Source: Candidatus Paceibacter sp. (GTDB lineage: Bacteria > Patescibacteriota > Minisyncoccia > UBA9983). From it: a stretch of 50,647 nt of DNA. Each line of letters starts with the position of its first letter. Within the stretch, counting starts at the first letter, position 1. The notes under the pieces are model-generated. The model was not told where the DNA came from and searched no databases. It worked only from the letters and a program-made list of their open reading frames with translations. The position numbers and the translations under genes are program-made. Shown here in pieces: positions 1 through 50,647 of this stretch. The stretch lies in assembly GCA_013360865.1 (NCBI GenBank), contig JABWAS010000001.1:1-50647 (forward strand), written 5' to 3'.

Positions 1-351
1 TGAAACCTTGGCCGATATTTCCGAACCGTCCGTAATTCCATGTATTTTTCTAAGCGAATCCCGCACCGGCCGGAAAACCTGCTCGTTGATGTCTTGGGCA
101 ATCTCCCTTGCCGCCGTTTTGTCCACGCCCAACTTGGCCGACAAATTGGCTATAAATTTATTGGGATGTTCTTCGCCAAGTAAAACCAACCCCGTTTCGC
201 CTCCCAAAATACCGGTTTCATCAACGTTTAACTTATGTTTTTTGCCTATGTCTATTATTTTGTCGGAAATGTTTTCGCTGAAATAGGCCTCCCTTAAATC
301 TTCGGGGAGTTTGAGAAAAATTTCTCTTATTTGTTCGTAGGTGTAGGCCAT
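1..351 (-). CDS. hypothetical protein, 3' end cut by window edge
   Basis: ATG at 351-349 opens a stop-free minus frame that runs exactly to position 1 (117 codons, MAYTYEQIREIFLKLPEDLREAYF...). It begins 27 nt after the stop of the 379..2763 gene, so it is probably the last visible gene of that operon. No family recognised. Confidence 0.55.
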   Translation of the reverse strand, partial: MAYTYEQIREIFLKLPEDLREAYFSENISDKIIDIGKKHKLNVDETGILGGETGLVLLGEEHPNKFIANLSAKLGVDKTAAREIAQDINEQVFRPVRDSLRKIHGITDGSEISAKVS

Positions 352-378
352 AATATATTGTTTTTGATCCTAATTTTC

Positions 379-2763
379 CTAAGTGATAATTTTCCCTTTC
401 CACCTGTTCTTTCTAACCGCATAATCATCCAGCATATCTTTTATTCCCCTGGCCCCTTGCCCTTTCTTAATCAATTTTGCCAATCCGTAATTGCCAAGTT
501 CCTCCAAACTTTTAATCGTATCCTCGTAACTGCCCGCGACACCAGTAAGTCCGTCTAACATTCTTTCCATCATATCGCCACCCATCTCTACTATCTTGTT
601 AATTGAACCGGTATTAAGATATTTGGCCAAACTGGGCTCGGTAAGTATATTGTAGGCGTTTTTCTCCATATCAGAAGAAGACGCTTTTTTGACAACCCCG
701 GCTTTGGCGCGGTAATCAGCCAGCTCTTTTCTAAGCGCCTGGTAATAATCATTGTCTTTGACGGCGTATTTCTTGTCCAACTTGCCGAATCCTTCCGGAT
801 TTTCCGCGTTGTAAGCATTGGACAGCTTCTCGTTAAGGAATTTCTCAAATCCGCCACCGAGTTCCGTTTTAATGGCCGCGGCCATTGCCTTGCCCAAACC
901 TTCGGGGTCGTTAACATAATCTTTCTCAAGTTTTTCTCTGATTTCGTTGTATTTGGCCTCGTTTTCTTCCTTATAAGTATTGAGTAATATTTCTCTTTCA
1001 GTATCATCAGCTTTGCCTTTAACCAAAAACGGCGCCTGTCTTTCTATGTCCTTAGGCTTAATACCAAGACTCTTGAGGAATTCTTTGGATTTTTCAATAT
1101 CACCCGGAGCCATCTTTTTAATATCCTCTTTTTTGATGGATTCCTGCAGCATAGCGGACGTCTCATAAGGACGGAATGTTCTGTTATACCAACCGCCCTG
1201 CATTTTCTTCAGCTCATCGGCTGTGTACTTGCCGTATTTCTTTTGCTTTTCTTCCACTATTTTACGGCTTTCCGTGGCAATATCAGCCGCCTTTCTGGTG
1301 GCGGCATCGCCGGCAAAAGGTACATATCTGGCTACATTTCCAACTTTACCCATAAAACCTTTGCCAGTGGCAAAATTTTCAGCCATAGGCGCATACCATC
1401 GCCTCGCGCCGCCTTTCGCGCCCCACCAGCCGTATTTGGCAGTCCCTGCCGCCGCCCCCTGCGCCCAGCCGCGGGCCGTGTGCGCCCAGCCGATGGACAT
1501 GCTGGCCGTTTTGCCACCCAGTTGCCTAGCCACCATAAGCGAGGCGAGCATAAGCCCAGCCGCGACGAAGAAATGGAAAAACGGCACCAGAATTGAGCCG
1601 GCGTTCAGGCCAAAAGCCAGCTTTAAATTAGAATTTTCCGTGGTCTGCGTAATGCTCTTTAAAAAGTCGCTGTTTATCAGCTTGGTCACCAAGACAAACA
1701 TAAACAGAAAGGCCGGAGCGAAAAACGATTGTCCTATAAGATAACCCCACCACTGGCTGGAATACTTTTTCATACTGGGCAAGACCACCCCTATAATCAT
1801 TATTGGAGAAAACATCATCACCATCCACAAAACCACCACCCGCACCACGAACATAATCGCCCCGGCAAAAAGCACGAAAGCGGCCAATATGGCCAAAGCC
1901 GCCTCCAACAGCACCGGCAGAGCCAGGGTGAACACAGATTCGCTGAAACCCCCTCCCTCGTTATAAGCTTGTTGGATAACGCCTTCTACGCTGTCCGTGC
2001 TGCCTGTTAACATCTGCTGCGGATTAAATGCGGCCATAAAAACATTGCCCAGGTTTTTCTTCTTGAAATCTCCGTTTATTGTAAGGTCGTTTTTGATGTT
2101 GCCCACCGTCCCCCCTTTGTCCGCGTCAATTTGATTATAAAATTCCCAGGCAAAGACATGGGAGGCGTCTATGACCATTTTGGTAATCAGCATGCTGAAG
2201 TTAACCAGCACTGCCGCTACGATTATACTGGGCAAAACTTTTTTAATACTGGCTCCTCCGTACTGCAAAATCATTGATACTGCCAGATACAGAAGGATGA
2301 AAATAAAAACAAGGTTGATCAAATCCCTTACCATCGTCCAGCCCGTGGCTATCATTATGTTTTTTTCTGTGTCAAAAATTTCGCCGGACAAAGAAAATTC
2401 AATACTGGCGTTGAACAAGCTTGATGCCAGGTTGGTGATGAAGACAGCCGCGGGCAAAATCCAATGGACGGCAACATAGAGAAAAAGATAACTGACGCAC
2501 TTTCCGAATGTTCCTCCGGCTATTCCCATAGTCCAGCCGCAAGGATCCTCTATTTCACCGTCTTTGCTGCCCTTATTTTCATTGACCACGCCAAGTCCTT
2601 TTTCTATGCGATCAACGCGCTCTTCTAAGTCATTTGAGTTATTATTCCCGTTATTCCCTTGCTGCTGGGCGTAAACCATACTTAAACCGGAAAACCCCGC
2701 CGGCGCCAAGGCGGGTACAATCACGGAAATTATTAGCAGATATGTGATTATTTTCTTAAACAT
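379..2763 (-). CDS. large polytopic membrane protein with signal peptide and ~330-aa Lys/Glu-rich C-terminal tail (family unknown)
   Basis: Track ORF 379..2781 begins at a GTG. The in-frame ATG at 2763 gives MFKKIITYLLIISVIVPALAPAGFSGLSMVYAQ, a signal-peptide-like N-terminus. This is followed by a QQQGNNGNNNS low-complexity stretch, roughly 8 or more hydrophobic helices, and a charged tail. Confidence 0.8.
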   Translation of the reverse strand: MFKKIITYLLIISVIVPALAPAGFSGLSMVYAQQQGNNGNNNSNDLEERVDRIEKGLGVVNENKGSKDGEIEDPCGWTMGIAGGTFGKCVSYLFLYVAVHWILPAAVFITNLASSLFNASIEFSLSGEIFDTEKNIMIATGWTMVRDLINLVFIFILLYLAVSMILQYGGASIKKVLPSIIVAAVLVNFSMLITKMVIDASHVFAWEFYNQIDADKGGTVGNIKNDLTINGDFKKKNLGNVFMAAFNPQQMLTGSTDSVEGVIQQAYNEGGGFSESVFTLALPVLLEAALAILAAFVLFAGAIMFVVRVVVLWMVMMFSPIMIIGVVLPSMKKYSSQWWGYLIGQSFFAPAFLFMFVLVTKLINSDFLKSITQTTENSNLKLAFGLNAGSILVPFFHFFVAAGLMLASLMVARQLGGKTASMSIGWAHTARGWAQGAAAGTAKYGWWGAKGGARRWYAPMAENFATGKGFMGKVGNVARYVPFAGDAATRKAADIATESRKIVEEKQKKYGKYTADELKKMQGGWYNRTFRPYETSAMLQESIKKEDIKKMAPGDIEKSKEFLKSLGIKPKDIERQAPFLVKGKADDTEREILLNTYKEENEAKYNEIREKLEKDYVNDPEGLGKAMAAAIKTELGGGFEKFLNEKLSNAYNAENPEGFGKLDKKYAVKDNDYYQALRKELADYRAKAGVVKKASSSDMEKNAYNILTEPSLAKYLNTGSINKIVEMGGDMMERMLDGLTGVAGSYEDTIKSLEELGNYGLAKLIKKGQGARGIKDMLDDYAVRKNRWKGKIIT

Positions 2764-2767
2764 TTTA

Positions 2768-5281
2768 TTAAGGCGAAACACTGCTTGTTTGATCGGCTAA
2801 GGCGCAATCATCCGCATCAACATTCTCGTCTTGGGTGTACTCATCCAGCGCGCAAGTGTATTTTATCACGAGCTTGTCCATCTTCTCTTCAATTTTTCCC
2901 GTTTCTTTGCTGACTTCTTTCCACTCTTTCTCACTATGGGTCTGGTAGGTTTTCTTTTCGGAATCAACCGTGGAGATGTTTATTTCTTCCGAAGCTATTT
3001 CTCCGTCGTTGCCGCGGCAGATAATTTTATAATTCGTCTCTGACGCTATTGAACCGGTAGCCGTTTTTTTGGTGGAGTTTGTTTTTTCCTTGCGGTAATA
3101 TCCCTCGCCGACGAAGAAACCAGAATCCGCTTCCAAAGAGTCCGCTTCCGTTATGTAAGCGCTTTCTTCGTCAAGATTGTCTTTGTCCGAGTAGAGATAG
3201 CAGGAAGACGCATTGGAAGAAAGCCAGTAAATATTGGTGGCTGTGTTAACTTCCACAGTGGTGTCGTCCGACAAAATTTCCAGAGAAGCCGGCTCGGCGT
3301 TGCTATCGGCGGCAGTAAGGATGATTTCCTTATCCATGCGGTTGTTGTCCTGGTCGTAACATCTTATGCCGTAAGTTCTTAATTCATCCGTTTTAAACGG
3401 CGGTGTCACATAGCTTCCACTGGTGCCGATGGTTGTGCCGCGCCAAGTCTTTTCTCCTCCGGTCGGGGAGCATTCTTCGGCGCTTACCGCTTTCCAGTGG
3501 ATTCTGGTTGTAGTGGCAAATCCGTTGGAGGCGTTTTTAACGACCGGATTATTTTCAGCGCTCATTTCCTGGCCGGTTTCTCTATTTTTGTTTTTATTGT
3601 TGCGTTTGTTGTAGTCGTAGCAGTAGTGGTCATCGTCTTTCAAGGTCTTTATTTCCCCTATCCTGGTAGCCATCATCACTTCCTCCACGAAAGAATCAAT
3701 TATCTCCAGCGCCCGGGCGGAAACATCAACGGCGGTTAATCCCAAACTCTGGAAAGTTTCTCCGTCCTCAAAAGTTTGCGTGTCGTATGTGTTTTCATAA
3801 TCACTGATTCTTGGCTCAATATCGTTCGTTATGGCCGTCTGAACGCTGGTTCTGTCATTGTTTACGTCATTAATATCTTTGCCCAGCGGGTCAAGATTTT
3901 TGCCAATTTCTTCAATATCGTCGTCGCAGGTTGAATAATCATAACTTGTGTCGCTGGTGCTGGTGGCGTAAATGCAATTAAGTTTAGCCAAAATCGTTCC
4001 CAAATCCTCTTTTGCCCCGTACAAAGCGTCAGATTGGTCTTCCAAAGACCGACCATAATTTTCTTCCCATTCCGTTATCCGGCCGGTTTGGTTGGAAACG
4101 GATTGCTTTTCCTGGGCTAGTTGCTGGTTCTTGCTTAACTCGCCATAGTGATCGCGATTACTGCCGGAATAATTGGCATCCTTATCGTATCCTAACAAGC
4201 CACCCTCTCCATTACCGCCGGTCACAAGCCAACCCATCATAGTAGTAGCCAAGGTGCCGATAATTTCGTCTATTTCGTCAGCAACCTGGAGTCTTTGTTT
4301 ATCTTTGTCAACGACACTGTTAAGCTGGCTTTGAACAAGTTGCCCCGGGGTTTTTGTTTCCCATTTGGCGCATTTCATGCCGTCTTGAAGCTCTGTTTTT
4401 TTGTAAGGATTATCTGGATCAAGAGGATCGTACTCAACTTCTGTTACCATGTTCGGCACTTCTTCAATACATTTCTTTACCCCGAAAAATCCGGAGTTTA
4501 ATTTAAGCTGGAAGCCGCCCATTTCCACGCTCACCCGCGCGGCGGCGTAAGCGTTATCCGCCGCTTGGACCACACGGCCCACATCATTATTCTTGGGCTT
4601 GGTGCTCATCAGCCACATTAAAAATCCTCCGTTCCTAAAGTCGTTGCCGTATTCGCGGACAATATTGTTTTGGCGGATATTAACATCAATATCCAACCAA
4701 TCGCTTATATCATCCCTATCCGCCATGTTTTGGAAATTATCCACAATGTCGTTGAAAGTACACCTATATTTTGCCCTGTCGGTGCCGGGGAAAAAGAAGT
4801 CCATTTTGATACGCAATGGTCCTATCGGCTCGCACAACCATTCCAAATCCATTTTGTCTATTATGGCCCCGCTGACCTGGTTGGCCGTGTCGCGGAAAAA
4901 CCCTTCCGGGTCGCTAAGAAACATCGGACTCCCTTCAAAACCGTTCTGGATCCAGGTCACCAACGCGTCGCCGAACTGGTCTATGATAACGTTGGCGGCC
5001 GTCCAGGCGAGACCGTCAAGCCATGTTTCTTTGTTGGATAAAACTGTAGTATTACCTGCGGTTGTAGCGGAAGAACCAGCAATCATACTTAAAGTGGCGT
5101 TTCTGGTTATGCTAGTCGGAGAAGAATCCATAAGAATATCGTCCACAATGACATTACCATCAATTCCGGTGGCAAATAATTCTAATGGGGCAAATAAGTT
5201 ATAAAAGACAAAAAAGAAAGAAATGATCGCAAATACATTTCTTCTCATTCTTTTTTTTACTGTGAAAAAATCAGAAAACAT
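2768..5281 (-). CDS. 837-aa N-terminally anchored or secreted protein with two C-terminal beta-sandwich-like repeats (family unknown)
   Basis: Long ORF with one N-terminal hydrophobic helix (VFAIISFFFVFYNLFAPLELFA). Two C-terminal modules share a W-x(6-8)-C ... Y-x-I-x-C pattern (IHWKAVSAEEC...YGIRC; IYWLSSNASSC...YKIIC). An alternative ATG at 5248 is possible. Confidence 0.8.
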   Translation of the reverse strand: MFSDFFTVKKRMRRNVFAIISFFFVFYNLFAPLELFATGIDGNVIVDDILMDSSPTSITRNATLSMIAGSSATTAGNTTVLSNKETWLDGLAWTAANVIIDQFGDALVTWIQNGFEGSPMFLSDPEGFFRDTANQVSGAIIDKMDLEWLCEPIGPLRIKMDFFFPGTDRAKYRCTFNDIVDNFQNMADRDDISDWLDIDVNIRQNNIVREYGNDFRNGGFLMWLMSTKPKNNDVGRVVQAADNAYAAARVSVEMGGFQLKLNSGFFGVKKCIEEVPNMVTEVEYDPLDPDNPYKKTELQDGMKCAKWETKTPGQLVQSQLNSVVDKDKQRLQVADEIDEIIGTLATTMMGWLVTGGNGEGGLLGYDKDANYSGSNRDHYGELSKNQQLAQEKQSVSNQTGRITEWEENYGRSLEDQSDALYGAKEDLGTILAKLNCIYATSTSDTSYDYSTCDDDIEEIGKNLDPLGKDINDVNNDRTSVQTAITNDIEPRISDYENTYDTQTFEDGETFQSLGLTAVDVSARALEIIDSFVEEVMMATRIGEIKTLKDDDHYCYDYNKRNNKNKNRETGQEMSAENNPVVKNASNGFATTTRIHWKAVSAEECSPTGGEKTWRGTTIGTSGSYVTPPFKTDELRTYGIRCYDQDNNRMDKEIILTAADSNAEPASLEILSDDTTVEVNTATNIYWLSSNASSCYLYSDKDNLDEESAYITEADSLEADSGFFVGEGYYRKEKTNSTKKTATGSIASETNYKIICRGNDGEIASEEINISTVDSEKKTYQTHSEKEWKEVSKETGKIEEKMDKLVIKYTCALDEYTQDENVDADDCALADQTSSVSP

Positions 5282-6251
5282 TTTTTTTCACTAAAATTTC
5301 TTTAACGCTTTCAAAACCACCGGAAAATTTTTCCACTTCTTGCTTGTAAATCCTGTATCCCAATAATCCCTTTATGGAATCTTCCGGCGCGGTGGCCATC
5401 AATTTAACAGCCTCACTCATGTTGTTTAGGCCATTGATTAAATCAAGGTGGTCTTTAGCCAATTCTTCCGGCACATCCAATTGTCTTAGCTCAGCCAAAG
5501 CGCCGTTATATATTTCCGTTATTTCCAAAAGTTTTTTTACGTCATTGCTGTAATTAACCCCCTCTTTATTTTTAAGGTTCTCCATTAAACGCCCGAAGAT
5601 GACCACCTCGTTTTCTTTTATTTTTTTGTCGTCAACAAGCAATTTTTTAACAGTTATAGAGTATTTTCTGAGATTTTCTTGCCCATTGTCCGCTATTTTT
5701 ATATTAGAAACGTTGTAAGTATCGGTAGGTCTGTTACTGCTCATCTGCAACATGAGTGATTCTACTAAGCTTTCTTTATCTTTGTTAGTTAATTCACCCT
5801 TCTGCTGTTTAATCAGCAAATACTCCGTTAAAAACTGTTTGGCGTAAGCGGCGGTCATTGTGTTTAAGTCGGCGCCGGAGGAGCTTTTGTTTTGAGCGAT
5901 CAGATCTTCTTTTTGGCCGATTTTATCGTCCGGGCCGGCTTTGAGCGGGTTTCGGTTTTGGGCTATTTCTTCGTTGTCTTCCGCGCCGTCGCCGTCGGTG
6001 TCTTTTTTATTCGGGTCGGTTTTCCAAAGAGTCTCCTCCCAGTCTTTTAAACCGTCGCCGTCGGTGTCGGATTCGTACATAGCTCCGTTTTCCGTCGTGG
6101 TAGCGACGGTCAATATTTTTTGCGCTTCTTCTTTTTTGGCCAGATATTCCAAATCGCCTTTTTCGTACTTGGCATAATAAAACCAGCCGGCAAATATCAG
6201 CAGGATAAAAATTATTAAAAATATGATTTTCTTGCCCGGTAAGTAAGCCAA
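5271..6251 (-). CDS. membrane-anchored protein with two thrombospondin-type-3-like Ca-binding motifs
   Basis: The 326-aa ORF has a TTG start with no nearby ATG and an N-terminal TM helix (IIFLIIFILLIFAGWFYY). It carries DTDGDGLKDWEE and DTDGDGAEDNEE (DxDxDG) motifs. Its stop lies 11 nt inside the next gene if that gene starts at 5281. Confidence 0.7.
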   Translation of the reverse strand: MAYLPGKKIIFLIIFILLIFAGWFYYAKYEKGDLEYLAKKEEAQKILTVATTTENGAMYESDTDGDGLKDWEETLWKTDPNKKDTDGDGAEDNEEIAQNRNPLKAGPDDKIGQKEDLIAQNKSSSGADLNTMTAAYAKQFLTEYLLIKQQKGELTNKDKESLVESLMLQMSSNRPTDTYNVSNIKIADNGQENLRKYSITVKKLLVDDKKIKENEVVIFGRLMENLKNKEGVNYSNDVKKLLEITEIYNGALAELRQLDVPEELAKDHLDLINGLNNMSEAVKLMATAPEDSIKGLLGYRIYKQEVEKFSGGFESVKEILVKKNVF

Positions 6252-6356
6252 AGCGACGGCACTTTGCCGTATGTTAATTATACCTTTTGCGAGAGATAAT
6301 TTCCTTTAAAAATCAGGAAAAAATGTGGATAAGTCGCCCATCAAAAAACTCAACCA

Positions 6357-6377
6357 TGTCAAGGTCTCGCCTTGACA
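6357..6377. repeat. REP-like hairpin, copy 1 (8-bp stem, 5-nt loop)
   Basis: TGTCAAGG-TCTCG-CCTTGACA, 28 nt upstream of the transposase-like start codon. Confidence 0.85.
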
Positions 6378-6405
6378 ACCGCTTCGTTCTTTATAAAATT
6401 AAGCA

Positions 6406-7092
6406 ATGAGCAGAAAAATAAATTTTTCACCGGGAGAAAACTACCATATTTATAATCGTGGTAATGACAAAAGGGTAATTTTTCAAAACAAAGCAGATTA
6501 TGACAGATTTACTGCTTTGTTATACATATGCAATGGAACGAAAGATATAAAATTAAGCGATTATCCGAACATCAAAATGGAAAAACTGCTAGAAATAAAA
6601 AGGGGAGAAACTCTCGTTGATATAGGAGCATATTGTTTAATGCCTAATCATTTTCATTTGCTTATACATGAAAAAACCGAGGGCGGTATAAGTAAGTTTA
6701 TGCAAAAATTGCTCACTGCTTATACGATGTATTTTAATAAGAAAAACGAAAGAACAGGGGTATTATTTGGCGGATTATTTAAAGCAACCCATGTCAACGA
6801 AGACCGTTATTTAAAATATCTCCTCTCGTACATTCATTTAAACCCAATTAAGCTCATTGAGCCAGCATGGAAAGAAACAGGTATCAAAAACAAAAAAGGG
6901 GCTGATCTTTTTCTTAAATCTTACATTTATTCCAGTTTTCTGGATTTCACTGTGGAAAAAAGGAAAGAGCTTGTTATTCTTAATAAGAACCAGTTTCCTG
7001 AATACTTTGAAAATTTTAAAGAGTTCGAAGTTTTTATTGAAAATTGGCTTATGTTTTCCAACGACAACCCCACTGTCAAGGCGAGACCTTGA
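6406..7092 (+). CDS. IS200-like / REP-associated tyrosine transposase (RayT-like, Y1 HUH family)
   Basis: HUH motif in CLMPNHFHLLIHE. C-terminal Tyr motif YLLSYIHLNPIK, typical of the YxxxNP helix in RayT/transposase_17 proteins. 228 aa with an ATG start. Confidence 0.8.
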   Translation: MSRKINFSPGENYHIYNRGNDKRVIFQNKADYDRFTALLYICNGTKDIKLSDYPNIKMEKLLEIKRGETLVDIGAYCLMPNHFHLLIHEKTEGGISKFMQKLLTAYTMYFNKKNERTGVLFGGLFKATHVNEDRYLKYLLSYIHLNPIKLIEPAWKETGIKNKKGADLFLKSYIYSSFLDFTVEKRKELVILNKNQFPEYFENFKEFEVFIENWLMFSNDNPTVKARP

Positions 7093-7097
7093 CAGTG
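7071..7097. repeat. REP-like hairpin, copy 2 (inverted; 11-bp stem); likely also a bidirectional terminator
   Basis: CACTGTCAAGG-CGAGA-CCTTGACAGTG. It overlaps the convergent stop codons of the transposase-like gene (7090-7092) and rsmA (7076-7078). Confidence 0.85.
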
Positions 7098-7936
7098 TTT
7101 AAACACTTCCAGTCTTCCAGGTCTAAATCTTCGGCTCTCGCTTTTTCAGCTATGCCGCAGGCGGCAAAATTTTCTTTTTTCGCGCCTAGGTTGCTCAAAA
7201 GCAACTTCCTTTTGTGGGCGAAGCCTTTTCTGACCGTTTCAAAAAAATTTTTCTCATCCAAATCTTTAAAAAATTCTTTGGAAATGCCGGAGATTCTGAT
7301 AACCGCCGAATCCACTTTTGGCTGGGGAATGAAATTGCCCTTGGAAACTATCCTTATTATCTCCGGCCGGCCGTAAGTTTTAACGCTTATGGAAAGAAGG
7401 CTCTCTTTGACGGGAAAAGAAACTTGCCTTCTGGAAAAATTTCCTCCTTCGTCAGTTTTGTAAAAAGACGAGTTTCTTTTCCCGCACTTTTTTCCCAAAC
7501 CAATAATCCTATCCGCCACCTCTTTTTGGATCATCAAGACCATCAAAACTGGCTGAGGTTCCTCGCTCAAAAATTTTCGCAAAAAAAATGAGGTAATATA
7601 ATAAGGCAGGTTGGCAATAATTTTATAACCGCCAATGTCAAGGTTGAACCTTGACATTGGGTCAAATGCCAAAATATCGCCTGAAATAACATCCAGCCTC
7701 CCGTTGTTAATTTCAGCGGAAAATTTTTCTTTTAAAAATTCTACAAGCTCCTCGTCTTTCTCTACCGCTATCACTTTTTTAGCCCTTTGCAGAAGCAACT
7801 CCGTCAAAACACCCTTTCCTGGGCCGACTTCCAGAACAGTATCATCGGGGCTAACTTTCCCCGCCGCGACTATTTCTTCGGCGATTTTTTGGGAATTGAG
7901 AAAATTCTGCCCAAGTGATTTTTTAGCTTTCAGCAT
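7076..7936 (-). CDS. rsmA: 16S rRNA (adenine1518/1519-N6) dimethyltransferase RsmA/KsgA
   Basis: SLGQNFL motif, SAM-binding VLEVGPGKGVLT, and NLPYYITS motif. 286 aa. Confidence 0.9.
   Translation of the reverse strand: MLKAKKSLGQNFLNSQKIAEEIVAAGKVSPDDTVLEVGPGKGVLTELLLQRAKKVIAVEKDEELVEFLKEKFSAEINNGRLDVISGDILAFDPMSRFNLDIGGYKIIANLPYYITSFFLRKFLSEEPQPVLMVLMIQKEVADRIIGLGKKCGKRNSSFYKTDEGGNFSRRQVSFPVKESLLSISVKTYGRPEIIRIVSKGNFIPQPKVDSAVIRISGISKEFFKDLDEKNFFETVRKGFAHKRKLLLSNLGAKKENFAACGIAEKARAEDLDLEDWKCLNTVKVSP
7632..7660. repeat. REP-like hairpin, copy 3, inside the rsmA coding sequence
   Basis: CCAATGTCAAGG-TTGAA-CCTTGACATTGG (12-bp stem). Same TGTCAAGG/CCTTGACA arms as copies 1 and 2. It is translated in-frame as part of ...PMSRFNLDIGG... 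Confidence 0.8.
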
Positions 7937-8074
7937 AAAAAATAAATTCGAAATCCTAATATCGAAATTCGAAACAAATTCTAATTTTTTAAATTTTAAA
8001 TTCTAAACTTTTTGTCATTTGAATTTTAAATTTTGATATTGTTTCGGATTTCGTGCTTCGCGCTTCGGATTTAA

Positions 8075-10018
8075 TCAGCCATATCTTATCACTTCTTCCG
8101 GCGGTTCGCCCCGAAACTCCTCCATTTTGTACAAATAGTCGGGGATGTCGGACAAAAAGCGGGACGGCATATTCATCTGCCGGCCGCCGTAAATCATGCG
8201 CGAAACGGCGAAAGACAAAAACAGTTTTTCTTTTGCTCTTGTCACCGCCACGTAAAAAAGCCTCCTTTCCTCCTCATCCCTCTCCCTGTCGCGCGAGCCC
8301 ATGCCGGAATGTGGGAACAACCCCTCTTCCAACCCGACGATGAAAACGTTTTTAAACTCAAGCCCTTTGGCGGCGTGCGCCGTCATCAGCCGCACTTTTT
8401 CCTCTTTATTTTCTATCGCGTCCTGCGCGCTCATCAAAGAAGCGTCTTCCAATAATTTCTGGACGCCCTCCGGCTCCGGCAGGTTGTCGTATCTGGTGGC
8501 GATGCTCACCAACTCCTTCAGGTTTTCCAGCCGTTCCTTGTCGGTACTATCTCCATTTTCCAGAAGTTCTTCCAAGCCCGATTTTTTAATGATAAAACTT
8601 ATCGCCGCCGAGGCTTTTTCTTTTCCGGTGTTTTCTTTAATGGAGTCCAGCAGGGCGAAAAAGTCCTCAAACTTTTTCTCCATCGCCGCCGGAAGTTTTT
8701 TGCCGGAAAATTTGTTCAACAAGGAAACTTTGCCTATCCCCCGCGACGGAACGTTGACCGCCCTTTTGACGCTCAATAAATCCTCTCTGTTTAACGCCGC
8801 CCGCAGGTAAGCCAGCACGTCTTTGATTTCCTTTCTTTCGTAAAACTGGGTGCCCAGCATTTGGTAGGCTATGCCGTGCTTGAGGCAGGCCTCCTCAAAC
8901 ACCCGCGACTGGAAGTTAGCGCGAAACAACACGGATATTTCCGAGGGCGAGCCGCCCCGCGCCAAAATTTCTTTTATCTTATGGGCGACAAACTCCGCCT
9001 CCTCGTACTCGCCCATCGCCTCAAACAGCGATATCTCGGCGCCTTTTTGGTTTTTAGTGTAAAGACCTTTCGGCTTGCGGACTTTGTTCTTCTCTATGAT
9101 TTTTGCCGCCGCTTCCAGGATGTTTTGAGTGGAACGGTAATTTTCTTCCAGCGCCACAGCCACGTGTTCCGGATAGTCCTTCTCAAAATTGATGATGTTG
9201 CGGAAGTCGGCCCCGCGGAAAGCGTAGATACACTGGTCCATATCGCCCACGGCGCAGATGTTTTTGTGTCTGGCGGCAAGAATCTTGGACAGCTCGTACT
9301 GGCTTTTGTTGGTGTCTTGATATTCGTCTATGAGGATATAGTCCCACAAATTTTGATAATAATCCCTTACTTCCGCGTCTTTTTTGAGCAGAAAAACCAC
9401 CTTGGAAACAAGGTCGTCAAAGTCCAGGGCTTTATGCTCTCGCAGATTTTCTTCGTACTTTTTCCAGATTTTTCCCAACACGGAGCCGAAGAAATCGGAA
9501 CCGGCTTCGGCAAAATATGATTCGGCGTCAAACAAATCCCCTTTCTGCCGCGAGATGAGCGACTGCATTTTGTTGGGCTGGAACTGCTTCGGGTCAATGC
9601 TTAATTCTTTAATCGCCTCTTTGACCATATCAAGACTGTCTTCTTTGCTTAAAATGGAAAAGTTGGCCGGAACGCCGACTTTGCTCCCGTGCTTTTTTAA
9701 AATATAAACCCCGAGCGAATGGAACGTGCTCACAAATGGATGCTGCCGTTTCCAAGGACCGTCCTTGGAATTGCCCACAACCTGAATTTTTTCCAGCAAT
9801 CCAAACACCCTCTCCCTCATCTCTCCGGCCGCTTTGTTGGTAAAGGTGATGGCCAAAATTTTTTCCGGCGCTACGCCTTGGCTTGCCATGTGGGCAATGC
9901 GGTGGCTGATGCTTTTGGTCTTGCCCGAACCGGCTCCGGCCAGCACCAAAAGCGGTCCGTCTTTATGCAAAACGACTTTCTTCTGCGCTTCATTGAGCCC
10001 GTTCAATAAAAAATCCAT
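8075..10018 (-). CDS. pcrA: ATP-dependent DNA helicase, UvrD/PcrA family
   Basis: Walker A AGAGSGKT, LNEAQ motif, DEYQDT, and C-terminal VTRAK motif. 647 aa. Confidence 0.9.
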   Translation of the reverse strand: MDFLLNGLNEAQKKVVLHKDGPLLVLAGAGSGKTKSISHRIAHMASQGVAPEKILAITFTNKAAGEMRERVFGLLEKIQVVGNSKDGPWKRQHPFVSTFHSLGVYILKKHGSKVGVPANFSILSKEDSLDMVKEAIKELSIDPKQFQPNKMQSLISRQKGDLFDAESYFAEAGSDFFGSVLGKIWKKYEENLREHKALDFDDLVSKVVFLLKKDAEVRDYYQNLWDYILIDEYQDTNKSQYELSKILAARHKNICAVGDMDQCIYAFRGADFRNIINFEKDYPEHVAVALEENYRSTQNILEAAAKIIEKNKVRKPKGLYTKNQKGAEISLFEAMGEYEEAEFVAHKIKEILARGGSPSEISVLFRANFQSRVFEEACLKHGIAYQMLGTQFYERKEIKDVLAYLRAALNREDLLSVKRAVNVPSRGIGKVSLLNKFSGKKLPAAMEKKFEDFFALLDSIKENTGKEKASAAISFIIKKSGLEELLENGDSTDKERLENLKELVSIATRYDNLPEPEGVQKLLEDASLMSAQDAIENKEEKVRLMTAHAAKGLEFKNVFIVGLEEGLFPHSGMGSRDRERDEEERRLFYVAVTRAKEKLFLSFAVSRMIYGGRQMNMPSRFLSDIPDYLYKMEEFRGEPPEEVIRYG

Positions 10019-10039
10019 TTTAAAAATAAGAAAAATAAG

Positions 10040-10507
10040 TTAAAAAATTTTCACCGGCATTCCTTCTTTTACGCCGTTCTTTTTTGCCCAGCCGGCATTC
10101 ACTTCCAGCACCAACTTCGCCGCTTTTTCCGGCAAAAATTGTTTTGGAAACGATTCTGGCAAAGCGTCTTCAGTAATGTCCGCCACTTTCAAGTCTTCAC
10201 CTATCCAGATTATGTCAATCGGAAAGTTCATATCCTTCATCCAGAAAGAATAAAAACCAGGCTTGTCAAAATAAAACAACATGCCTTTGTCCGGCTCAAG
10301 TTTTTTCCTGCCGGAAAGGCCTTTTGCCCTTTGCTCCATTGTCAAAGCCAAATCAACCCTGGCTGCCGCTCCGTTAATCCGGACATTTTTAACCTCCTCC
10401 GGCTTTTCCGCGCGCGAGGCGACTTTTTCCTGCTTGTCCGGGCCGATCAGCGCCAAAGAAGACGCTCCTAGTGCCAAAATCAGAATCAAAAATTTAACCA
10501 CCGCCAT
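10040..10507 (-). CDS. DUF192 domain protein with signal/anchor
   Basis: Core GLSGRKKLEPDKGMLFYF...FWMKDMNFPIDIIWI resembles DUF192. The N-terminus is hydrophobic. Confidence 0.7.
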   Translation of the reverse strand: MAVVKFLILILALGASSLALIGPDKQEKVASRAEKPEEVKNVRINGAAARVDLALTMEQRAKGLSGRKKLEPDKGMLFYFDKPGFYSFWMKDMNFPIDIIWIGEDLKVADITEDALPESFPKQFLPEKAAKLVLEVNAGWAKKNGVKEGMPVKIF

Positions 10508-10754
10508 ATTTTATCACAACCGGCCGGCCTGTGCATAACACCCTTGCCCAATTGACTTTTGGGCAAAAAAGAGTACGATTACCTTGTACTTTGTAAAGAT
10601 ACCTTTTCCAGAAAACCCTTGTTTTTAGCCATATTTTTGCCGAAATTGCTGAAATACCCTTATTTTTAGGCTTATTTATACTAAACCCAAAAACTCGGTT
10701 GCCGCCCTTTGTAAAAAAAGGCCTCAACGGAGCCCTATATTAAGATTTTCATCC

Positions 10755-11762
10755 ATGGCCCTACTTTTAGGAGCTGTTTTCTTTTTAGGGCAGGTTAACC
10801 TCGCGGAGGCCGGCTTTTTCTACTTTGGCTCCAGTGCCGAAGCCTCCAAACTCGGGCTTGCCTCAAAAAAAGAAACGGCCAACCTGCAAACGATGCCTCT
10901 TCTGGAAAGTTCTTTAAGCTACGAGGTCAGCAACCATAAAGGGGGCGGAGAAATTGCCATAGTCAACAACAACTCGCTTCTTCCGGAGTCCGGCCCGCTT
11001 GGCACCATGGCCGACGTGGAAGAATTAAACAGCGACTGGCAGATCAATGTTTATGTGGTGCGCGAGGGTGACACCTTATCACAGATAGCCCAGATGTTCG
11101 GAGTTTCCGTCAATACCATAATCTGGTCAAACGACATCTCCCGCGGCAGCTCCATCAAGCCGGGGCAAACGCTGGTCATTCTCCCAATCACCGGAGTAAA
11201 GTACGAAGTCAAAAAAGGAGATACGCTTAAGAGTATCGCCAAGAAACTCAACAGCGACGTGGACGAAATAATAAAATTCAACGGCCTGGACGCCGACGGG
11301 CAACTGGCAGTCGGGGAAACGATAATCGTTCCCAACGGCGAGATGCCGGCGCCGTCCGCCCCCAAAACAACCAGACCGGGGTCTAATCCCTATCGCGGCG
11401 GCAGCGGCCCTTCTTACGCCGGTTATTACATGAAACCGATTGCCGGCGGAGTAAAATCTCAAGGCTTGCACGGATACAACGGCGTTGACCTGGCCAACTC
11501 CTGCGGCACTCCGGTTTTAGCCTCCGCTTCCGGCGACGTTATCATCAGCAAAGCGGCCGGCTGGAACGGCGGTTACGGCAATTATATTGTCGTATCTCAC
11601 TCCAACGGCACCCAGACTTTATACTCACATCTTTCCACTAATATTGTTTATCCAGGCTGGCGCGTCAGCCAGGGTCAGGTCATCGGCTACGTCGGCTCCA
11701 CCGGCAAATCCACCGGCTGCCATCTGCACTTTGAAGTCAGAGGCGCGAAAAACCCCTTCTAG
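10755..11762 (+). CDS. secreted LysM-domain M23 metallopeptidase
   Basis: Signal peptide, two LysM-like repeats (YVVREGDTLSQIA; YEVKKGDTLKSIA), and M23 motifs GVDLA...GNYIVVSH...GCHLHFEV. Confidence 0.9.
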   Translation: MALLLGAVFFLGQVNLAEAGFFYFGSSAEASKLGLASKKETANLQTMPLLESSLSYEVSNHKGGGEIAIVNNNSLLPESGPLGTMADVEELNSDWQINVYVVREGDTLSQIAQMFGVSVNTIIWSNDISRGSSIKPGQTLVILPITGVKYEVKKGDTLKSIAKKLNSDVDEIIKFNGLDADGQLAVGETIIVPNGEMPAPSAPKTTRPGSNPYRGGSGPSYAGYYMKPIAGGVKSQGLHGYNGVDLANSCGTPVLASASGDVIISKAAGWNGGYGNYIVVSHSNGTQTLYSHLSTNIVYPGWRVSQGQVIGYVGSTGKSTGCHLHFEVRGAKNPF

Positions 11763-11860
11763 GCAAGGACTTTTAAACTTATGTTTACCATTCTTATTGA
11801 ATTTATAAAAATAATTATCGCGATATAAAGCCTAAACAAAAGCAGAAATAATCGTTGTCA

Positions 11861-11890
11861 AAAAAGTTCCCGCTTAGCGGGAACTTTTTT
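11861..11890. terminator. bidirectional intrinsic terminator
   Basis: AAAAA-GTTCCCG-CTTAG-CGGGAAC-TTTTTT, between the convergent M23 peptidase and Nudix genes. Confidence 0.7.
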
Positions 11891-11902
11891 CTTCCACTGG
11901 CG

Positions 11903-12292
11903 CTATAGCCATTCCTTGATATTTTTTGTTTGCGGCACGAGATTTATTGAATCAAGACTATTCTTATCAAAAAAATCATGACCAACGCACTCATCGGATT
12001 CTTTGAAGTCCGTACTTTCCAGCTTAATCCTGAAACAGAGTATGGCCTGCCACCTCTCTGTTTTGTTTTGCGCGACCCAGGCAAAGAAAGGGGTCTTGTC
12101 TAAAACTTCGCATTTTACACCAAGTTCTTCAACGCACTCTCTTTCCAGTGTTTCTTTAAAATTTTGCCCCTGCTCTATCCTGCCGCCGGGCAAATCCCAC
12201 ACGCCGGTTTTTTCCTTAATAAGCATAACCTTACCTTCATCGTTAAAAACAAGGCCTTTGATTGAAATTTGAAACAGTTTGTTTGGGTCCAT
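11903..12292 (-). CDS. Nudix hydrolase
   Basis: Nudix box GGRIEQGQNFKETLERECVEELGV. 129 aa. Confidence 0.85.
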   Translation of the reverse strand: MDPNKLFQISIKGLVFNDEGKVMLIKEKTGVWDLPGGRIEQGQNFKETLERECVEELGVKCEVLDKTPFFAWVAQNKTERWQAILCFRIKLESTDFKESDECVGHDFFDKNSLDSINLVPQTKNIKEWL

Positions 12293-12324
12293 ATTATTAT
12301 GATTATAAAATTTTATAAAAACTG

Positions 12325-12582
12325 CTACTCATAAATATCATGATTGCCGATTGAATAAAATCTAACTGTGTTTTTGTTTAAAAATTCAAAAATTATTCTA
12401 TAATCATAATTTATGGAAAAAGACCAAAATCCAATAAGTTCACCGTGGAGTTTATGTGTTTTTAGTTTCGGATCAAACGGATCTTTTCTGAAAACTTTTT
12501 CTTTCCTTTCCGCCAAATCTTGAACATCCGCCGGTAATTTCTTGTATTCCCTGCTGAACCTCGGCAGATATATAATTTTCAT
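12325..12582 (-). CDS. RelE/ParE-family type II toxin
   Basis: 85 aa. Fold signature ...KLHGELIGFWSFSINYDYRIIFEF...VRFYSIGNHDIY. The upstream RHH gene ends 6 nt before this gene starts. Confidence 0.75.
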   Translation of the reverse strand: MKIIYLPRFSREYKKLPADVQDLAERKEKVFRKDPFDPKLKTHKLHGELIGFWSFSINYDYRIIFEFLNKNTVRFYSIGNHDIYE

Positions 12583-12588
12583 AAAAAA

Positions 12589-12804
12589 TTATCTCAGGTC
12601 GTGCAACGATCTTAATACCTTTCCTTTCCCCGCCTCAAATTCTTTTTTGGCTTCTTTTAATTCTTTGGCTAATTTGTGTGTGTTCCACGCTCGTATCGCA
12701 TGCCTTATAAACTCGCTCTTGGTGGCGAATTTGCCGGATTTAACTTCTTTTTCCACTAAATCCGCCATGCTTTTAGGCAACGAAATATTTATTACGCTTC
12801 TCAT
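12589..12804 (-). CDS. ribbon-helix-helix (CopG/ParD-like) antitoxin
   Basis: 71 aa. N-terminal INISLPKSMADLVEKEV...KSEFIRHAIR is an RHH pattern. Paired with the RelE-like gene. Confidence 0.7.
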   Translation of the reverse strand: MRSVINISLPKSMADLVEKEVKSGKFATKSEFIRHAIRAWNTHKLAKELKEAKKEFEAGKGKVLRSLHDLR

Positions 12805-12894
12805 ATATTTATAGTTATAGTAACAAATTGTAATACAAAATGTTACACCTTAATAATAATTCATGTCCAATGAAAGTCAACAAGCTGTAAAACG

Positions 12895-14433
12895 TTACTT
12901 CGGCCGGTATTGAATAGCCTCCAAGATATGATTCTCACCGATATTTTCGGCTCCTTCCAGGTCGGCGATGGTGCGGGATATTTTGATGACGCGATGATAG
13001 GCGCGGGCGGAAAGGTCAAGTTTGGCGGCGGCGTTGTTTAGAATCGTCTTTGTTTTGTCTGAAAGCGAGGCGAACTTCTTAAGCTCTTTAACCCCCATCT
13101 CGCTGTTGGTTAAAATTTTTATCTCTTTCTTGCCGCTTTCTCTGAATCTTTCTTTCTGGATTTCTCTGGCCGCGACGACCCTTTTTTTGACGGCGCCGGA
13201 AGATTCCGAGGAAATGTTGTCATTGGAAAGTTTTTGATGATCCACCCGCGGCACCTCCACCCACAAATCAACTCTGTCCATAATCGGCCCGGATATTTTG
13301 CGCTGGTATCGGGCTAGCGCGCTTTGGGTGCATACGCAAGGCTTGGATTTGGAATCAAGGTTGCCGCAAGGGCACGGGTTCATGGCGCAGACCAAAATAA
13401 ATCTGGCCGGGAAGGAAACCGTCCCTTTGGCCCGGGAAACGTGAACTATCCCTTCTTCCAGCGGCTGACGCAAAGCTTCTATCACCCGCCGTTCAAACTC
13501 CGGAAATTCGTCCAAAAACAGCACTCCCCGGTGGCTTAAAGTAATTTCTCCCGGCTTGGGATAAACCCCTCCGCCGACCAAAGCGACGTAAGATGAAGTA
13601 TGGTGCGGCCCGCGAAACGGCCTTCGCAAAACAAAATCGCCGTCTAGAACTCCGGCCACGCTGTGGATCGCGGTCGTTTCCAAAATTTCTTCAAAAGACA
13701 AGGGCGGTAAAACGCAGGCAAAGGCTTTGGCCAGCATGGTTTTGCCCGTGCCGGCCGGCCCGATCATGGCGATGTTGTGGCCTCCGGCGGCGGCAATTTC
13801 CAACCCTCTTTTGGCCGTTTCCTGCCCTTTGATGTCGGCAAAATCAACCAAACTTTCAAAACCATCGTCGCCTGACTCGATTTTTGTCGCCGGCTTGGCC
13901 TTTAACTCAATTTTGTTTTCTTCGTCAAAATGGCGGATTATATCTTCCAACTTTTCGCAGCCGAAAATTTTTACACCCTCTATTAGCGCCGCTTCTTTGG
14001 CGTTTTCTTCCGGAACAAACACCTCTTTAAAACCTTTGCTTTTGGCGCGTTTTACCAAAGCCAAAACACCTTTGACTTTTCTTATGGCGCCGTCCAGCGC
14101 CAGCTCGCCCAGAAACATCTTCCCTTCCGGATCAAAATTTATCTGCTTGGAGGCCAGAAGATAAGCCAGAGCGATGCCCAAATCAAAAACCGGCCCCTCT
14201 TTTTTAAGGTCGGCCGGCGCCAGAGAAACCGTCACCCTTTGGTTTTTCTTCTGTGGAGAAACGAAGCCGGAATTTTTGACGGCCGCGGAGATCCTGTCTT
14301 TGGATTCCTCCACCGCCTTGTCGGGCAAGCCGACGATGGAAAAAGAATGCAGGCCTTGCGCCAAGTCTATTTCTATGTCCACGATATCGGCTTTTAATCC
14401 CGTCGTCTGAGCGGAGTAAACTTTGACTGACAT
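12895..14433 (-). CDS. comM: Mg-chelatase-like AAA+ ATPase YifB/ComM
   Basis: N-terminal Lon-protease-like domain, Walker A GPAGTGKT, and C-terminal ChlI-type domain. 512 aa. Confidence 0.9.
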   Translation of the reverse strand: MSVKVYSAQTTGLKADIVDIEIDLAQGLHSFSIVGLPDKAVEESKDRISAAVKNSGFVSPQKKNQRVTVSLAPADLKKEGPVFDLGIALAYLLASKQINFDPEGKMFLGELALDGAIRKVKGVLALVKRAKSKGFKEVFVPEENAKEAALIEGVKIFGCEKLEDIIRHFDEENKIELKAKPATKIESGDDGFESLVDFADIKGQETAKRGLEIAAAGGHNIAMIGPAGTGKTMLAKAFACVLPPLSFEEILETTAIHSVAGVLDGDFVLRRPFRGPHHTSSYVALVGGGVYPKPGEITLSHRGVLFLDEFPEFERRVIEALRQPLEEGIVHVSRAKGTVSFPARFILVCAMNPCPCGNLDSKSKPCVCTQSALARYQRKISGPIMDRVDLWVEVPRVDHQKLSNDNISSESSGAVKKRVVAAREIQKERFRESGKKEIKILTNSEMGVKELKKFASLSDKTKTILNNAAAKLDLSARAYHRVIKISRTIADLEGAENIGENHILEAIQYRPK

Positions 14434-14436
14434 TTA

Positions 14437-14522
14437 CCCTGTGAAATGCCCTGCGAAATAAATTTTGTTTTCAGAAACAAAATTTGATTTTTAAATTCTG
14501 ATTGAAAAATCATTTCACAGGG
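14437..14522. repeat. inverted-repeat element CCCTGTGAAATG ... CATTTCACAGGG (12-bp arms, 62-nt spacer with an inner hairpin)
   Basis: Arms at 14437-14448 and 14511-14522. The first arm lies 4 nt upstream of the comM ATG. A further direct copy of AAAATCATTTCACAGGG sits at 14611-14627. A related element is at 23660-23720. Confidence 0.75.
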
Positions 14523-14619
14523 CGATTTTAAATTAAAAATTATAATCTTCCATCTTTTGTTCTAATCACGATGAAGTAATTAAAATAGTCTATATACCAT
14601 TAAACCATTTAAAATCATT

Positions 14620-15009
14620 TCACAGGGTGAACTTTTCCGAAGCGTGCCGCATGCACTCCATCGCGGCCGGGTTGGCTTCCAATCTTTTGAATTCTATGGG
14701 GTGATCTTTGCCGTCGCCGGAGCAGATTCCATACTTACCTTCTTTTATTTTTTCCAACGCCTTATTGACAAACAGCAATCTTTCTTCCAGAGAATCTTCT
14801 ATGGCGTTGCGGTTTTCCAACTCCTCAAAGGCACTGGAAAGTTCGCCTTCCTCGGAAGTGTCCACGTCAAACTTGGCCGGAGAAACTTCCCAATCTCCGG
14901 GCACGTCCGGATTTTTCTGGCCGACTTGACCGAGTTCGGATTCCAGTTTTTTCTTTTCTTCTTCCAGTTTTTCCTTAAAATATTTGATTTTTTCTTTGGT
15001 TAACGCCAT
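14620..15009 (-). CDS. DksA/TraR-like protein with degenerate zinc finger
   Basis: Coiled-coil N-terminus followed by G-KYGIC-x...-RLEANPAAMEC. Only 2 of the 4 canonical Cys are present. The ATG at 15009 (MALTKEK) is preferred over the longer track ORF. Confidence 0.55.
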   Translation of the reverse strand: MALTKEKIKYFKEKLEEEKKKLESELGQVGQKNPDVPGDWEVSPAKFDVDTSEEGELSSAFEELENRNAIEDSLEERLLFVNKALEKIKEGKYGICSGDGKDHPIEFKRLEANPAAMECMRHASEKFTL

Positions 15010-15059
15010 AAATTTTATTTTGTGACTATGATAACAGAAAGAAAACAAAACACAACCCT

Positions 15060-15977
15060 TCACCAAGTAGCTCCGTTGTTTATGTGTTGCGGGGAAGAAA
15101 AGCGCCGGAATACTTCCGCCAAAGCGTCTTCACTTTCCGTTATCACCAGATATTTGCGGTCAATGAAAGAATAAACAAGCAATGTGTTGCCATCATCGTC
15201 TGTCAAAACCCGGGCGTCGTGGTTTTTAACATATTTGTCCGAGAAACGCCCGGAAGAATATAAAGCCGCCCCGCTGAAGAAAAAGCCGAGGTCTTTGGCT
15301 AGACTGTTTTCCCACTTCAGCATTTGGGAAAAAACATAATTATATGATTTGGCTTTAAAAACAAGGGCGGGTCGGCTTCCGTCCGCCTCTATTCTTAAAA
15401 CCATAAAATCGTCTTCCAGGTAATCGGAGAGTTCTTTTGGGAAAGATACATCCGCGAATCCGGCAAATTCCCTCCTGCCCATTCTGGCTTCATTGCTGCC
15501 GGAAACCTTCATAATGACGGCCGCGGCCGCGTCGCCTTCATTGCCGCCCTCTTCAAAAAATTGGCGAAGCTCTCTCTGGAAAACCTCCTTTTTGCCCTCT
15601 TCGGCCAAAATTTCCGTTTCGTCGTCCAAAATAATCGGGTCAACGACTGATCTGGCCCCCGCCTTACGGCCAGACTGGTTTTTCTCCGAAGAAATTTTGG
15701 TAAAGGCAAAATAGCCGCCGCCGGCCAAAACCAAAACCACCAGAAAAGAAACTAGTATTTTTTTAACCGGCAGGGAACTTTTGGTTTGTTCTTCAAAACT
15801 GACGCCCTTGGATTTAGCTTCCTCCGCCACGATATCCAACAGAGAAACGTTTTTCCCTTTGACGTATTCGGCGATGTCGCTTTCCAGCGTCCGGATAGCC
15901 CGCGGGGAGGAACTTTTGGCAACTCCGCCGCCGGTATTAGTATTTTTCGCCGCCGTTTGTGTTTCTTTGTCCTCCAT
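15060..15977 (-). CDS. hypothetical single-pass membrane protein
   Basis: 305-aa ORF with one TM helix (ILVSFLVVLVLAGGGYFAF). No recognised domain. Confidence 0.6.
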   Translation of the reverse strand: MEDKETQTAAKNTNTGGGVAKSSSPRAIRTLESDIAEYVKGKNVSLLDIVAEEAKSKGVSFEEQTKSSLPVKKILVSFLVVLVLAGGGYFAFTKISSEKNQSGRKAGARSVVDPIILDDETEILAEEGKKEVFQRELRQFFEEGGNEGDAAAAVIMKVSGSNEARMGRREFAGFADVSFPKELSDYLEDDFMVLRIEADGSRPALVFKAKSYNYVFSQMLKWENSLAKDLGFFFSGAALYSSGRFSDKYVKNHDARVLTDDDGNTLLVYSFIDRKYLVITESEDALAEVFRRFSSPQHINNGATW

Positions 15978-16111
15978 CCCGGTCAGTACAAATTATGATT
16001 GCCCATGTTTTTGGTTAAATGACAACCCAACAATTAAACAACCAAATTACTTTTTAATTTTAATGACTTTTATTATGTCCGGCAAAAACCATCATAATTT
16101 GTCCTACCGGG
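15978..16111. repeat. ~134-bp MITE-like / structured element with imperfect terminal inverted repeats, copy 1
   Basis: CCCGGTCAGTACAAATTATGAT ... ATCATAATTTGTCCTACCGGG. About 80 percent identical (by eye) to 48901-49032. The left end abuts the ATG of the 15060..15977 gene. The right end contains the pnp stop codon (16104-16106). Confidence 0.8.
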
Positions 16112-24628: not shown

Positions 24629-24664
24629 ACTAAATGCTCCCCCGCCTGCCATCGCCTTAATTTT

Positions 24665-24735
24665 TCGGGGCATCCAGATTTGAACTGGAACTAAGTCCTC
24701 CCAAAGGACTCGTGCTACCGTTACACTATGCCCCG
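24665..24735 (-). tRNA. tRNA-Pro (anticodon UGG)
   Basis: Acceptor CGGGGCA/TGCCCCG, anticodon arm AGTCC-TTTGGGA-GGACT, and T arm TCCAG-TTCAAAT-CTGGA. No encoded CCA. Confidence 0.9.
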
Positions 24736-24824
24736 GCTCAGGCTTTGGCGGGCAGGCAAAGCAGGTTTGTTTATATTACATCACTATAAAGTTTTGCTCC
24801 ATGTTTCATGCGAAACATTGATTT

Positions 24825-25214
24825 TCAAATAATCACATTCTCGGTAATCCTTATTGTGGCCTTTTTTCTGTTTAAATCAAGGAAAACCGCCATTACATCG
24901 ATCTGCCACTCGGTTTCATGTGGAACATCTTTCTCTATCAGATACGTCTGTATCGCCCGCGACAATCGCTTTAATTTCCAAAAATGAACATTTTCCTCCG
25001 GCCTAAAACCGTTTCTGTCATAGTTATTCGTTTCATGTGAAACGGCTTTGACTTCCACAAAATGAATAATCCCCTCTTTTTTCGCCACAATATCAATTTC
25101 TCCCCACTTTTTCCTATAATTCCTGTCCAAAACCGCAAAGCCATGTTTCATGAGAAACCTTGCCGCCGCGTTTTCTCCGGCGAAACCTATCTTTTGTTTA
25201 TCTGTTAATGGCAT
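24825..25214 (-). CDS. yraN: YraN-family endonuclease (UPF0102)
   Basis: GENAAARFLMKHGFAVLDRNYRKKWGEIDIVAKK...HFVEVK is a typical UPF0102 core. Confidence 0.8.
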   Translation of the reverse strand: MPLTDKQKIGFAGENAAARFLMKHGFAVLDRNYRKKWGEIDIVAKKEGIIHFVEVKAVSHETNNYDRNGFRPEENVHFWKLKRLSRAIQTYLIEKDVPHETEWQIDVMAVFLDLNRKKATIRITENVII

Positions 25215-25621
25215 TTATTGTCTTTCGCCAGTTTTAAGACTGTGGATAACTATGTTAATAATAATTTAAAACTTCTGTTAAATTTTAGTCTGGCCAATGG
25301 CAACCTTTTATTAAACCCGCCAACAGTAAAAAGTTTTCTCAATTTAAAAATTCCAACCTCCAGATAAACCGGAGTCGCTGCTCGCTTAAAACGGCTAAAA
25401 ATAAGAATATTTTAACGGACAAACTAAAGGACGGTCTATTCTTGTTATCGGACACAAATTCTTGTCCAATGTCTTTTATTACCATAACTTATGGGACACT
25501 GCTCTAAAATACCTGTGTATATATCCTGTGGATAATGTGAATAACTTTTCTATCGTACCTAAAGGACGAGGTAATCTAAAAGACAACTTCCGATACAAAA
25601 TTTAAGGGACAAATCTTGTTT

Positions 25622-25695
25622 TGCGCCCGGTAGGACTTGAACCTACAACCGCTTGGTTCGAAGCCAAGTACTCTATCCAATTGAGCTACGGGCGC
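25622..25695 (-). tRNA. tRNA-Arg (anticodon UCG)
   Basis: Acceptor GCGCCCG/CGGGCGC, anticodon arm CTTGG-CTTCGAA-CCAAG, and T arm GTAGG-TTCAAGT-CCTAC. No encoded CCA. Confidence 0.9.
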
Positions 25696-25739
25696 TTTAT
25701 TCTGTTAATTTAACACAAAAATGCTAAAATATACAGGAA

Positions 25740-27248
25740 ATGCGGGAAAAAATAAAAACTATCCCCAAAATCGTCGTTGATATTGCCGAGAAACTCAATA
25801 AGGCCGGATTTGAGGCTTATTTTGTCGGCGGCTGCGTCCGCGATCTGGTGTTACATACGAAACCGAAGGACTGGGACATTACCACCAATGCCAAACCGGA
25901 AGATATCCAAAAGCTGTTCCCCCGTTCTGTTTACGAAAATAAATACGGAACTGTCGGGGTTATCAACGACACGGATGATGAAACTCTAAAAGTCGTTGAG
26001 GTTACGCCTTATCGGCTGGAATCCGGTTATTCGGACAAAAGGCGGCCAGACGAAGTGCGTTTCACGTCAAACGTTAAAGAAGATCTTAAAAGGCGCGATT
26101 TTACCATCAACGCCTTGGCCCTTGCCCTGCCTCATCGGCAGGCAGGCCTGCCCCGCGAAGGCGAAAAAGACTTGGAATTACTCGATTTATTCGGCGGCCA
26201 AGAAGATTTAAAGAAGAAAATTATCAGAACGGTGGGCAATCCGGACGACCGATTTAATGAAGATGCTTTACGGATTTTAAGGGCAATAAGATTGGCCGCA
26301 GAACTTGATTTTGACGTTTCACGTGAAACAAAAGAAGCTATCAAAAAACATGCCAGCCACTTGCAAGAAATCGCCCAAGAAAGAATCCATGATGAGTTTG
26401 TAAAAATAGTAATGAGCAACAAGGCTAAATTTGGCATAGAGCTTACGCGCGAGCTTGGCGTTCTTAAATATGTTTTGCCGGAGCTGGAAGAGGGAATTGG
26501 CATTGAGCAAAATAAAGCTCATAAATTCACCGTCTGGGAGCATAATTTAATGGCGCTTGATCACGCCGCTTCAAAAGGCTGGCCGCTGGAAATAAGGCTG
26601 GCGGCGCTGCTGCACGATGTGGCCAAACCGGCGACAAGACGCTGGAATGAGCAGAAAGGGGACTGGACTTTCTACGGCCACGATGTCATCGGCGCCAAAA
26701 TGGCGGCCAAAATTTTGGCCCGGCTTAAATTTTCCAAAAAAGACATAGAGCTCATCAGCAAACTGGTGCGTTACCATCTATTCTTTTCCGACACAGAAGT
26801 GATAACTTTATCAGCAGTGCGAAGAATGGTCCGCAATGTCAGTCCGGAGCATGTCTGGGACTTGATGAAGGTACGCTTCGCCGACAGGGTAGGAATGGGG
26901 AGGCCGAAGGAAACGCCATATCGCCTTAGGAAGTACGAAGCCATGATAGAAGAGGCTATGAGAGCCCCACTGTCTGTCACCAGCCTTAAAATTGACGGCA
27001 GCCGCCTTATGGAACTTCTTAAAATCCAACCCGGACCGAAAGTGGGTCAGATTTTGAATATCATGTTTGAGGAAGTTTTGGATGAACCGGAGAAAAACAC
27101 CAAAGAATACCTGGAGAAAAGAGCTGTTGAGTTAAACAACCTGCCAGAAAAAGAGCTGGAGGCGTTGGCCAAACAAGCCAAAGACAAAAAAGAATCCATT
27201 GAACAAGCCGAAATCAAAGAAATCCGCCAAAAATGGTGGGTGAAGTAA
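25740..27248 (+). CDS. cca: CCA-adding tRNA nucleotidyltransferase with HD domain
   Basis: GGCVRD...DWDI head domain, RDFTINA motif, and HD motif LLHDVAKP. 502 aa. Consistent with the tRNA genes lacking an encoded CCA. Confidence 0.9.
   Translation: MREKIKTIPKIVVDIAEKLNKAGFEAYFVGGCVRDLVLHTKPKDWDITTNAKPEDIQKLFPRSVYENKYGTVGVINDTDDETLKVVEVTPYRLESGYSDKRRPDEVRFTSNVKEDLKRRDFTINALALALPHRQAGLPREGEKDLELLDLFGGQEDLKKKIIRTVGNPDDRFNEDALRILRAIRLAAELDFDVSRETKEAIKKHASHLQEIAQERIHDEFVKIVMSNKAKFGIELTRELGVLKYVLPELEEGIGIEQNKAHKFTVWEHNLMALDHAASKGWPLEIRLAALLHDVAKPATRRWNEQKGDWTFYGHDVIGAKMAAKILARLKFSKKDIELISKLVRYHLFFSDTEVITLSAVRRMVRNVSPEHVWDLMKVRFADRVGMGRPKETPYRLRKYEAMIEEAMRAPLSVTSLKIDGSRLMELLKIQPGPKVGQILNIMFEEVLDEPEKNTKEYLEKRAVELNNLPEKELEALAKQAKDKKESIEQAEIKEIRQKWWVK
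27169..27248 (+). repeat. 80-bp direct repeat, copy 1 (functional 3' end of cca)
   Basis: CCAAACAAGCCAAAGACAAAAAAGAATCCATTGAACAAGCCGAAATCAAAGAAATCCGCCAAAAATGGTGGGTGAAGTAA. About 5 mismatches versus 28610-28689. Confidence 0.9.
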
Positions 27249-27296
27249 AACTGCAAAAAGGTTGCGCAAATTTACCATAATAGACTTTATAAAAAC

Positions 27297-27324
27297 TTGA
27301 CATTGAAAATAATCGGTCTAGAAT
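27297..27324 (+). promoter_or_regulatory. candidate promoter of the AAA+ ATPase cassette (TTGACA-N16-TAGAAT)
   Basis: TTGACA at 27297-27302 and TAGAAT at 27319-27324, 18 nt before the ATG at 27343. Confidence 0.45.
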
Positions 27325-27342
27325 ATAACTATCAATAATAAA

Positions 27343-28602
27343 ATGTTTATAAAACGGAATATTTTTGAGGCCTTAAAAAACCATCTTGATAAAAAAGAGA
27401 TGACTCTTATTGTTGGACCGAGGCAAGCGGGCAAGACAACTTTAATGATGGAGCTTAAGGAATATCTTGAAAAAACAGGGAACAAAACCGTTTTTTTGAG
27501 TCTTGATTTTGAAAACGACCGAAAATTTTTTACTACCCAAAACTCTTTGACAGAGAGGTTGAAACTGGAGTTTGGCAACAATAAGGGCTATGTTTTCCTT
27601 GATGAAATACAAAGAAAAGAAGACGCCGGATTGTTTTTAAAGGGAATCTACGATATGAATTTGCCGCATAAATTCATTATTTCAGGATCGGGGAGCGTCG
27701 AGCTTAAGGAAAAAGTTCACGAATCCTTAGCGGGAAGAAAAATGATGTTTGAGGTTTTGCCGATAAGTTTCAGTGAGCTTGCGAATTTTAGGACAGATTA
27801 CAAATACGAAAACAGACTTTTGGATTTTTTAAATATTGAAAAGGATACAGCGATGAGTCTTTTGCTTGAGTATTTGAACTTTGGCGGCTATCCTCGGGTG
27901 ATTACGGCAAATTCCTTTGAAGAAAAAATGATGGTTATTTCTGAACTTTATGGAAGTTATATGGAAAAAGACATCGCATACTTGCTGAGAGTGGAGAAAT
28001 TGGACGCCTTTTCCTCTCTAGTAAAAATTATTGCCGGTCAGACTGGCAGAATAATCAACTATTCAGAACTATCAAACACAATCGGATTATCCATGGCGAC
28101 AATTAAAAACTATTTATGGTATTTGGAAAAAACCTTTATAACCGGCACGGTTTCGCCATTTTTTAAAAACAAAAGAAAAGAGATTACAAAAGCTCCTGTC
28201 GTCTATTTCCACGATCTTGGTTTTAGAAATTATTCAGTCGGACTTTTTGGAAAGACGGCCCAGACGGACGGTTCAGGTTTCGCTTTTCAAAATTTTGTTT
28301 TCAACGCGTTGAAAACCAGCTTGCAATTTTCCGGCGCCGAAATAAGACACTGGAGAACAAAAGAAAAAGCGGAAGTTGATTTTGTGATAACTTCAGGAGA
28401 TAGAGTAACTCCGGTAGAAGTTAAATATTCAGAACTTAAGAAACCGGAAGTCGGCCGTTCGTTAAAAAGTTTTATTGATAAATACAAACCCCAAAAAGCC
28501 TTCGTAGTAAATAAAAGTTTTAAAGAAACGTTTGTCATTGACAAGACCGAAGTAAACTTTATTCCTTTTTGGGAATTGGCAGGCAGGGGGATTTTGGATT
28601 AA
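27343..28602 (+). CDS. AAA+ ATPase (ATPase-AAA_14 / DUF4143-type)
   Basis: Walker A GPRQAGKTTL, Walker B VFLDEIQ, and a C-terminal DUF4143-like region. 419 aa. Confidence 0.85.
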   Translation: MFIKRNIFEALKNHLDKKEMTLIVGPRQAGKTTLMMELKEYLEKTGNKTVFLSLDFENDRKFFTTQNSLTERLKLEFGNNKGYVFLDEIQRKEDAGLFLKGIYDMNLPHKFIISGSGSVELKEKVHESLAGRKMMFEVLPISFSELANFRTDYKYENRLLDFLNIEKDTAMSLLLEYLNFGGYPRVITANSFEEKMMVISELYGSYMEKDIAYLLRVEKLDAFSSLVKIIAGQTGRIINYSELSNTIGLSMATIKNYLWYLEKTFITGTVSPFFKNKRKEITKAPVVYFHDLGFRNYSVGLFGKTAQTDGSGFAFQNFVFNALKTSLQFSGAEIRHWRTKEKAEVDFVITSGDRVTPVEVKYSELKKPEVGRSLKSFIDKYKPQKAFVVNKSFKETFVIDKTEVNFIPFWELAGRGILD

Positions 28603-28609
28603 ATCATTA

Positions 28610-28689
28610 CCAAACAAGCCAAAAACAAAAAAGAATCCATCGAGCAGGCCGAAATCAAAGAAATCCGCCAAAAATGGTGGGTGAAGTAG
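28610..28689 (+). repeat. 80-bp direct repeat, copy 2 (orphaned duplicate of the cca 3' end)
   Basis: Still reads ...AKNKKESIEQAEIKEIRQKWWVK-stop in one frame, but has no upstream ORF. Confidence 0.9.
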
Positions 28690-28813
28690 GGGATTGACAA
28701 AAAGTTAATACTATATAGACTGTTTGGGTTGTAAAATGAGTACGTTGAAATAAAGATTACACCGCAGGATCACGCGATCCCGCGGATTTTTAAAATCTGC
28801 TAAGGAGGGCAGT

Positions 28814-29392
28814 ATGAAGTATTTGCTGGTGATTTTGTTTGTGGTTGCGGGATTATTTTTTATGAACAATGATGATGCCTTAGCTTCATCAAAGAGAGAG
28901 GAGGCTCTTCATTTGATCCGGGAGGCGCAAATGAGAACAATCGGAGAAAAGTATGTCGCCTACGGGAACGTAATATGCCTCATAGAGCAAGGGCATAAAC
29001 ACAAAGCAGGTGAGGCATTAAATGCGTTGATGGCCGATGAAGCTGACTCTGCCATGCTTGATATGGTCTCTGATGCTTACTTTGTCTTGAAACTAAACCC
29101 CAAACCAAAATCTGGAGGAACATACACAAACATCAGCGGTTTTGTGTATGAGGTATCCAGTAGCGGGAACGAGAAAAAAGCGGGTGGAACCGTATATTTC
29201 TGGAACTACCTGCGAACAATTTTGCTGTATAAATTCCCTGCTACGGCCAGTGCCGGATATTATGGCAGGATCTGGGTGCAGCGTTATGACTGCAGGGGAA
29301 GGGTTACGTCAAGCGGAAAATATTCCGCATGGAGGAACGACTATCTACCCGCATATCCCTCCGCGATTTTAAACTTTTACATTTACCAATAA
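28814..29392 (+). CDS. secreted hypothetical protein
   Basis: 192 aa with signal peptide MKYLLVILFVVAGLFFMNNDDALA. A strong Shine-Dalgarno AAGGAGG lies 6 nt upstream, which is unusual in this window. Confidence 0.65.
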   Translation: MKYLLVILFVVAGLFFMNNDDALASSKREEALHLIREAQMRTIGEKYVAYGNVICLIEQGHKHKAGEALNALMADEADSAMLDMVSDAYFVLKLNPKPKSGGTYTNISGFVYEVSSSGNEKKAGGTVYFWNYLRTILLYKFPATASAGYYGRIWVQRYDCRGRVTSSGKYSAWRNDYLPAYPSAILNFYIYQ

Positions 29393-29404
29393 CACTAAGT
29401 CTTG

Positions 29405-29432
29405 GGCCGGATGAGTTAAAACTCATCCGGCC
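29405..29432 (+). terminator. intrinsic terminator
   Basis: GGCCGGATGAGT-TAAA-ACTCATCCGGCC followed by ATTTTTTATTTT. Confidence 0.75.
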
Positions 29433-29437
29433 ATTTT

Positions 29438-30505
29438 TTATTTTCTCCCTTTATTATGAAACGATTTATGCACGTCCCGTAGTTGTTTGTCGGTGATGTG
29501 GGTGTAGATTTGGGTGGTGGAGATGTTGGAGTGGCCGAGCATGGTTTGGACGGCGCGAATGTCGGCGCCGTTGGAGAGTAGGTCGGTGGCGAAGCAGTGG
29601 CGGATGACGTGCGGCGTGACTTTTTTGGAAATTCCAGCTTCTGTGGCGCGTTGTTTGATCATGCGCTCCACGGAGCGGGGAGTAAGGCGAGAAACATTGC
29701 CGGAACTGGGAAATTGGTTTCCTTGAGAACGGTCATAACGGGGAATTCTCCGGAAACCAACTTTCCCAGTTCCGGCTGATACAAACAATGCTTCTTCCGT
29801 GTCTGTTCTCTTGTCCAAATAATTTTTAAGCGCTTGCTTGGCTGTTTCTGATATGAAAACTACTCTTATCTTGCCACCCTTGCCGCGGATGGAAATTTCG
29901 CCGTTTTTAGCTTCGCTGAAAGAGTCGCGGTTTAAAGCGCAAAGCTCGGAAACGCGCAAGCCGGTGGAGAAAAGGAGTTCCAAAATGGCTTTGTCGCGCA
30001 AATTTCTTGGGTTGTTGCCATTGCTTTTTTGGCTGGCGGAGGAAAAAGATGCCTCCGGAGAATTCCCCGTTATGACCGTTCTCAAGGAGGCGCTTTTTCC
30101 TCCGCCAGCCACCATGAGCGGCGCGTCAAGAAGTCTTTGCAACTCCTCTGCCGTTATCAAATCCAAATCCCTTTGCGGCGTTTTGGCCAGCTCAATCCTT
30201 TCCGGCGGCAGGGAGGCAATGTTTCTCTTGGCCAGATATTTAAGAAAAACCCTCAAGGCGATTAAGTAATAATTCTGCGTTTTTTTATTTAAATTACCGC
30301 CGCTGTTTTTCTCTTCGCGGTTAAGGAAAAGGCGGTACTTCCTGACAGTTTCGTCGTCTATTTGGGAAGGGGAGGAAACTTTGGCAAAGCCCAAAAACTT
30401 ACTCAAATACCGGTCGTAATTTTCTACCGTTTTTAGGCTGCGGCCTTTTTCCACCTCTAAATATTCAAGAAACTCCCGGTGAAGCTCTTTGAGGTTGTGC
30501 GGCAT
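29438..30505 (-). CDS. tyrosine recombinase XerC/XerD-like, carrying two in-frame palindromic insertions
   Basis: N-terminal SAM-like domain. Catalytic residues RVSE..., HVIRHCFAT and GHSNISTTQIYTH are present. 355 aa, roughly 55 aa longer than typical owing to two inserts. Confidence 0.85.
   Translation of the reverse strand: MPHNLKELHREFLEYLEVEKGRSLKTVENYDRYLSKFLGFAKVSSPSQIDDETVRKYRLFLNREEKNSGGNLNKKTQNYYLIALRVFLKYLAKRNIASLPPERIELAKTPQRDLDLITAEELQRLLDAPLMVAGGGKSASLRTVITGNSPEASFSSASQKSNGNNPRNLRDKAILELLFSTGLRVSELCALNRDSFSEAKNGEISIRGKGGKIRVVFISETAKQALKNYLDKRTDTEEALFVSAGTGKVGFRRIPRYDRSQGNQFPSSGNVSRLTPRSVERMIKQRATEAGISKKVTPHVIRHCFATDLLSNGADIRAVQTMLGHSNISTTQIYTHITDKQLRDVHKSFHNKGRK
29699..29776 (+). 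repeat. palindromic element A inside xerC (78 bp)
   Basis: GCCGGAACTGGGAAATTGGTT-[CCTTGAGAACGGTCATAACGGGGAATTCTCCGGA]-AACCAACTTTCCCAGTTCCGGC. The flanks pair with each other. The 34-nt core is at 29721-29754. Confidence 0.85.
30031..30110 (-). repeat. palindromic element B inside xerC (80 bp, opposite orientation)
   Basis: GGCTGGCGGAGGAAAAAG ... CTTTTTCCTCCGCCAGCC form perfect 18-bp arms. The identical 34-nt core lies at 30054-30087 in reverse complement. Confidence 0.85.
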
Positions 30506-30691
30506 TAATCAAGTATAGCATTTATGACTAAGTTTTTAATTTTTAATAATCAATAATCAATTTTCATTGAATTTTCAATTTTAGAATTTCCAATTGAAAA
30601 TTAAGTCATTGAATCATTGATTGAAAACTGGAAATTGTTCATTGGAAATTTAAGAAAAAGGCGGCTTCATTACTCTGTAAGATTATAAGAG

Positions 30692-30724
30692 AAAAAAATT
30701 CTCCCGAAATCGGGAGAATTTTTT
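30692..30724 (-). terminator. intrinsic terminator downstream of hup
   Basis: AATTCTCCCG-AAAT-CGGGAGAATT, flanked by A and T runs. Confidence 0.7.
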
Positions 30725-30748
30725 CGCAACTGCTTAGAGTATAAAAAT

Positions 30749-31021
30749 CTATTTCAGCGCGTCTTTGAGGTGCTTGGCCGGTTTGAATTTGGGAACTTTC
30801 ATGGCCGGAACGTTGACCATCTCGCCGGTCCGCGGATTGCGGGCTTGCCTGGCCGCTCTGTCCTTGGCGACAAAAATGCCAAGTCCGGAGATGGAAACTT
30901 CTTCGCCTCTCTTCAAAGAAGAAGTGATGGATTCTATTATTTTCTCCATCGCTTGCTCGGCTGAAGTCTTGGTTCCGCCAGTGACGGAATGAATGGCGTC
31001 AACTAAGTCTGATTTGTTCAT
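30749..31021 (-). CDS. hup: DNA-binding protein HU
   Basis: MNKSDLVDAIH...GFGIF-like core (GLGIFVAKDRAARQARNPRTGEMVNVPAMKVPKFKPAK). The ATG at 31021 is preferred over the longer track ORF. Confidence 0.9.
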   Translation of the reverse strand: MNKSDLVDAIHSVTGGTKTSAEQAMEKIIESITSSLKRGEEVSISGLGIFVAKDRAARQARNPRTGEMVNVPAMKVPKFKPAKHLKDALK

Positions 31022-31210
31022 ATTATTTTTAGCAACTTTGGCAACCGGCATAATGCCTGCTGCCGTCATTATTTGATAATTATCTTCTAATGTCGACTTT
31101 TTAATTTAATTCCATTATATATTAAGCCGTTTTTTAGGCAATAGCCTTAAAAATTTTCAATTTTTGGTTGTCAATTTTAATTGAAAATTGTGAATTGATA
31201 ATTGAAAATT

Positions 31211-32740
31211 TTATCTTGCGTATTCCACCACCCGGTTTTCTCTTATTACCGTCACCTTGATTTCTCCAGGGTACTTCAAATCTCTTTCAATTCTGTCGGC
31301 GATGTCTCGGGCCATTTTCTTGGCCTCCAAGTCGGAAATTTTCTCCGGCACCACAAAAACCCTTATTTCTCGCCCCGCCTGGATGGCGTAAGACTTCTCT
31401 ATACCCTCAAAAGTTTTGGTGATATTTTCCAAATCTTCCAGCCGCTTCAGGTAATTTTCCAGCGAATCGCGCCTAGCGCCCGGCCTTGCGCCGGAAATGG
31501 CGTCCGCCACCTGCACGATCACCGATTCCACCGTCTCAAACGGATGTTCCTCATGGTGCGCCTGCATGGCTTTTATTATTTTTTCATCAACATTGAATTT
31601 TTGCAGGATTCTGCGGCCGATGTCCACGTGCGTTCCTTGTACTTCGTGGTCCATCGCTTTGCCTATGTCGTGCAGCAAAGCCCCCTTCTTGGCCACATTC
31701 ACGTCCGCCTTAAGTTCCGCCGCCAAGAGTCCGGCCAAATGAGCCGCCTCCACCGAGTGCTGGAGCACGTTCTGGCCGTAACTGGTCCTGAAGTAGAGCC
31801 GCCCCAAAACGGCCAAAAGCCTCGGGTCAAGATCTATGATTCCGGCTTCGTAGGCCGCCATTTCGCCTTTTTGCTTTACCGTCTTATCCACTTCCATGCG
31901 GGCTTTTTCCACCACTTCTTCTATCCGGGCCGGTTGGATTCGGCCGTCCAGAACCAGGTTCTCCAAAGCCATTTTGGCGGTCTGCCGCCTTATCGGGTCA
32001 AAACCGGAAATAACAATGGAGCCGGGCGTATCGTCAACGATAATTTCCACACCCGCCGCCCTTTCCAGCGCTCTGATGTTGCGGCCTTCCTTGCCGATTA
32101 TTTTACCCTTGAGATCGTCGGAGGGGATAGGCACGGTGGTCGTTGTCACCTCGGACGCCGTGGAAGAAGCCAGCCGTTGGATAGAGCTGATGAGAATATC
32201 GCGAGCTTTGCGCTCAAACTCGTCCCGCCCCATGGCTTCCAGTTTCTTCATCCGGCCTAAAATATCCTCTTCGCTTTTTTTCTCCACTAGCTTCAACAGT
32301 TCCTCTTTGGCCTGCGCGTCGGTAAGGGAGGCGACTTTCTGCAATTCTTCCAGTTTTTGTTTTTCTATTACTTCAAATTCCTCTTTCTTTTTCTTGAGCT
32401 TCTCCAGTTTTTCCTGGATTTCGGCGTTGCCTTTTTCCACCAGAACTCTTTGTTTTTCTAAATTTTCTTCCCTCTGCAGAACCCTTTCTTCCAGTTTGCG
32501 CACCTGCAATAATGAGTTTTTTTCCTCGTTTTTGGCGCTGTCCAATATTTGCTGGGCCTTTTTGCCGGCGTCTTCCAGTGTGTTTTGAGCCTTATCTTTA
32601 GCCTCTAAAAGAAGTTGTTTTGTTTTTAAGTCTACCGAATTTTTTTTCTGAAGCGTCAGCAGGACGTGAAAGAAGTATCCTATCGCCAACCCTCCAAAGC
32701 CGGAAAACCCGGCCAAAAGAAATACTTTGGTTAGGTCCAT
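31211..32740 (-). CDS. rny: ribonuclease Y
   Basis: N-terminal TM helix, coiled coil, KH domain (GKIIGKEGRNIRALE) and HD domain (LLHDIGKA). 509 aa. Confidence 0.95.
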   Translation of the reverse strand: MDLTKVFLLAGFSGFGGLAIGYFFHVLLTLQKKNSVDLKTKQLLLEAKDKAQNTLEDAGKKAQQILDSAKNEEKNSLLQVRKLEERVLQREENLEKQRVLVEKGNAEIQEKLEKLKKKKEEFEVIEKQKLEELQKVASLTDAQAKEELLKLVEKKSEEDILGRMKKLEAMGRDEFERKARDILISSIQRLASSTASEVTTTTVPIPSDDLKGKIIGKEGRNIRALERAAGVEIIVDDTPGSIVISGFDPIRRQTAKMALENLVLDGRIQPARIEEVVEKARMEVDKTVKQKGEMAAYEAGIIDLDPRLLAVLGRLYFRTSYGQNVLQHSVEAAHLAGLLAAELKADVNVAKKGALLHDIGKAMDHEVQGTHVDIGRRILQKFNVDEKIIKAMQAHHEEHPFETVESVIVQVADAISGARPGARRDSLENYLKRLEDLENITKTFEGIEKSYAIQAGREIRVFVVPEKISDLEAKKMARDIADRIERDLKYPGEIKVTVIRENRVVEYAR

Positions 32741-32850
32741 AAATTTGAAAAGTTTTCACCATGGCAAGCGTAAACATAAAACTTTGGTTAAATCAATAAA
32801 TTTTAACTTAATGCTACTTGATTTAACTGTTTTTGTCCACCCTGTATTTC

Positions 32851-32897
32851 AAAACATCAAGGCGTCGCCTTTCTCCAAGGCGACGCCTTGATGTTTT
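32851..32897. repeat. 21-bp-stem hairpin, gpmI-flanking copy 1
   Basis: AAAACATCAAGGCGTCGCCTT-TCTCC-AAGGCGACGCCTTGATGTTTT. It lies between the divergent rny and gpmI starts, so it is not positioned as a terminator. Confidence 0.85.
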
Positions 32898-32913
32898 AAT
32901 GTTAAAATTAGAT

Positions 32914-34509
32914 ATGCCTAAATCTTATCGCCCCGTAGTCCTGGTAATTTTGGACGGCTTTGGCGCCCCAGGGAACATGGCGGCCTCGACCTGGTCTGAA
33001 GCCAAGATGCCCAACTTCCGGGAGTTTGAGAAAATTTATCCGTTCACCTCTTTGCAAGCTTCCGGACTGGCTGTCGGCTTGCCGTGGGGCGTTTCCGGCA
33101 ACAGCGAAGTGGGGCACCTGACGATAGGGGCGGGGCGGATAATCAACAACTACCTGCCCAAAATATCTTCCGCCATAAAAGACGGCTCTTTTTACGAAAA
33201 CAAAGTTTTTTTAGGAGCTCTGGAACACATCAAAACAACCGGCGGCGCTCTTCACCTTATCGGCCTTTTTTCCACCGGCACCGTCCACGCCTACTCCGAA
33301 CACCTTTTGGCTTTGACGGACTTCGCCGAAAAAAACAGCACTCCGGCCTTCTTACACCTTTTTACCGACGGCAAAGACGCCCACAAGCGGGAGGGTGGCG
33401 AGTTTTACAGGAAACTGGAGGAAATACTGGCGGATAAGCCGCAAATCAAAATCGCTTCAATCATAGGCCGCGGTTTCGCCATGGACAGAAACGGCAACTG
33501 GGAAAAAACAAAGAAGACTTACGAACTTTTGACGGAGAATGCCGGAAATTCTTTTGAATCGGCCTCGCTTTATATCCAAAGTCAATATGAAAAAGGTCTC
33601 ACGGACGACATTGTTGAGCCTGGCACGGCTCTTGAAACGGAAAAAGCGAGTAGAATTAAAGACGGCGACGCGGTAATCTTCTTTAACTTCCGCGAGGACA
33701 GCGTCCGCCAGCTGACCCAGGCGTTTATGGACGATTCGTTCCAGTTTTTTCCGAAAAAGAAGCTGAATAACCTGTTTTTCGCCACAATGACCGAGTATGA
33801 CAAAAGGTTGCCTTGTTTTTCCGGTTCCAGCGGCGGATCCTGTCCGGCCGCTTTTAAATCGGCGGAAGTAAAAAACTCTCTGGCCGAAATAATTTCCAAC
33901 AACAACCTAAGCCAGCTCCATACCGCCGAGACGGAAAAGTACGCCCACATCACTTACTTCCTCAATGGGGGAACAGAGGATTCGTTTCCCAAAGAAGACC
34001 GGGTTTTGGTGCCGTCCCCGGAAAACGGCCATTACGACCAAACGCCGGAAATGTCTTCGGACAAAATAGCCGCCAATATCGTCAACAATCTGGCCAAATA
34101 CGATTTTATCGCCGCCAACTTCGCCAACGCCGACATGGTGGGCCATACCGGCAACTTTGAAGCGACAATCAAAGCCATAGAAAAAATTGACGAGTGTCTG
34201 GGTAAAATCACCCGCGTTATAAACGAAACAGACGGGGTAATGATTATCACCGCCGATCACGGCAACGCCGAAGAGAAACGATACAATTCCGGAGAAGACA
34301 AAACTAAACACTCGCTTAATCCGGTGCCGTTTTTCATCATTGGCAAAGATTTTAAGAAAGAAACACCCATAGGCGAAAGGGAAGTGGCGGAAAAATATAA
34401 AAACGTTTCAGGCACATTGGCCGACGTCGCCCCGACGGTTTTAGAACTCCTTGGTCTGGAAAAACCCGCAGAAATGACGGGGAAGAGTTTGACTGGGAAG
34501 ATAGTATAA
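32914..34509 (+). CDS. gpmI: 2,3-bisphosphoglycerate-independent phosphoglycerate mutase
   Basis: VVLVILDGFG, SGNSEVGHL and ADHGNAE motifs. The ATG at 32914 is preferred because the longer track ORF would translate through the hairpin. Confidence 0.9.
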   Translation: MPKSYRPVVLVILDGFGAPGNMAASTWSEAKMPNFREFEKIYPFTSLQASGLAVGLPWGVSGNSEVGHLTIGAGRIINNYLPKISSAIKDGSFYENKVFLGALEHIKTTGGALHLIGLFSTGTVHAYSEHLLALTDFAEKNSTPAFLHLFTDGKDAHKREGGEFYRKLEEILADKPQIKIASIIGRGFAMDRNGNWEKTKKTYELLTENAGNSFESASLYIQSQYEKGLTDDIVEPGTALETEKASRIKDGDAVIFFNFREDSVRQLTQAFMDDSFQFFPKKKLNNLFFATMTEYDKRLPCFSGSSGGSCPAAFKSAEVKNSLAEIISNNNLSQLHTAETEKYAHITYFLNGGTEDSFPKEDRVLVPSPENGHYDQTPEMSSDKIAANIVNNLAKYDFIAANFANADMVGHTGNFEATIKAIEKIDECLGKITRVINETDGVMIITADHGNAEEKRYNSGEDKTKHSLNPVPFFIIGKDFKKETPIGEREVAEKYKNVSGTLADVAPTVLELLGLEKPAEMTGKSLTGKIV

Positions 34510-34528
34510 ATTTAAAAAATGCGGCTTA

Positions 34529-34571
34529 AACATCAAGGTGTCGCCTTGCTGCAAGGCGACACCTTGATGTT
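34529..34571. repeat. hairpin, gpmI-flanking copy 2 (also positioned as a bidirectional terminator)
   Basis: AACATCAAGGTGTCGCCTT-GCTGC-AAGGCGACACCTTGATGTT. Versus copy 1, the C..G pair is replaced by T..A, which is compensatory. Confidence 0.85.
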
Positions 34572-34575
34572 CTAT

Positions 34576-35163
34576 CTACTTCCCGCTTTTTTCTTTGAGA
34601 ACTGCGTCTATCATTCCGTATTTTCTGGCTTCTTCGGCATCCATATAGAAATCACGATCGGAATCTATTTCTATTTTTTTAATCGGTTGGCCGGTGTGCT
34701 CGGCGAGAATTTTATTGAGCCGGTCTTTTATTTTTATCATATGGCGGGCCGTAATTTCTATCTCCGTGGCCTGACCTTCCGCTCCGCCCATAACCTGATG
34801 GATCATCACCTCCGCGTTGGGCAAAGCAAACCTTTTGCCCTTGGTTCCGGCGGCCAGGATTATGGCGGCGCCCGAAGCGGCCAGACCGACGCAGATGGTG
34901 GAAACATCCGGCTTAATATGCTTCATGGTGTCATACATTGCCAAAGTGGCCGTCACCGAGCCTCCCGGGGAGTTTACGTACAAATAAATGTCCTTTTTGG
35001 GGTCTTCGTGCTGGAGAAACAATAGCTGGGCGATGACCGTATTGGCTGTTGCATCCGTGATCGGCCCGGAAAGAAAAATGATTCTTTCCTTCAATAGGCG
35101 GGAGTAGATATCATACGCTCGCTCCCCAAATTGCGATTTTTCTATAACTGTTGGTATTAACAT
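34576..35163 (-). CDS. clpP: ATP-dependent Clp protease proteolytic subunit
   Basis: [18 protein letters not shown] and the catalytic Ser context [11 protein letters not shown]. 195 aa. Confidence 0.95.
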
Positions 35164-35169
35164 AGCAAC

Positions 35170-35199
35170 ATAATAACCGATTTATGGCCTCTGTGTCAA
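35170..35199 (-). promoter_or_regulatory. candidate clpP promoter TTGACA-N18-TATTAT, 6 nt from the ATG
   Basis: On the minus strand, TTGACA is at 35199-35194 and TATTAT at 35175-35170, with the ATG at 35163. No Shine-Dalgarno sequence. Confidence 0.5.
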
Positions 35200-35201
35200 T
35201 A

Positions 35202-35248
35202 AAAACCGACCTGCCAGGTTGGCAATCTAAACCTGGCAGGTCGGTTTT
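35202..35248 (-). terminator. terminator hairpin after tig (conserved-loop family, copy 1)
   Basis: AAAACCGACCTGCCAGGTT-GGCAATCTAA-AACCTGGCAGGTCGGTTTT. A T-run follows on the minus strand. Confidence 0.75.
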
Positions 35249-35266
35249 GAATTACTTTGCGAATTT

Positions 35267-36283
35267 CTACTGACTTTCCAATATCTTAAAAACCTTTTCG
35301 TTTTTGATCACACCCACCAGGTAATCTCTCGTCCTCTGCGGGTCAATTTCTTTGCCCAGTCCTTTATAGTATTCCGTGATCGCTTTTGTTTCTTTTTCCA
35401 GCTCTTCCGGCGTGGCTTCCAGTTTTTCTTTCGCGGCTATTTCTTCAAGAATAAGGCCGTGTTTCACCCGTTTTTCCGCGTCCTTTTCCCAATCCTTGCG
35501 CAATTCTTCCTCTGTTTTCTTGATGTGCGCCAGATAATCTTCCCATTTTAGCCCCATTTGAAGGATATTCATCTTCATTTCTTCCATCATTTTGCCTTTT
35601 TCCGCCTCAACCAGGAGCTTAGGCATCACTTCTTCCACCTTTTCCGTAATTTTTTCCAAAATTTCCATTCTCATTCTTTCTTTTTCCTTAACCTTCTTTT
35701 CCGCCAGGAGATTTTCTTTAATAGTTTTCTTCAACGCTTCCAGATTTTCAAACTTGCCTAGTGTTTTAGCGAAATCGTCATTTAATTCTGGCAAGATTTC
35801 CTCTCTTTTATCGTTTTTTGAAGCTCGCGATTTTCTTAAACGCTCAATTATGTCTTCCATCTCTTTATCTTCCACTATTATTTCTTTCTTCGTCTCTTTT
35901 ATTGTTTTAGCGGCTATGCTTTTGTAGTCTGGGAGGGTGATGTCGGGCAGAACGGCGGTTTTTATCTTGTAGCCCAGCGGGTTGTTTTCCGCCATTTTAG
36001 TTATGGTTATTTCCGGCCGGCCGATGGCTTTTATCTTCTGGGATTCTATTATTTTTACATACTCCTTTTCCAGGGCGATAACGGCCATCTTTTCCAAAAG
36101 CGCATCCATACCCACTTTTTGCAGCAGAATATTTTCCGGCGCTTTGCCTTTCCTGAAGCCGTCTATTTCTATATTATCGGCCAGTTCTTTAAGCGCCCGG
36201 CTGCGGCCGGACATAAAATCGCCGGAGGGTATTTCTCCGGAAATTTCCACTTCTGAAGTCGGCAATAGTTTAATTTCAAGCAT
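35267..36283 (-). CDS. tig: trigger factor lacking the PPIase domain
   Basis: N-domain with the GFRKGKAP ribosome-binding signature, and C-domain (LPELNDDFAKTLGKF...). No FKBP-like segment lies between them. ATG at 36283 (MLEIK). About 338 aa. Confidence 0.85.
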   Translation of the reverse strand: MLEIKLLPTSEVEISGEIPSGDFMSGRSRALKELADNIEIDGFRKGKAPENILLQKVGMDALLEKMAVIALEKEYVKIIESQKIKAIGRPEITITKMAENNPLGYKIKTAVLPDITLPDYKSIAAKTIKETKKEIIVEDKEMEDIIERLRKSRASKNDKREEILPELNDDFAKTLGKFENLEALKKTIKENLLAEKKVKEKERMRMEILEKITEKVEEVMPKLLVEAEKGKMMEEMKMNILQMGLKWEDYLAHIKKTEEELRKDWEKDAEKRVKHGLILEEIAAKEKLEATPEELEKETKAITEYYKGLGKEIDPQRTRDYLVGVIKNEKVFKILESQ

Positions 36284-36289
36284 AAAAAC

Positions 36290-36318
36290 AGAATAATGAA
36301 TCAAGAATTCAGAATCAA
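36290..36318 (-). promoter_or_regulatory. candidate tig promoter TTGATT-N17-TATTCT, 6 nt from the ATG
   Basis: On the minus strand, TTGATT is at 36318-36313 and TATTCT at 36295-36290, with the ATG at 36283. The hexamers and spacing are identical to those upstream of yebC. Confidence 0.55.
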
Positions 36319-36350
36319 GAATTTTCTTAATTCGTAATTTGTAATTCTGA

Positions 36351-36815
36351 TTAAGCTAGCGGCCTAATCACCACACGGCGGTACGGCTCATCGCCGACGC
36401 TTTCCGTCTTAATGTCCGGATATTCGCCCAAAACGGCGTGGACTATCCGGCGGTCGTAAGACGACATCGGGTCCATCTCTATCTCTTTTTTGAAAAATCT
36501 TACTCTTTGAGCGTTCATTCTGGCCATATTTTTGACTTCTTCTATTTTCTTGATCTGATAGTTGTTTACATCAAGAAAGAAAGCCAGTTTCTCCAGATTT
36601 TCCTGTTTAAACCGGTTTTCGGCCATTTTTTTAACCAGATGATTTAAGGCGATGAGATGTTTGCCGTCTTCGCCTATTAAAATTCCCGATTCTTTGGTTT
36701 TTATGGAGAAGACGCAGTCTCCGTCGCCGTTAACATACTCCACACTGCCGGCGATGGTCATTTTGTCAAGAAATTCTTCCAGCAGCGATATTATTGTTTT
36801 GACTTGGTTCTCCAT
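36351..36815 (-). CDS. jag: Jag/KhpB-like RNA-binding protein (KH + R3H)
   Basis: C-terminal R3H motif SSYDRRIVHAVL...YRRVVIRP. Overlaps the yidC 3' end by 50 nt, so the true start may be internal. Confidence 0.75.
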   Translation of the reverse strand: MENQVKTIISLLEEFLDKMTIAGSVEYVNGDGDCVFSIKTKESGILIGEDGKHLIALNHLVKKMAENRFKQENLEKLAFFLDVNNYQIKKIEEVKNMARMNAQRVRFFKKEIEMDPMSSYDRRIVHAVLGEYPDIKTESVGDEPYRRVVIRPLA

Positions 36816-37533
36816 ATATTTTTTCCGCCTTTCTGCGCACTATGGCTTCATGTACTATAGCAAAAACATTCATCGTCGTCCAATAAAGAGCCACGCCGGC
36901 GGAAAACTTTAGACCGATGAAAAATATGAACACCGGCATCACGTATCTCATCTGCACGTTCATGCTTTTCGCCAGGCTGTCTTTGAAAGAATCTCCGAGT
37001 TTTTCCTTTTTAAGCGGCGGCATGGCTAGCTTCATCTGGAAAAACTGCGACAAAGAGGCTAAAAAGGCTATTACATAGCTGTTGTTTTTGGTTACATCCA
37101 CCAAACCAAGAAACATTGTGTTGATGTTTTCCGGAATGGACACAAAAGAATAGATGTGTTCCTGGTCAAAATTAACCCCGCCAAGAAAAACTTTGTACAA
37201 AGCGAAGATTATCGGGATCTGGATAAACAACGTCAGGATGCCGGAAAGGGGATTGATGCCGTGTTGGCGGTACAGTTCCATGGTTTTGCGCGCCTGCGCC
37301 TGGGGGTCGTTTTTGAAATTGGATTTTATCTCCTTAAGCTGCGGCTCAATCTTTTTCATCTTTATCTGGGTGGTGGTGGATTTGTGGGTGAACGGGAAAA
37401 TGACAAAACGCACCAAGACGGTCAAAACAATTATAGCCAGGCCGATATCATGAAAGGGGAGATAATTAACCAGCGACACCAAACCGTTTAAAAGCGGCTC
37501 GTAAAAAACCGTGTTGTAAAAATTTGAAATCAT
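36766..37533 (-). CDS. yidC: membrane protein insertase YidC (short form)
   Basis: 255 aa with five hydrophobic helices and LYRQHGINPLSG and YWTTMN motifs. Confidence 0.9.
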   Translation of the reverse strand: MISNFYNTVFYEPLLNGLVSLVNYLPFHDIGLAIIVLTVLVRFVIFPFTHKSTTTQIKMKKIEPQLKEIKSNFKNDPQAQARKTMELYRQHGINPLSGILTLFIQIPIIFALYKVFLGGVNFDQEHIYSFVSIPENINTMFLGLVDVTKNNSYVIAFLASLSQFFQMKLAMPPLKKEKLGDSFKDSLAKSMNVQMRYVMPVFIFFIGLKFSAGVALYWTTMNVFAIVHEAIVRRKAEKIYGEPSQNNNIAAGRIS

Positions 37534-37868
37534 TGCAATATTCTAGCTTTTTTCAGCGAATTAGTCATCTCCTCTTTTAATTCTCGGTATGTTCTATCTT
37601 TGGCGCTTACTTTAAAGAAGAAAATAATTCCCGCGCCTTTTTTAACCTCGCTTAAAACCTTTCTGATTATATTTCTAGCCCTTCTTTTAAGTTTATTTCT
37701 TTCTGTTGCTTTTTTGGAAACCTTGGAAGAAACAACGAAAGCGAAAAGGCTGCGCCCTCCGGCGATTGGCGCTGTTTTTAAATTAAACGAGTCGGAAGAA
37801 AAACTTCTGCCTGACTTTACAACCAGGCCGATGGTCTCTTTATCCATCCTGTTTTCTTTAGAGAGCAT
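37530..37868 (-). CDS. rnpA: ribonuclease P protein component
   Basis: 112 aa, basic. The KKATERNKLKRRARN motif is RNR-like. Overlaps the yidC start by 4 nt. Confidence 0.85.
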   Translation of the reverse strand: MLSKENRMDKETIGLVVKSGRSFSSDSFNLKTAPIAGGRSLFAFVVSSKVSKKATERNKLKRRARNIIRKVLSEVKKGAGIIFFFKVSAKDRTYRELKEEMTNSLKKARILQ

Positions 37869-38006
37869 TTGATTTTCTTAAGTCTAAAACAATAACCTAG
37901 TCAGTCAATATTCACTAGTTATCCACAGGATATTAAGATGATATACACCTTTTTGATTTTTTGAAGTATTAATAAGGAAAAAACATTTAGTATAATACTA
38001 ATCAAT
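37869..38006. promoter_or_regulatory. oriC-associated spacer upstream of dnaA with a perfect DnaA box
   Basis: TTATCCACA at 37919-37927. TATAAT at 37991-37996, 10 nt before the dnaA ATG. Confidence 0.6.
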
Positions 38007-39389
38007 ATGACTTTGGATTACGAAAAATTATGGAAAGATGTTTTATCTGAGGTTGAGTTGAATATATCCAAAGCTAATTTCTCCACTTGGTTTAAAGACA
38101 CTTATATCGGAAAATACGACAACGGGGAAGTGGCGATCCATGTCCCCAACAGCTTCGCCCATGAATGGCTCTCCACTAAATTTAACAAATTAATAGCCGG
38201 GATCATCCGGAACATGGATTCCAGCATCAGGCACATAGACTACATTATTGTTTCCCAGCCGAAAAATCAGGCAAAACAAACCACAATTCAACAAAACAAG
38301 CCCTTAAAAACAATACTGAGCAATGAGGAACAACTTGGTTTTAATGAATTTTACACCGACTCCGAGTCAAACCTTAATCCTAAATACACTTTTGATTCTT
38401 TTATTGTGGCGCCTTTCAATGAGGTGGCGCACGCGGCGGCGCTAACCATCTCCAAAAACATAGGTAATGTTTACAACCCGCTTTTTGTTTACGGCGGCGT
38501 CGGTCTTGGTAAAACTCATCTTCTTCAGGCAATAGGCAATGAAATAAGAAAAAACAATCAAAACACAAAAGTTCACTACCTTACTTCGGAAAATTTCGCC
38601 AACGACTACGTCAGCTCTATCCAAAACAAAAACATCAACATTTTTAAGGAGAAATATAGAAAATACAGCCTTCTGATAATTGACGATATTCAGTTTTTTT
38701 CCGACAAACTAAAAATTCAGGAGGAATTTTTCCATGTTTTTAACTCACTTTACAATAGCGGCAACCAGATAGTTTTTTCTTCCGACCGCCCGCCGCAATA
38801 TATTGTCGGTTTGGAAGACAGGTTGCGCTCGCGATTTGAAGGAGGAATGATGGTTGATATATCCCAACCGGAATACGAGGAAAGATTGGCTATTTTAAAG
38901 GCTAAAATAAACACCAAAGGCTTCCCGTTATCCGATGAAATAATAGAATTTACCGCCTCTAATATTAAAGAAAACATTCGCGAGCTTGAAGGCGCGCTTA
39001 ATTCCATCATCGGCCAATCAAAAATCAGAGGCCGAATGCTTTCTTTAGAGGAAGTGGAGAAAATAATAAGTAAAAAAGCGAAGCCGGTGCGCGCTATAAC
39101 CGCCGAACAATTGATAAAAACAATATCAATCTATTATAACATTGAGGAAAAAAACCTGACGGAAAAAACAAGAAGGAAGGAGATAGTCAAACCGCGGCAA
39201 ATAACAATGTATTTATTAAGAAACGACTTAAGCACGTCTTATCCTCATATCGGCCGGAGACTAGGGCAAAAAGATCACACCACCGCCATCCACGCTTTTA
39301 AGAAAATAAGTGAAGATATTAAACGTGATAAAAAACTGGAGCAGGAGATAAATAACATAAGAGAGATGATGTTTAAAAACTGTGTATAA
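38007..39389 (+). CDS. dnaA: chromosomal replication initiator DnaA
   Basis: AAA+ Walker A GGVGLGKTHL and a C-terminal DNA-binding domain (GRRLGQKDHTTAIHA). 460 aa. Confidence 0.95.
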   Translation: MTLDYEKLWKDVLSEVELNISKANFSTWFKDTYIGKYDNGEVAIHVPNSFAHEWLSTKFNKLIAGIIRNMDSSIRHIDYIIVSQPKNQAKQTTIQQNKPLKTILSNEEQLGFNEFYTDSESNLNPKYTFDSFIVAPFNEVAHAAALTISKNIGNVYNPLFVYGGVGLGKTHLLQAIGNEIRKNNQNTKVHYLTSENFANDYVSSIQNKNINIFKEKYRKYSLLIIDDIQFFSDKLKIQEEFFHVFNSLYNSGNQIVFSSDRPPQYIVGLEDRLRSRFEGGMMVDISQPEYEERLAILKAKINTKGFPLSDEIIEFTASNIKENIRELEGALNSIIGQSKIRGRMLSLEEVEKIISKKAKPVRAITAEQLIKTISIYYNIEEKNLTEKTRRKEIVKPRQITMYLLRNDLSTSYPHIGRRLGQKDHTTAIHAFKKISEDIKRDKKLEQEINNIREMMFKNCV

Positions 39390-39631
39390 ATATGTTGGTA
39401 AAATTGTGGAAATTTACTGGATAAATTGTTTGTAATTTAAAGATTAAAAACAAAGATAAATTAATCATTAAGTTATTATTAATTTATCAACAATTATTCA
39501 CAGTTTTATCCACAGTGTTGATATCTTTTAACCTTTAATTTAAGCCATGAAACAAACTTATCTACATTTCCACAGGTATAATAATAGTAATAAATTTATT
39601 TAATTAAATAATTCTTATTAAGATAATTAGG
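39390..39631. promoter_or_regulatory. probable oriC core: DnaA-box cluster plus AT-rich unwinding region
   Basis: Perfect TTATCCACA at 39506-39514. Near-boxes TTATCTACA (39558-39566), TGTGGAAAT and CTGGATAAA (about 39403-39425). Long AT runs. Confidence 0.65.
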
Positions 39632-40732
39632 ATGAAATTCACTTGTTCTAAAAATGAATTAAAAGAAGCGGTCCAGATTTGCGAGAAAAACACGGGTAAA
39701 AATTTAAACCTGGTTGTTTTAAGCAACATCCTTCTTGATTGCGCCGACAAAATTTTAAAACTGACAGCCACTAATCTTGAAACCGCCGTAGAAGTGGAAA
39801 TTCCAACAAAAACAGAAAAAGAAGGTAAAATAACTATCCCAGGCTCGGTTTTAAGCGGTTTTTTATCCAACAACTCCGTAAATGAAGAAATTACTTTGGA
39901 ATCGCAAAATAACAACCTTATTATTTCCACATCTAATACATCTATAACCATCAAAGGACAGCCGGCCGATGATTTCCCCACATTACCAATAATCAAGTCG
40001 GAAGATGAGTCGGTGATTAATTGCGCTGATTTTGTTTCCGGTTTGAAGTCGGTCTGGTATTCCTGTTCCAACTCAATTATTAAACCGGAAATAGCCTCGG
40101 TTTTAATTCAATCCAATAAATCGGCGAGTTTAATATTCGCGGCCACCGACTCGTTCCGGTTGGCGGAAAAAAGATTTGATTATAATCTAAACAACTTTGG
40201 GAAGGTTTTACTGCCGTTTAAATCAGTCGCTGAAATACTAAGGATTTTTGACGGTGTCTTTGATAAATTAAAAATAAAAACAAATAAAAACCAAATAAAC
40301 ATAGAGTCGGATAATATTAAATTCATTTCACGTTTGATTGATGGTGTTTTTCCTGATTACCAACAGATTTTACCTAAAAAATTTACCGCCGACGTAGTGG
40401 TGAAAAATAATGATTTTACCAACGCTCTGAAATCAACCGCCATGTTTTCCGGAAAGTTGAATGAGTTAGTTTTCTCTTTAAATCCGGAGGAAAATTTTAT
40501 TGTTTTAAAAACAGCCAATAATGAAATAGGCGACTGTGTGGTTAAAATACCGGCTAAAATTACCGGCGAAAAAATAAAAATAACTTTTAACCATAGATAC
40601 ATCCAGGACTGTCTTCAGGCTGTAAACAACAACGATATTTTACTGCGTTTTTGCGGCGAAATGAAGCCATTGCTGATCACTAGTTTAAACAACAACACTT
40701 TCCAATATTTAGTGATGCCAATGAGTATTTAG
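39632..40732 (+). CDS. dnaN: DNA polymerase III beta sliding clamp
   Basis: 366 aa with three-domain clamp architecture. Typical MKFTCSKNEL...ATDSFRLA motifs. Confidence 0.95.
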   Translation: MKFTCSKNELKEAVQICEKNTGKNLNLVVLSNILLDCADKILKLTATNLETAVEVEIPTKTEKEGKITIPGSVLSGFLSNNSVNEEITLESQNNNLIISTSNTSITIKGQPADDFPTLPIIKSEDESVINCADFVSGLKSVWYSCSNSIIKPEIASVLIQSNKSASLIFAATDSFRLAEKRFDYNLNNFGKVLLPFKSVAEILRIFDGVFDKLKIKTNKNQINIESDNIKFISRLIDGVFPDYQQILPKKFTADVVVKNNDFTNALKSTAMFSGKLNELVFSLNPEENFIVLKTANNEIGDCVVKIPAKITGEKIKITFNHRYIQDCLQAVNNNDILLRFCGEMKPLLITSLNNNTFQYLVMPMSI

Positions 40733-40767
40733 TTAAAAGTTTATAAAGTTCATAAATTTATTGAATT

Positions 40768-40807
40768 CTACTTTATAAACTTTCTACTTTATAAACTTTA
40801 TAAACTT
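40768..40807 (+). repeat. tandem 16-mer CTACTTTATAAACTTT x2 plus a partial unit, ending 3 nt before an ATG
   Basis: Units at 40768-40783 and 40784-40799, then ATAAACTT. A related tandem lies at 44583-44614. Confidence 0.8.
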
Positions 40808-40810
40808 AAC

Positions 40811-41071
40811 ATGAACTCGATTTCAAATTATTTAAATAAATTTTTCCAAATTAAACCGCCGGAGGATTATTATAAAAGAAAAATTATTGATTTTTTAAAT
40901 AAAAGCTTGGATATCAACCTTAAAGAAAACGAAATAAACGTTAATTTCGGGGTTGTGTGGATAAAGATACAAAACAATTTATTAAAAAATGAGATTTTTT
41001 TAAGAAAACAAGAGATTCTTAATGAGCTTTCCAAGAGAACCGAATTTGTTATCAAAGATATAAGATTTTAA
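40811..41071 (+). CDS. small protein, possibly DUF721/DciA-like
   Basis: 86 aa immediately after dnaN. ...VNFGVVWIKIQNNLLKNEIFLRKQEILNEL... resembles the DUF721 core. The assignment is weak. Confidence 0.45.
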   Translation: MNSISNYLNKFFQIKPPEDYYKRKIIDFLNKSLDINLKENEINVNFGVVWIKIQNNLLKNEIFLRKQEILNELSKRTEFVIKDIRF

Positions 41072-41073
41072 AT

Positions 41074-41120
41074 AAAACTGACCTACCAAGTTGGCAATCT
41101 AAACCTGATAGGTCAGTTTT
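41074..41120. terminator. bidirectional terminator hairpin (conserved-loop family, copy 2)
   Basis: AAAACTGACCTACCAAGTT-GGCAATCTAA-AACCTGATAGGTCAGTTTT. The 10-nt loop is identical to that at 35202-35248. Confidence 0.7.
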
Positions 41121-41133
41121 ATTAATTATATGG

Positions 41134-43674
41134 TTATTTTACCATAAAAGGCACCACTACCTCCGTTTTATTTCTTACCTGATCGTAGGCTATTATTTTC
41201 AACTCCGCTTTTTCTTGCGTGATATTATAATCCGCCGGTTTAAAAGAGAAGCCGAACGGGTTTATTTTTGACGTTCCGATATAACTTCCATTAAAAAAGA
41301 AATCAATCTGCCCTAACCCAAATTTACTCTTCTGGGTTATTTTGATGTTTATCACCTCTTCTTTGTTGTAGGTATTGTCTTTAATTGGGTAATCCATAGT
41401 TATTTTAGGCTGGTATTCCGGTTTGTGGATATCGTCTTTTTCTTTCGGTATGTCGTCCATTGTCTGGTCTTTGATATTGTTTTCCGTCGCCCATTTCCGG
41501 ACCGGTATTTCCCAAAGTTGGAATTGGGGGTCTTGTTCCGGTTTTTCCGGTTTGGCGCCTTTGGGGTTATCTTTATTCAACCAATATAATATGGAATGGA
41601 CTTCCGTCAGGGTTTTTTCTTCAATCAACTCCGGCGGGGTGTGTTCTGTGGCCAGTTTTTGGGATATTTTATCAATCAGGTATTTTTGCTCCCCGCGCCA
41701 TTCGCCGTTTAGCGCCGGTTTTGATGTTTTTGTTTTGGTTGGTTTTTCAAAATTTTCTTTCGGGAGTGTTTTAAAAACTTCGTTTAAAAACTCGTTCCAC
41801 ATCGGCGCCACAATCAGTCCGGCCACCTTTTTTTCCATTGAAGAGTTGTCATTGTTTCCGAACCACGCTCCAACGGTGAGGTTGGGGGTGTAGCCGACGA
41901 CCCAAGCGTCGCGGTAGTCGTTGGTGGTGCCAGTTTTGGCGGCCACCTGCCGGCCGGGGAAATAAAGAGGGGAGTTTTCTCCGAACGCCGGCGTCCGGGC
42001 TTTATTGTCGGAAAGGATGTCGGTTATTGTCAAAGCGACGTTTTTATCCAAAACCTGCCGCGACTGGTCTTTGAACTCCTCAACAACTTTTCCGTTCTTG
42101 TCTTCTATTTTTAAAATACCAATAGGTGGGTTTCTTACCCCGTTATTGGCGAAAACAGAATAGGCGCCGGTAAGCTCAAACAAACTTACCTCGCCGCCGC
42201 CCAGAACCAAAGTCAATCCGTACCGGTTCGGGTCGTTTAAGGAGCTGATACCCATGTCTTTTATGGTGTTGAGGGAATTTTGGATTCCGGCCAGGTATAA
42301 AGTTTTAACGGAGGGAATGTTTAGAGATTGGGCCAAAGCGCTTCTTAAGTTGATTGGGCCGCGGAATTTGTTGTCGTAGTTTTCCGGCATATAACACTCG
42401 TCTTTGCCGCCGCTGGAGCTTTGCGCGGTTATAACGGTGCCCGTGGCGTATTTATGCAGACAGGAAGGGTTAAATTCGGTCTGGAGGTCAAACAAGGTTG
42501 TTTCCGGGGTGTAGCCTTTTTTGAAAGCGGCGGCGTAGACAAATGGCTTTATGGCGGATCCGGGCTGGCGGTAAGCCAGAGACACGTTGAAGTTTCCCTG
42601 GTCTTCTTTATTGAAATAATCTTTGGAGCCGACCATCACTAAAATTTGGCCTGTTTTCGGGTCCAGGGCGACGATGCTAGTGTTGGAAGCGTTGAACTTC
42701 TCCTTGTTTTCTTTGGCGTATCTGGCCGCCAATTCTTCCGCTTTCTGCTGTAAAGCGTAATCAAGCGTGGTGGTGACTTTCAAACCGCCCTGCTCAATAA
42801 CGTCCTGGCCGTATTTTTCTTCCAGATAAGCCCTGATAAAGACGGAAAAATGGGCGGCTTTGATTGAATTTTGGCCTTTGTTTACAAAAACAACTTTTTC
42901 TTCTTTCGCTATTTCCGCTTCTTCGGAAGTGATAAAACCAAGCGAGGTCATTTTACCTAAAACGAAATTTTTCCGGGTTTCCAGTTCTTCTTTATGGTTT
43001 CCGTAAGGGGAGTAGTAGGTCGGGGCTTTGGGTAAGCTGGCCAAGTAAGCGGCTTCTGCCAGGTTTATGTCGGCGGCGCTCTTGCCGAAAAATATTTTGC
43101 TGGCCGATTCTATGCCGTAACTGCTGCCGCCGTAAGGTATCTCGTTCAAGTAGCGTTCCAAAATTTGTTCTTTGGAAAGCACCTTTTCTATTTTCATTGT
43201 AAGAATTATTTCCTTAATTTTTCGGGAAAATGTCTTATCTTTGGTTAAAAGGGTGTTTTTAACCAATTGTTGTGTGATAGTGGAGCCGCCCTGTTTTAAT
43301 TTTCCCGATTTTAGGTCAACCAATACCGACCGCATAATACCTAGAAAATCAACTCCTTTATGTTGGTAGAAAGAAGAGTCCTCAATGGCGATGGTGGCGT
43401 TTTTTACGTGGCGGGAAATGTTTTCAATTGGAATGACGGTGCGTTGGATATCTTCATGAATGTCCCAAAGGACGATTTTGCCCGTGCGGTCGTATATTTT
43501 GGTGGATTGGGCCACTTTAACCTCACCCAAAGATTCAATGTCCGGGATTTTTAGGGTAGCGACCCAGTAAACCACCGCTAGGGAGGATAAAACAGCCAGC
43601 ATCATGGCCGCCGCCGCGAACCATAGTAAAATACGGATTATCCGCTTTTTAACGCCTTTTTTAAACTTTCTCAT
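41134..43674 (-). CDS. bifunctional penicillin-binding protein 1A (glycosyltransferase + transpeptidase) with ~150-aa C-terminal extension
   Basis: GT51 motifs EDSSFYQHKGVD and GGSTITQQL. Transpeptidase motifs SAIKP (SxxK) and KTGTTND. The ATG at 43674 is preferred because the ATG at 43713 lies inside a terminator hairpin. Confidence 0.9.
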   Translation of the reverse strand: MRKFKKGVKKRIIRILLWFAAAAMMLAVLSSLAVVYWVATLKIPDIESLGEVKVAQSTKIYDRTGKIVLWDIHEDIQRTVIPIENISRHVKNATIAIEDSSFYQHKGVDFLGIMRSVLVDLKSGKLKQGGSTITQQLVKNTLLTKDKTFSRKIKEIILTMKIEKVLSKEQILERYLNEIPYGGSSYGIESASKIFFGKSAADINLAEAAYLASLPKAPTYYSPYGNHKEELETRKNFVLGKMTSLGFITSEEAEIAKEEKVVFVNKGQNSIKAAHFSVFIRAYLEEKYGQDVIEQGGLKVTTTLDYALQQKAEELAARYAKENKEKFNASNTSIVALDPKTGQILVMVGSKDYFNKEDQGNFNVSLAYRQPGSAIKPFVYAAAFKKGYTPETTLFDLQTEFNPSCLHKYATGTVITAQSSSGGKDECYMPENYDNKFRGPINLRSALAQSLNIPSVKTLYLAGIQNSLNTIKDMGISSLNDPNRYGLTLVLGGGEVSLFELTGAYSVFANNGVRNPPIGILKIEDKNGKVVEEFKDQSRQVLDKNVALTITDILSDNKARTPAFGENSPLYFPGRQVAAKTGTTNDYRDAWVVGYTPNLTVGAWFGNNDNSSMEKKVAGLIVAPMWNEFLNEVFKTLPKENFEKPTKTKTSKPALNGEWRGEQKYLIDKISQKLATEHTPPELIEEKTLTEVHSILYWLNKDNPKGAKPEKPEQDPQFQLWEIPVRKWATENNIKDQTMDDIPKEKDDIHKPEYQPKITMDYPIKDNTYNKEEVINIKITQKSKFGLGQIDFFFNGSYIGTSKINPFGFSFKPADYNITQEKAELKIIAYDQVRNKTEVVVPFMVK

Positions 43675-43709
43675 TGTTTTGATTATAGCCGATATGGTAG
43701 AAATAAAAA

Positions 43710-43732
43710 CCATCCCGCTTTAAGCGGGATGG
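43710..43732 (-). terminator. intrinsic terminator upstream of PBP1A
   Basis: CCATCCCGC-TTTAA-GCGGGATGG. On the minus strand it is followed by TTTTTATTT. Confidence 0.6.
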
Positions 43733-43825
43733 TTTTTAAAATCATATCTGGAGCGTTTTACCCCCACACATGTAAACGCAAAATCATCGGCTCACGCTTT
43801 ACTATACCTAAACAGGTGCGGGGGT

Positions 43826-44002
43826 TTATTCTTCGTCAAACATGCTGCCGTAAATCTCGTCTTCTTCGTCGCTGTCGTCGCTCCAGTCTTCATCGTCGGC
43901 TCCATGGAAGGTTCCTCTCATGTCTTCCTCCTCATCTTCCGTGTCGCCGCTGTTGTTGATTTTCGCCGCGGCAAAAAGCGGCAAATCAATATTTAAATCC
44001 AT
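43826..44002 (-). CDS. possible 58-aa highly acidic protein
   Basis: Hand-translated as MDLNIDLPLFAAAKINNSGDTEDEEEDMRGTFHGADDEDWSDDSDEEDEIYGSMFDEE. Below the track cut-off. A terminator follows it. Confidence 0.4.
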   Translation of the reverse strand: MDLNIDLPLFAAAKINNSGDTEDEEEDMRGTFHGADDEDWSDDSDEEDEIYGSMFDEE

Positions 44003-44099
44003 TATTTTTTAAATATTTTTTAAAAACGACCAATAATTGATTATTTTTAGCAAGAATAAAAAAAATGTAAAGTAATTTGCGCCGGAGCTGTGGATAATT

Positions 44100-44582
44100 T
44101 TATTTATCTGCTTGAATTTGGCGAGGCGAAGCTGCCAAAGCTATAGCTATGGCATCCATTTCATCGTCATACTTGGCCGGTTTCTCCAGTTTTAAAATTG
44201 CCGCGATCATCTTCCGCACTTGTTCCTTTTCCGCCCTTCCGTAGCCGGTTAGAGCCATTTTTACTTCCAAAGGGGTTAGTTCCATGACACGCAGATTATT
44301 TTCCGCCGCCGCGCACAGCGCGACGCCGCGGGCTTCCGCCACTTTAATGGCCGTTTTTTGGTTTCCGGCGAAAAAGAGGCTTTCAATCGCCATAACTTTT
44401 GGCCTGAATTCGGAAATTGTTTTGTTTAAATTTTGGCGGATATGCAAAAGGCGTTTTTCGTGCGGGTCGCTTCTTTTGGTTACAATGCAACAGGAATAGA
44501 CGAGCTTCTCTTTTGGGCCGCTTTTGTCCAAAACGGCGAAACCCATCCGTTCAAATCCGGGATCAATGCCGAGGATTAACAT
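44100..44582 (-). CDS. ruvC: crossover junction endodeoxyribonuclease RuvC
   Basis: MLILGIDPG...catalytic acidic residues. 160 aa. The motif DDEMDAIAIAL is present. Confidence 0.9.
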   Translation of the reverse strand: MLILGIDPGFERMGFAVLDKSGPKEKLVYSCCIVTKRSDPHEKRLLHIRQNLNKTISEFRPKVMAIESLFFAGNQKTAIKVAEARGVALCAAAENNLRVMELTPLEVKMALTGYGRAEKEQVRKMIAAILKLEKPAKYDDEMDAIAIALAASPRQIQADK

Positions 44583-44614
44583 AAAGTTTATAAAGTTGAA
44601 AGTTTATAAAGTTG
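44583..44614 (-). repeat. tandem 16-mer CAACTTTATAAACTTT x2 (minus-strand reading) abutting the ruvC ATG
   Basis: Plus-strand AAAGTTTATAAAGTTG x2 at 44583-44614. A further GAACTTTATAAACTTTATGAACTTTT lies at 44644-44669. Confidence 0.8.
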
Positions 44615-44657
44615 AAAGTTTTGATTTTAGATTTTAACTTTACGAACTTTATAAACT

Positions 44658-45200
44658 TTATGAACTTTTCACTGAATTTGTAAAAATTTCCTGCACATCT
44701 TCGCTTTCTTCCAGCGCTTCAATAAGTTTCTCCAGCGCCTCTTTGTCGGCGGAGGAGAGTTCCACGGTTATTTTGGCGGACGGTTTTTCTCCGCTTAACT
44801 CAAAAGCCCACAAAACCGAACCCTGCTCGGCGAACTTGCCGCCTTTTTCATTAAGGATATGTTTTATTTCCGCCACGGCGCGGTTTTTGCTGTCGGTGAT
44901 AACGTCTATGATCATAGCCACGCCGCCCGGGCCGTAGGCTTCGTAACGGGCGCTTTCCAGCTGGGCTTCGCCGCTTTTGCCGGAATCTTTGGCGATGGCG
45001 CGTTCTATGTTTTCCTTGGGCATGTTTTCGGAGCGGGCTTTGTCTATGGCGGCGCGCAGCTCGAAGTTGGTGCCCGGGTCGTCGCCTTTGCGGGCGGCCA
45101 AAGCGATTATTTTGGCGTAGCGGGAAAAAACCTTGCTCCTCTTGGCGTCAACCACCGCCTTCTGCCTCTTTATTTGAGTCCATTTATTATGCCCGGCCAT
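44658..45200 (-). CDS. yebC: YebC/PmpR-family protein (short, 180 aa)
   Basis: MAGHNKWTQIKRQKAVVDAKRSKVFSRYAK... is the canonical YebC N-terminus. The ATG at 45200 is preferred over the long track ORF. Confidence 0.85.
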   Translation of the reverse strand: MAGHNKWTQIKRQKAVVDAKRSKVFSRYAKIIALAARKGDDPGTNFELRAAIDKARSENMPKENIERAIAKDSGKSGEAQLESARYEAYGPGGVAMIIDVITDSKNRAVAEIKHILNEKGGKFAEQGSVLWAFELSGEKPSAKITVELSSADKEALEKLIEALEESEDVQEIFTNSVKSS

Positions 45201-45206
45201 AAAGTA

Positions 45207-45235
45207 AGAATAAAGAATTAGGAACCAAGAATCAA
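45207..45235 (-). promoter_or_regulatory. candidate yebC promoter TTGATT-N17-TATTCT, 6 nt from the ATG
   Basis: On the minus strand, TTGATT is at 45235-45230 and TATTCT at 45212-45207, with the ATG at 45200. Same hexamers and geometry as the tig promoter. Confidence 0.55.
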
Positions 45236-45277
45236 GAGATTTTCTCTCCGTGGATTTTGTGTACACGGTTAACACAA

Positions 45278-45622
45278 TTACGCCACAATGATGGCCTTTA
45301 TTACTTCTTTCAGTTTTGGCAAATCGTCCTGGCAAGTATCCCAAACGATTTTCGTGTTTACGCCGAAGTATTCATGAATCAAGACATTGCGCATGTCCGA
45401 CATGTCGCGAAAGGGAATTTCGGGGTGCTTCTTCTTAAAATCATCACTTAAATTATTGGCCGCCTCGCCGATAATTTCCAGTTCACGCACCACGGCATCA
45501 ATAGTCTTTTTGTCTTTCAATAGAGATTCATAGTCAAGACCGCGCAAATACTCGTTAATACTTTCGATCGCTTCCAGAATGTGCTGAAGATAAACATTAT
45601 CTCTATTTTCCTCCATAGACAA
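45278..45622 (-). CDS. HEPN-domain (DUF86) toxin
   Basis: R-x4-H motif in RNVLIHEY. 114 aa. Overlaps the upstream MNT gene by 20 nt. Confidence 0.8.
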   Translation of the reverse strand: MSMEENRDNVYLQHILEAIESINEYLRGLDYESLLKDKKTIDAVVRELEIIGEAANNLSDDFKKKHPEIPFRDMSDMRNVLIHEYFGVNTKIVWDTCQDDLPKLKEVIKAIIVA

Positions 45623-45911
45623 GTTCGGATTCCTTGATAACTTTCTCTTTAAAAAATTTACTAAGAGCCTCCGGCGTCAAAAGGTCAACTTTTTTCCCGA
45701 CGAAATCGCTCAAACGTCTTTGCAAACGGACGAATTCAAAAAATCCAATTTTGGCAGTTGGCTTAAACTCAACAAGAATATCCACATCGCTGTCGTTTCT
45801 TGCCTTGTTGTTTAAAAAAGAGCCGAATAAAGACGCCTTTTCAATATCGTTTTTGGCGGGGTCGCTTGATATAGCTTCCGCTATTTTCTTTTTTATTTCT
45901 TCCTTTTGCAT
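45603..45911 (-). CDS. minimal nucleotidyltransferase (MNT) antitoxin
   Basis: GSFLNNKARNDSDVDILV (GS-x10-DxD). The ATG at 45911 is preferred over the TTG at 45947. Confidence 0.8.
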   Translation of the reverse strand: MQKEEIKKKIAEAISSDPAKNDIEKASLFGSFLNNKARNDSDVDILVEFKPTAKIGFFEFVRLQRRLSDFVGKKVDLLTPEALSKFFKEKVIKESELVYGGK

Positions 45912-45957
45912 TATTTGAATGATAGCAAAACGGCACAGCCAAAACAAGCCAAATAAA

Positions 45958-46992
45958 TTACAGCAGGTTTTTTTGAATCTGGGTCAGGCCGAGGTGTTTG
46001 TAGGCGTTTTCGGTGGCGACGCGGCCGCGGGGAGTGCGCTCCAGAAAGCCGAGCTGGAGAAGGTACGGTTCGTACACTTCCTCAATAGTGGCCTCGTCCT
46101 CGGAAGTGGCGGCGGCGATGGTTTGCAGGCCGACGGGGCCGCCTTTGAACTTTTCTATTAAAACGCTTAATATCCGGCGGTCGTTGTTATTGAGCCCTAA
46201 TTCATCTATCTCCATCATGTCCAGAGCCTGTTTGGCCGAAACGGCGTCAATTTCGTTTTTGTTGTGTATCTGGGCGTAGTCGCGGCAGCGTTTTAGAAAA
46301 TGATTGGCCAAGCGGGGTGTCTGGCGGCTTCTTTTGGCAATTTCTTCAGCGGCGTCCGGAGAAATGACAACGCCCAATATGCCGGCGGAGCGGGTGATTA
46401 TTTTTTGCACCTCTCTGGGGGTATAAAATTCTAGCCGGAAGGTTCCGCCGGAAAAACGAGAACGGAGAGGGGAGGAGAGCAGGGCGATTCTGGTAGTGGC
46501 CGCCACCAGCGTAAACGGAGGCAGTTCTAGCTGGATGCTTCTGGCCGAAGGGCCTTTGCCTATAATGATGTCCAGCGAGCGGGATTCCATGGCCGGGTAT
46601 AAAATTTCTTCCACTGTTTTGTTGAGCCGGTGGATTTCGTCTATAAAAAGAATGTCGCCCGCGGATAGGTTGGTAAGTATGGAAGCCAGGTCGCCCACGC
46701 GCTCAATGGCCGGCCCGGAAGTGATTTTTATCTGGGCGCCCAGTTCTTTGGCTATCAAATGGGCCAAGGTAGTTTTGCCCAGACCCGCCGGGCCGTAAAA
46801 AAGGAGGTGCTCAATGTTTTCCTGGCGTTCCGAAGCGGCCTTGATGAGTATGTGCAGGTTCTTTTTTATCAGCTCCTGGCCGATATATTCGGCCCATTTT
46901 TGGGGTCGCAACGTCTGATCCAGCGCTTTGTCCAAAAAAGCGCTGGCCTTGCCATTTTTTAAATTATCGGCGTTTTGGCTTGACATTTGCAT
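45958..46992 (-). CDS. ruvB: Holliday junction branch migration ATPase RuvB
   Basis: Walker [10 protein letters not shown], Walker B FIDEIHR and a C-terminal winged helix. 344 aa. Confidence 0.95.
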
Positions 46993-47046
46993 TATTATCT
47001 GCTATGGTGGTGATGAAATTGAAAAAACACAGGCTTCTACGAAACT

Positions 47047-47231
47047 AATCCGCCTCGTAAAGCTCTAAGCAACGTTCCGCCTTCGGCGGAATACCAGAAT
47101 ACCTTTAAAGGACGTTTTGGTGCTCCGACTTGTCGGAGATTTCTGGAACCATCCTTAAAAGATATTCTAAACTTTTGGTACCCATATTAAAAGTGTTGCT
47201 TAGAGATTTACGGGGCGGATTTTTTGTTTTT
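47047..47231 (+). ncRNA. candidate structured ncRNA of unknown class (~185 nt)
   Basis: A 27-position closing helix (47047-47073 with 47195-47222) has one mismatch and one T-G pair that is a valid wobble only in plus-strand RNA. Inner hairpins are TTCCGCC-TTCG-GGCGGAA (47075-47092; approximate bounds) and CTCCGAC-TT-GTCGGAG (47123-47138). CCAGAA/TTCTGG can also pair. The 3' arm is followed directly by TTTTTTGTTTTT. Confidence 0.4.
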
Positions 47232-48900
47232 AAACATCTACAACTCTCTGCAATTCATCCAGCGATGTCACTCCCTTTAAAACCTTCAGCACGCCGTCTT
47301 GCTTCATGTCCGGCAAGCCCTGCTTTCTTGATTCTTTAAGTATTTCCGTTTCGCCCGGGCTGGTCAGAATAAGCGGCTCCAGCTCCTCGTTTATCAAAAT
47401 GGCTTCAAAAACGCCTATTCTTCCCTTATATCCTATGTTGTTGCAGGCCGGGCAGCCTTTGGCCCGCCAGAGAAAAACTTCGCCCGTTTCCGGTTTGGGA
47501 TAATTTTCCGGCAGGGAAGCGATGGTTTTTCTGACAATTTCCGACTCTTCGGCATTGGCCGGAGTTTTTTCTTTGCACTTGTCGCACAGCTTTCTCACCA
47601 GTCTTTGAGCCATCGTCAAGTTGACGGCCGGCGCGATGGCCGACGGCGTTACTCCCAAGTCCACCAGGCGGGGGATCGTGCCGGCGGCATTGTTGGTGTG
47701 GAGCGTGGAGAGCACCAAGTGGCCGGTCAGCGCCGCGTTCATGGCCGTTCTGGCCGTGTCCAGGTCTCTTATTTCGCCCACCATTATAACATCTGGATCC
47801 TGCCGGAGGATGGAGCGGAGTCCGTTGGAGAAAGTGTAGCCGCTCGCTTCCTCCACCTGCGTTTGCACCACTCCTTCCACGTGGTATTCCACCGGATCCT
47901 CCAAAGTGATTATTTTCGTGCCCGGCGTGTAGATTTTTTTGAGGAAAGCGTAGAGGGTGGTGCTTTTGCCGGAGCCGGTCGGACCGGTGGTTAGAATCAT
48001 TCCGTTGGGCTTTTTTAATTCCTTTTCCACTATACTCAACAACAGCGGCTCCATGCCCAAACCTTCCATGCGGATGTCTATTGATTCCGGATTGAGCACT
48101 CTCAACACTATAGATTCGCCGTAAGATTCTGGGATGACCGACGATCTTACTTCTATTTCTTTTTTGGCCAATCTGATGCTGAAGCGCCCGTCCTGCGCCT
48201 GATTGTGGATGTTGAGCTTCAGGCCGGAAACCAGCTTAATTCTGGAAAGGAGGAGGTTGTAAACTTTGTAATCAAAGGAAAGGATGTCGTGGAGCACGCC
48301 GTCCAGCCTCATCCGAAGCCTCACTTGGCCGTCCTGCGGTTCAATGTGGATGTCGGAAGCGTCGGCGGCGATGGCTCCCGCCAGAATTATTTCCAGAACT
48401 TCGGAAATTTTACGGTTTTTCTGGGTGGCGGCGGAGGCGACGAAGATATTTTTCAAATCTTCAAGAGTGGAGGTTTGCTTTAAAAATTCTTCCAGTTTCT
48501 CGGAGGAAATGTCTATGACGCCCCTTGCTATTTCTTCGTATTGCGGCACCTCGGCGTACCTCTTCCAGGCGTTTTTGAGGCTTTCTTCGGAAACCATGAA
48601 CAGGTTTATTTTGTACCCCTTGTTTTCAAGGTCTTTGACGGTTCTTTTTGTTTTTTCCGGATTCGGGCTTTCTATGGCCGTCTGGAGCTTCTGGCCGACT
48701 TTCTGGAAAACGGCCATTTTCGCCTCGCGGGCTTCCGCCTCCGGCAGTATCTTTAAAGCGTCTATGTCTATGGTTATTCCGGAAAGGTCTAAGTATGGCA
48801 GGCCGTATCTTTGGGAAAGGATTTTAGCCAGGTCTTCGGCTTCCTTTTTTCTCATCTCCTCTATTTGCTCTTGTTTTTTGTCGTCCTCAAAGATTGGCAT
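47230..48900 (-). CDS. pilB: type IV pilus / type II secretion assembly ATPase (PilB/GspE family)
   Basis: N-terminal GSPII_E_N-like domain, Walker A GPTGSGKSTT, Asp/His boxes, and Zn-binding CDKC...CPAC. 556 aa. Confidence 0.9.
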   Translation of the reverse strand: MPIFEDDKKQEQIEEMRKKEAEDLAKILSQRYGLPYLDLSGITIDIDALKILPEAEAREAKMAVFQKVGQKLQTAIESPNPEKTKRTVKDLENKGYKINLFMVSEESLKNAWKRYAEVPQYEEIARGVIDISSEKLEEFLKQTSTLEDLKNIFVASAATQKNRKISEVLEIILAGAIAADASDIHIEPQDGQVRLRMRLDGVLHDILSFDYKVYNLLLSRIKLVSGLKLNIHNQAQDGRFSIRLAKKEIEVRSSVIPESYGESIVLRVLNPESIDIRMEGLGMEPLLLSIVEKELKKPNGMILTTGPTGSGKSTTLYAFLKKIYTPGTKIITLEDPVEYHVEGVVQTQVEEASGYTFSNGLRSILRQDPDVIMVGEIRDLDTARTAMNAALTGHLVLSTLHTNNAAGTIPRLVDLGVTPSAIAPAVNLTMAQRLVRKLCDKCKEKTPANAEESEIVRKTIASLPENYPKPETGEVFLWRAKGCPACNNIGYKGRIGVFEAILINEELEPLILTSPGETEILKESRKQGLPDMKQDGVLKVLKGVTSLDELQRVVDV

Positions 48901-49032
48901 CCCGGTTAGTACAAATTATGATTGCCTATGTTTTTTAGTTCAACAAACCTCCAACAATTAAACAATCAATTTATTTTTAATACTGCGACTTTTGTCATGC
49001 CCGGCAAAACCATCATAATTTGTCCTACCGGG
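48901..49032. repeat. ~132-bp MITE-like / structured element, copy 2
   Basis: CCCGGTTAGTACAAATTATGAT ... ATCATAATTTGTCCTACCGGG. The left end abuts the pilB ATG. Similarity to copy 1 continues about 10 nt past the right inverted repeat. Confidence 0.8.
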
Positions 49033-49063
49033 CATTGTTGTTATTACTATATATTCTATCCTT

Positions 49064-50209
49064 TTATGGGACCTCTTTCAACGCGTTTTTTATCTTCAGC
49101 TCCGCTTCGGAAAAATTTTTATACGGCCCGCACAGCAGATACGCTCCTTTGTCTTCGCAATTCAGCGCCAGCCGGATTTTTTCGGCCGCGCCGGAGCGCT
49201 CCCGCGGGGAACTGCTTCGGATAAGGCATTTTACGGAATCGTTTTTCTGCCAGAGCACCGCCGCCAAAGACACATTCGGGTAAAAGTCAAAAATCTGGCC
49301 GCCGATACCGGCGAAAACGGCTTCGCCGGCGCCGATAAGCCCCGTTTTTTGCAGGTCTTGCTCGGAAAGAAAAGTCCAAACCAAGCCGCGGCCGCCGTCG
49401 GAAGCTGTTCTGGCCAAAGCGCGGCCGAACAGTTTTGCTTCGTTGTCGCTTTTTTCCAAAAAAACTTTGCTTATTTTATCTTGCTCGGCGCCGGATTTGA
49501 GCAGCGCGGCCAAGATGCCGGCCGTTTTCTCGCCAAGCGACTTTTTTAAAAATCTGGTTTCCGTCAGCAAAGAAGCCAGAAGCAGGGAAGCGGAATTTTT
49601 ATCAGCCCGGAGCGCCTGCCTGCCGGCAGGCAGGCTCCCTGATTTTCCGGCAGCCAGCAATATGTCGTAAACTTTTCCGGCCAGGGTGTCCGTCTCCGCC
49701 GCCGGCGCGATTATTATCGTCTTTTCTTCCGGCGGAAAAATTATTTTTTTGGCCGCCTCCGCCGCCAAAGATTCTTCAATCTTGTTTTCCGCGCGCGGAG
49801 AAAAATAAATGACCGCGTCCACGTTTGCCGGCATGGTTTTAAAAACGACGTTTTCCCCAACAACCTCTTCTTTGGTTGAGCTTATGTTTATTTTTACGTA
49901 TTGCTCGTCCTCGGAGTAGGATATTTCTTTGATGTCCACCTTGTCTTTCGGGATTAAAATCGAGGACGAGTGGATTAAGGAAGATTTATTGTCCGGCGGC
50001 AGAATGTCCGCCCATTTTTGGCGGAACGCGGTGTCTTTTTCCGGCAGTTGAATCACGGAGTATTGGTGGCCGCCGTCGTTTTTCAGCAAGCGGGCGAACG
50101 CTTCCGCCGCCAGAAGAGTTTCTTCCGGAGAATTCTTACCGCAGATAATGGCAAAAGAGCGGCTTTCCGAAAATATTTTCCTTATTTTCTCCTCCTGCTC
50201 CGGCGTCAT
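49064..50209 (-). CDS. hypothetical protein, possibly a degenerate DHH/NrnA-like fold
   Basis: 381-aa ORF. The N-terminal layout (IRKIFSESRSFAIICGKNSPEETLLAAEAF) resembles the start of NrnA but lacks the H/DxD catalytic residues. Weak inference. Confidence 0.5.
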   Translation of the reverse strand: MTPEQEEKIRKIFSESRSFAIICGKNSPEETLLAAEAFARLLKNDGGHQYSVIQLPEKDTAFRQKWADILPPDNKSSLIHSSSILIPKDKVDIKEISYSEDEQYVKINISSTKEEVVGENVVFKTMPANVDAVIYFSPRAENKIEESLAAEAAKKIIFPPEEKTIIIAPAAETDTLAGKVYDILLAAGKSGSLPAGRQALRADKNSASLLLASLLTETRFLKKSLGEKTAGILAALLKSGAEQDKISKVFLEKSDNEAKLFGRALARTASDGGRGLVWTFLSEQDLQKTGLIGAGEAVFAGIGGQIFDFYPNVSLAAVLWQKNDSVKCLIRSSSPRERSGAAEKIRLALNCEDKGAYLLCGPYKNFSEAELKIKNALKEVP

Positions 50210-50297
50210 GCCCCATTCCTAGCATTTCATTTTTAGCAAGGCAAGTTGACCCGTTGGAAGTTTTCATTTCCTGTGCTTTTGTGGTAGATTAAAGCTG

Positions 50298-50647
50298 ATG
50301 AAGAGCGCGGAAATAAAACAATTAATTCCAATTTTTGAAATTTACCCTGAAATAAAACTGGTTTATTTTTTCGGCTCAAGAGCTAAAGGAGAAAGCGGGC
50401 CGCTTAGCGACTACGATTTTGGAATTTACACGGGCGAAAGAAAAACCGATAAAATTTTTGCCTTGAAATTTTCCATCCAGGATAAAATTTCTCGCGCGCT
50501 TGGCACGGACAAGGTTGACGTGGTAATGATGGACGTCGCCCAAAGTCCGGAATTGAAATACGGGATTATTAAAGACGGGGAGTTGATTTACGAGAAAGAA
50601 CCATACCGCGTCTTAATTGAGCCTAGAATTTTAAATGAGTATTTTGA
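50298..50647 (+). CDS. nucleotidyltransferase (MNT-type antitoxin), 3' end cut by window edge
   Basis: Hand-translated as MKSAEIKQLIPIFEIYPEIKLVYFFGSRAKGESGPLSDYDFGIY... This carries the GS-x9/10-DxD motif. Confidence 0.7.
   Translation, partial: MKSAEIKQLIPIFEIYPEIKLVYFFGSRAKGESGPLSDYDFGIYTGERKTDKIFALKFSIQDKISRALGTDKVDVVMMDVAQSPELKYGIIKDGELIYEKEPYRVLIEPRILNEYF

What the first reader, a model, noticed from the sequence alone, without database searches (positions are those of the whole stretch)
1..6251. Tightly packed four-gene operon of large, unrecognisable envelope proteins
Four genes run consecutively on the minus strand with gaps of 27 nt or less, or short overlaps. The first is a TM-anchored protein with two DxDxDG (thrombospondin-type-3-like) calcium motifs. 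The second is an 837-aa exoprotein ending in two W...C...YxIxC beta-sandwich-like repeats. The third is a ~795-aa protein with a signal peptide, an Asn/Gln-rich spacer, about 8 or more TM helices and a ~330-aa Lys/Glu-rich cytoplasmic tail. The fourth is a small conserved-looking tail gene. I recognise no catalytic motif or named family in any of them. A polytopic pore-like membrane protein paired with a giant surface protein resembles VirB6/TrbL-type or adhesin-export modules. In a putative episymbiont this could be a host-attachment or transfer apparatus. That functional reading is inference from topology only.
Basis: partly seen in the sequence, partly recalled or inferred. Interest (0 to 1): 0.7.

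Follow-up and report, generated by a model that had tools for sequence, protein, structure and literature searches.

The report
Front half of a Patescibacteria T4SS operon
These four genes are the first part of a longer operon for the type IV secretion machine that ultrasmall Patescibacteria carry on their chromosome: one is the VirB6 channel protein, and the other three are conserved partners that nobody has named yet.

Summary
However, the window edge cuts the operon. In sister contigs it continues with PrgI/VirB3, a TrsD-like protein, the VirB4 ATPase, an Ig-repeat protein, a VirB2-like pilin and a beta-propeller protein.

Gene 3 is an extended VirB6/TrbL protein. Its own Pfam TrbL score is just below threshold, but 13 of 42 relatives match and its neighbours are T4SS genes.

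The gene order g1-g2-g3-g4-PrgI-TrsD-VirB4 holds in nearly all of 80 Patescibacteria species genomes. The system itself is already published (Wang 2023; Quinonero-Coronel 2025).

Still new:
- g1 (TSP3 calcium sites plus a helical ectodomain), g2 and g4 are unassigned in the published catalogue.
- g2 belongs to a family of more than 5,700 sequence clusters. It has a four-cysteine N-domain and swappable lectin/Ig C-terminal modules. Some members have a VirB5/TraI-like mature N-terminus.
- Two otherwise identical strains carry unrelated VirB6 tails and g4 N-domains, imported by recombination.

Function as a host-contact or exchange machine is inferred, not shown.

The parts
5271..6251 (-). g1: bitopic membrane protein of 326 aa. 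N-terminal TM helix (nt 6165-6236), two invariant TSP3-type Ca2+ motifs (nt 5940-6074), and an all-helical C-terminal ectodomain (nt 5286-5864). It is the first gene of the conserved T4SS block.
   Evidence: Pfam TSP3_bac E=1.1e-10. 611 homologues. D62/D64/D66/G67 and D84/D86/D88/D92 are invariant in 65 sequences. AF2 mean pLDDT is 80, and above 90 in the helical domain. No Foldseek PDB hit with E below 0.1. Found upstream of g3 in 56 of 57 loci.
2768..5281 (-). g2: secreted or anchored 837-aa protein. Signal/anchor (nt 5183-5239); conserved four-Cys N-domain (aa ~95-370, nt 4172-4999); long helices (nt 3632-4150); two Ig-like beta-sandwiches (nt 2963-3571). Candidate adhesin or stalk-tip component.
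   Evidence: No Pfam or NCBIfam hit. The family has 5,703 representative clusters at E<=1e-3. W110, F115, P119, C150, C174, G264, C271, C304, P312 and G313 are invariant. AF2 model and Foldseek search. Relatives carry F5/8 type C lectin modules (19 of 62) or Ig-like modules. Adjacent to g3 in 47 of 57 loci and in two distant loci, L093 and L094.
379..2763 (-). g3: extended VirB6/TrbL-family protein of 794 aa (800 aa from the GTG at 2781). Signal peptide and N/Q-rich spacer; polytopic core (nt 1528-2490); 382-aa Lys/Glu-rich hydrophilic tail (nt 382-1527).
   Evidence: Pfam TrbL at E=1.1e-4, below the curated cutoff. 13 of 42 relatives hit TrbL. The consensus covers the whole TrbL model. Relatives carry precomputed PF04610 or PF19590, and one is named 'type IV secretion system protein'. 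Hydrophobicity scan. Next to PrgI and VirB4.
1..351 (-). g4 (5' part only; the full gene is 214 aa in L001 at 7678-8322). No signal peptide or TM segment. It has a ~100-aa helical N-domain, a disordered Pro/Glu/Lys-rich linker, and a nearly invariant C-terminal DPYREP motif that lies outside the window.
   Evidence: Translation. Present between VirB6 and PrgI in 53 of 54 loci. Family sequences. No Pfam or PDB-sequence match.
102..3569 (-). Strain-variable recombined cassette. It spans the C-terminal half of g2, all of g3 and the first ~85 codons of g4. Everything around it is 99.7-100% identical between two strains.
   Evidence: blastn of the window against L004/L005/L006. Per-gene protein identities. 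dS is 0 in g1 and g2 codons 1-360. It is mostly 0.2-1.3 in the rest of g2 (two 60-codon stretches are 0.03 and 0.08), and 0.6 to saturated in g3. Both alleles are seen in several independent assemblies.
10755..11762 (+). LysM + peptidase M23 cell-wall hydrolase. The equivalent gene, 8 genes upstream of VirB3, is the one the published catalogue lists as the Paceibacteria 'VirB1' (context only, not part of the finding's coordinates).
   Evidence: Pfam Peptidase_M23 2.9e-29 and LysM 1.7e-27. Same position in L004. Table S3 of PMC12102498 lists a LysM-containing 'VirB1' (FATA_cd419a) 8 genes before VirB3 in GCA_000990165.1.

Best explanation
The four genes are the promoter-proximal part of a chromosomal operon of at least 10 genes. 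It encodes the type IV secretion system typical of Paceibacteria-class Patescibacteria, which is related to monoderm MPF-FATA systems.

Operon order: g1, g2, g3 (VirB6), g4, [optional 23S_rRNA_IVP cassette], PrgI/VirB3, TrsD-like (VirB4 N-domain paralogue), VirB4 ATPase, [a 185-aa ORF seen in only 2 of 87 loci, including L004], Ig-repeat protein, VirB2-like pilin, TM + beta-propeller protein.

Shown:
- g3 is an extended VirB6/TrbL protein, meaning a polytopic core plus a large hydrophilic C-terminal domain.
- g1, g2 and g4 are fixed members of the block across dozens of species.

Inferred mechanism:
- VirB6, VirB3 and VirB4 form the membrane translocon and pilus platform.
- g1, with its N-terminus inside, a Ca2+-binding TSP3 pair and a helical ectodomain outside, is an envelope scaffold. 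It would fill the bitopic-protein role that VirB8 plays elsewhere, though it is not homologous to VirB8.
- g2 is exported and stabilised by two disulfides. It docks through its conserved N-domain and presents a helical stalk plus exchangeable Ig/lectin modules to the host surface, acting as an adhesin and possibly as a VirB5-like tip.
- g4 is a cytoplasmic partner of the VirB6 tail.

By analogy with Southlakia epibionticum, where T4SS genes are essential for epibiotic growth (PMC12102498, PMC12857230), the machine mediates host contact and exchange rather than conjugation.
For: - Downstream genes come from L001 (100% identical to the window) and L004: PrgI, TraC_F_IV/TraC-like, DUF87/P-loop_TraG (VirB4), T4SS_pilin.
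- TrbL signal in g3 and its family.
- Synteny in 80 species-level genomes: g1 in 56 of 57, g2 in 47 of 57, g4 in 53 of 54, PrgI in 54 of 54, VirB4 in 54 of 54. Two distant g2 relatives lie in the same arrangement.
- Overlapping or near-abutting stop and start codons.
- Published Table S3 shows VirB6, one unassigned gene, VirB3, TrsD, VirB4, one unassigned gene, VirB2 in the same order.
- KsgA and dnaA/dnaN lie nearby, as reported for Paceibacteria.
- No relaxase or VirD4-like gene among the large ORFs of the window, including all ORFs of 340 aa or more.
- Export features of g1 and g2: signal/anchor, four invariant Cys, Ca2+ motifs.
- Adhesin-type modules in g2 relatives.
Against: - The window's own g3 scores below Pfam's TrbL gathering threshold. 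It finds no VirB6 chain by sequence in the PDB, and hhalign against the single A. tumefaciens VirB6 sequence is uninformative.
- The conserved N-domain of g2 could not be modelled (pLDDT below 50).
- The g1 ectodomain has no structural neighbour, and g4 has no detectable relatives of known function. Their roles are therefore inferred from position, topology and domain type only.
- The topology of the g3 tail was not computed with a dedicated predictor.
- No experiment exists for any Paceibacteria T4SS. The essentiality data come from a different class, Saccharimonadia.
Confidence: 0.85

Rival explanations
1. The cluster is the mating-pair-formation module of an integrated conjugative element and transfers DNA.
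For: Its VirB4, PrgI and TrsD components are homologous to monoderm conjugation machinery (PMC12102498). An IS200-like Y1 transposase gene lies directly upstream of g1. A tyrosine recombinase lies at 29438-30505.
Against: No relaxase or VirD4-type coupling protein was found among the large ORFs of the 50-kb window, including all ORFs of 340 aa or more, or in the 21-kb L004 locus. The block sits between housekeeping genes (KsgA, UvrD, PNPase) about 32 kb from dnaA/dnaN. It keeps the same neighbours in other species. The recombinase has the XerC/D-type domain pair. The literature finds relaxases in only 103 Patescibacteria genomes.
Confidence: 0.05
2. g1 and g2 (with or without g4) are an independent envelope or adhesin module that merely happens to lie next to the T4SS genes.
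For: None of the three has a profile match to a named T4SS component. The published catalogue does not list them.
Against: Adjacency on the same strand is kept in 56 of 57 (g1), 47 of 57 (g2) and 53 of 54 (g4) loci spanning many candidate phyla-level lineages. It is also kept at about 20% protein identity. Coding regions overlap or abut. g4 lies between VirB6 and VirB3.
Confidence: 0.04
3. The machine is a T4SS, but it works as an uptake device. It would import DNA or other host molecules, like H. pylori ComB or the archaeal Ced system, rather than secrete.
For: No coupling protein lies nearby. Patescibacteria lack nucleotide and lipid synthesis, and reviewers speculate about uptake through the pilus. 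In ABY1-class genomes T4SS genes lie next to competence genes.
Against: In S. epibionticum the comEC mutant loses competence but stays viable, while the T4SS is essential. Nothing in this window bears on the direction of transport.
Confidence: 0.15

Closest known systems
Patescibacteria (CPR) T4SS, as catalogued by Quinonero-Coronel et al. 2025 (PMC12102498) and shown essential in Southlakia epibionticum (Wang et al. 2023, as cited in PMC12857230)
   Same: Same component set and order (VirB6, VirB3/PrgI, TrsD, VirB4, VirB2-like pilin). Chromosomal location near KsgA and dnaA/dnaN. No relaxase or coupling protein nearby. LysM/M23 'VirB1' a few genes upstream.
   Different: The catalogue leaves the g1, g2 and g4 slots unassigned. 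It detects VirB6 in only 480 proteins, against 2,474 virB4 genes. Here the three extra genes are shown to be near-universal members of the block in the Paceibacteria-type arrangement.
Extended-VirB6 subfamily (F-plasmid TraG, Rickettsiales VirB6 paralogues, MPF-FA VirB6 proteins of 700-900 aa; reviewed in PMC12857230)
   Same: A polytopic TrbL/VirB6 core followed by a large hydrophilic C-terminal domain, with a total length of 794 aa.
   Different: The tail has no detectable similarity to any named domain. It exists as unrelated allelic types within one species, and those types are shared across species. The F TraG C-domain sets entry-exclusion specificity (my own knowledge, not tested here). 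Whether this tail has a comparable specificity role is unknown.
Enterococcus pCF10 prg/pcf T4SS (MPF-FATA prototype)
   Same: The core order prgH (VirB6), prgI (VirB3), prgJ (VirB4) matches g3, PrgI, VirB4. Surface adhesin genes lie upstream of the channel genes. It has a monoderm architecture without VirB7/9/10 (gene order from my own knowledge).
   Different: pCF10 has no VirB2-like pilin, no TrsD paralogue, and nothing like g1, g2 or g4. It is plasmid-borne and conjugative, with a relaxase and coupling protein.
VirB5 / TrbJ / Bacteroidetes TraI (Pfam DUF4141): the secreted protein encoded just upstream of VirB6 in diderm T4SS operons
   Same: g2 occupies the same slot. It has a Sec signal and a helical region. 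In a subset of its family the mature N-terminus carries the [IVLF]xDxxNxxQ motif. That stretch is the one the 53-position DUF4141 model matches in relative P0279, and A. tumefaciens VirB5 ('QFVVSDPATEAE') fits the relaxed form of the motif.
   Different: g2 is 3-4 times longer. Its conserved four-Cys N-domain has no VirB5 counterpart. The window's own copy has a degenerate motif. No profile match reaches significance.

Membership tests
VirB6/TrbL (Pfam PF04610, PF19590) | Profile match to the TrbL/VirB6 domain above the curated threshold | tested here: inconclusive
   The window protein scores 22.5 bits against a cutoff of 25.9, E=1.1e-4. 13 of 42 homologues hit at E<=0.01, the best at 5.7e-8. 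Eight homologues carry precomputed PF04610 or PF19590. The family consensus aligns to profile positions 5-213 of 215 at E=6e-4.
VirB6/TrbL (Pfam PF04610, PF19590) | Polytopic membrane protein with five or more hydrophobic helices | tested here: met
   A Kyte-Doolittle scan finds a signal peptide plus seven hydrophobic segments between residues ~92 and 412.
VirB6/TrbL (Pfam PF04610, PF19590) | Encoded within a T4SS cluster next to VirB3 and VirB4 | tested here: met
   L001 and L004 context. 54 of 54 related loci have PrgI and VirB4 downstream.
VirB6/TrbL (Pfam PF04610, PF19590) | Fold and pentameric assembly like TrwI/VirB6 in the R388 structure | not tested
The profile search of PDB sequences found no VirB6 chain.
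Extended-VirB6 subfamily | Large hydrophilic domain appended to the VirB6 core, total length about 700-900 aa | tested here: met
   794 aa with a 382-aa tail after the last TM segment. Lys+Glu is 24% over residues 471-800 of the 800-aa GTG form. Definition taken from PMC12857230.
Patescibacteria-type T4SS (MPF-FATA-related) | VirB4 together with a TrsD-like paralogue, PrgI/VirB3 and a VirB2-like pilin in one cluster | tested here: met
   L004: PrgI 4e-9, TraC_F_IV 3.2e-8, P-loop_TraG 5.9e-25, T4SS_pilin 1.1e-6, all above their cutoffs. These genes lie just outside the window.
Patescibacteria-type T4SS (MPF-FATA-related) | VirB4 falls in the Patescibacteria clade of the VirB4 tree | not tested
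   No VirB4 phylogeny was built. The gene is outside the window.
Patescibacteria-type T4SS (MPF-FATA-related) | Chromosomal location, no relaxase or T4CP nearby, close to KsgA and dnaA | tested here: met
   KsgA at 7076-7936, dnaA at 38007-39389, dnaN at 39632-40732. No relaxase or VirD4 domain in the large ORFs of the window, including all ORFs of 340 aa or more.
VirB5 / TrbJ / TraI (DUF4141) | Profile match to PF07996, TIGR02780 or PF13605 | tested here: not met
   The window g2 has no hit at E<=1, and neither does the family consensus. Only 3 of 62 relatives hit DUF4141 (best 1.5e-4) and 2-3 hit TrbJ (about 0.003), the latter in the coiled-coil part.
VirB5 / TrbJ / TraI (DUF4141) | Secreted protein encoded immediately upstream of VirB6, with the conserved mature N-terminal motif | tested here: inconclusive
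   The gene position is met. The strict motif is found in 15 of 177 relatives against 0.4 expected by shuffling. The relaxed motif is found in 18 of 177 against 1.3 expected. In the window's copy the motif is degenerate (GNVIVDDILMD).
VirB8 / PrgL / TraM (NTF2-like bitopic T4SS subunit), considered for g1 | NTF2-like alpha+beta periplasmic domain | tested here: not met
   The AF2 model (mean pLDDT 80) is all-helical after the TM segment. Foldseek against the PDB gives no hit below E=0.1 and no VirB8-like chain among the 50 best matches shown.
Bacterial TSP3 repeat (PF18884), for g1 | DxDxDGxxDxxE calcium-binding repeats matching the profile above threshold | tested here: met
   41.6 bits against a cutoff of 25, in two stretches. 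The acidic residues are invariant in 65 homologues.

The most novel reading that the evidence does not exclude
Two linked ideas make up this reading.

1. The g2 family is the missing VirB5-like stalk/tip adhesin of the Patescibacteria T4SS pilus. It would have a conserved docking domain with a VirB5/TraI-type mature N-terminus, fused to exchangeable host-binding modules (Ig-like, fucolectin-type).

2. The VirB6 C-terminal tail and the N-domain of g4 form a co-inherited, allelically exchangeable cassette. This cassette, together with the g2 C-terminus, would set strain-level specificity of the machine, for example host range, kin recognition or exclusion.
Probability: 0.3. Interest if true: 0.7.

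Novelty: new member of a known kind. Interest (0 to 1): 0.45.

Why it matters
The Patescibacteria T4SS is the first T4SS reported as essential for the survival of the bacterium that carries it. Its substrate, direction of transport and way of recognising hosts are all unknown.

This locus adds three things:
- The Paceibacteria-type machine has three further fixed components that current HMM catalogues miss.
- One of them, g2, is a very large family with exchangeable lectin/Ig modules. That makes it a concrete candidate for the adhesin or pilus tip, which published surveys say they could not find.
- The VirB6 tail, the g4 N-domain and the g2 C-terminus are swapped by recombination between otherwise identical strains. 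This is the pattern expected for a specificity determinant.

Together these give defined targets for structure prediction, pull-downs and population genomics.

Tried and rejected
- An exact-sequence look-up of the 837-aa g2 found nothing. The window copy carries a 48-nt deletion relative to other assemblies.
- Profile searches of PDB sequences with the g3, g1, g2 and g4 families gave only low-complexity, TSP3-motif or lectin-module hits.
- The AF2 model of g2 left the conserved N-domain unmodelled. Foldseek therefore saw only the Ig-like pair.
- The g1 model was confident but has no structural neighbour. The idea that g1 is the missing VirB8 homologue was rejected.
- hhalign of the family profiles against single A. 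tumefaciens VirB5 and VirB6 sequences had no power. It scored under 1% probability even for VirB6, so this says nothing either way.
- hmmsearch of the family HMMs against Ti VirB5, TrbJ, VirB6 and TrbL gave only a few bits, in coiled-coil regions.
- Family consensus sequences run against Pfam confirmed TrbL for g3 and found nothing for g2, g1 or g4.
- The promoter/terminator scan gave counts no higher than shuffled sequence.
- A peptidoglycan-hydrolase (VirB1) role for g2 was considered and dropped. There is no invariant His or catalytic-type motif, and the four invariant Cys look structural.
- P0003, P0004 and P0005 turned out to come from other species, not from further alleles of this species.

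Full report
**What is in the window.** The minus strand carries three complete ORFs and one cut ORF.
- g1: 5271-6251, 326 aa, TTG start.
- g2: 2768-5281, 837 aa.
- g3: 379-2781, 800 aa from the GTG start. The 794-aa form from the ATG at 2763 is the one held in databases as P0001.
- g4: starts at 351 and is cut by the window edge.

The junctions are an 11-nt overlap, a 4-nt gap (or a 14-nt overlap from the GTG start) and a 27-nt gap.
- g1 has one TM helix and two DxDxDG motifs at residues 62 and 84. Pfam calls them TSP3_bac at E=1.1e-10.
- g2 has an N-terminal hydrophobic segment and two W..C...YxIxC units at 596-641 and 686-755.
- g3 has a signal peptide, a QQQGNNGNNNSN spacer, seven further hydrophobic segments and a tail with 24% Lys+Glu.

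**The operon does not end at gene 4.**
- A Logan contig that is 100% identical to the window (L001) continues past the window edge. So does a 91-kb MAG contig of 'Candidatus Pacebacteria' (L004, GCA_023150695.1, 99.7% identical in the flanks).
- The continuation runs: full-length g4 (214 aa), a 23S_rRNA_IVP-family gene, PrgI (VirB3-like) and a TraC_F_IV/TraC-like 210-aa protein. That last protein is the TrsD-type VirB4 N-domain paralogue.
- Next come a 611-aa DUF87/P-loop_TraG VirB4 ATPase and a 185-aa ORF (seen in only 2 of 87 loci). After these come a 330-aa Ig-repeat protein, a T4SS_pilin (VirB2-like) protein, a 411-aa TM + beta-propeller protein and a Laminin_G_3 protein.
- The finding is therefore the 5' part of a T4SS operon.

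**Identity of g3.**
- The window protein hits Pfam TrbL/VirB6 at E=1.1e-4, which is 22.5 bits, just under the 25.9-bit cutoff.
- Its 83 homologues all come from Parcubacteria/Paceibacteria-type MAGs where a name is given. Eight carry precomputed PF04610 or PF19590, and one is named 'type IV secretion system protein'.
- Scanned one by one, 13 of 42 members hit TrbL, the best at 5.7e-8. The family consensus aligns over TrbL positions 5-213 of 215.
- With its polytopic core and 382-aa hydrophilic tail, g3 fits the 'extended VirB6' subfamily described in PMC12857230.
- Sequence searches of the PDB and hhalign against the single A. tumefaciens VirB6 sequence were uninformative.

**Synteny.**
- A scan of one genome per GTDB species with the g3 alignment returned 258 relatives, of which 80 loci were kept. 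Nearly all carry Patescibacteria-type labels, including Terry-, Kaiser-, Taylor-, Giovannoni-, Zambryski-, Lloyd-, Campbell-, Nomura- and Yonathbacteria. A few are labelled only 'bacterium', and one 1.6-kb contig is labelled Gammaproteobacteria.
- HMMs for each gene were run on six-frame ORFs of these loci. They give one order on one strand: g1-g2-g3-g4-PrgI-TrsD-VirB4-Ig protein-pilin-propeller protein.
- Of 57 loci with at least 4.5 kb upstream, 56 have g1 and 47 have g2 adjacent. Eight others have an unassigned gap of 1.4-3.8 kb at that position.
- Of 54 loci with at least 5.5 kb downstream, 53 have g4, 54 have PrgI and 54 have VirB4.
- Two g2 relatives at about 20% identity (P0281, P0383) also sit directly upstream of TrbL-domain genes, followed by the same genes.

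**Relation to the literature.**
- Quinonero-Coronel et al. 2025 (PMC12102498) describe exactly this system. It has a Patescibacteria VirB4 clade related to MPF-FATA, with TrsD, VirB3/PrgI, VirB6 and VirB2-like pilins nearby. Relaxase and coupling protein are usually absent or distant, and the cluster lies near dnaA, dnaN and ksgA in Paceibacteria.
- The window matches. KsgA is at 7076-7936, dnaA at 38007-39389 and dnaN at 39632-40732. No relaxase or VirD4 was found among the large ORFs scanned, which include all ORFs of 340 aa or more.
- Their Table S3 lists, for one genome, VirB6 (gene 531), nothing for 532, VirB3 (533), TrsD (534), VirB4 (535), nothing for 536, and VirB2 (537). For another genome it lists a LysM-containing 'VirB1' eight genes before VirB3. 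That position corresponds to the LysM/M23 gene at window 10755-11762.
- The slots of g1, g2 and g4 are unassigned there. The paper also states that no adhesins were detected and that VirB8 is mostly missing.
- The review PMC12857230 notes that the Southlakia T4SS is essential for epibiotic growth and may build a pilus.

**g1.**
- It has 611 homologues, and the two Ca2+ motifs are invariant.
- AlphaFold2 (mean pLDDT 80) gives a TM helix, the TSP3 loops and an all-helical domain spanning residues 130-322 with pLDDT above 90.
- Foldseek against the PDB finds nothing below E=0.1. It is therefore not an NTF2-like VirB8.
- Lys7-Lys8 before the TM helix suggest the N-terminus is inside and the C-terminal domain outside.
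- I read g1 as a system-specific envelope scaffold. This is inference.

**g2.**
- No Pfam or NCBIfam hit.
- A full HMM search of 1.84 billion representatives finds 5,703 proteins at E<=1e-3, and 1,590 at E<=1e-30. They match mainly profile positions ~10-480.
- Invariant residues include W110, F115, P119, C150, C174, G264, C271, C304, P312 and G313. The four Cys suggest two disulfides in an exported domain.
- C-terminal modules vary. F5/8 type C lectin occurs in 19 of 62 members, and Ig-like, SdrD_B and InlK-type domains in a few. The family profile matches fucolectins in the PDB at 7e-16.
- In the window copy, AF2 models long helices (378-550) and two beta-sandwiches at pLDDT 70-90. The N-domain stays below 50. 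Foldseek finds only generic Ig/FN3 tandems.

**A VirB5 lead for g2.**
- Three of 62 relatives hit Pfam DUF4141.
- In Bacteroides annotation tables, DUF4141 is listed next to traJ within the conjugative-transposon tra gene block. From my own knowledge it is TraI, and TraJ is the VirB6-like protein of those elements; neither point was tested here.
- The match in relative P0279 covers residues 18-48, which is the end of the signal peptide plus the mature N-terminus '..AQWAVLDAGNIAQSTITA' (24.1 bits, cutoff 30).
- The motif [IVLF]xDxxNxxQ occurs right after the signal peptide in 15 of 177 full-length relatives, against 0.4 expected from shuffling. A relaxed form occurs in 18 of 177 against 1.3 expected. 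It also fits the mature N-terminus of A. tumefaciens VirB5, 'QFVVSDPATEAE'.
- Against this: the window's copy is degenerate (GNVIVDDILMD). The consensus has no profile hit. The weak TrbJ hits fall in coiled-coil sequence.
- The lead is open, not established.

**g4.**
- It has no signal peptide or TM segment.
- It consists of a ~100-aa helical N-domain, a linker of variable length and low complexity, and a nearly invariant C-terminal DPYREP motif.
- There are no Pfam or PDB relatives.

**Strain-level cassette.**
- Between the window and L004, DNA is 99.7% identical from window position 12500 down to 3570.
- Identity then falls to 91.6% in the g2 C-terminal part, 87.5% at the start of g3 and about 80% in the g3 core. 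No match is detectable from 1433 to 102, which covers the g3 tail and the g4 N-domain. Identity returns to 99% at 102-1.
- Protein identities are g1 100%, g2 97.9%, g3 61% over 574 aa with the tails unalignable, g4 79%, the IVP protein 99%, PrgI 100% and TrsD 97.6%.
- dS is 0 in g1 and the first 360 codons of g2. It is mostly 0.2-1.3 in the rest of g2, in a mosaic pattern where two 60-codon stretches are only 0.03 and 0.08. In g3 it runs from 0.6 to saturated, with dN/dS about 0.1 in the membrane core.
- This points to import by recombination, not local hypermutation.
- Both alleles are seen in several independent assemblies: 3 contigs plus the window for one, 16 contigs for the other.
- The window-type tail is shared at about 40% identity with other species (L089, L091) and has conserved motifs.
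- The window's g4 N-domain is closer to those species (65-67%) than to its own species' other allele (55%). Its C-part is 100% identical to that other allele.
- Across 53 loci, tail similarity correlates with g4 N-domain similarity after controlling for the VirB6 core (partial Mantel r=0.25, p about 5e-4). The same statistic is 0.15 for PrgI and -0.01 for the g4 C-part.
- Physical linkage could explain this as well as functional coupling could.

**Verdict.** The system is a member of an already described kind. The open items are the three unassigned conserved components, the possible VirB5-like nature of g2, and the recombining VirB6-tail/g4 cassette.

Noticed in passing
L005 9040-9505 compared with L006 9047-9078; also L001 8370-8675, L004 12917-13222, L053 (4 copies): A small 23S_rRNA_IVP-family gene (a four-helix-bundle protein of 100-117 aa) behaves as a presence/absence cassette in the intergenic spacers of the T4SS operon. 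It occurs in 24 of 87 loci and in different slots. Between near-identical strains, a ~430-bp insert flanked by imperfect inverted repeats replaces a 32-nt spacer. There is no copy inside the window.
   Followed up: partly
window ~3569 (g2 codon 571/572): The window lacks 48 nt, encoding the 16 aa ICGLFGESAASGELNV, which include a family-conserved Cys. Three independent and otherwise identical contigs (L001-L003) have this stretch. It is either a deletion variant or an assembly error, and it leaves g2 with an odd number of Cys (13).
   Followed up: partly
window 6406-7092 (+): An IS200-like Y1 transposase gene sits between KsgA and g1, divergent from g1. It has the best sigma-70-like promoter match of the region (6372-6399, 11 of 12). 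It is present in both strains of this species but not at that position in other species (L089, L094).
   Followed up: partly
window 6256-6270: A perfect 6-bp hairpin (ACGGCA-AAG-TGCCGT on the coding strand) lies 5 nt upstream of the g1 TTG start codon. It might affect translation initiation or mark a transcript end on the other strand.
   Followed up: no
window 47230-48900 (-): A PilB-like T2SSE ATPase (E=9e-120) lies in the same window. A type IV pilus/T2SS ATPase is therefore encoded about 41 kb from the T4SS block. The flanking 381-aa ORF (49064-50209) has no Pfam hit.
   Followed up: no
window 36766-40732: YidC, dnaA and dnaN lie here (a likely rnpA/rpmH ORF at 37530-37868 was not scanned). 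This places the T4SS operon about 32 kb from the probable replication origin, as the literature reports for Paceibacteria.
   Followed up: partly
L094 7955-13236: In a distant relative, the VirB6-like protein is 1,201 aa and the g4-slot protein is 547 aa. The hydrophilic extensions of both proteins therefore vary widely in size between lineages.
   Followed up: no

What the first reader, a model, noticed from the sequence alone, without database searches (positions are those of the whole stretch)
6324..7097. REPtron-like unit: RayT/IS200-like Y1 transposase gene bracketed by exact inverted 21-bp hairpins
The ORF carries the HUH motif (HFHLLI) and a YxxxNP tyrosine helix. It is flanked by TGTCAAGGTCTCGCCTTGACA (6357) and its perfect reverse complement (7073). 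Each copy is itself a hairpin. This is the architecture described for REP-associated tyrosine transposases (REPtrons) in Proteobacteria, not for a classical IS with terminal inverted repeats and target-site duplications. More hairpins with the same arms, or sharing the octamer CGCCTTGA, occur at 7632, 32851 and 34529. This suggests an active or recently active REP system. A perfect DnaA box (TGTGGATAA, 6324-6332) also lies just outside the left hairpin.
Basis: partly seen in the sequence, partly recalled or inferred. Interest (0 to 1): 0.65.

Follow-up and report, generated by a model that had tools for sequence, protein, structure and literature searches.

The report
Hairpin-flanked Y1 transposase-like gene (REPtron-like)
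A tyrosine (HUH) nuclease gene in a tiny-genome Patescibacteria organism sits between two copies of its own DNA hairpin, and the same layout recurs across this bacterial group, extending the known "REP-associated transposase" idea to a lineage and hairpin type where I found no description of it.

Summary
TGTCAAGGTCTCGCCTTGACA (6357-6377) and its exact reverse complement (7074-7094; full stem 7071-7097) bracket a 228-aa Y1/HUH ORF (6406-7092). Related hairpins lie at 7632-7660 (in rsmA), 9750-9770 (in uvrD), 32851-32897 and 34529-34571. CAAGG-N5-CCTTG occurs 7 times against 0.09 expected.

The layout is family-wide. In 55 of 79 Patescibacteria loci the homologous gene has the same stem on both sides, against 0 of 1111 control pairs. 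The stems differ between loci around a near-invariant AGG-N5-CCT core.

The protein is not an IS200 transposase (YIHLNP, not Y---Q). It is also not a canonical RayT: NCBIfam gives 36.9 bits against a cut-off of 80, and the hairpins have no GTAG foot. Its motifs and profile match TnpA-Y1 subclass 2.1 (the 'TIRYT' type), which was reported to lack REPs.

Most likely this is a REPtron/TIRtron-like unit in which a conserved nuclease (dN/dS about 0.08) acts on low-copy cognate hairpins. The left hairpin carries the gene's -35 box, and the right one supplies stop codons to both convergent genes.

I found no sign of recent activity. The DnaA box is real but isolated; oriC lies near 39.5 kb. I rate it a new variant of a known kind, of moderate interest.

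The parts
6324..6332 (-). Isolated perfect DnaA box (TTATCCACA on the - strand), 24 nt upstream of the left hairpin. Probably incidental.
   Evidence: one of 8 perfect boxes in the window; a perfect box within 150 nt upstream of the gene in only 4 of 82 loci.
6357..6377 (+). Left cognate hairpin TGTCAAGG-tctcg-CCTTGACA (8-bp stem, 5-nt loop). Its right arm holds the -35 hexamer.
   Evidence: -7.9 kcal/mol, z = -5.7. Family-wide position is 30-55 nt upstream of the ATG.
6372..6399 (+). Predicted sigma-70-type promoter TTGACA-N16-TAAAAT. The implied transcription start is at or next to the ATG at 6406, giving a leaderless mRNA.
   Evidence: 11 of 12 consensus matches, the best in 6200-7800. Similar TATAAT-like boxes lie 6-10 nt before the ATG in many family loci (read by eye). 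No transcript data.
6406..7092 (+). Y1/HUH tyrosine nuclease gene, 228 aa. HUH at 6649-6657 (H82-F-H84). Catalytic-Tyr motif YIHLNP at 6829-6846. Invariant SS at residues 176-177. The last residues (TVKARP*) are encoded by the right hairpin.
7071..7097 (+). Right cognate hairpin CACTGTCAAGG-cgaga-CCTTGACAGTG (11-bp stem). The core 7074-7094 is the exact reverse complement of the left hairpin. It supplies the TGA stop of the Y1 gene (7090-7092) and of the convergent rsmA (7076-7078).
   Evidence: -12.1 kcal/mol. RsmA ends ...TVKVSP*, and the L007 RsmA ends ...VKVSP* as well.
7076..7936 (-). rsmA/ksgA (16S rRNA dimethyltransferase), convergent with the Y1 gene and overlapping it by 17 nt. It hosts a solo hairpin.
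   Evidence: TIGR00755 197 bits; the same overlap in the relative L007.
7632..7660 (.). Solo hairpin CCAATGTCAAGGTT-g-AACCTTGACATTGG inside rsmA. It encodes PMSRFNLDIG in a variable loop. The same extended palindrome recurs in unrelated metagenome contigs.
9750..9770 (.). Solo hairpin TTCCAAGG-accgt-CCTTGGAA inside uvrD. It encodes SKDGPWK within a 5-residue insertion relative to the L007 UvrD.
32851..32897 (.). Hairpin doublet (REPIN-like 21+5+21 perfect palindrome) in the rny-gpmI spacer. It is absent from the same spacer in the relatives L103 and L105.
   Evidence: -26.5 kcal/mol.
34529..34571 (.). Hairpin doublet (21+1+21 perfect palindrome) between the convergent gpmI and clpP. It is absent in L103, and in L105 the two genes overlap so there is no spacer.
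   Evidence: -24.4 kcal/mol.

Best explanation
This is a REPtron/TIRtron-type unit. The gene encodes a single-domain-core Y1 HUH endonuclease of TnpA-Y1 class 2, closest to subclass 2.1 (the 'TIRYT' type). It sits between two copies of its cognate DNA hairpin.

Inferred mechanism, by analogy with E. coli TnpA-REP/RayT and IS608 TnpA: the protein binds the hairpin when the DNA is single-stranded (at a replication fork or as an extruded cruciform). It reads the near-invariant loop-proximal AGG/CCT pairs plus a lineage-specific outer stem. It then cuts and rejoins DNA next to the hairpin through Tyr142 and the His82/His84 metal site. Over evolutionary time this seeds single hairpins and head-to-head doublets elsewhere in the genome, including in frame inside genes.

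What is shown:
- The catalytic motifs and fold are conserved.
- The gene is under strong purifying selection.
- Left, right and often internal hairpins co-vary, gene by gene.
- Dispersed copies exist, and relatives have empty sites at the same spacers.

Further inferences:
- The left hairpin contains the gene's -35 box (leaderless promoter), so binding by the protein would also repress its own transcription.
- The right hairpin has been absorbed as the stop region of both convergent genes.
- The unit looks like a long-resident, vertically inherited element rather than an actively jumping insertion sequence.
For: Enzyme:
- Pfam Y1_Tnp scores 38.7 bits, above the gathering score of 23.
- H82, H84, Y142 and the motif IHLNP are invariant in 41 homologues.
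- The AF2 model has pLDDT 88. Its best PDB match is RayT bound to a REP hairpin (4ER8, E = 2.9e-6), followed by IS608 and ISDra2 TnpA.
- All 41 members hit NCBIfam REP_Tyr_transpos; 4 hit the IS200 model, marginally.
- hhalign against a 231-aa Pseudomonas plasmid protein with subclass-2.1 motifs gives 99% probability, E = 4.5e-18. Against E. coli RayT it gives E = 0.01.
- dN/dS is about 0.08 against the 76%-identical orthologue, with synonymous sites near saturation (pS 0.675). Both flanking stems are nevertheless identical in the two genomes.

Hairpin-gene coupling:
- The same stem lies on both sides in 55 of 79 loci, against 0 of 1111 control pairs.
- Stems differ between loci, and the AGG-N5-CCT core is near-invariant.
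- A third hairpin lies inside the gene at +120..+215 in 20 of 82 loci. In 10 of them the inner stem matches the flanks.
- Same-genome paralogues are only 50-59% identical, and each has its own stem.

Dispersal:
- The window has 6 sites, against 0.09 matches expected by chance.
- The doublets at 32851 and 34529 are absent from the same spacers in relatives.
- Of 141 exact TGTCAAGG-N5-CCTTGACA matches in metagenome contigs, 38 flank a family gene and 60 are solo.

Promoter: TTGACA-N16-TAAAAT starts in the hairpin arm.

Literature frame: PMC6006769, PMC3733652, PMC5581495, PMC8266576.
Against: - There is no biochemical or transcript evidence for this family.
- Hairpin copy number is low: about one site per 8 kb here, and roughly 1.6 clearly solo hairpins per gene-flanking hairpin (about 3 per flanked gene) in the metagenome sample. 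Classic REP systems have hundreds.
- The canonical REP hallmark, a 5' GT[AG]G foot, is absent.
- The NCBIfam RayT equivalog cut-off is missed.
- Loops are direct in 23 loci and inverted in 27, so 'inverted REPs' is not a rule.
- All hairpin sites are fixed in every strain contig sampled, so no ongoing activity is seen.
- The fixed positions at the -35 box and at the stop codon fit a purely regulatory role equally well.
- 24 of 79 loci showed no shared perfect-stem pair.
- The window's doublets differ from the flank hairpins in the outer stem, so they may belong to another paralogue elsewhere in the genome.
Confidence: 0.6

Rival explanations
1. It is an autonomous IS200-like insertion sequence. 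The whole 741-bp unit (hairpin-gene-hairpin, 7097-6357+1) is the mobile element, and the hairpins are its left and right ends, as in IS200/IS608.
For: - The size and layout resemble IS200 (a gene of about 0.7 kb with subterminal hairpins).
- Family genes sit in many different genomic contexts. Only 2 of 81 other loci share the rsmA neighbourhood.
- There are several paralogues per genome.
- Four loci (L007, L052, L061, L067) carry 15-24-nt direct repeats just outside the hairpins. The maximum in controls was 9. This suggests insertion of the unit as a block.
- 23 loci have direct-oriented loops, as expected for IS200/IS605 ends.
Against: - The Y motif is Y---NP, not Y---Q. The HUH motif is NHFH, not DH[VI]H. 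The protein has 228 aa, not about 150 (against Table 1 of PMC6006769).
- The window protein has no NCBIfam IS200 hit.
- Same-genome copies are 50-59% identical, not about 99%.
- The gene is at the same junction with rsmA in a relative whose synonymous sites are nearly saturated.
- IS200/IS605 elements make no target duplications, so the direct repeats do not fit that mechanism either.
- Solo hairpins and doublets exist without the gene.
Confidence: 0.2
2. The hairpins are ordinary regulatory palindromes of a domesticated gene: an operator overlapping the promoter, and a 3' stem-loop that stabilises or ends the transcript. The protein has a host function unrelated to moving them. Other copies are unrelated regulatory sites or chance relatives.
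For: - The left hairpin overlaps the predicted -35 box at a fixed distance from a leaderless start.
- The right hairpin sits at the stop codon.
- Copy number is low.
- The protein is strongly conserved, like a housekeeping gene.
- Bertels et al. (PMC5581495) describe RAYT groups without REPIN association.
Against: - The right hairpin has no T-run and overlaps two coding ends, so it is not a standard terminator (one search lists none there).
- The same stem also occurs inside the gene, and inside unrelated genes (rsmA, uvrD), where operators and terminators make no sense.
- Doublets are inserted in spacers that are empty in relatives.
- Stems co-vary with each paralogue, which implies sequence-specific recognition by, or copying with, that gene.
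Confidence: 0.15
3. The inverted 21-mers are a chance or assembly artefact with no biological link to the ORF.
For: None beyond the small size of the repeat.
Against: - 3 matches against 0.01 expected.
- The arrangement is identical in independent assemblies from many sludge metagenomes.
- The layout is conserved in 55 of 79 loci from other species.
Confidence: 0.01

Closest known systems
TnpA-Y1 subclass 2.1 (Quentin et al. 2018, PMC6006769), equivalent to RAYT Group 1 (Bertels et al. 2017, PMC5581495) and to most 'TIRYT/TIRtron' units (Di Nocera et al. 2013, PMC3733652)
   Same: - The motif signature matches that listed for 2.1: NH[YF]H (here NHFH), Y[IV]HLNP (here YIHLNP), an SS motif in a C-terminal tail (S176, S177 invariant), and length about 238 aa (here 228).
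- The profile matches a 2.1-type Pseudomonas plasmid protein at E = 4.5e-18.
- The gene is flanked by terminal inverted repeats that are self-complementary. Di Nocera et al. noted this for some TIRtrons, with moderately abundant repeat families and dimers.
- Copy number per genome is low and the copies are diverged.
   Different: - Quentin et al. found no REP-like sequences next to 2.1 genes. Here 70% of loci have cognate hairpins.
- The TIR consensus GGGGWSAS is absent. The conserved core is AGG-N5-CCT.
- No DnaA_C/HTH-like C-terminal domain was detectable.
- The 'W' motif reads FK rather than W[EQ]/FQ.
- There is an insertion of about 23 residues after helix A that often holds an in-frame hairpin.
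- The host phylum is Patescibacteria.
Canonical REPtron: E. coli rayT (TnpA-REP, subclass 2.2) with REP/BIME sequences; REPIN-RAYT systems of Pseudomonas
   Same: - A Y1 HUH gene with the Y---NP motif, bracketed by cognate palindromes (inverted in this window).
- Each paralogue has its own palindrome family.
- Doublets in inverted orientation resemble REPINs.
- It is the best fold match (4ER8).
- The gene is low-copy, vertically kept and under purifying selection.
   Different: - The NCBIfam equivalog cut-off is not reached (36.9 against 80 bits), and hhalign against RayT gives E = 0.01.
- There is no GT[AG]G foot.
- The stems are short and perfect, without a bulge.
- There are tens at most rather than hundreds of copies.
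- Many copies are intragenic.
- Half the family has direct rather than inverted flanking loops.
IS200/IS605 family (IS200, IS608, ISDra2)
   Same: - The same fold and catalytic chemistry.
- Subterminal hairpins at both ends of a unit of about 0.7 kb.
- Hairpin recognition on single-stranded DNA is the expected mode.
   Different: - The Y---Q motif, the 150-aa core-only protein, near-identical multicopy elements and tnpB partners are all absent here.
Subclass 2.4 tnpA-REP genes with in-frame REP insertions (PMC6006769), and Rickettsia palindromic elements inserted in coding genes (the latter from my own knowledge)
   Same: - Palindromic elements sit in frame inside the transposase-like gene itself (20 of 82 loci, at about codons 41-72).
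- They also sit inside housekeeping genes (rsmA and uvrD here; 41 of 60 solo copies in metagenome contigs lie in long ORFs).
- They occupy variable surface loops.
   Different: - The protein subclass and the hairpin sequence are different.
- The elements here are much shorter (21-29 nt) than RPEs.

Membership tests
Y1 HUH endonuclease superfamily (Pfam PF01797 Y1_Tnp) | Profile match above the curated cut-off | tested here: met
   38.7 bits against a gathering score of 23. All 41 aligned homologues match.
Y1 HUH endonuclease superfamily (Pfam PF01797 Y1_Tnp) | HUH metal-binding motif and a single catalytic tyrosine on a C-terminal helix | tested here: met
   H82-F-H84 and Y142 are invariant in 41 sequences. 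The predicted fold matches RayT and IS608/ISDra2 TnpA.
Y1 HUH endonuclease superfamily (Pfam PF01797 Y1_Tnp) | Cleavage and strand transfer on hairpin-bearing single-stranded DNA | not testable with these tools
   Needs purified protein and oligonucleotide substrates.
IS200/IS605 transposase and IS (subclass 1.1) | Y motif Y---Q with HUH DH[VI]H; core-only protein of about 150 aa | tested here: not met
   YIHLNP, NHFH, 228 aa, compared with Table 1 of PMC6006769.
IS200/IS605 transposase and IS (subclass 1.1) | Match to the NCBIfam transpos_IS200 model | tested here: not met
   No hit for the window protein at E <= 0.1. 4 of 41 relatives hit marginally (best E = 0.028).
IS200/IS605 transposase and IS (subclass 1.1) | Several near-identical copies per genome | tested here: not met
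   Four same-genome pairs are 50-59% identical. Second copies within 10 kb are 34-56% identical to the window protein. No complete genome was surveyed.
Canonical RAYT / TnpA-REP REPtron | Class-2 Y motif Y---NP | tested here: met
   Y142-IHL-N146-P147 is invariant.
Canonical RAYT / TnpA-REP REPtron | NCBIfam NF047646 REP_Tyr_transpos equivalog cut-off (80 bits) | tested here: not met
   36.9 bits. It is the best or only NCBIfam hit for all 41 members, but always below the cut-off.
Canonical RAYT / TnpA-REP REPtron | Gene flanked by at least two cognate palindromes in inverted orientation | tested here: met
   In the window they are exact reverse complements. In the family, 55 of 79 loci have same-stem pairs: 27 inverted, 23 direct, 5 other.
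Canonical RAYT / TnpA-REP REPtron | REP carries a 5' GT[AG]G tetranucleotide at the hairpin foot | tested here: not met
   2 of 220 hairpin sides, against 4.5% of random 12-mers.
Canonical RAYT / TnpA-REP REPtron | Palindrome family dispersed in many extragenic copies across the genome | tested here: inconclusive
   Six sites in 50 kb, against 0.09 matches expected by chance. Relatives have empty sites. In the metagenome sample 60 copies are solo and 38 flank a gene. But copy number is low, many copies are intragenic, and no complete genome could be counted.
TnpA-Y1 subclass 2.1 / TIRYT-TIRtron | Motif signature NH[YF]H, Y[IV]HLNP, SS in the C-terminal tail, about 238 aa | tested here: met
   NHFH, YIHLNP, S176-S177 invariant, 228 aa, against Table 1 of PMC6006769. 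The 'W' motif is FK rather than FQ.
TnpA-Y1 subclass 2.1 / TIRYT-TIRtron | Closer in profile to 2.1 proteins than to other subclasses | tested here: met
   hhalign gives 99% probability, E = 4.5e-18 against a Pseudomonas plasmid protein with NHVH/WE/YIELNP/SS. It gives 4% probability, E = 0.01 against E. coli RayT. Caveat: I assigned that reference to 2.1 by its motifs, not with the authors' HMMs. Only two subclasses were compared.
TnpA-Y1 subclass 2.1 / TIRYT-TIRtron | C-terminal HTH-like domain (Bac_DnaA_C, HTH_23 or HTH_28 similarity) | tested here: not met
   No such Pfam hit in any of 41 members at E <= 1. The C-terminal 80 residues are helical and conserved, but unassigned.
TnpA-Y1 subclass 2.1 / TIRYT-TIRtron | Flanking terminal inverted repeats (many share GGGGWSAS) | tested here: inconclusive
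   Flanking inverted 21-mers are present. The GGGGWSAS motif is absent from the consensus, which is C-a-AGG-N5-CCT-t-G.

The most novel reading that the evidence does not exclude
Patescibacteria (CPR) carry their own phylum-wide REPIN/RAYT-like partnership. A strongly conserved subclass-2.1-like Y1 nuclease family (thousands of members, several diverged paralogues per roughly 1-Mb genome) is paired with a new hairpin class (AGG-N5-CCT core, no GTAG). Each paralogue keeps its private stem at three fixed places: in its own -35 box, in frame at about codons 41-72, and at its stop codon. The enzyme would therefore be wired to regulate itself, and would seed short in-frame palindromes into housekeeping genes of ultra-reduced genomes. 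This would be a persistent, vertically inherited replicator-host system in a lineage, and a protein subclass, where none has been described.
Probability: 0.35. Interest if true: 0.7.

Novelty: new variant of a known kind. Interest (0 to 1): 0.5.

Why it matters
REP/RAYT systems are the textbook case of a domesticated transposase living with its own miniature repeats. So far they are documented mainly in Proteobacteria and a few other phyla. The largest RAYT-like subclass (2.1) was reported to have no associated palindromes.

Here a 2.1-like family that is very abundant in Patescibacteria shows a clean gene-by-gene pairing with cognate hairpins, and the recognition core is conserved. That gives a simple, testable substrate prediction for an uncharacterised enzyme family.

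It also explains recurring short palindromes inside CPR housekeeping genes and at gene ends. Finally, it flags a source of annotation artefacts: C-terminal tails such as ...VKVSP* and stop codons that are supplied by the hairpin.

Tried and rejected
- Sequence search of the PDB with the family profile gave only E of about 0.3 to ISDra2 TnpA. The fold search was needed.
- Rfam at gathering threshold found only three tRNAs in the window and nothing at the hairpins.
- Intrinsic-terminator reading of the right hairpin: no T-run, and the consensus scan does not list it.
- An origin or DnaA-regulated element at 6324: rejected. The box is isolated. The DnaA-box cluster lies between dnaA and dnaN. Only 4 of 82 family loci have a box upstream.
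- The octamer CGCCTTGA as a marker: not significant on its own.
- A conserved guide or cleavage motif beside the hairpin foot: none found. Information content is about zero outside the stem.
- Phage or plasmid carriage: 14 plasmid records and 1 phage record match, all below 35% identity.
- Laying contigs from four sludge runs on 5300-8100 gave no variants or joints at the hairpins. It could not estimate hairpin copy number, because partial 21-nt matches are not reliably laid. It revealed a high-depth AT-rich repeat at 7937-8075 instead.
- Target-site duplications at the window's own hairpins: none seen by eye at 6357/7097, 32851 or 34529.
- A genome-wide count in the source genome was not possible.
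- Literature search for RAYT/REPIN/TnpAREP together with Patescibacteria, CPR or Parcubacteria found nothing relevant.
Full report
**Observation.** The 21-mer TGTCAAGGTCTCGCCTTGACA lies at 6357-6377. A third copy with a different loop lies at 7636-7656. With up to 2 mismatches the pattern gives 3 matches against 0.01 expected. The right copy has an 11-bp perfect stem, 7071-7097. Between the two lies an ORF of 228 aa (6406-7092) with N-H82-F-H84 and Y142-IHLNP. The ORF passes Pfam Y1_Tnp at 38.7 bits, gathering score 23.

Their arms resemble the 6357 hairpin (TCAAGGT.TCGCCTTG). The shared octamer alone is not significant. The hairpin format is: CAAGG-N5-CCTTG occurs 7 times at 6 sites against 0.09 expected. 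This adds a site at 9750-9770. All of these fold stably as single-stranded DNA, z = -3.9 to -13.8.

**Source and surroundings.** The window belongs to contig JAKLKK010000004.1 of MAG GCA_023150695.1. The same DNA is found in many activated-sludge runs. The nearest named homologues are Parcubacteria/Patescibacteria.

The Y1 gene lies between a TSP3-repeat protein gene and rsmA. It converges on rsmA and overlaps it by 17 nt. The right hairpin supplies the TGA stop and the last residues of both proteins...TVKARP* for the Y1 protein and ...TVKVSP* for RsmA.

**The protein family.** More than 7,788 clusters of 216-255 aa match, at 55-62% identity across several Patescibacteria orders. H82, H84, Y142-IHLNP and S176-S177 are invariant.
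- The AF2 model (pLDDT 88) is closest to E. coli RayT bound to a REP hairpin (4ER8, E = 2.9e-6), then to IS608 and ISDra2 TnpA.
- All 41 members tested hit NCBIfam REP_Tyr_transpos. They do so below its 80-bit cut-off: the window protein scores 36.9 bits, and the best E-value among members is 6e-16. Only 4 touch the IS200 model, with best E = 0.028.
- Against Table 1 of Quentin et al. (PMC6006769), the motifs NHFH, YIHLNP, the SS tail and the length fit subclass 2.1. That subclass corresponds to Bertels Group 1 and to most 'TIRYT' proteins.
- A profile comparison agrees. It gives E = 4.5e-18 against a Pseudomonas plasmid protein with 2.1 motifs, and E = 0.01 against E. coli RayT.
- The HTH-like tail described for 2.1 was not detected.
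- dN/dS against the 76%-identical orthologue is about 0.08, with synonymous sites near saturation.

**Hairpin-gene coupling is family-wide.** In the relative L007 (GW2011_GWB1_43_8) the orthologue sits at the same rsmA junction. It is flanked by TGTCAAGG-cgaaa-CCTTGACA on both sides, with direct loops. A second paralogue on the other side of rsmA has its own ATCAAGG-type hairpins.

Across 80 loci from species-representative genomes, a de novo scan finds one hairpin 30-55 nt before the ATG and another at the stop codon. The same stem occurs on both sides in 55 of 79 testable loci: 27 inverted loops, 23 direct, 5 other. None of 1,111 control window pairs shows this.

Stems differ between loci; examples are TGCGTTAGG, CTACATAAGT and TCCCCTAAAC. 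The loop-proximal AGG-N5-CCT is nearly invariant. Same-genome paralogues are only 50-59% identical, and each has its own stem.

In 20 of 82 genes a further hairpin lies in frame at +120..+215. It encodes QGxxL-type peptides, and in 10 genes its inner stem matches the flanks. This falls in an insertion of about 23 residues relative to the 2.1 reference. The window gene lacks this internal copy.

No GT[AG]G foot is present: 2 of 220 hairpin sides.

**Dispersal and mobility.** Hairpin density is 1.8 per kb at the gene against 0.25 per kb elsewhere. AGG-type hairpins are still the commonest class more than 1 kb away, with 30 in about 1 Mb.

In the window, solo copies sit in variable loops of RsmA and UvrD. 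The UvrD copy lies within a 5-residue insertion relative to L007. The two doublets flank gpmI. The orthologous spacers in relatives with about 70%-identical GpmI lack them, and in L105 gpmI and clpP even overlap. All strain contigs of this population carry them. These are therefore insertions on a between-species time scale, not recent events.

It gave 141 matches:
- 38 flank a family gene.
- 60 are solo with at least 800 nt visible on both sides, and 41 of these lie in long ORFs.
- 43 are near contig ends and cannot be classified.

Extended forms such as CCAATGTCAAGG...CCTTGACATTGG recur in this set.

Four loci show 15-24-nt direct repeats just outside the hairpins, against a maximum of 9 in controls. 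I cannot explain these with the known Y1 mechanism.

**Regulatory overlay.** The right arm of the left hairpin is a perfect TTGACA. Sixteen nt further on lies TAAAAT, ending 6 nt before the ATG. Similar -10 boxes just before the ATG are visible in many family loci. This predicts a leaderless transcript whose -35 box lies inside the protein's presumed binding site. That is an inference only.

**Interpretation.** The best reading is a REPtron/TIRtron-type unit of a subclass-2.1-like Y1 nuclease with cognate, low-copy hairpins (confidence 0.6). The rivals are:
- An autonomous IS200-like element (0.2). It is favoured by the varied genomic contexts and the direct repeats. It is disfavoured by the motifs, the diverged paralogues and the conserved junction.
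- Purely regulatory palindromes (0.15). This is disfavoured by the intragenic copies, the doublets, the empty sites and the paralogue-specific co-variation.

The DnaA box at 6324 is real but isolated. Four boxes cluster at 39484-39566 between dnaA and dnaN. Only 4 of 82 family loci have a box upstream.

**Novelty.** REPtrons, TIRtrons and in-frame REP insertions are all described (PMC3733652, PMC6006769). I found no paper linking them to Patescibacteria/CPR. Subclass 2.1 was reported to lack REP-like neighbours (PMC6006769). I therefore rate this a new variant of a known kind, with interest 0.5.

Noticed in passing
window 38007-40732 (spacer 39390-39631): dnaA (38007-39389) and dnaN (39632-40732), with four DnaA boxes (at most 1 mismatch) at 39484-39566. 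This is the likely chromosomal origin. There are 8 perfect TTATCCACA boxes in the whole window, and 27 matches at up to 1 mismatch against 10.7 expected.
   Followed up: partly
window 7937-8075: In the AT-rich spacer between rsmA and uvrD, Logan contigs from four sludge runs break. Word depth jumps to 525-687 against 43-49 beside it in the two deepest runs (X1, X13), with smaller jumps in the other two. This is a high-copy or low-complexity repeat. It is not repeated elsewhere in the window.
   Followed up: partly
L103 2770-3000 (relative's rny-gpmI spacer): A different inverted repeat of about 110 nt (GGTGGCGGAGTGAAGCGAAATTTT...AAAATTTCGCTTCACTCCGCCACC) sits at the position where the window has its 47-nt doublet. 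L105 has neither. This spacer seems to be a recurrent landing site for palindromic elements.
   Followed up: no
L007 9930-9950 and 10688-10707; also L052, L061, L067: Imperfect direct repeats of 15-24 nt lie immediately outside the two hairpins of the unit. In L007 the left copy duplicates the 3' coding end of rsmA. These look like target duplications, which Y1 transposition is not known to make.
   Followed up: partly
window 40726-40793 and 44592-44667: Arrays of an AT-rich motif (AAAGTTTATAAAGTT / ACTTTATAAACTT) in direct and inverted copies in two spacers. Function unknown.
   Followed up: no
window 23178-23231: A GC-rich palindrome with 27-nt arms (89% complementary, no loop) next to a tRNA gene (23085-23155, - strand). 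Two further tRNAs lie at 24665-24735 and 25622-25695.
   Followed up: no
window 379-6251 and L001 1-4031 (upstream of the window): Two very large proteins without Pfam hits (800 and 837 aa) and a TSP3-repeat protein lie downstream of a type-IV-secretion-like set (VirB4/TraG-like ATPase, TraC-like, PrgI) and a bAvd/23S_rRNA_IVP-type gene. The block is syntenic in the relative L007.
   Followed up: no
window about 12325-12804 (L001 15920-16399): A YafQ/HigB-like toxin and an RHH antitoxin pair. It is absent at the corresponding place in L007, which has an ArsA/ParA-like ATPase there.
   Followed up: no
window 7076-7097 and the RsmA C-terminus: The last residues of RsmA (VKVSP*), and its stop codon, are encoded by the hairpin in both the window and L007, but not in L035 (which ends ...SKKIG). 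The palindrome has remodelled the end of a housekeeping protein.
   Followed up: yes

What the first reader, a model, noticed from the sequence alone, without database searches (positions are those of the whole stretch)
29699..30110. Two copies of a palindromic ~80-bp element inserted in-frame, in opposite orientations, inside the xerC-like recombinase gene
A 34-nt core (CCTTGAGAACGGTCATAACGGGGAATTCTCCGGA) occurs at 29721-29754 and as a perfect reverse complement at 30054-30087. Each core is embedded in flanks that pair with each other, but the flank sequences differ between copies. Copy A has GCCGGAACTGGGAAA.TGGTT/AACCA..TTTCCCAGTTCCGGC, and copy B has GGCTGGCGGAGGAAAAAG/CTTTTTCCTCCGCCAGCC. 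The result is a conserved centre with non-homologous but self-complementary stems. Both copies are translated without stops: ...GGGKSASLRTVITGNSPEASFSSASQ... and ...GTGKVGFRRIPRYDRSQGNQFPSSGNVS... They fall where XerC/D proteins have variable loops, after the LLDAP region and between the LF...G and RLTPR segments. All catalytic motifs remain intact. This resembles the Rickettsia palindromic elements that colonise ORFs, but here it occurs in a site-specific recombinase, with the unusual feature of copy-specific stems. It could be a new class of coding-tolerant mobile hairpin, a DNA or RNA structure regulating the recombinase, or a recombination substrate.
Basis: partly seen in the sequence, partly recalled or inferred. 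Interest (0 to 1): 0.78.

Follow-up and report, generated by a model that had tools for sequence, protein, structure and literature searches.

The report
In-frame palindromic repeats in Paceibacteria genes
The two hairpins in this recombinase gene are copies of a small palindromic repeat that sits in frame in several housekeeping genes of these ultra-small (CPR) bacteria, much like the "selfish DNA in genes" known from Rickettsia, and it does not appear to have been described in this phylum.

Summary
A perfect 35-nt inverted repeat (29720-29754 / 30054-30088) forms the tip of two ~78-nt hairpins inside a Xer-like recombinase gene, and both are in frame.

The hairpins are not specific to xer. 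They belong to a repeat family (core CCTTRAGRACGGWCA-N5-GGRAAT..CTMCGG) found in Paceibacteria/Parcubacteria. Copies sit in frame in xer, gatB (twice) and a nifS/iscS-like gene, in non-coding DNA, and as a decayed third copy in the window's own rsmA/ksgA gene (7410-7485).

Xer orthologues range from 289 to 423 aa, with empty, single, tandem, nested and partly deleted inserts from at least three hairpin families at the same two loops. The "copy-specific" stems are homologous among orthologues at each site and change by paired substitutions (22 of 31 pairs).

The exact identity of the two cores is best explained by recent conversion within the gene; closely related genomes still carry the older site-1 core. 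The inserts align to gaps in solved structures and are predicted to be disordered loops.

Best reading: selfish repeats like Rickettsia palindromic elements (RPEs), translated and tolerated in surface loops. How they move is unknown. A xer-specific regulator, an inversion switch and translational bypassing are all disfavoured.

The parts
29438..30505 (-). Host gene: Xer-like tyrosine recombinase, 355 aa. It is chromosomal and syntenic (dnaA ... RNase Y - HU - xer) in related genomes.
   Evidence: ORF. Pfam. Solved XerC/XerD/XerA homologues. Synteny. Catalytic residues conserved.
30032..30109 (-). Copy B (site 1): family-1 hairpin element, core in the sense orientation, read as ..GGGKSASLRTVITGNSPEASFSSAS..
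   Evidence: Covariance model R1 scores 93.9 bits. Fold -54 to -58 kcal/mol, z -8.4 to -9.9. Absent from the empty allele L003.
30054..30088 (-). 35-nt apical core of copy B. It is of the site-2 type (G at core position 5, C at position 30).
   Evidence: Core comparison.
29990..30127 (-). Site-1 variable loop region (aa 127-172). It is 138 nt here and 39 nt in empty alleles. Against the closest relative L001 it is a local mosaic patch.
   Evidence: Identity to L001 is 60.6% in the patch and 96.7% outside it.
29699..29776 (+). Copy A (site 2a): family-1 hairpin element, core antisense to the gene, read as ..GTGKVGFRRIPRYDRSQGNQFPSSG..
   Evidence: R1 scores 92.1 bits. Fold -48 to -50 kcal/mol, z -8.6 to -9.0. 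Identical in L001 and L002.
29720..29754 (+). 35-nt apical core of copy A.
29688..29780 (-). 93-nt block at site 2 that is missing from the empty 289-aa allele. It comprises the hairpin plus a 15-nt tail. Coordinates are approximate.
   Evidence: DNA alignment A2 with L003. Site lengths 99 nt against 6 nt.
7410..7485 (-). Third, decayed family-1 copy, in frame in rsmA/ksgA (peptide ..KKCGKRNSSFYKTDEGGNFSRRQVSFPV..).
   Evidence: R1 scores 31.1 bits on the minus strand and 13.9 on the plus strand. It is 59% identical to the L037 xer copy across stems and loop. It is a ~30-aa insertion relative to solved KsgA.
7076..7936 (-). Second host gene in the window: 16S rRNA dimethyladenosine transferase (RsmA/KsgA), 286 aa.

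Best explanation
The two hairpins are copies of a ~78-nt palindromic repeat element. It is small, non-autonomous selfish DNA of the same kind as Rickettsia palindromic elements and intragenic REP or MITE-like repeats, and it has spread within Paceibacteria/Parcubacteria.

The unit that moves is the whole hairpin: two ~22-30-nt arms around a conserved ~34-nt tip. A copy inside a gene persists only if three conditions hold. Its length must be a multiple of three, it must be stop-free in the reading frame it lands in, and it must fall in a surface loop. It is then transcribed and translated as a 26-33-residue disordered loop, and the enzyme keeps working.

In xer, two tolerant loops were colonised before several lineages diverged. 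They have since collected tandem, nested and partly deleted elements from at least three hairpin families.

The arms drift quickly but stay complementary, through arm-to-arm correction (template switching) and/or selection for the hairpin. This gives each site its own stems. The cores of copies lying in the same gene are occasionally homogenised by gene conversion. In this window that replaced the old site-1 core with the site-2 core and produced the perfect 35-nt inverted repeat.

Shown here: the repeat family and its dispersal, insertion status, frame preservation, stem covariation, and the within-gene core homogenisation pattern.

Inferred: translation of the inserts, near-neutrality, conversion as the homogenising process, and mobility. 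The mobilising enzyme is unknown.
For: Dispersal. A degenerate core pattern found Parcubacteria copies in xer, in gatB (two copies), in a nifS/iscS-like cysteine desulfurase and in AT-rich non-coding DNA at three distinct loci. Hits in unrelated taxa lacked the hairpin. A covariance model found a third, decayed copy in the window's rsmA/ksgA.

Whole-hairpin unit. The non-coding copies and the two gatB copies share stems as well as core. In L028 only the hairpin is shared with the other non-coding loci.

Insertion status. Empty 289-aa xer alleles lack both arms. Alignments to solved Xer, IscS, GatB and KsgA structures show gaps exactly at the elements. The AlphaFold model shows inserts 132-162 and 246-269 as coil with pLDDT 35-42, between flanks at 70-94.

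Translation. Every coding copy is in frame and stop-free. Six independent sense-oriented insertion sites use the same frame (..LRT...GN.T..). All antisense site-2a copies carry G at core position 5, where A would create a TAA stop in the frame used.

Hairpin maintenance. 86% of cells are paired, against 66.5% in shuffles and 33-61% in slid controls. 22 of 31 pairs change on both sides.

DNA-type symmetry. In coding copies there are 4 G-U pairs on the mRNA strand, 10 on the antisense strand and 13 other mismatches.

Core homogenisation. The window's site 1 and site 2a differ at 0 positions, against 4-14 differences from orthologous site-1 cores. L038's site 1 and site 2b differ at 2 positions, against 7-8.

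Dispensability. Orthologues show remnants and partial deletions (P0069, P0072, P0012), and some have empty sites.

Precedents. RPEs are described in PMC10969869, intragenic REPs in PMC3733652, and arm conversion in coding palindromes in PMC6649704.
Against: No transposase, target-site duplication or fresh insertion/excision polymorphism was found, so mobility rests only on the dispersed distribution. Copy number is low, a handful per genome, far below the 44 RPE insertions reported for R. conorii in the review read. Xer holds a disproportionate share of the known copies, which a purely random insertion model does not predict. Long-term retention with paired stem changes could also reflect a host function. 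Translation was not observed directly. The census is limited to one strict DNA pattern and about 373 kb of held sequence, because the protein-level census failed.
Confidence: 0.75

Rival explanations
1. The hairpins are cis-regulatory structures, as RNA or DNA, selected to control xer itself. Examples would be RNase III cleavage sites, translation pause sites or autoregulatory binding sites for the recombinase.
For: The stems are very stable and are maintained by paired substitutions across orthologues. The two sites in xer have stayed occupied over long divergence.
Against: The same element occurs in unrelated genes and in non-coding DNA, and in both orientations. Different hairpin families occupy the same sites. 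Many orthologues are empty or carry partly deleted remnants. There is no excess of G-U pairs on the mRNA strand. There are no terminator-like features.
Confidence: 0.07
2. The two inverted 35-nt cores act as recombination sites that invert the 299-bp segment between them, giving an intragenic on/off switch for the recombinase.
For: A perfect 35-nt inverted repeat 299 nt apart lies inside a recombinase gene. The site-1 region is a mosaic patch relative to the closest relative, so it is recombinationally active.
Against: Inversion would produce a stop at codon 159 and no alternative ORF. The same orientation is seen in the window, L001 and L002. In other lineages the two cores differ (L006), are in direct orientation (L038), or only one is present, so the perfect inverted repeat is peculiar to this lineage.
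Confidence: 0.05
3. The inserted peptides have been recruited as functional protein segments of Xer, for example an extra DNA-binding loop at a position reminiscent of the additional domain of integron integrases.
For: The inserts are retained in frame over long periods. Insert 2 lies between the beta-hairpin region and the helix that precedes the HxxR motif, a region that from memory carries the IntI-specific domain. That point was not tested here.
Against: The peptide depends on element orientation and family, and differs completely among orthologues at the same site. The inserts are predicted to be disordered. They are absent or truncated in many orthologues. The same peptide appears in GatB, IscS and KsgA.
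Confidence: 0.05
4. The elements are skipped rather than translated, either by translational bypassing (as with T4 gene 60 and the mitochondrial byp elements) or by RNA-level excision.
For: Hairpins in coding sequence are a hallmark of bypass elements, as mentioned in PMC6649704.
Against: All coding copies have lengths that are multiples of three and are stop-free. The antisense copies have fixed the one substitution needed to avoid a TAA stop. Remnants of deleted elements remain in frame.
Confidence: 0.03

Closest known systems
Rickettsia palindromic elements (RPE; Ogata et al. 2000 and 2002, as summarised in PMC10969869 and PMC3733652)
   Same: Small palindromic repeats dispersed in a reduced genome. 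Many are inserted in frame in unrelated housekeeping genes, encode a conserved peptide, sit at positions compatible with the protein fold, have no transposase of their own, and decay over time.
   Different: The phylum differs (Patescibacteria/Paceibacteria). This element is about 78 nt, against roughly 100-150 bp for RPEs. Copy number is much lower. Here the conserved part is the hairpin tip while the arms diverge with paired changes. Two loops of one gene hold tandem and nested copies of several families. Sequence relatedness to RPEs was not tested.
Intragenic REP elements and RAYT-mobilised REP/BIME (Di Nocera et al. 2013, PMC3733652)
   Same: Stem-loop repeats that are occasionally located entirely inside ORFs. 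That paper notes they often lie in replication and repair genes. They are presumed to be mobilised in trans.
   Different: REPs are 20-40 nt, carry a GTAG or CGTC tag, are very abundant and are mostly extragenic. This element is twice as long, has no GTAG tag, and only some copies are preceded by CGTC. No RAYT gene was examined.
Coding palindromes of Nematomorpha mitochondria (PMC6649704)
   Same: Long, near-perfect inverted repeats inside translated genes. The arms appear to be kept identical by conversion or template switching rather than by a demonstrated function.
   Different: In Nematomorpha both arms encode conserved native protein sequence and the palindromes are not a dispersed repeat family with a common core. 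Here the whole hairpin is an insertion and belongs to a repeat family.
Bacterial MITEs that give in-frame fusions (ERIC, Correia/NEMIS, QMITE1; PMC10969869, PMC5896051)
   Same: Non-autonomous, hairpin-forming repeats that can lie within ORFs.
   Different: MITEs have defined terminal inverted repeats related to a parent IS, and target-site duplications. No duplication and no parent IS were found here.
Folded-hairpin recombination sites of tyrosine recombinases (integron attC; CTX-phi attP for XerCD)
   Same: Imperfect palindromes whose structure rather than sequence is conserved in the stems. The host gene here encodes a tyrosine recombinase.
   Different: There are no R/L boxes (GTTRRRY) and no cassette context, and the elements lie inside ORFs of unrelated genes. 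There is no evidence that Xer acts on them.

Membership tests
RPE-like protein-coding palindromic repeats (functional kind) | Repeated palindromic sequence that folds into a stable hairpin | tested here: met
   z -8.4 to -9.9. 14 distinct copies show 86% paired cells and 22 of 31 covarying pairs.
RPE-like protein-coding palindromic repeats (functional kind) | Copies dispersed in unrelated genes and in intergenic DNA | tested here: met
   xer, gatB (two copies), nifS/iscS-like, rsmA/ksgA, and three non-coding loci.
RPE-like protein-coding palindromic repeats (functional kind) | Insertion preserves the reading frame of the host ORF | tested here: met
   All coding copies are in frame and stop-free. 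The antisense copies have fixed G at core position 5, which avoids a TAA stop.
RPE-like protein-coding palindromic repeats (functional kind) | Insertion at positions compatible with the fold (surface loops) | tested here: met
   Gaps in alignments to solved Xer, IscS, GatB and KsgA. Inserts are coil with pLDDT 35-42 in a model of mean pLDDT 70.
Rickettsia RPE families proper | Sequence similarity to an RPE consensus, and occurrence in Rickettsiales | not tested
   No RPE consensus was available in the tools. The host phylum is Patescibacteria and the size differs, so it is not filed as an RPE family member.
MITE | Target-site duplication flanking the element | tested here: inconclusive
   Flanks of 17 copies show no consistent direct repeat. 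A possible GCTCGCT repeat is seen only at the L036/L038 site-1 copy.
MITE | Terminal inverted repeats shared with an autonomous IS in the same genomes | not tested
   No complete genome or IS survey was possible with the scans available.
REP/BIME (RAYT-associated) | 20-40 nt palindrome tagged by GTAG or CGTC, high copy number, extragenic | tested here: not met
   The element is 78 nt. There is no GTAG tag. CGTC precedes only the non-coding and L038 site-2b copies. Only 3 copies occur in the 50.6-kb window.
Integron attC-type folded site | R''/L''-L'/R' boxes with a GTTRRRY core site, in a cassette context next to intI | tested here: not met
   The sequences show no GTTRRRY at the 3' end. The copies lie inside ORFs of housekeeping genes.
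Intragenic invertible segment (inverton) | Both orientations give an open reading frame, or both orientations are present in reads | tested here: not met
   In-silico inversion of 29720-30088 gives a stop at codon 159. Read-level evidence is not testable here.
Translational bypass (byp / gene 60-like) element | The element interrupts the frame or carries an in-frame stop at the take-off site | tested here: not met
   There are no in-frame stops and lengths are multiples of three.
Known RNA families (Rfam 15) | A match reaching a family's gathering score | tested here: not met
   Only miRNA-precursor-like hairpin matches at 17-28 bits, against gathering scores of 63-80.
Xer-type tyrosine recombinase (host gene) | Catalytic R-K-H-R-H-Y residues and the two-domain architecture | tested here: met
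   Pfam domains. Solved XerC/XerD/XerA as best homologues. R184, K209, H299, R302 and H325 invariant, and Y334 nearly invariant.

The most novel reading that the evidence does not exclude
The conserved hairpin tip is a recognition site for an enzyme that acts on folded DNA, possibly the Xer recombinase itself, in the way IntI acts on attC and XerCD act on the folded CTX-phi site. Preferential action near its own gene would then explain why xer has collected so many tandem and nested hairpins. Alternatively, these bacteria may have an active palindrome-maintaining conversion system that keeps coding hairpins perfect. Either would be a new mobility or maintenance mechanism rather than passive selfish DNA.
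Probability: 0.07. Interest if true: 0.85.

Novelty: new member of a known kind. Interest (0 to 1): 0.55.

Why it matters
In-frame "protein-coding palindromes" have been treated as a peculiarity of Rickettsia. A 2002 paper title calls them "a unique but recurrent feature in Rickettsia". Finding at least one well-defined family, and signs of several more, in Paceibacteria shows the phenomenon recurs in a second, unrelated lineage with a small genome. The shared conditions may be little intergenic space and weak selection.

There are also practical consequences. These inserts inflate and diversify the lengths of housekeeping proteins in CPR metagenome bins. They can confuse orthology and domain calls, since Xer here ranges from 289 to 423 aa. 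They also provide fine-scale strain markers.

The orthologous series of empty, filled, nested and decayed sites is a natural data set for studying two questions: how hairpin arms co-evolve inside translated sequence, and how new loops are added to proteins.

Tried and rejected
(1) A viral-contig scan with a 22-nt piece of the core gave no hits.

(2) Rfam at gathering threshold and at permissive E-value gave only sub-threshold hairpin look-alikes among miRNA precursors.

(3) A census of host proteins using a profile of the encoded peptide failed. The concatenated 50-column profile gave 18 candidates, none with E <= 10. This is a dead end for short peptides in a database of that size.

(4) The first AlphaFold run, on a 25-sequence alignment, was too poor to use (mean pLDDT 55). 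It was repeated with 116 sequences.

(5) I considered that the arms might be inverted duplications of the target sequence, from fold-back repair or P-nucleotide-like events. This was rejected. Empty alleles and distant homologues contain neither arm, and paralogous copies share arms (gatB1/gatB2 and non-coding loci).

(6) I considered that only the 34-nt core is mobile and targets the tips of existing hairpins. This is less parsimonious, for the same reason. It is not fully excluded, because a 20-nt mini-palindrome does nest inside cores.

(7) I looked for target-site duplications in the flanks of 17 copies and found none that was consistent.

(8) I looked for terminator-like features at the hairpins and found none.

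(9) Sliding-window folding of the window and six related loci found no other in-gene hairpin of comparable strength in the window. The decayed ksgA copy was only found with the covariance model.
Full report
**1. The observation**

The 34-nt core CCTTGAGAACGGTCATAACGGGGAATTCTCCGGA occurs exactly twice in the window, at 29721-29754 on the plus strand and at 30054-30087 as its reverse complement. No match appeared in 100 shuffles. The repeat finder extends this to a perfect 35-nt inverted repeat with 299 nt between the arms.

Each core is the tip of a hairpin of about 78-80 nt (29699-29776 and 30031-30110). As single strands these fold at -48 to -58 kcal/mol, with z-scores of -8.4 to -9.9.

The ORF is a tyrosine recombinase. 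Alignments to solved XerC, XerD and XerA structures break at residues ~132-164 and ~244-271, which are the two hairpin segments.

**2. Both segments are insertions, at two hotspots shared by a whole clade**

The protein database holds thousands of relatives. The 120 best are 58-92% identical, come from Paceibacteria/Parcubacteria/Patescibacteria, and range from 287 to 423 aa. The gene is the chromosomal xer: related contigs share the order dnaA ... RNase Y - HU - xer.

Alignment shows "empty" 289-aa forms (..RLLDVKGGETKDIRDK....EEALFFLTPRS..). It also shows forms with one, two or more inserted blocks at the same two positions. More distant orthologues have short loops there (DAPKGNDLRPLRD; VSKGESRL or just two residues), so the long versions are derived.

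At the DNA level the empty allele L003 lacks both arms of both hairpins. The whole hairpin is therefore the insertion, and neither arm is native gene sequence.

At least three hairpin families use these two loops:
- Family 1, the one in the window, gives peptides ..SLRT...GN.TE.. in the sense orientation and ..FRRI.R.DRSQGN.. in the antisense orientation.
- A second family gives ..SAKQNFSRFTLPRSGAGSDASQNF.. / ..RRREKSKFSAENYASR..
- A third gives ..VKPP.RGGLTA..

There are tandem arrangements (L006 site 2 holds two family-1 copies in opposite orientation). There are nested ones (a 20-21-nt mini-palindrome, CCTGCCTGCCGGCAGGCAGG, inside the core in L001 and L005). There are also partly deleted remnants in P0069, P0072 and P0012.

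**3. The element is not specific to xer**

I scanned one genome per species (596 Gb) with the degenerate core CCTTRAGRACGGWCANNNNNGGRAAT and obtained nine loci. Six were Parcubacteria and carried the full hairpin. Three were in unrelated taxa, lacked a hairpin, and match the chance expectation.

In genome GW2011_GWA2_40_143 the element lies in frame in three genes:
- xer;
- a nifS/iscS-like cysteine desulfurase (..GAGGKFASLRTDKTGNSTEVKLSSSS..);
- gatB, twice (..GGEDFVPLRTDITGNSTGTKILPA.., ..SGGDFVPLRTDEEGNPTETKIT..).

In an AT-rich genome (CG10_38_31 and relatives) it lies in non-coding DNA at three distinct loci. The metagenome scan returned the same lineages and hosts. Alignments to solved IscS and GatB structures show a gap exactly at the element.

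I built a covariance model from 14 distinct copies. It recovered all known copies at 47-94 bits in 290 kb of held sequence. It also found one further strand-asymmetric hit in the window itself, at 7410-7485 on the minus strand (31 bits, against 14 on the other strand).

That hit lies in frame in rsmA/ksgA (ORF 7076-7936). It is 59% identical to the L037 xer copy across both stems and loop; the loop ACTGACGAAGGAGGAAAT differs at one base (my reading of alignment A7). It encodes ..SFYKTDEGGNFS..VSFPV.., and it is a ~30-residue insertion relative to solved KsgA. The window therefore holds three copies in two housekeeping genes.

**4. What the mobile unit is, and why the stems look copy-specific**

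The non-coding copies share stems as well as core, and in L028 only the hairpin itself is shared with the other loci. The two gatB copies also share their stems. The unit is therefore the entire hairpin.

Within xer, site-1 stems are recognisably homologous among orthologues, and so are site-2 stems, but they differ by paired changes. Two examples are ACTGGGAAAGTTGG/CCAATTTCCCAGT in the window against TTCGGGAAAGCTGG/CCAGCTTTCCGAA in L006, and CTGG/CCAG against CCGG/CCGG at site 1. Copies in different genes still share a GGAGGAAAG-like inner-stem motif.

Over 14 distinct copies, 86% of cells form standard pairs. Shuffles give 66.5%, and structures slid by 1-3 columns give 33-61%. Of 31 pairs, 22 change on both sides. 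Most core columns never vary. The stems are therefore old, fast-evolving and kept complementary. They are not unrelated sequences.

Mismatches show no excess of G-U on the mRNA strand (4, against 10 on the antisense strand and 13 others). This fits a DNA-level palindrome, maintained by arm-to-arm correction or template switching as discussed for other coding palindromes in PMC6649704. It fits less well with selection on an mRNA structure. It does not exclude selection for a DNA hairpin.

**5. Why the two cores in this window are identical**

All antisense site-2a copies carry CCTTGAG...CTCCGGA. All other site-1 copies carry CCTTAAG...CTACGG, including the one in the closest relative L001, whose xer is 96.7% identical outside the site-1 patch.

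The G is needed in the antisense copies, because with A the frame in use would read TAA. Its partner change (CGT to CGG, both arginine) is silent and creates a G-C pair.

In the window, site 1 carries the site-2a-type core at every diagnostic position: 0 differences from site 2a, against 4-14 from orthologous site-1 cores. Its stems remain of the site-1 type seen in L005, L006 and L037. L038 shows the same pattern independently: site 1 and site 2b differ at 2 positions, against 7-8 from orthologous site-1 cores.

The simplest explanation is gene conversion between copies lying in the same gene, limited to the only stretch they share. The perfect 35-nt inverted repeat is thus a recent, lineage-specific by-product.

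Site 1 is also a ~150-nt mosaic patch relative to L001 (60.6% identity, against 96.7% outside and 100% over the 3' half). The region is therefore recombinationally active.

**6. Are the inserts translated, and where do they sit?**

Every coding copy has a length that is a multiple of three and is stop-free. Six independent sense-oriented insertion sites use the same frame: xer site 1, xer site 2b, nifS, gatB (two) and ksgA. The antisense copies have fixed the stop-avoiding substitution. Deleted remnants remain in frame. This argues against translational bypassing or RNA excision.

A structure model built on 116 orthologues (mean pLDDT 70) shows residues 132-162 and 246-269 as coil with pLDDT 35-42, between well-predicted elements at 70-94. 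The second insert emerges between two short strands. The catalytic residues are conserved.

In-silico inversion between the cores gives a stop at codon 159, so there is no alternative coding state. The hairpins have no terminator-like tails and match no Rfam family.

**7. Comparison with what is known**

The closest known kind is the Rickettsia palindromic element. RPEs are small palindromic repeats inserted in frame in unrelated genes at positions compatible with the fold (PMC10969869; PMC3733652). Intragenic REPs, noted to lie often in replication and repair genes, are a second precedent. The conversion-maintained coding palindromes of hairworm mitochondria are a third.

The present family meets the functional criteria of the RPE kind: hairpin, dispersal, frame preservation and loop location. 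It is in a different phylum and is shorter and rarer. Its conservation is concentrated in the hairpin tip. It shows pile-up and nesting at two loops of one gene.

It does not meet REP, attC, inverton or bypass criteria. MITE criteria (target duplication, parent IS) could not be established.

Eight full-text searches found no description of such elements in CPR/Patescibacteria. That library is incomplete, so this is absence of evidence only.

**8. Verdict**

This is a coding-tolerant palindromic repeat family, here in a candidate-phyla-radiation bacterium.

The supposedly unusual features have ordinary explanations. The perfect core identity comes from conversion within the gene. The copy-specific stems come from covarying divergence of old copies. 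The location in a recombinase reflects one host among several, with two tolerant loops.

The mechanism of spread remains unknown, and the over-representation in xer is not fully explained. This leaves a small probability for a hairpin-specific enzyme, possibly Xer itself.

I rate it a new member of a known kind, of moderate interest.

Noticed in passing
window 49615-49634 (in ORF 49064-50209, minus strand); window 23298-23317; L001 10417-10437; L005 10037-10056; upstream of the HU gene in L003 9585-9604, L008 9601-9620, L036 909-928, L038 295-314: A 20-nt perfect mini-palindrome, CCTGCCTGCCGGCAGGCAGG, is itself a dispersed repeat. It sits in frame in a 381-aa window ORF (peptide ..SLPAGRQA..). 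It is nested inside family-1 cores in relatives (peptide LPAGKAG), and it recurs in intergenic DNA. It may target hairpin tips.
   Followed up: partly
L007 10401-10490; L008 xer site 2 (within 10001-10999); L036 2069-2109; L037 822-862; proteins P0008, P0022-P0024, P0033: At least two further hairpin families occupy the same two xer loops in orthologues. One gives peptides SAKQNFSRFTLPRSGAGSDASQNF / RRREKSKFSAENYASR, the other VKPP.RGGLTA. Their distribution outside xer was not surveyed.
   Followed up: partly
L008 12821-12910 (UDG gene 12406-13149); L007 and L037 UDG; window 23180-23229; L003 19091-19180; L008 17101-17190: A GC-rich palindrome family (CCCGCCCGC...GCGGGCGGG) coincides with a 12-16-aa in-frame insert in uracil-DNA glycosylase of L007, L008 and L037. 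The insert is absent in L003 and L006. The same family occurs intergenically next to a tRNA gene in the window. This suggests that several palindrome families colonise ORFs in this lineage.
   Followed up: partly
window 15975-16121 and 48898-49042: Two copies (95-97% identical at the ends) of a ~147-bp element with ~22-bp terminal inverted repeats (CCCGGTCAGTACAAATTATGAT ... ATCATAATTTGTCCTACCGGG). It looks like a classical MITE.
   Followed up: no
window 27169-27247 and 28610-28688, flanking ORF 27343-28602: A 79-nt direct repeat (95% identical) brackets the AAA_14/DUF4143 ATPase gene next to xer. The repeat ends in ..KWWVK-stop, as if insertion of the ATPase gene had duplicated the 3' end of the neighbouring ORF. 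This ATPase gene is the variable neighbour of xer in all related loci.
   Followed up: no
window 32852-32898 / 34528-34574, and 35202-35248 / 41074-41120; also L001 5221-5310, 5901-5990, 7561-7650: Two families of perfect ~45-nt intergenic hairpins (AAACATCAAGGCGTCGCC..., AAAACCGACCTGCCAGGTT...) are repeated within the window and conserved in the relative. They are terminator-like palindromic repeats.
   Followed up: no
window 29990-30127 versus L001 10379-10528: The site-1 region of xer is only 60.6% identical between the window and its closest relative, while the rest of the gene is 96.7% identical (100% over the 3' half). This is a sharply bounded mosaic patch, implying allele exchange or replacement of the element.
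   Followed up: partly
5' flanks of the non-coding copies (L013, L016, L024, L028) and of L038 site 2b, gatB2 and L037 site 1: Several copies are preceded by ATCG(T/G), with CGTC in the non-coding copies. This is reminiscent of the CGTC tag of one REP superfamily and could be a cleavage or target motif.
   Followed up: no
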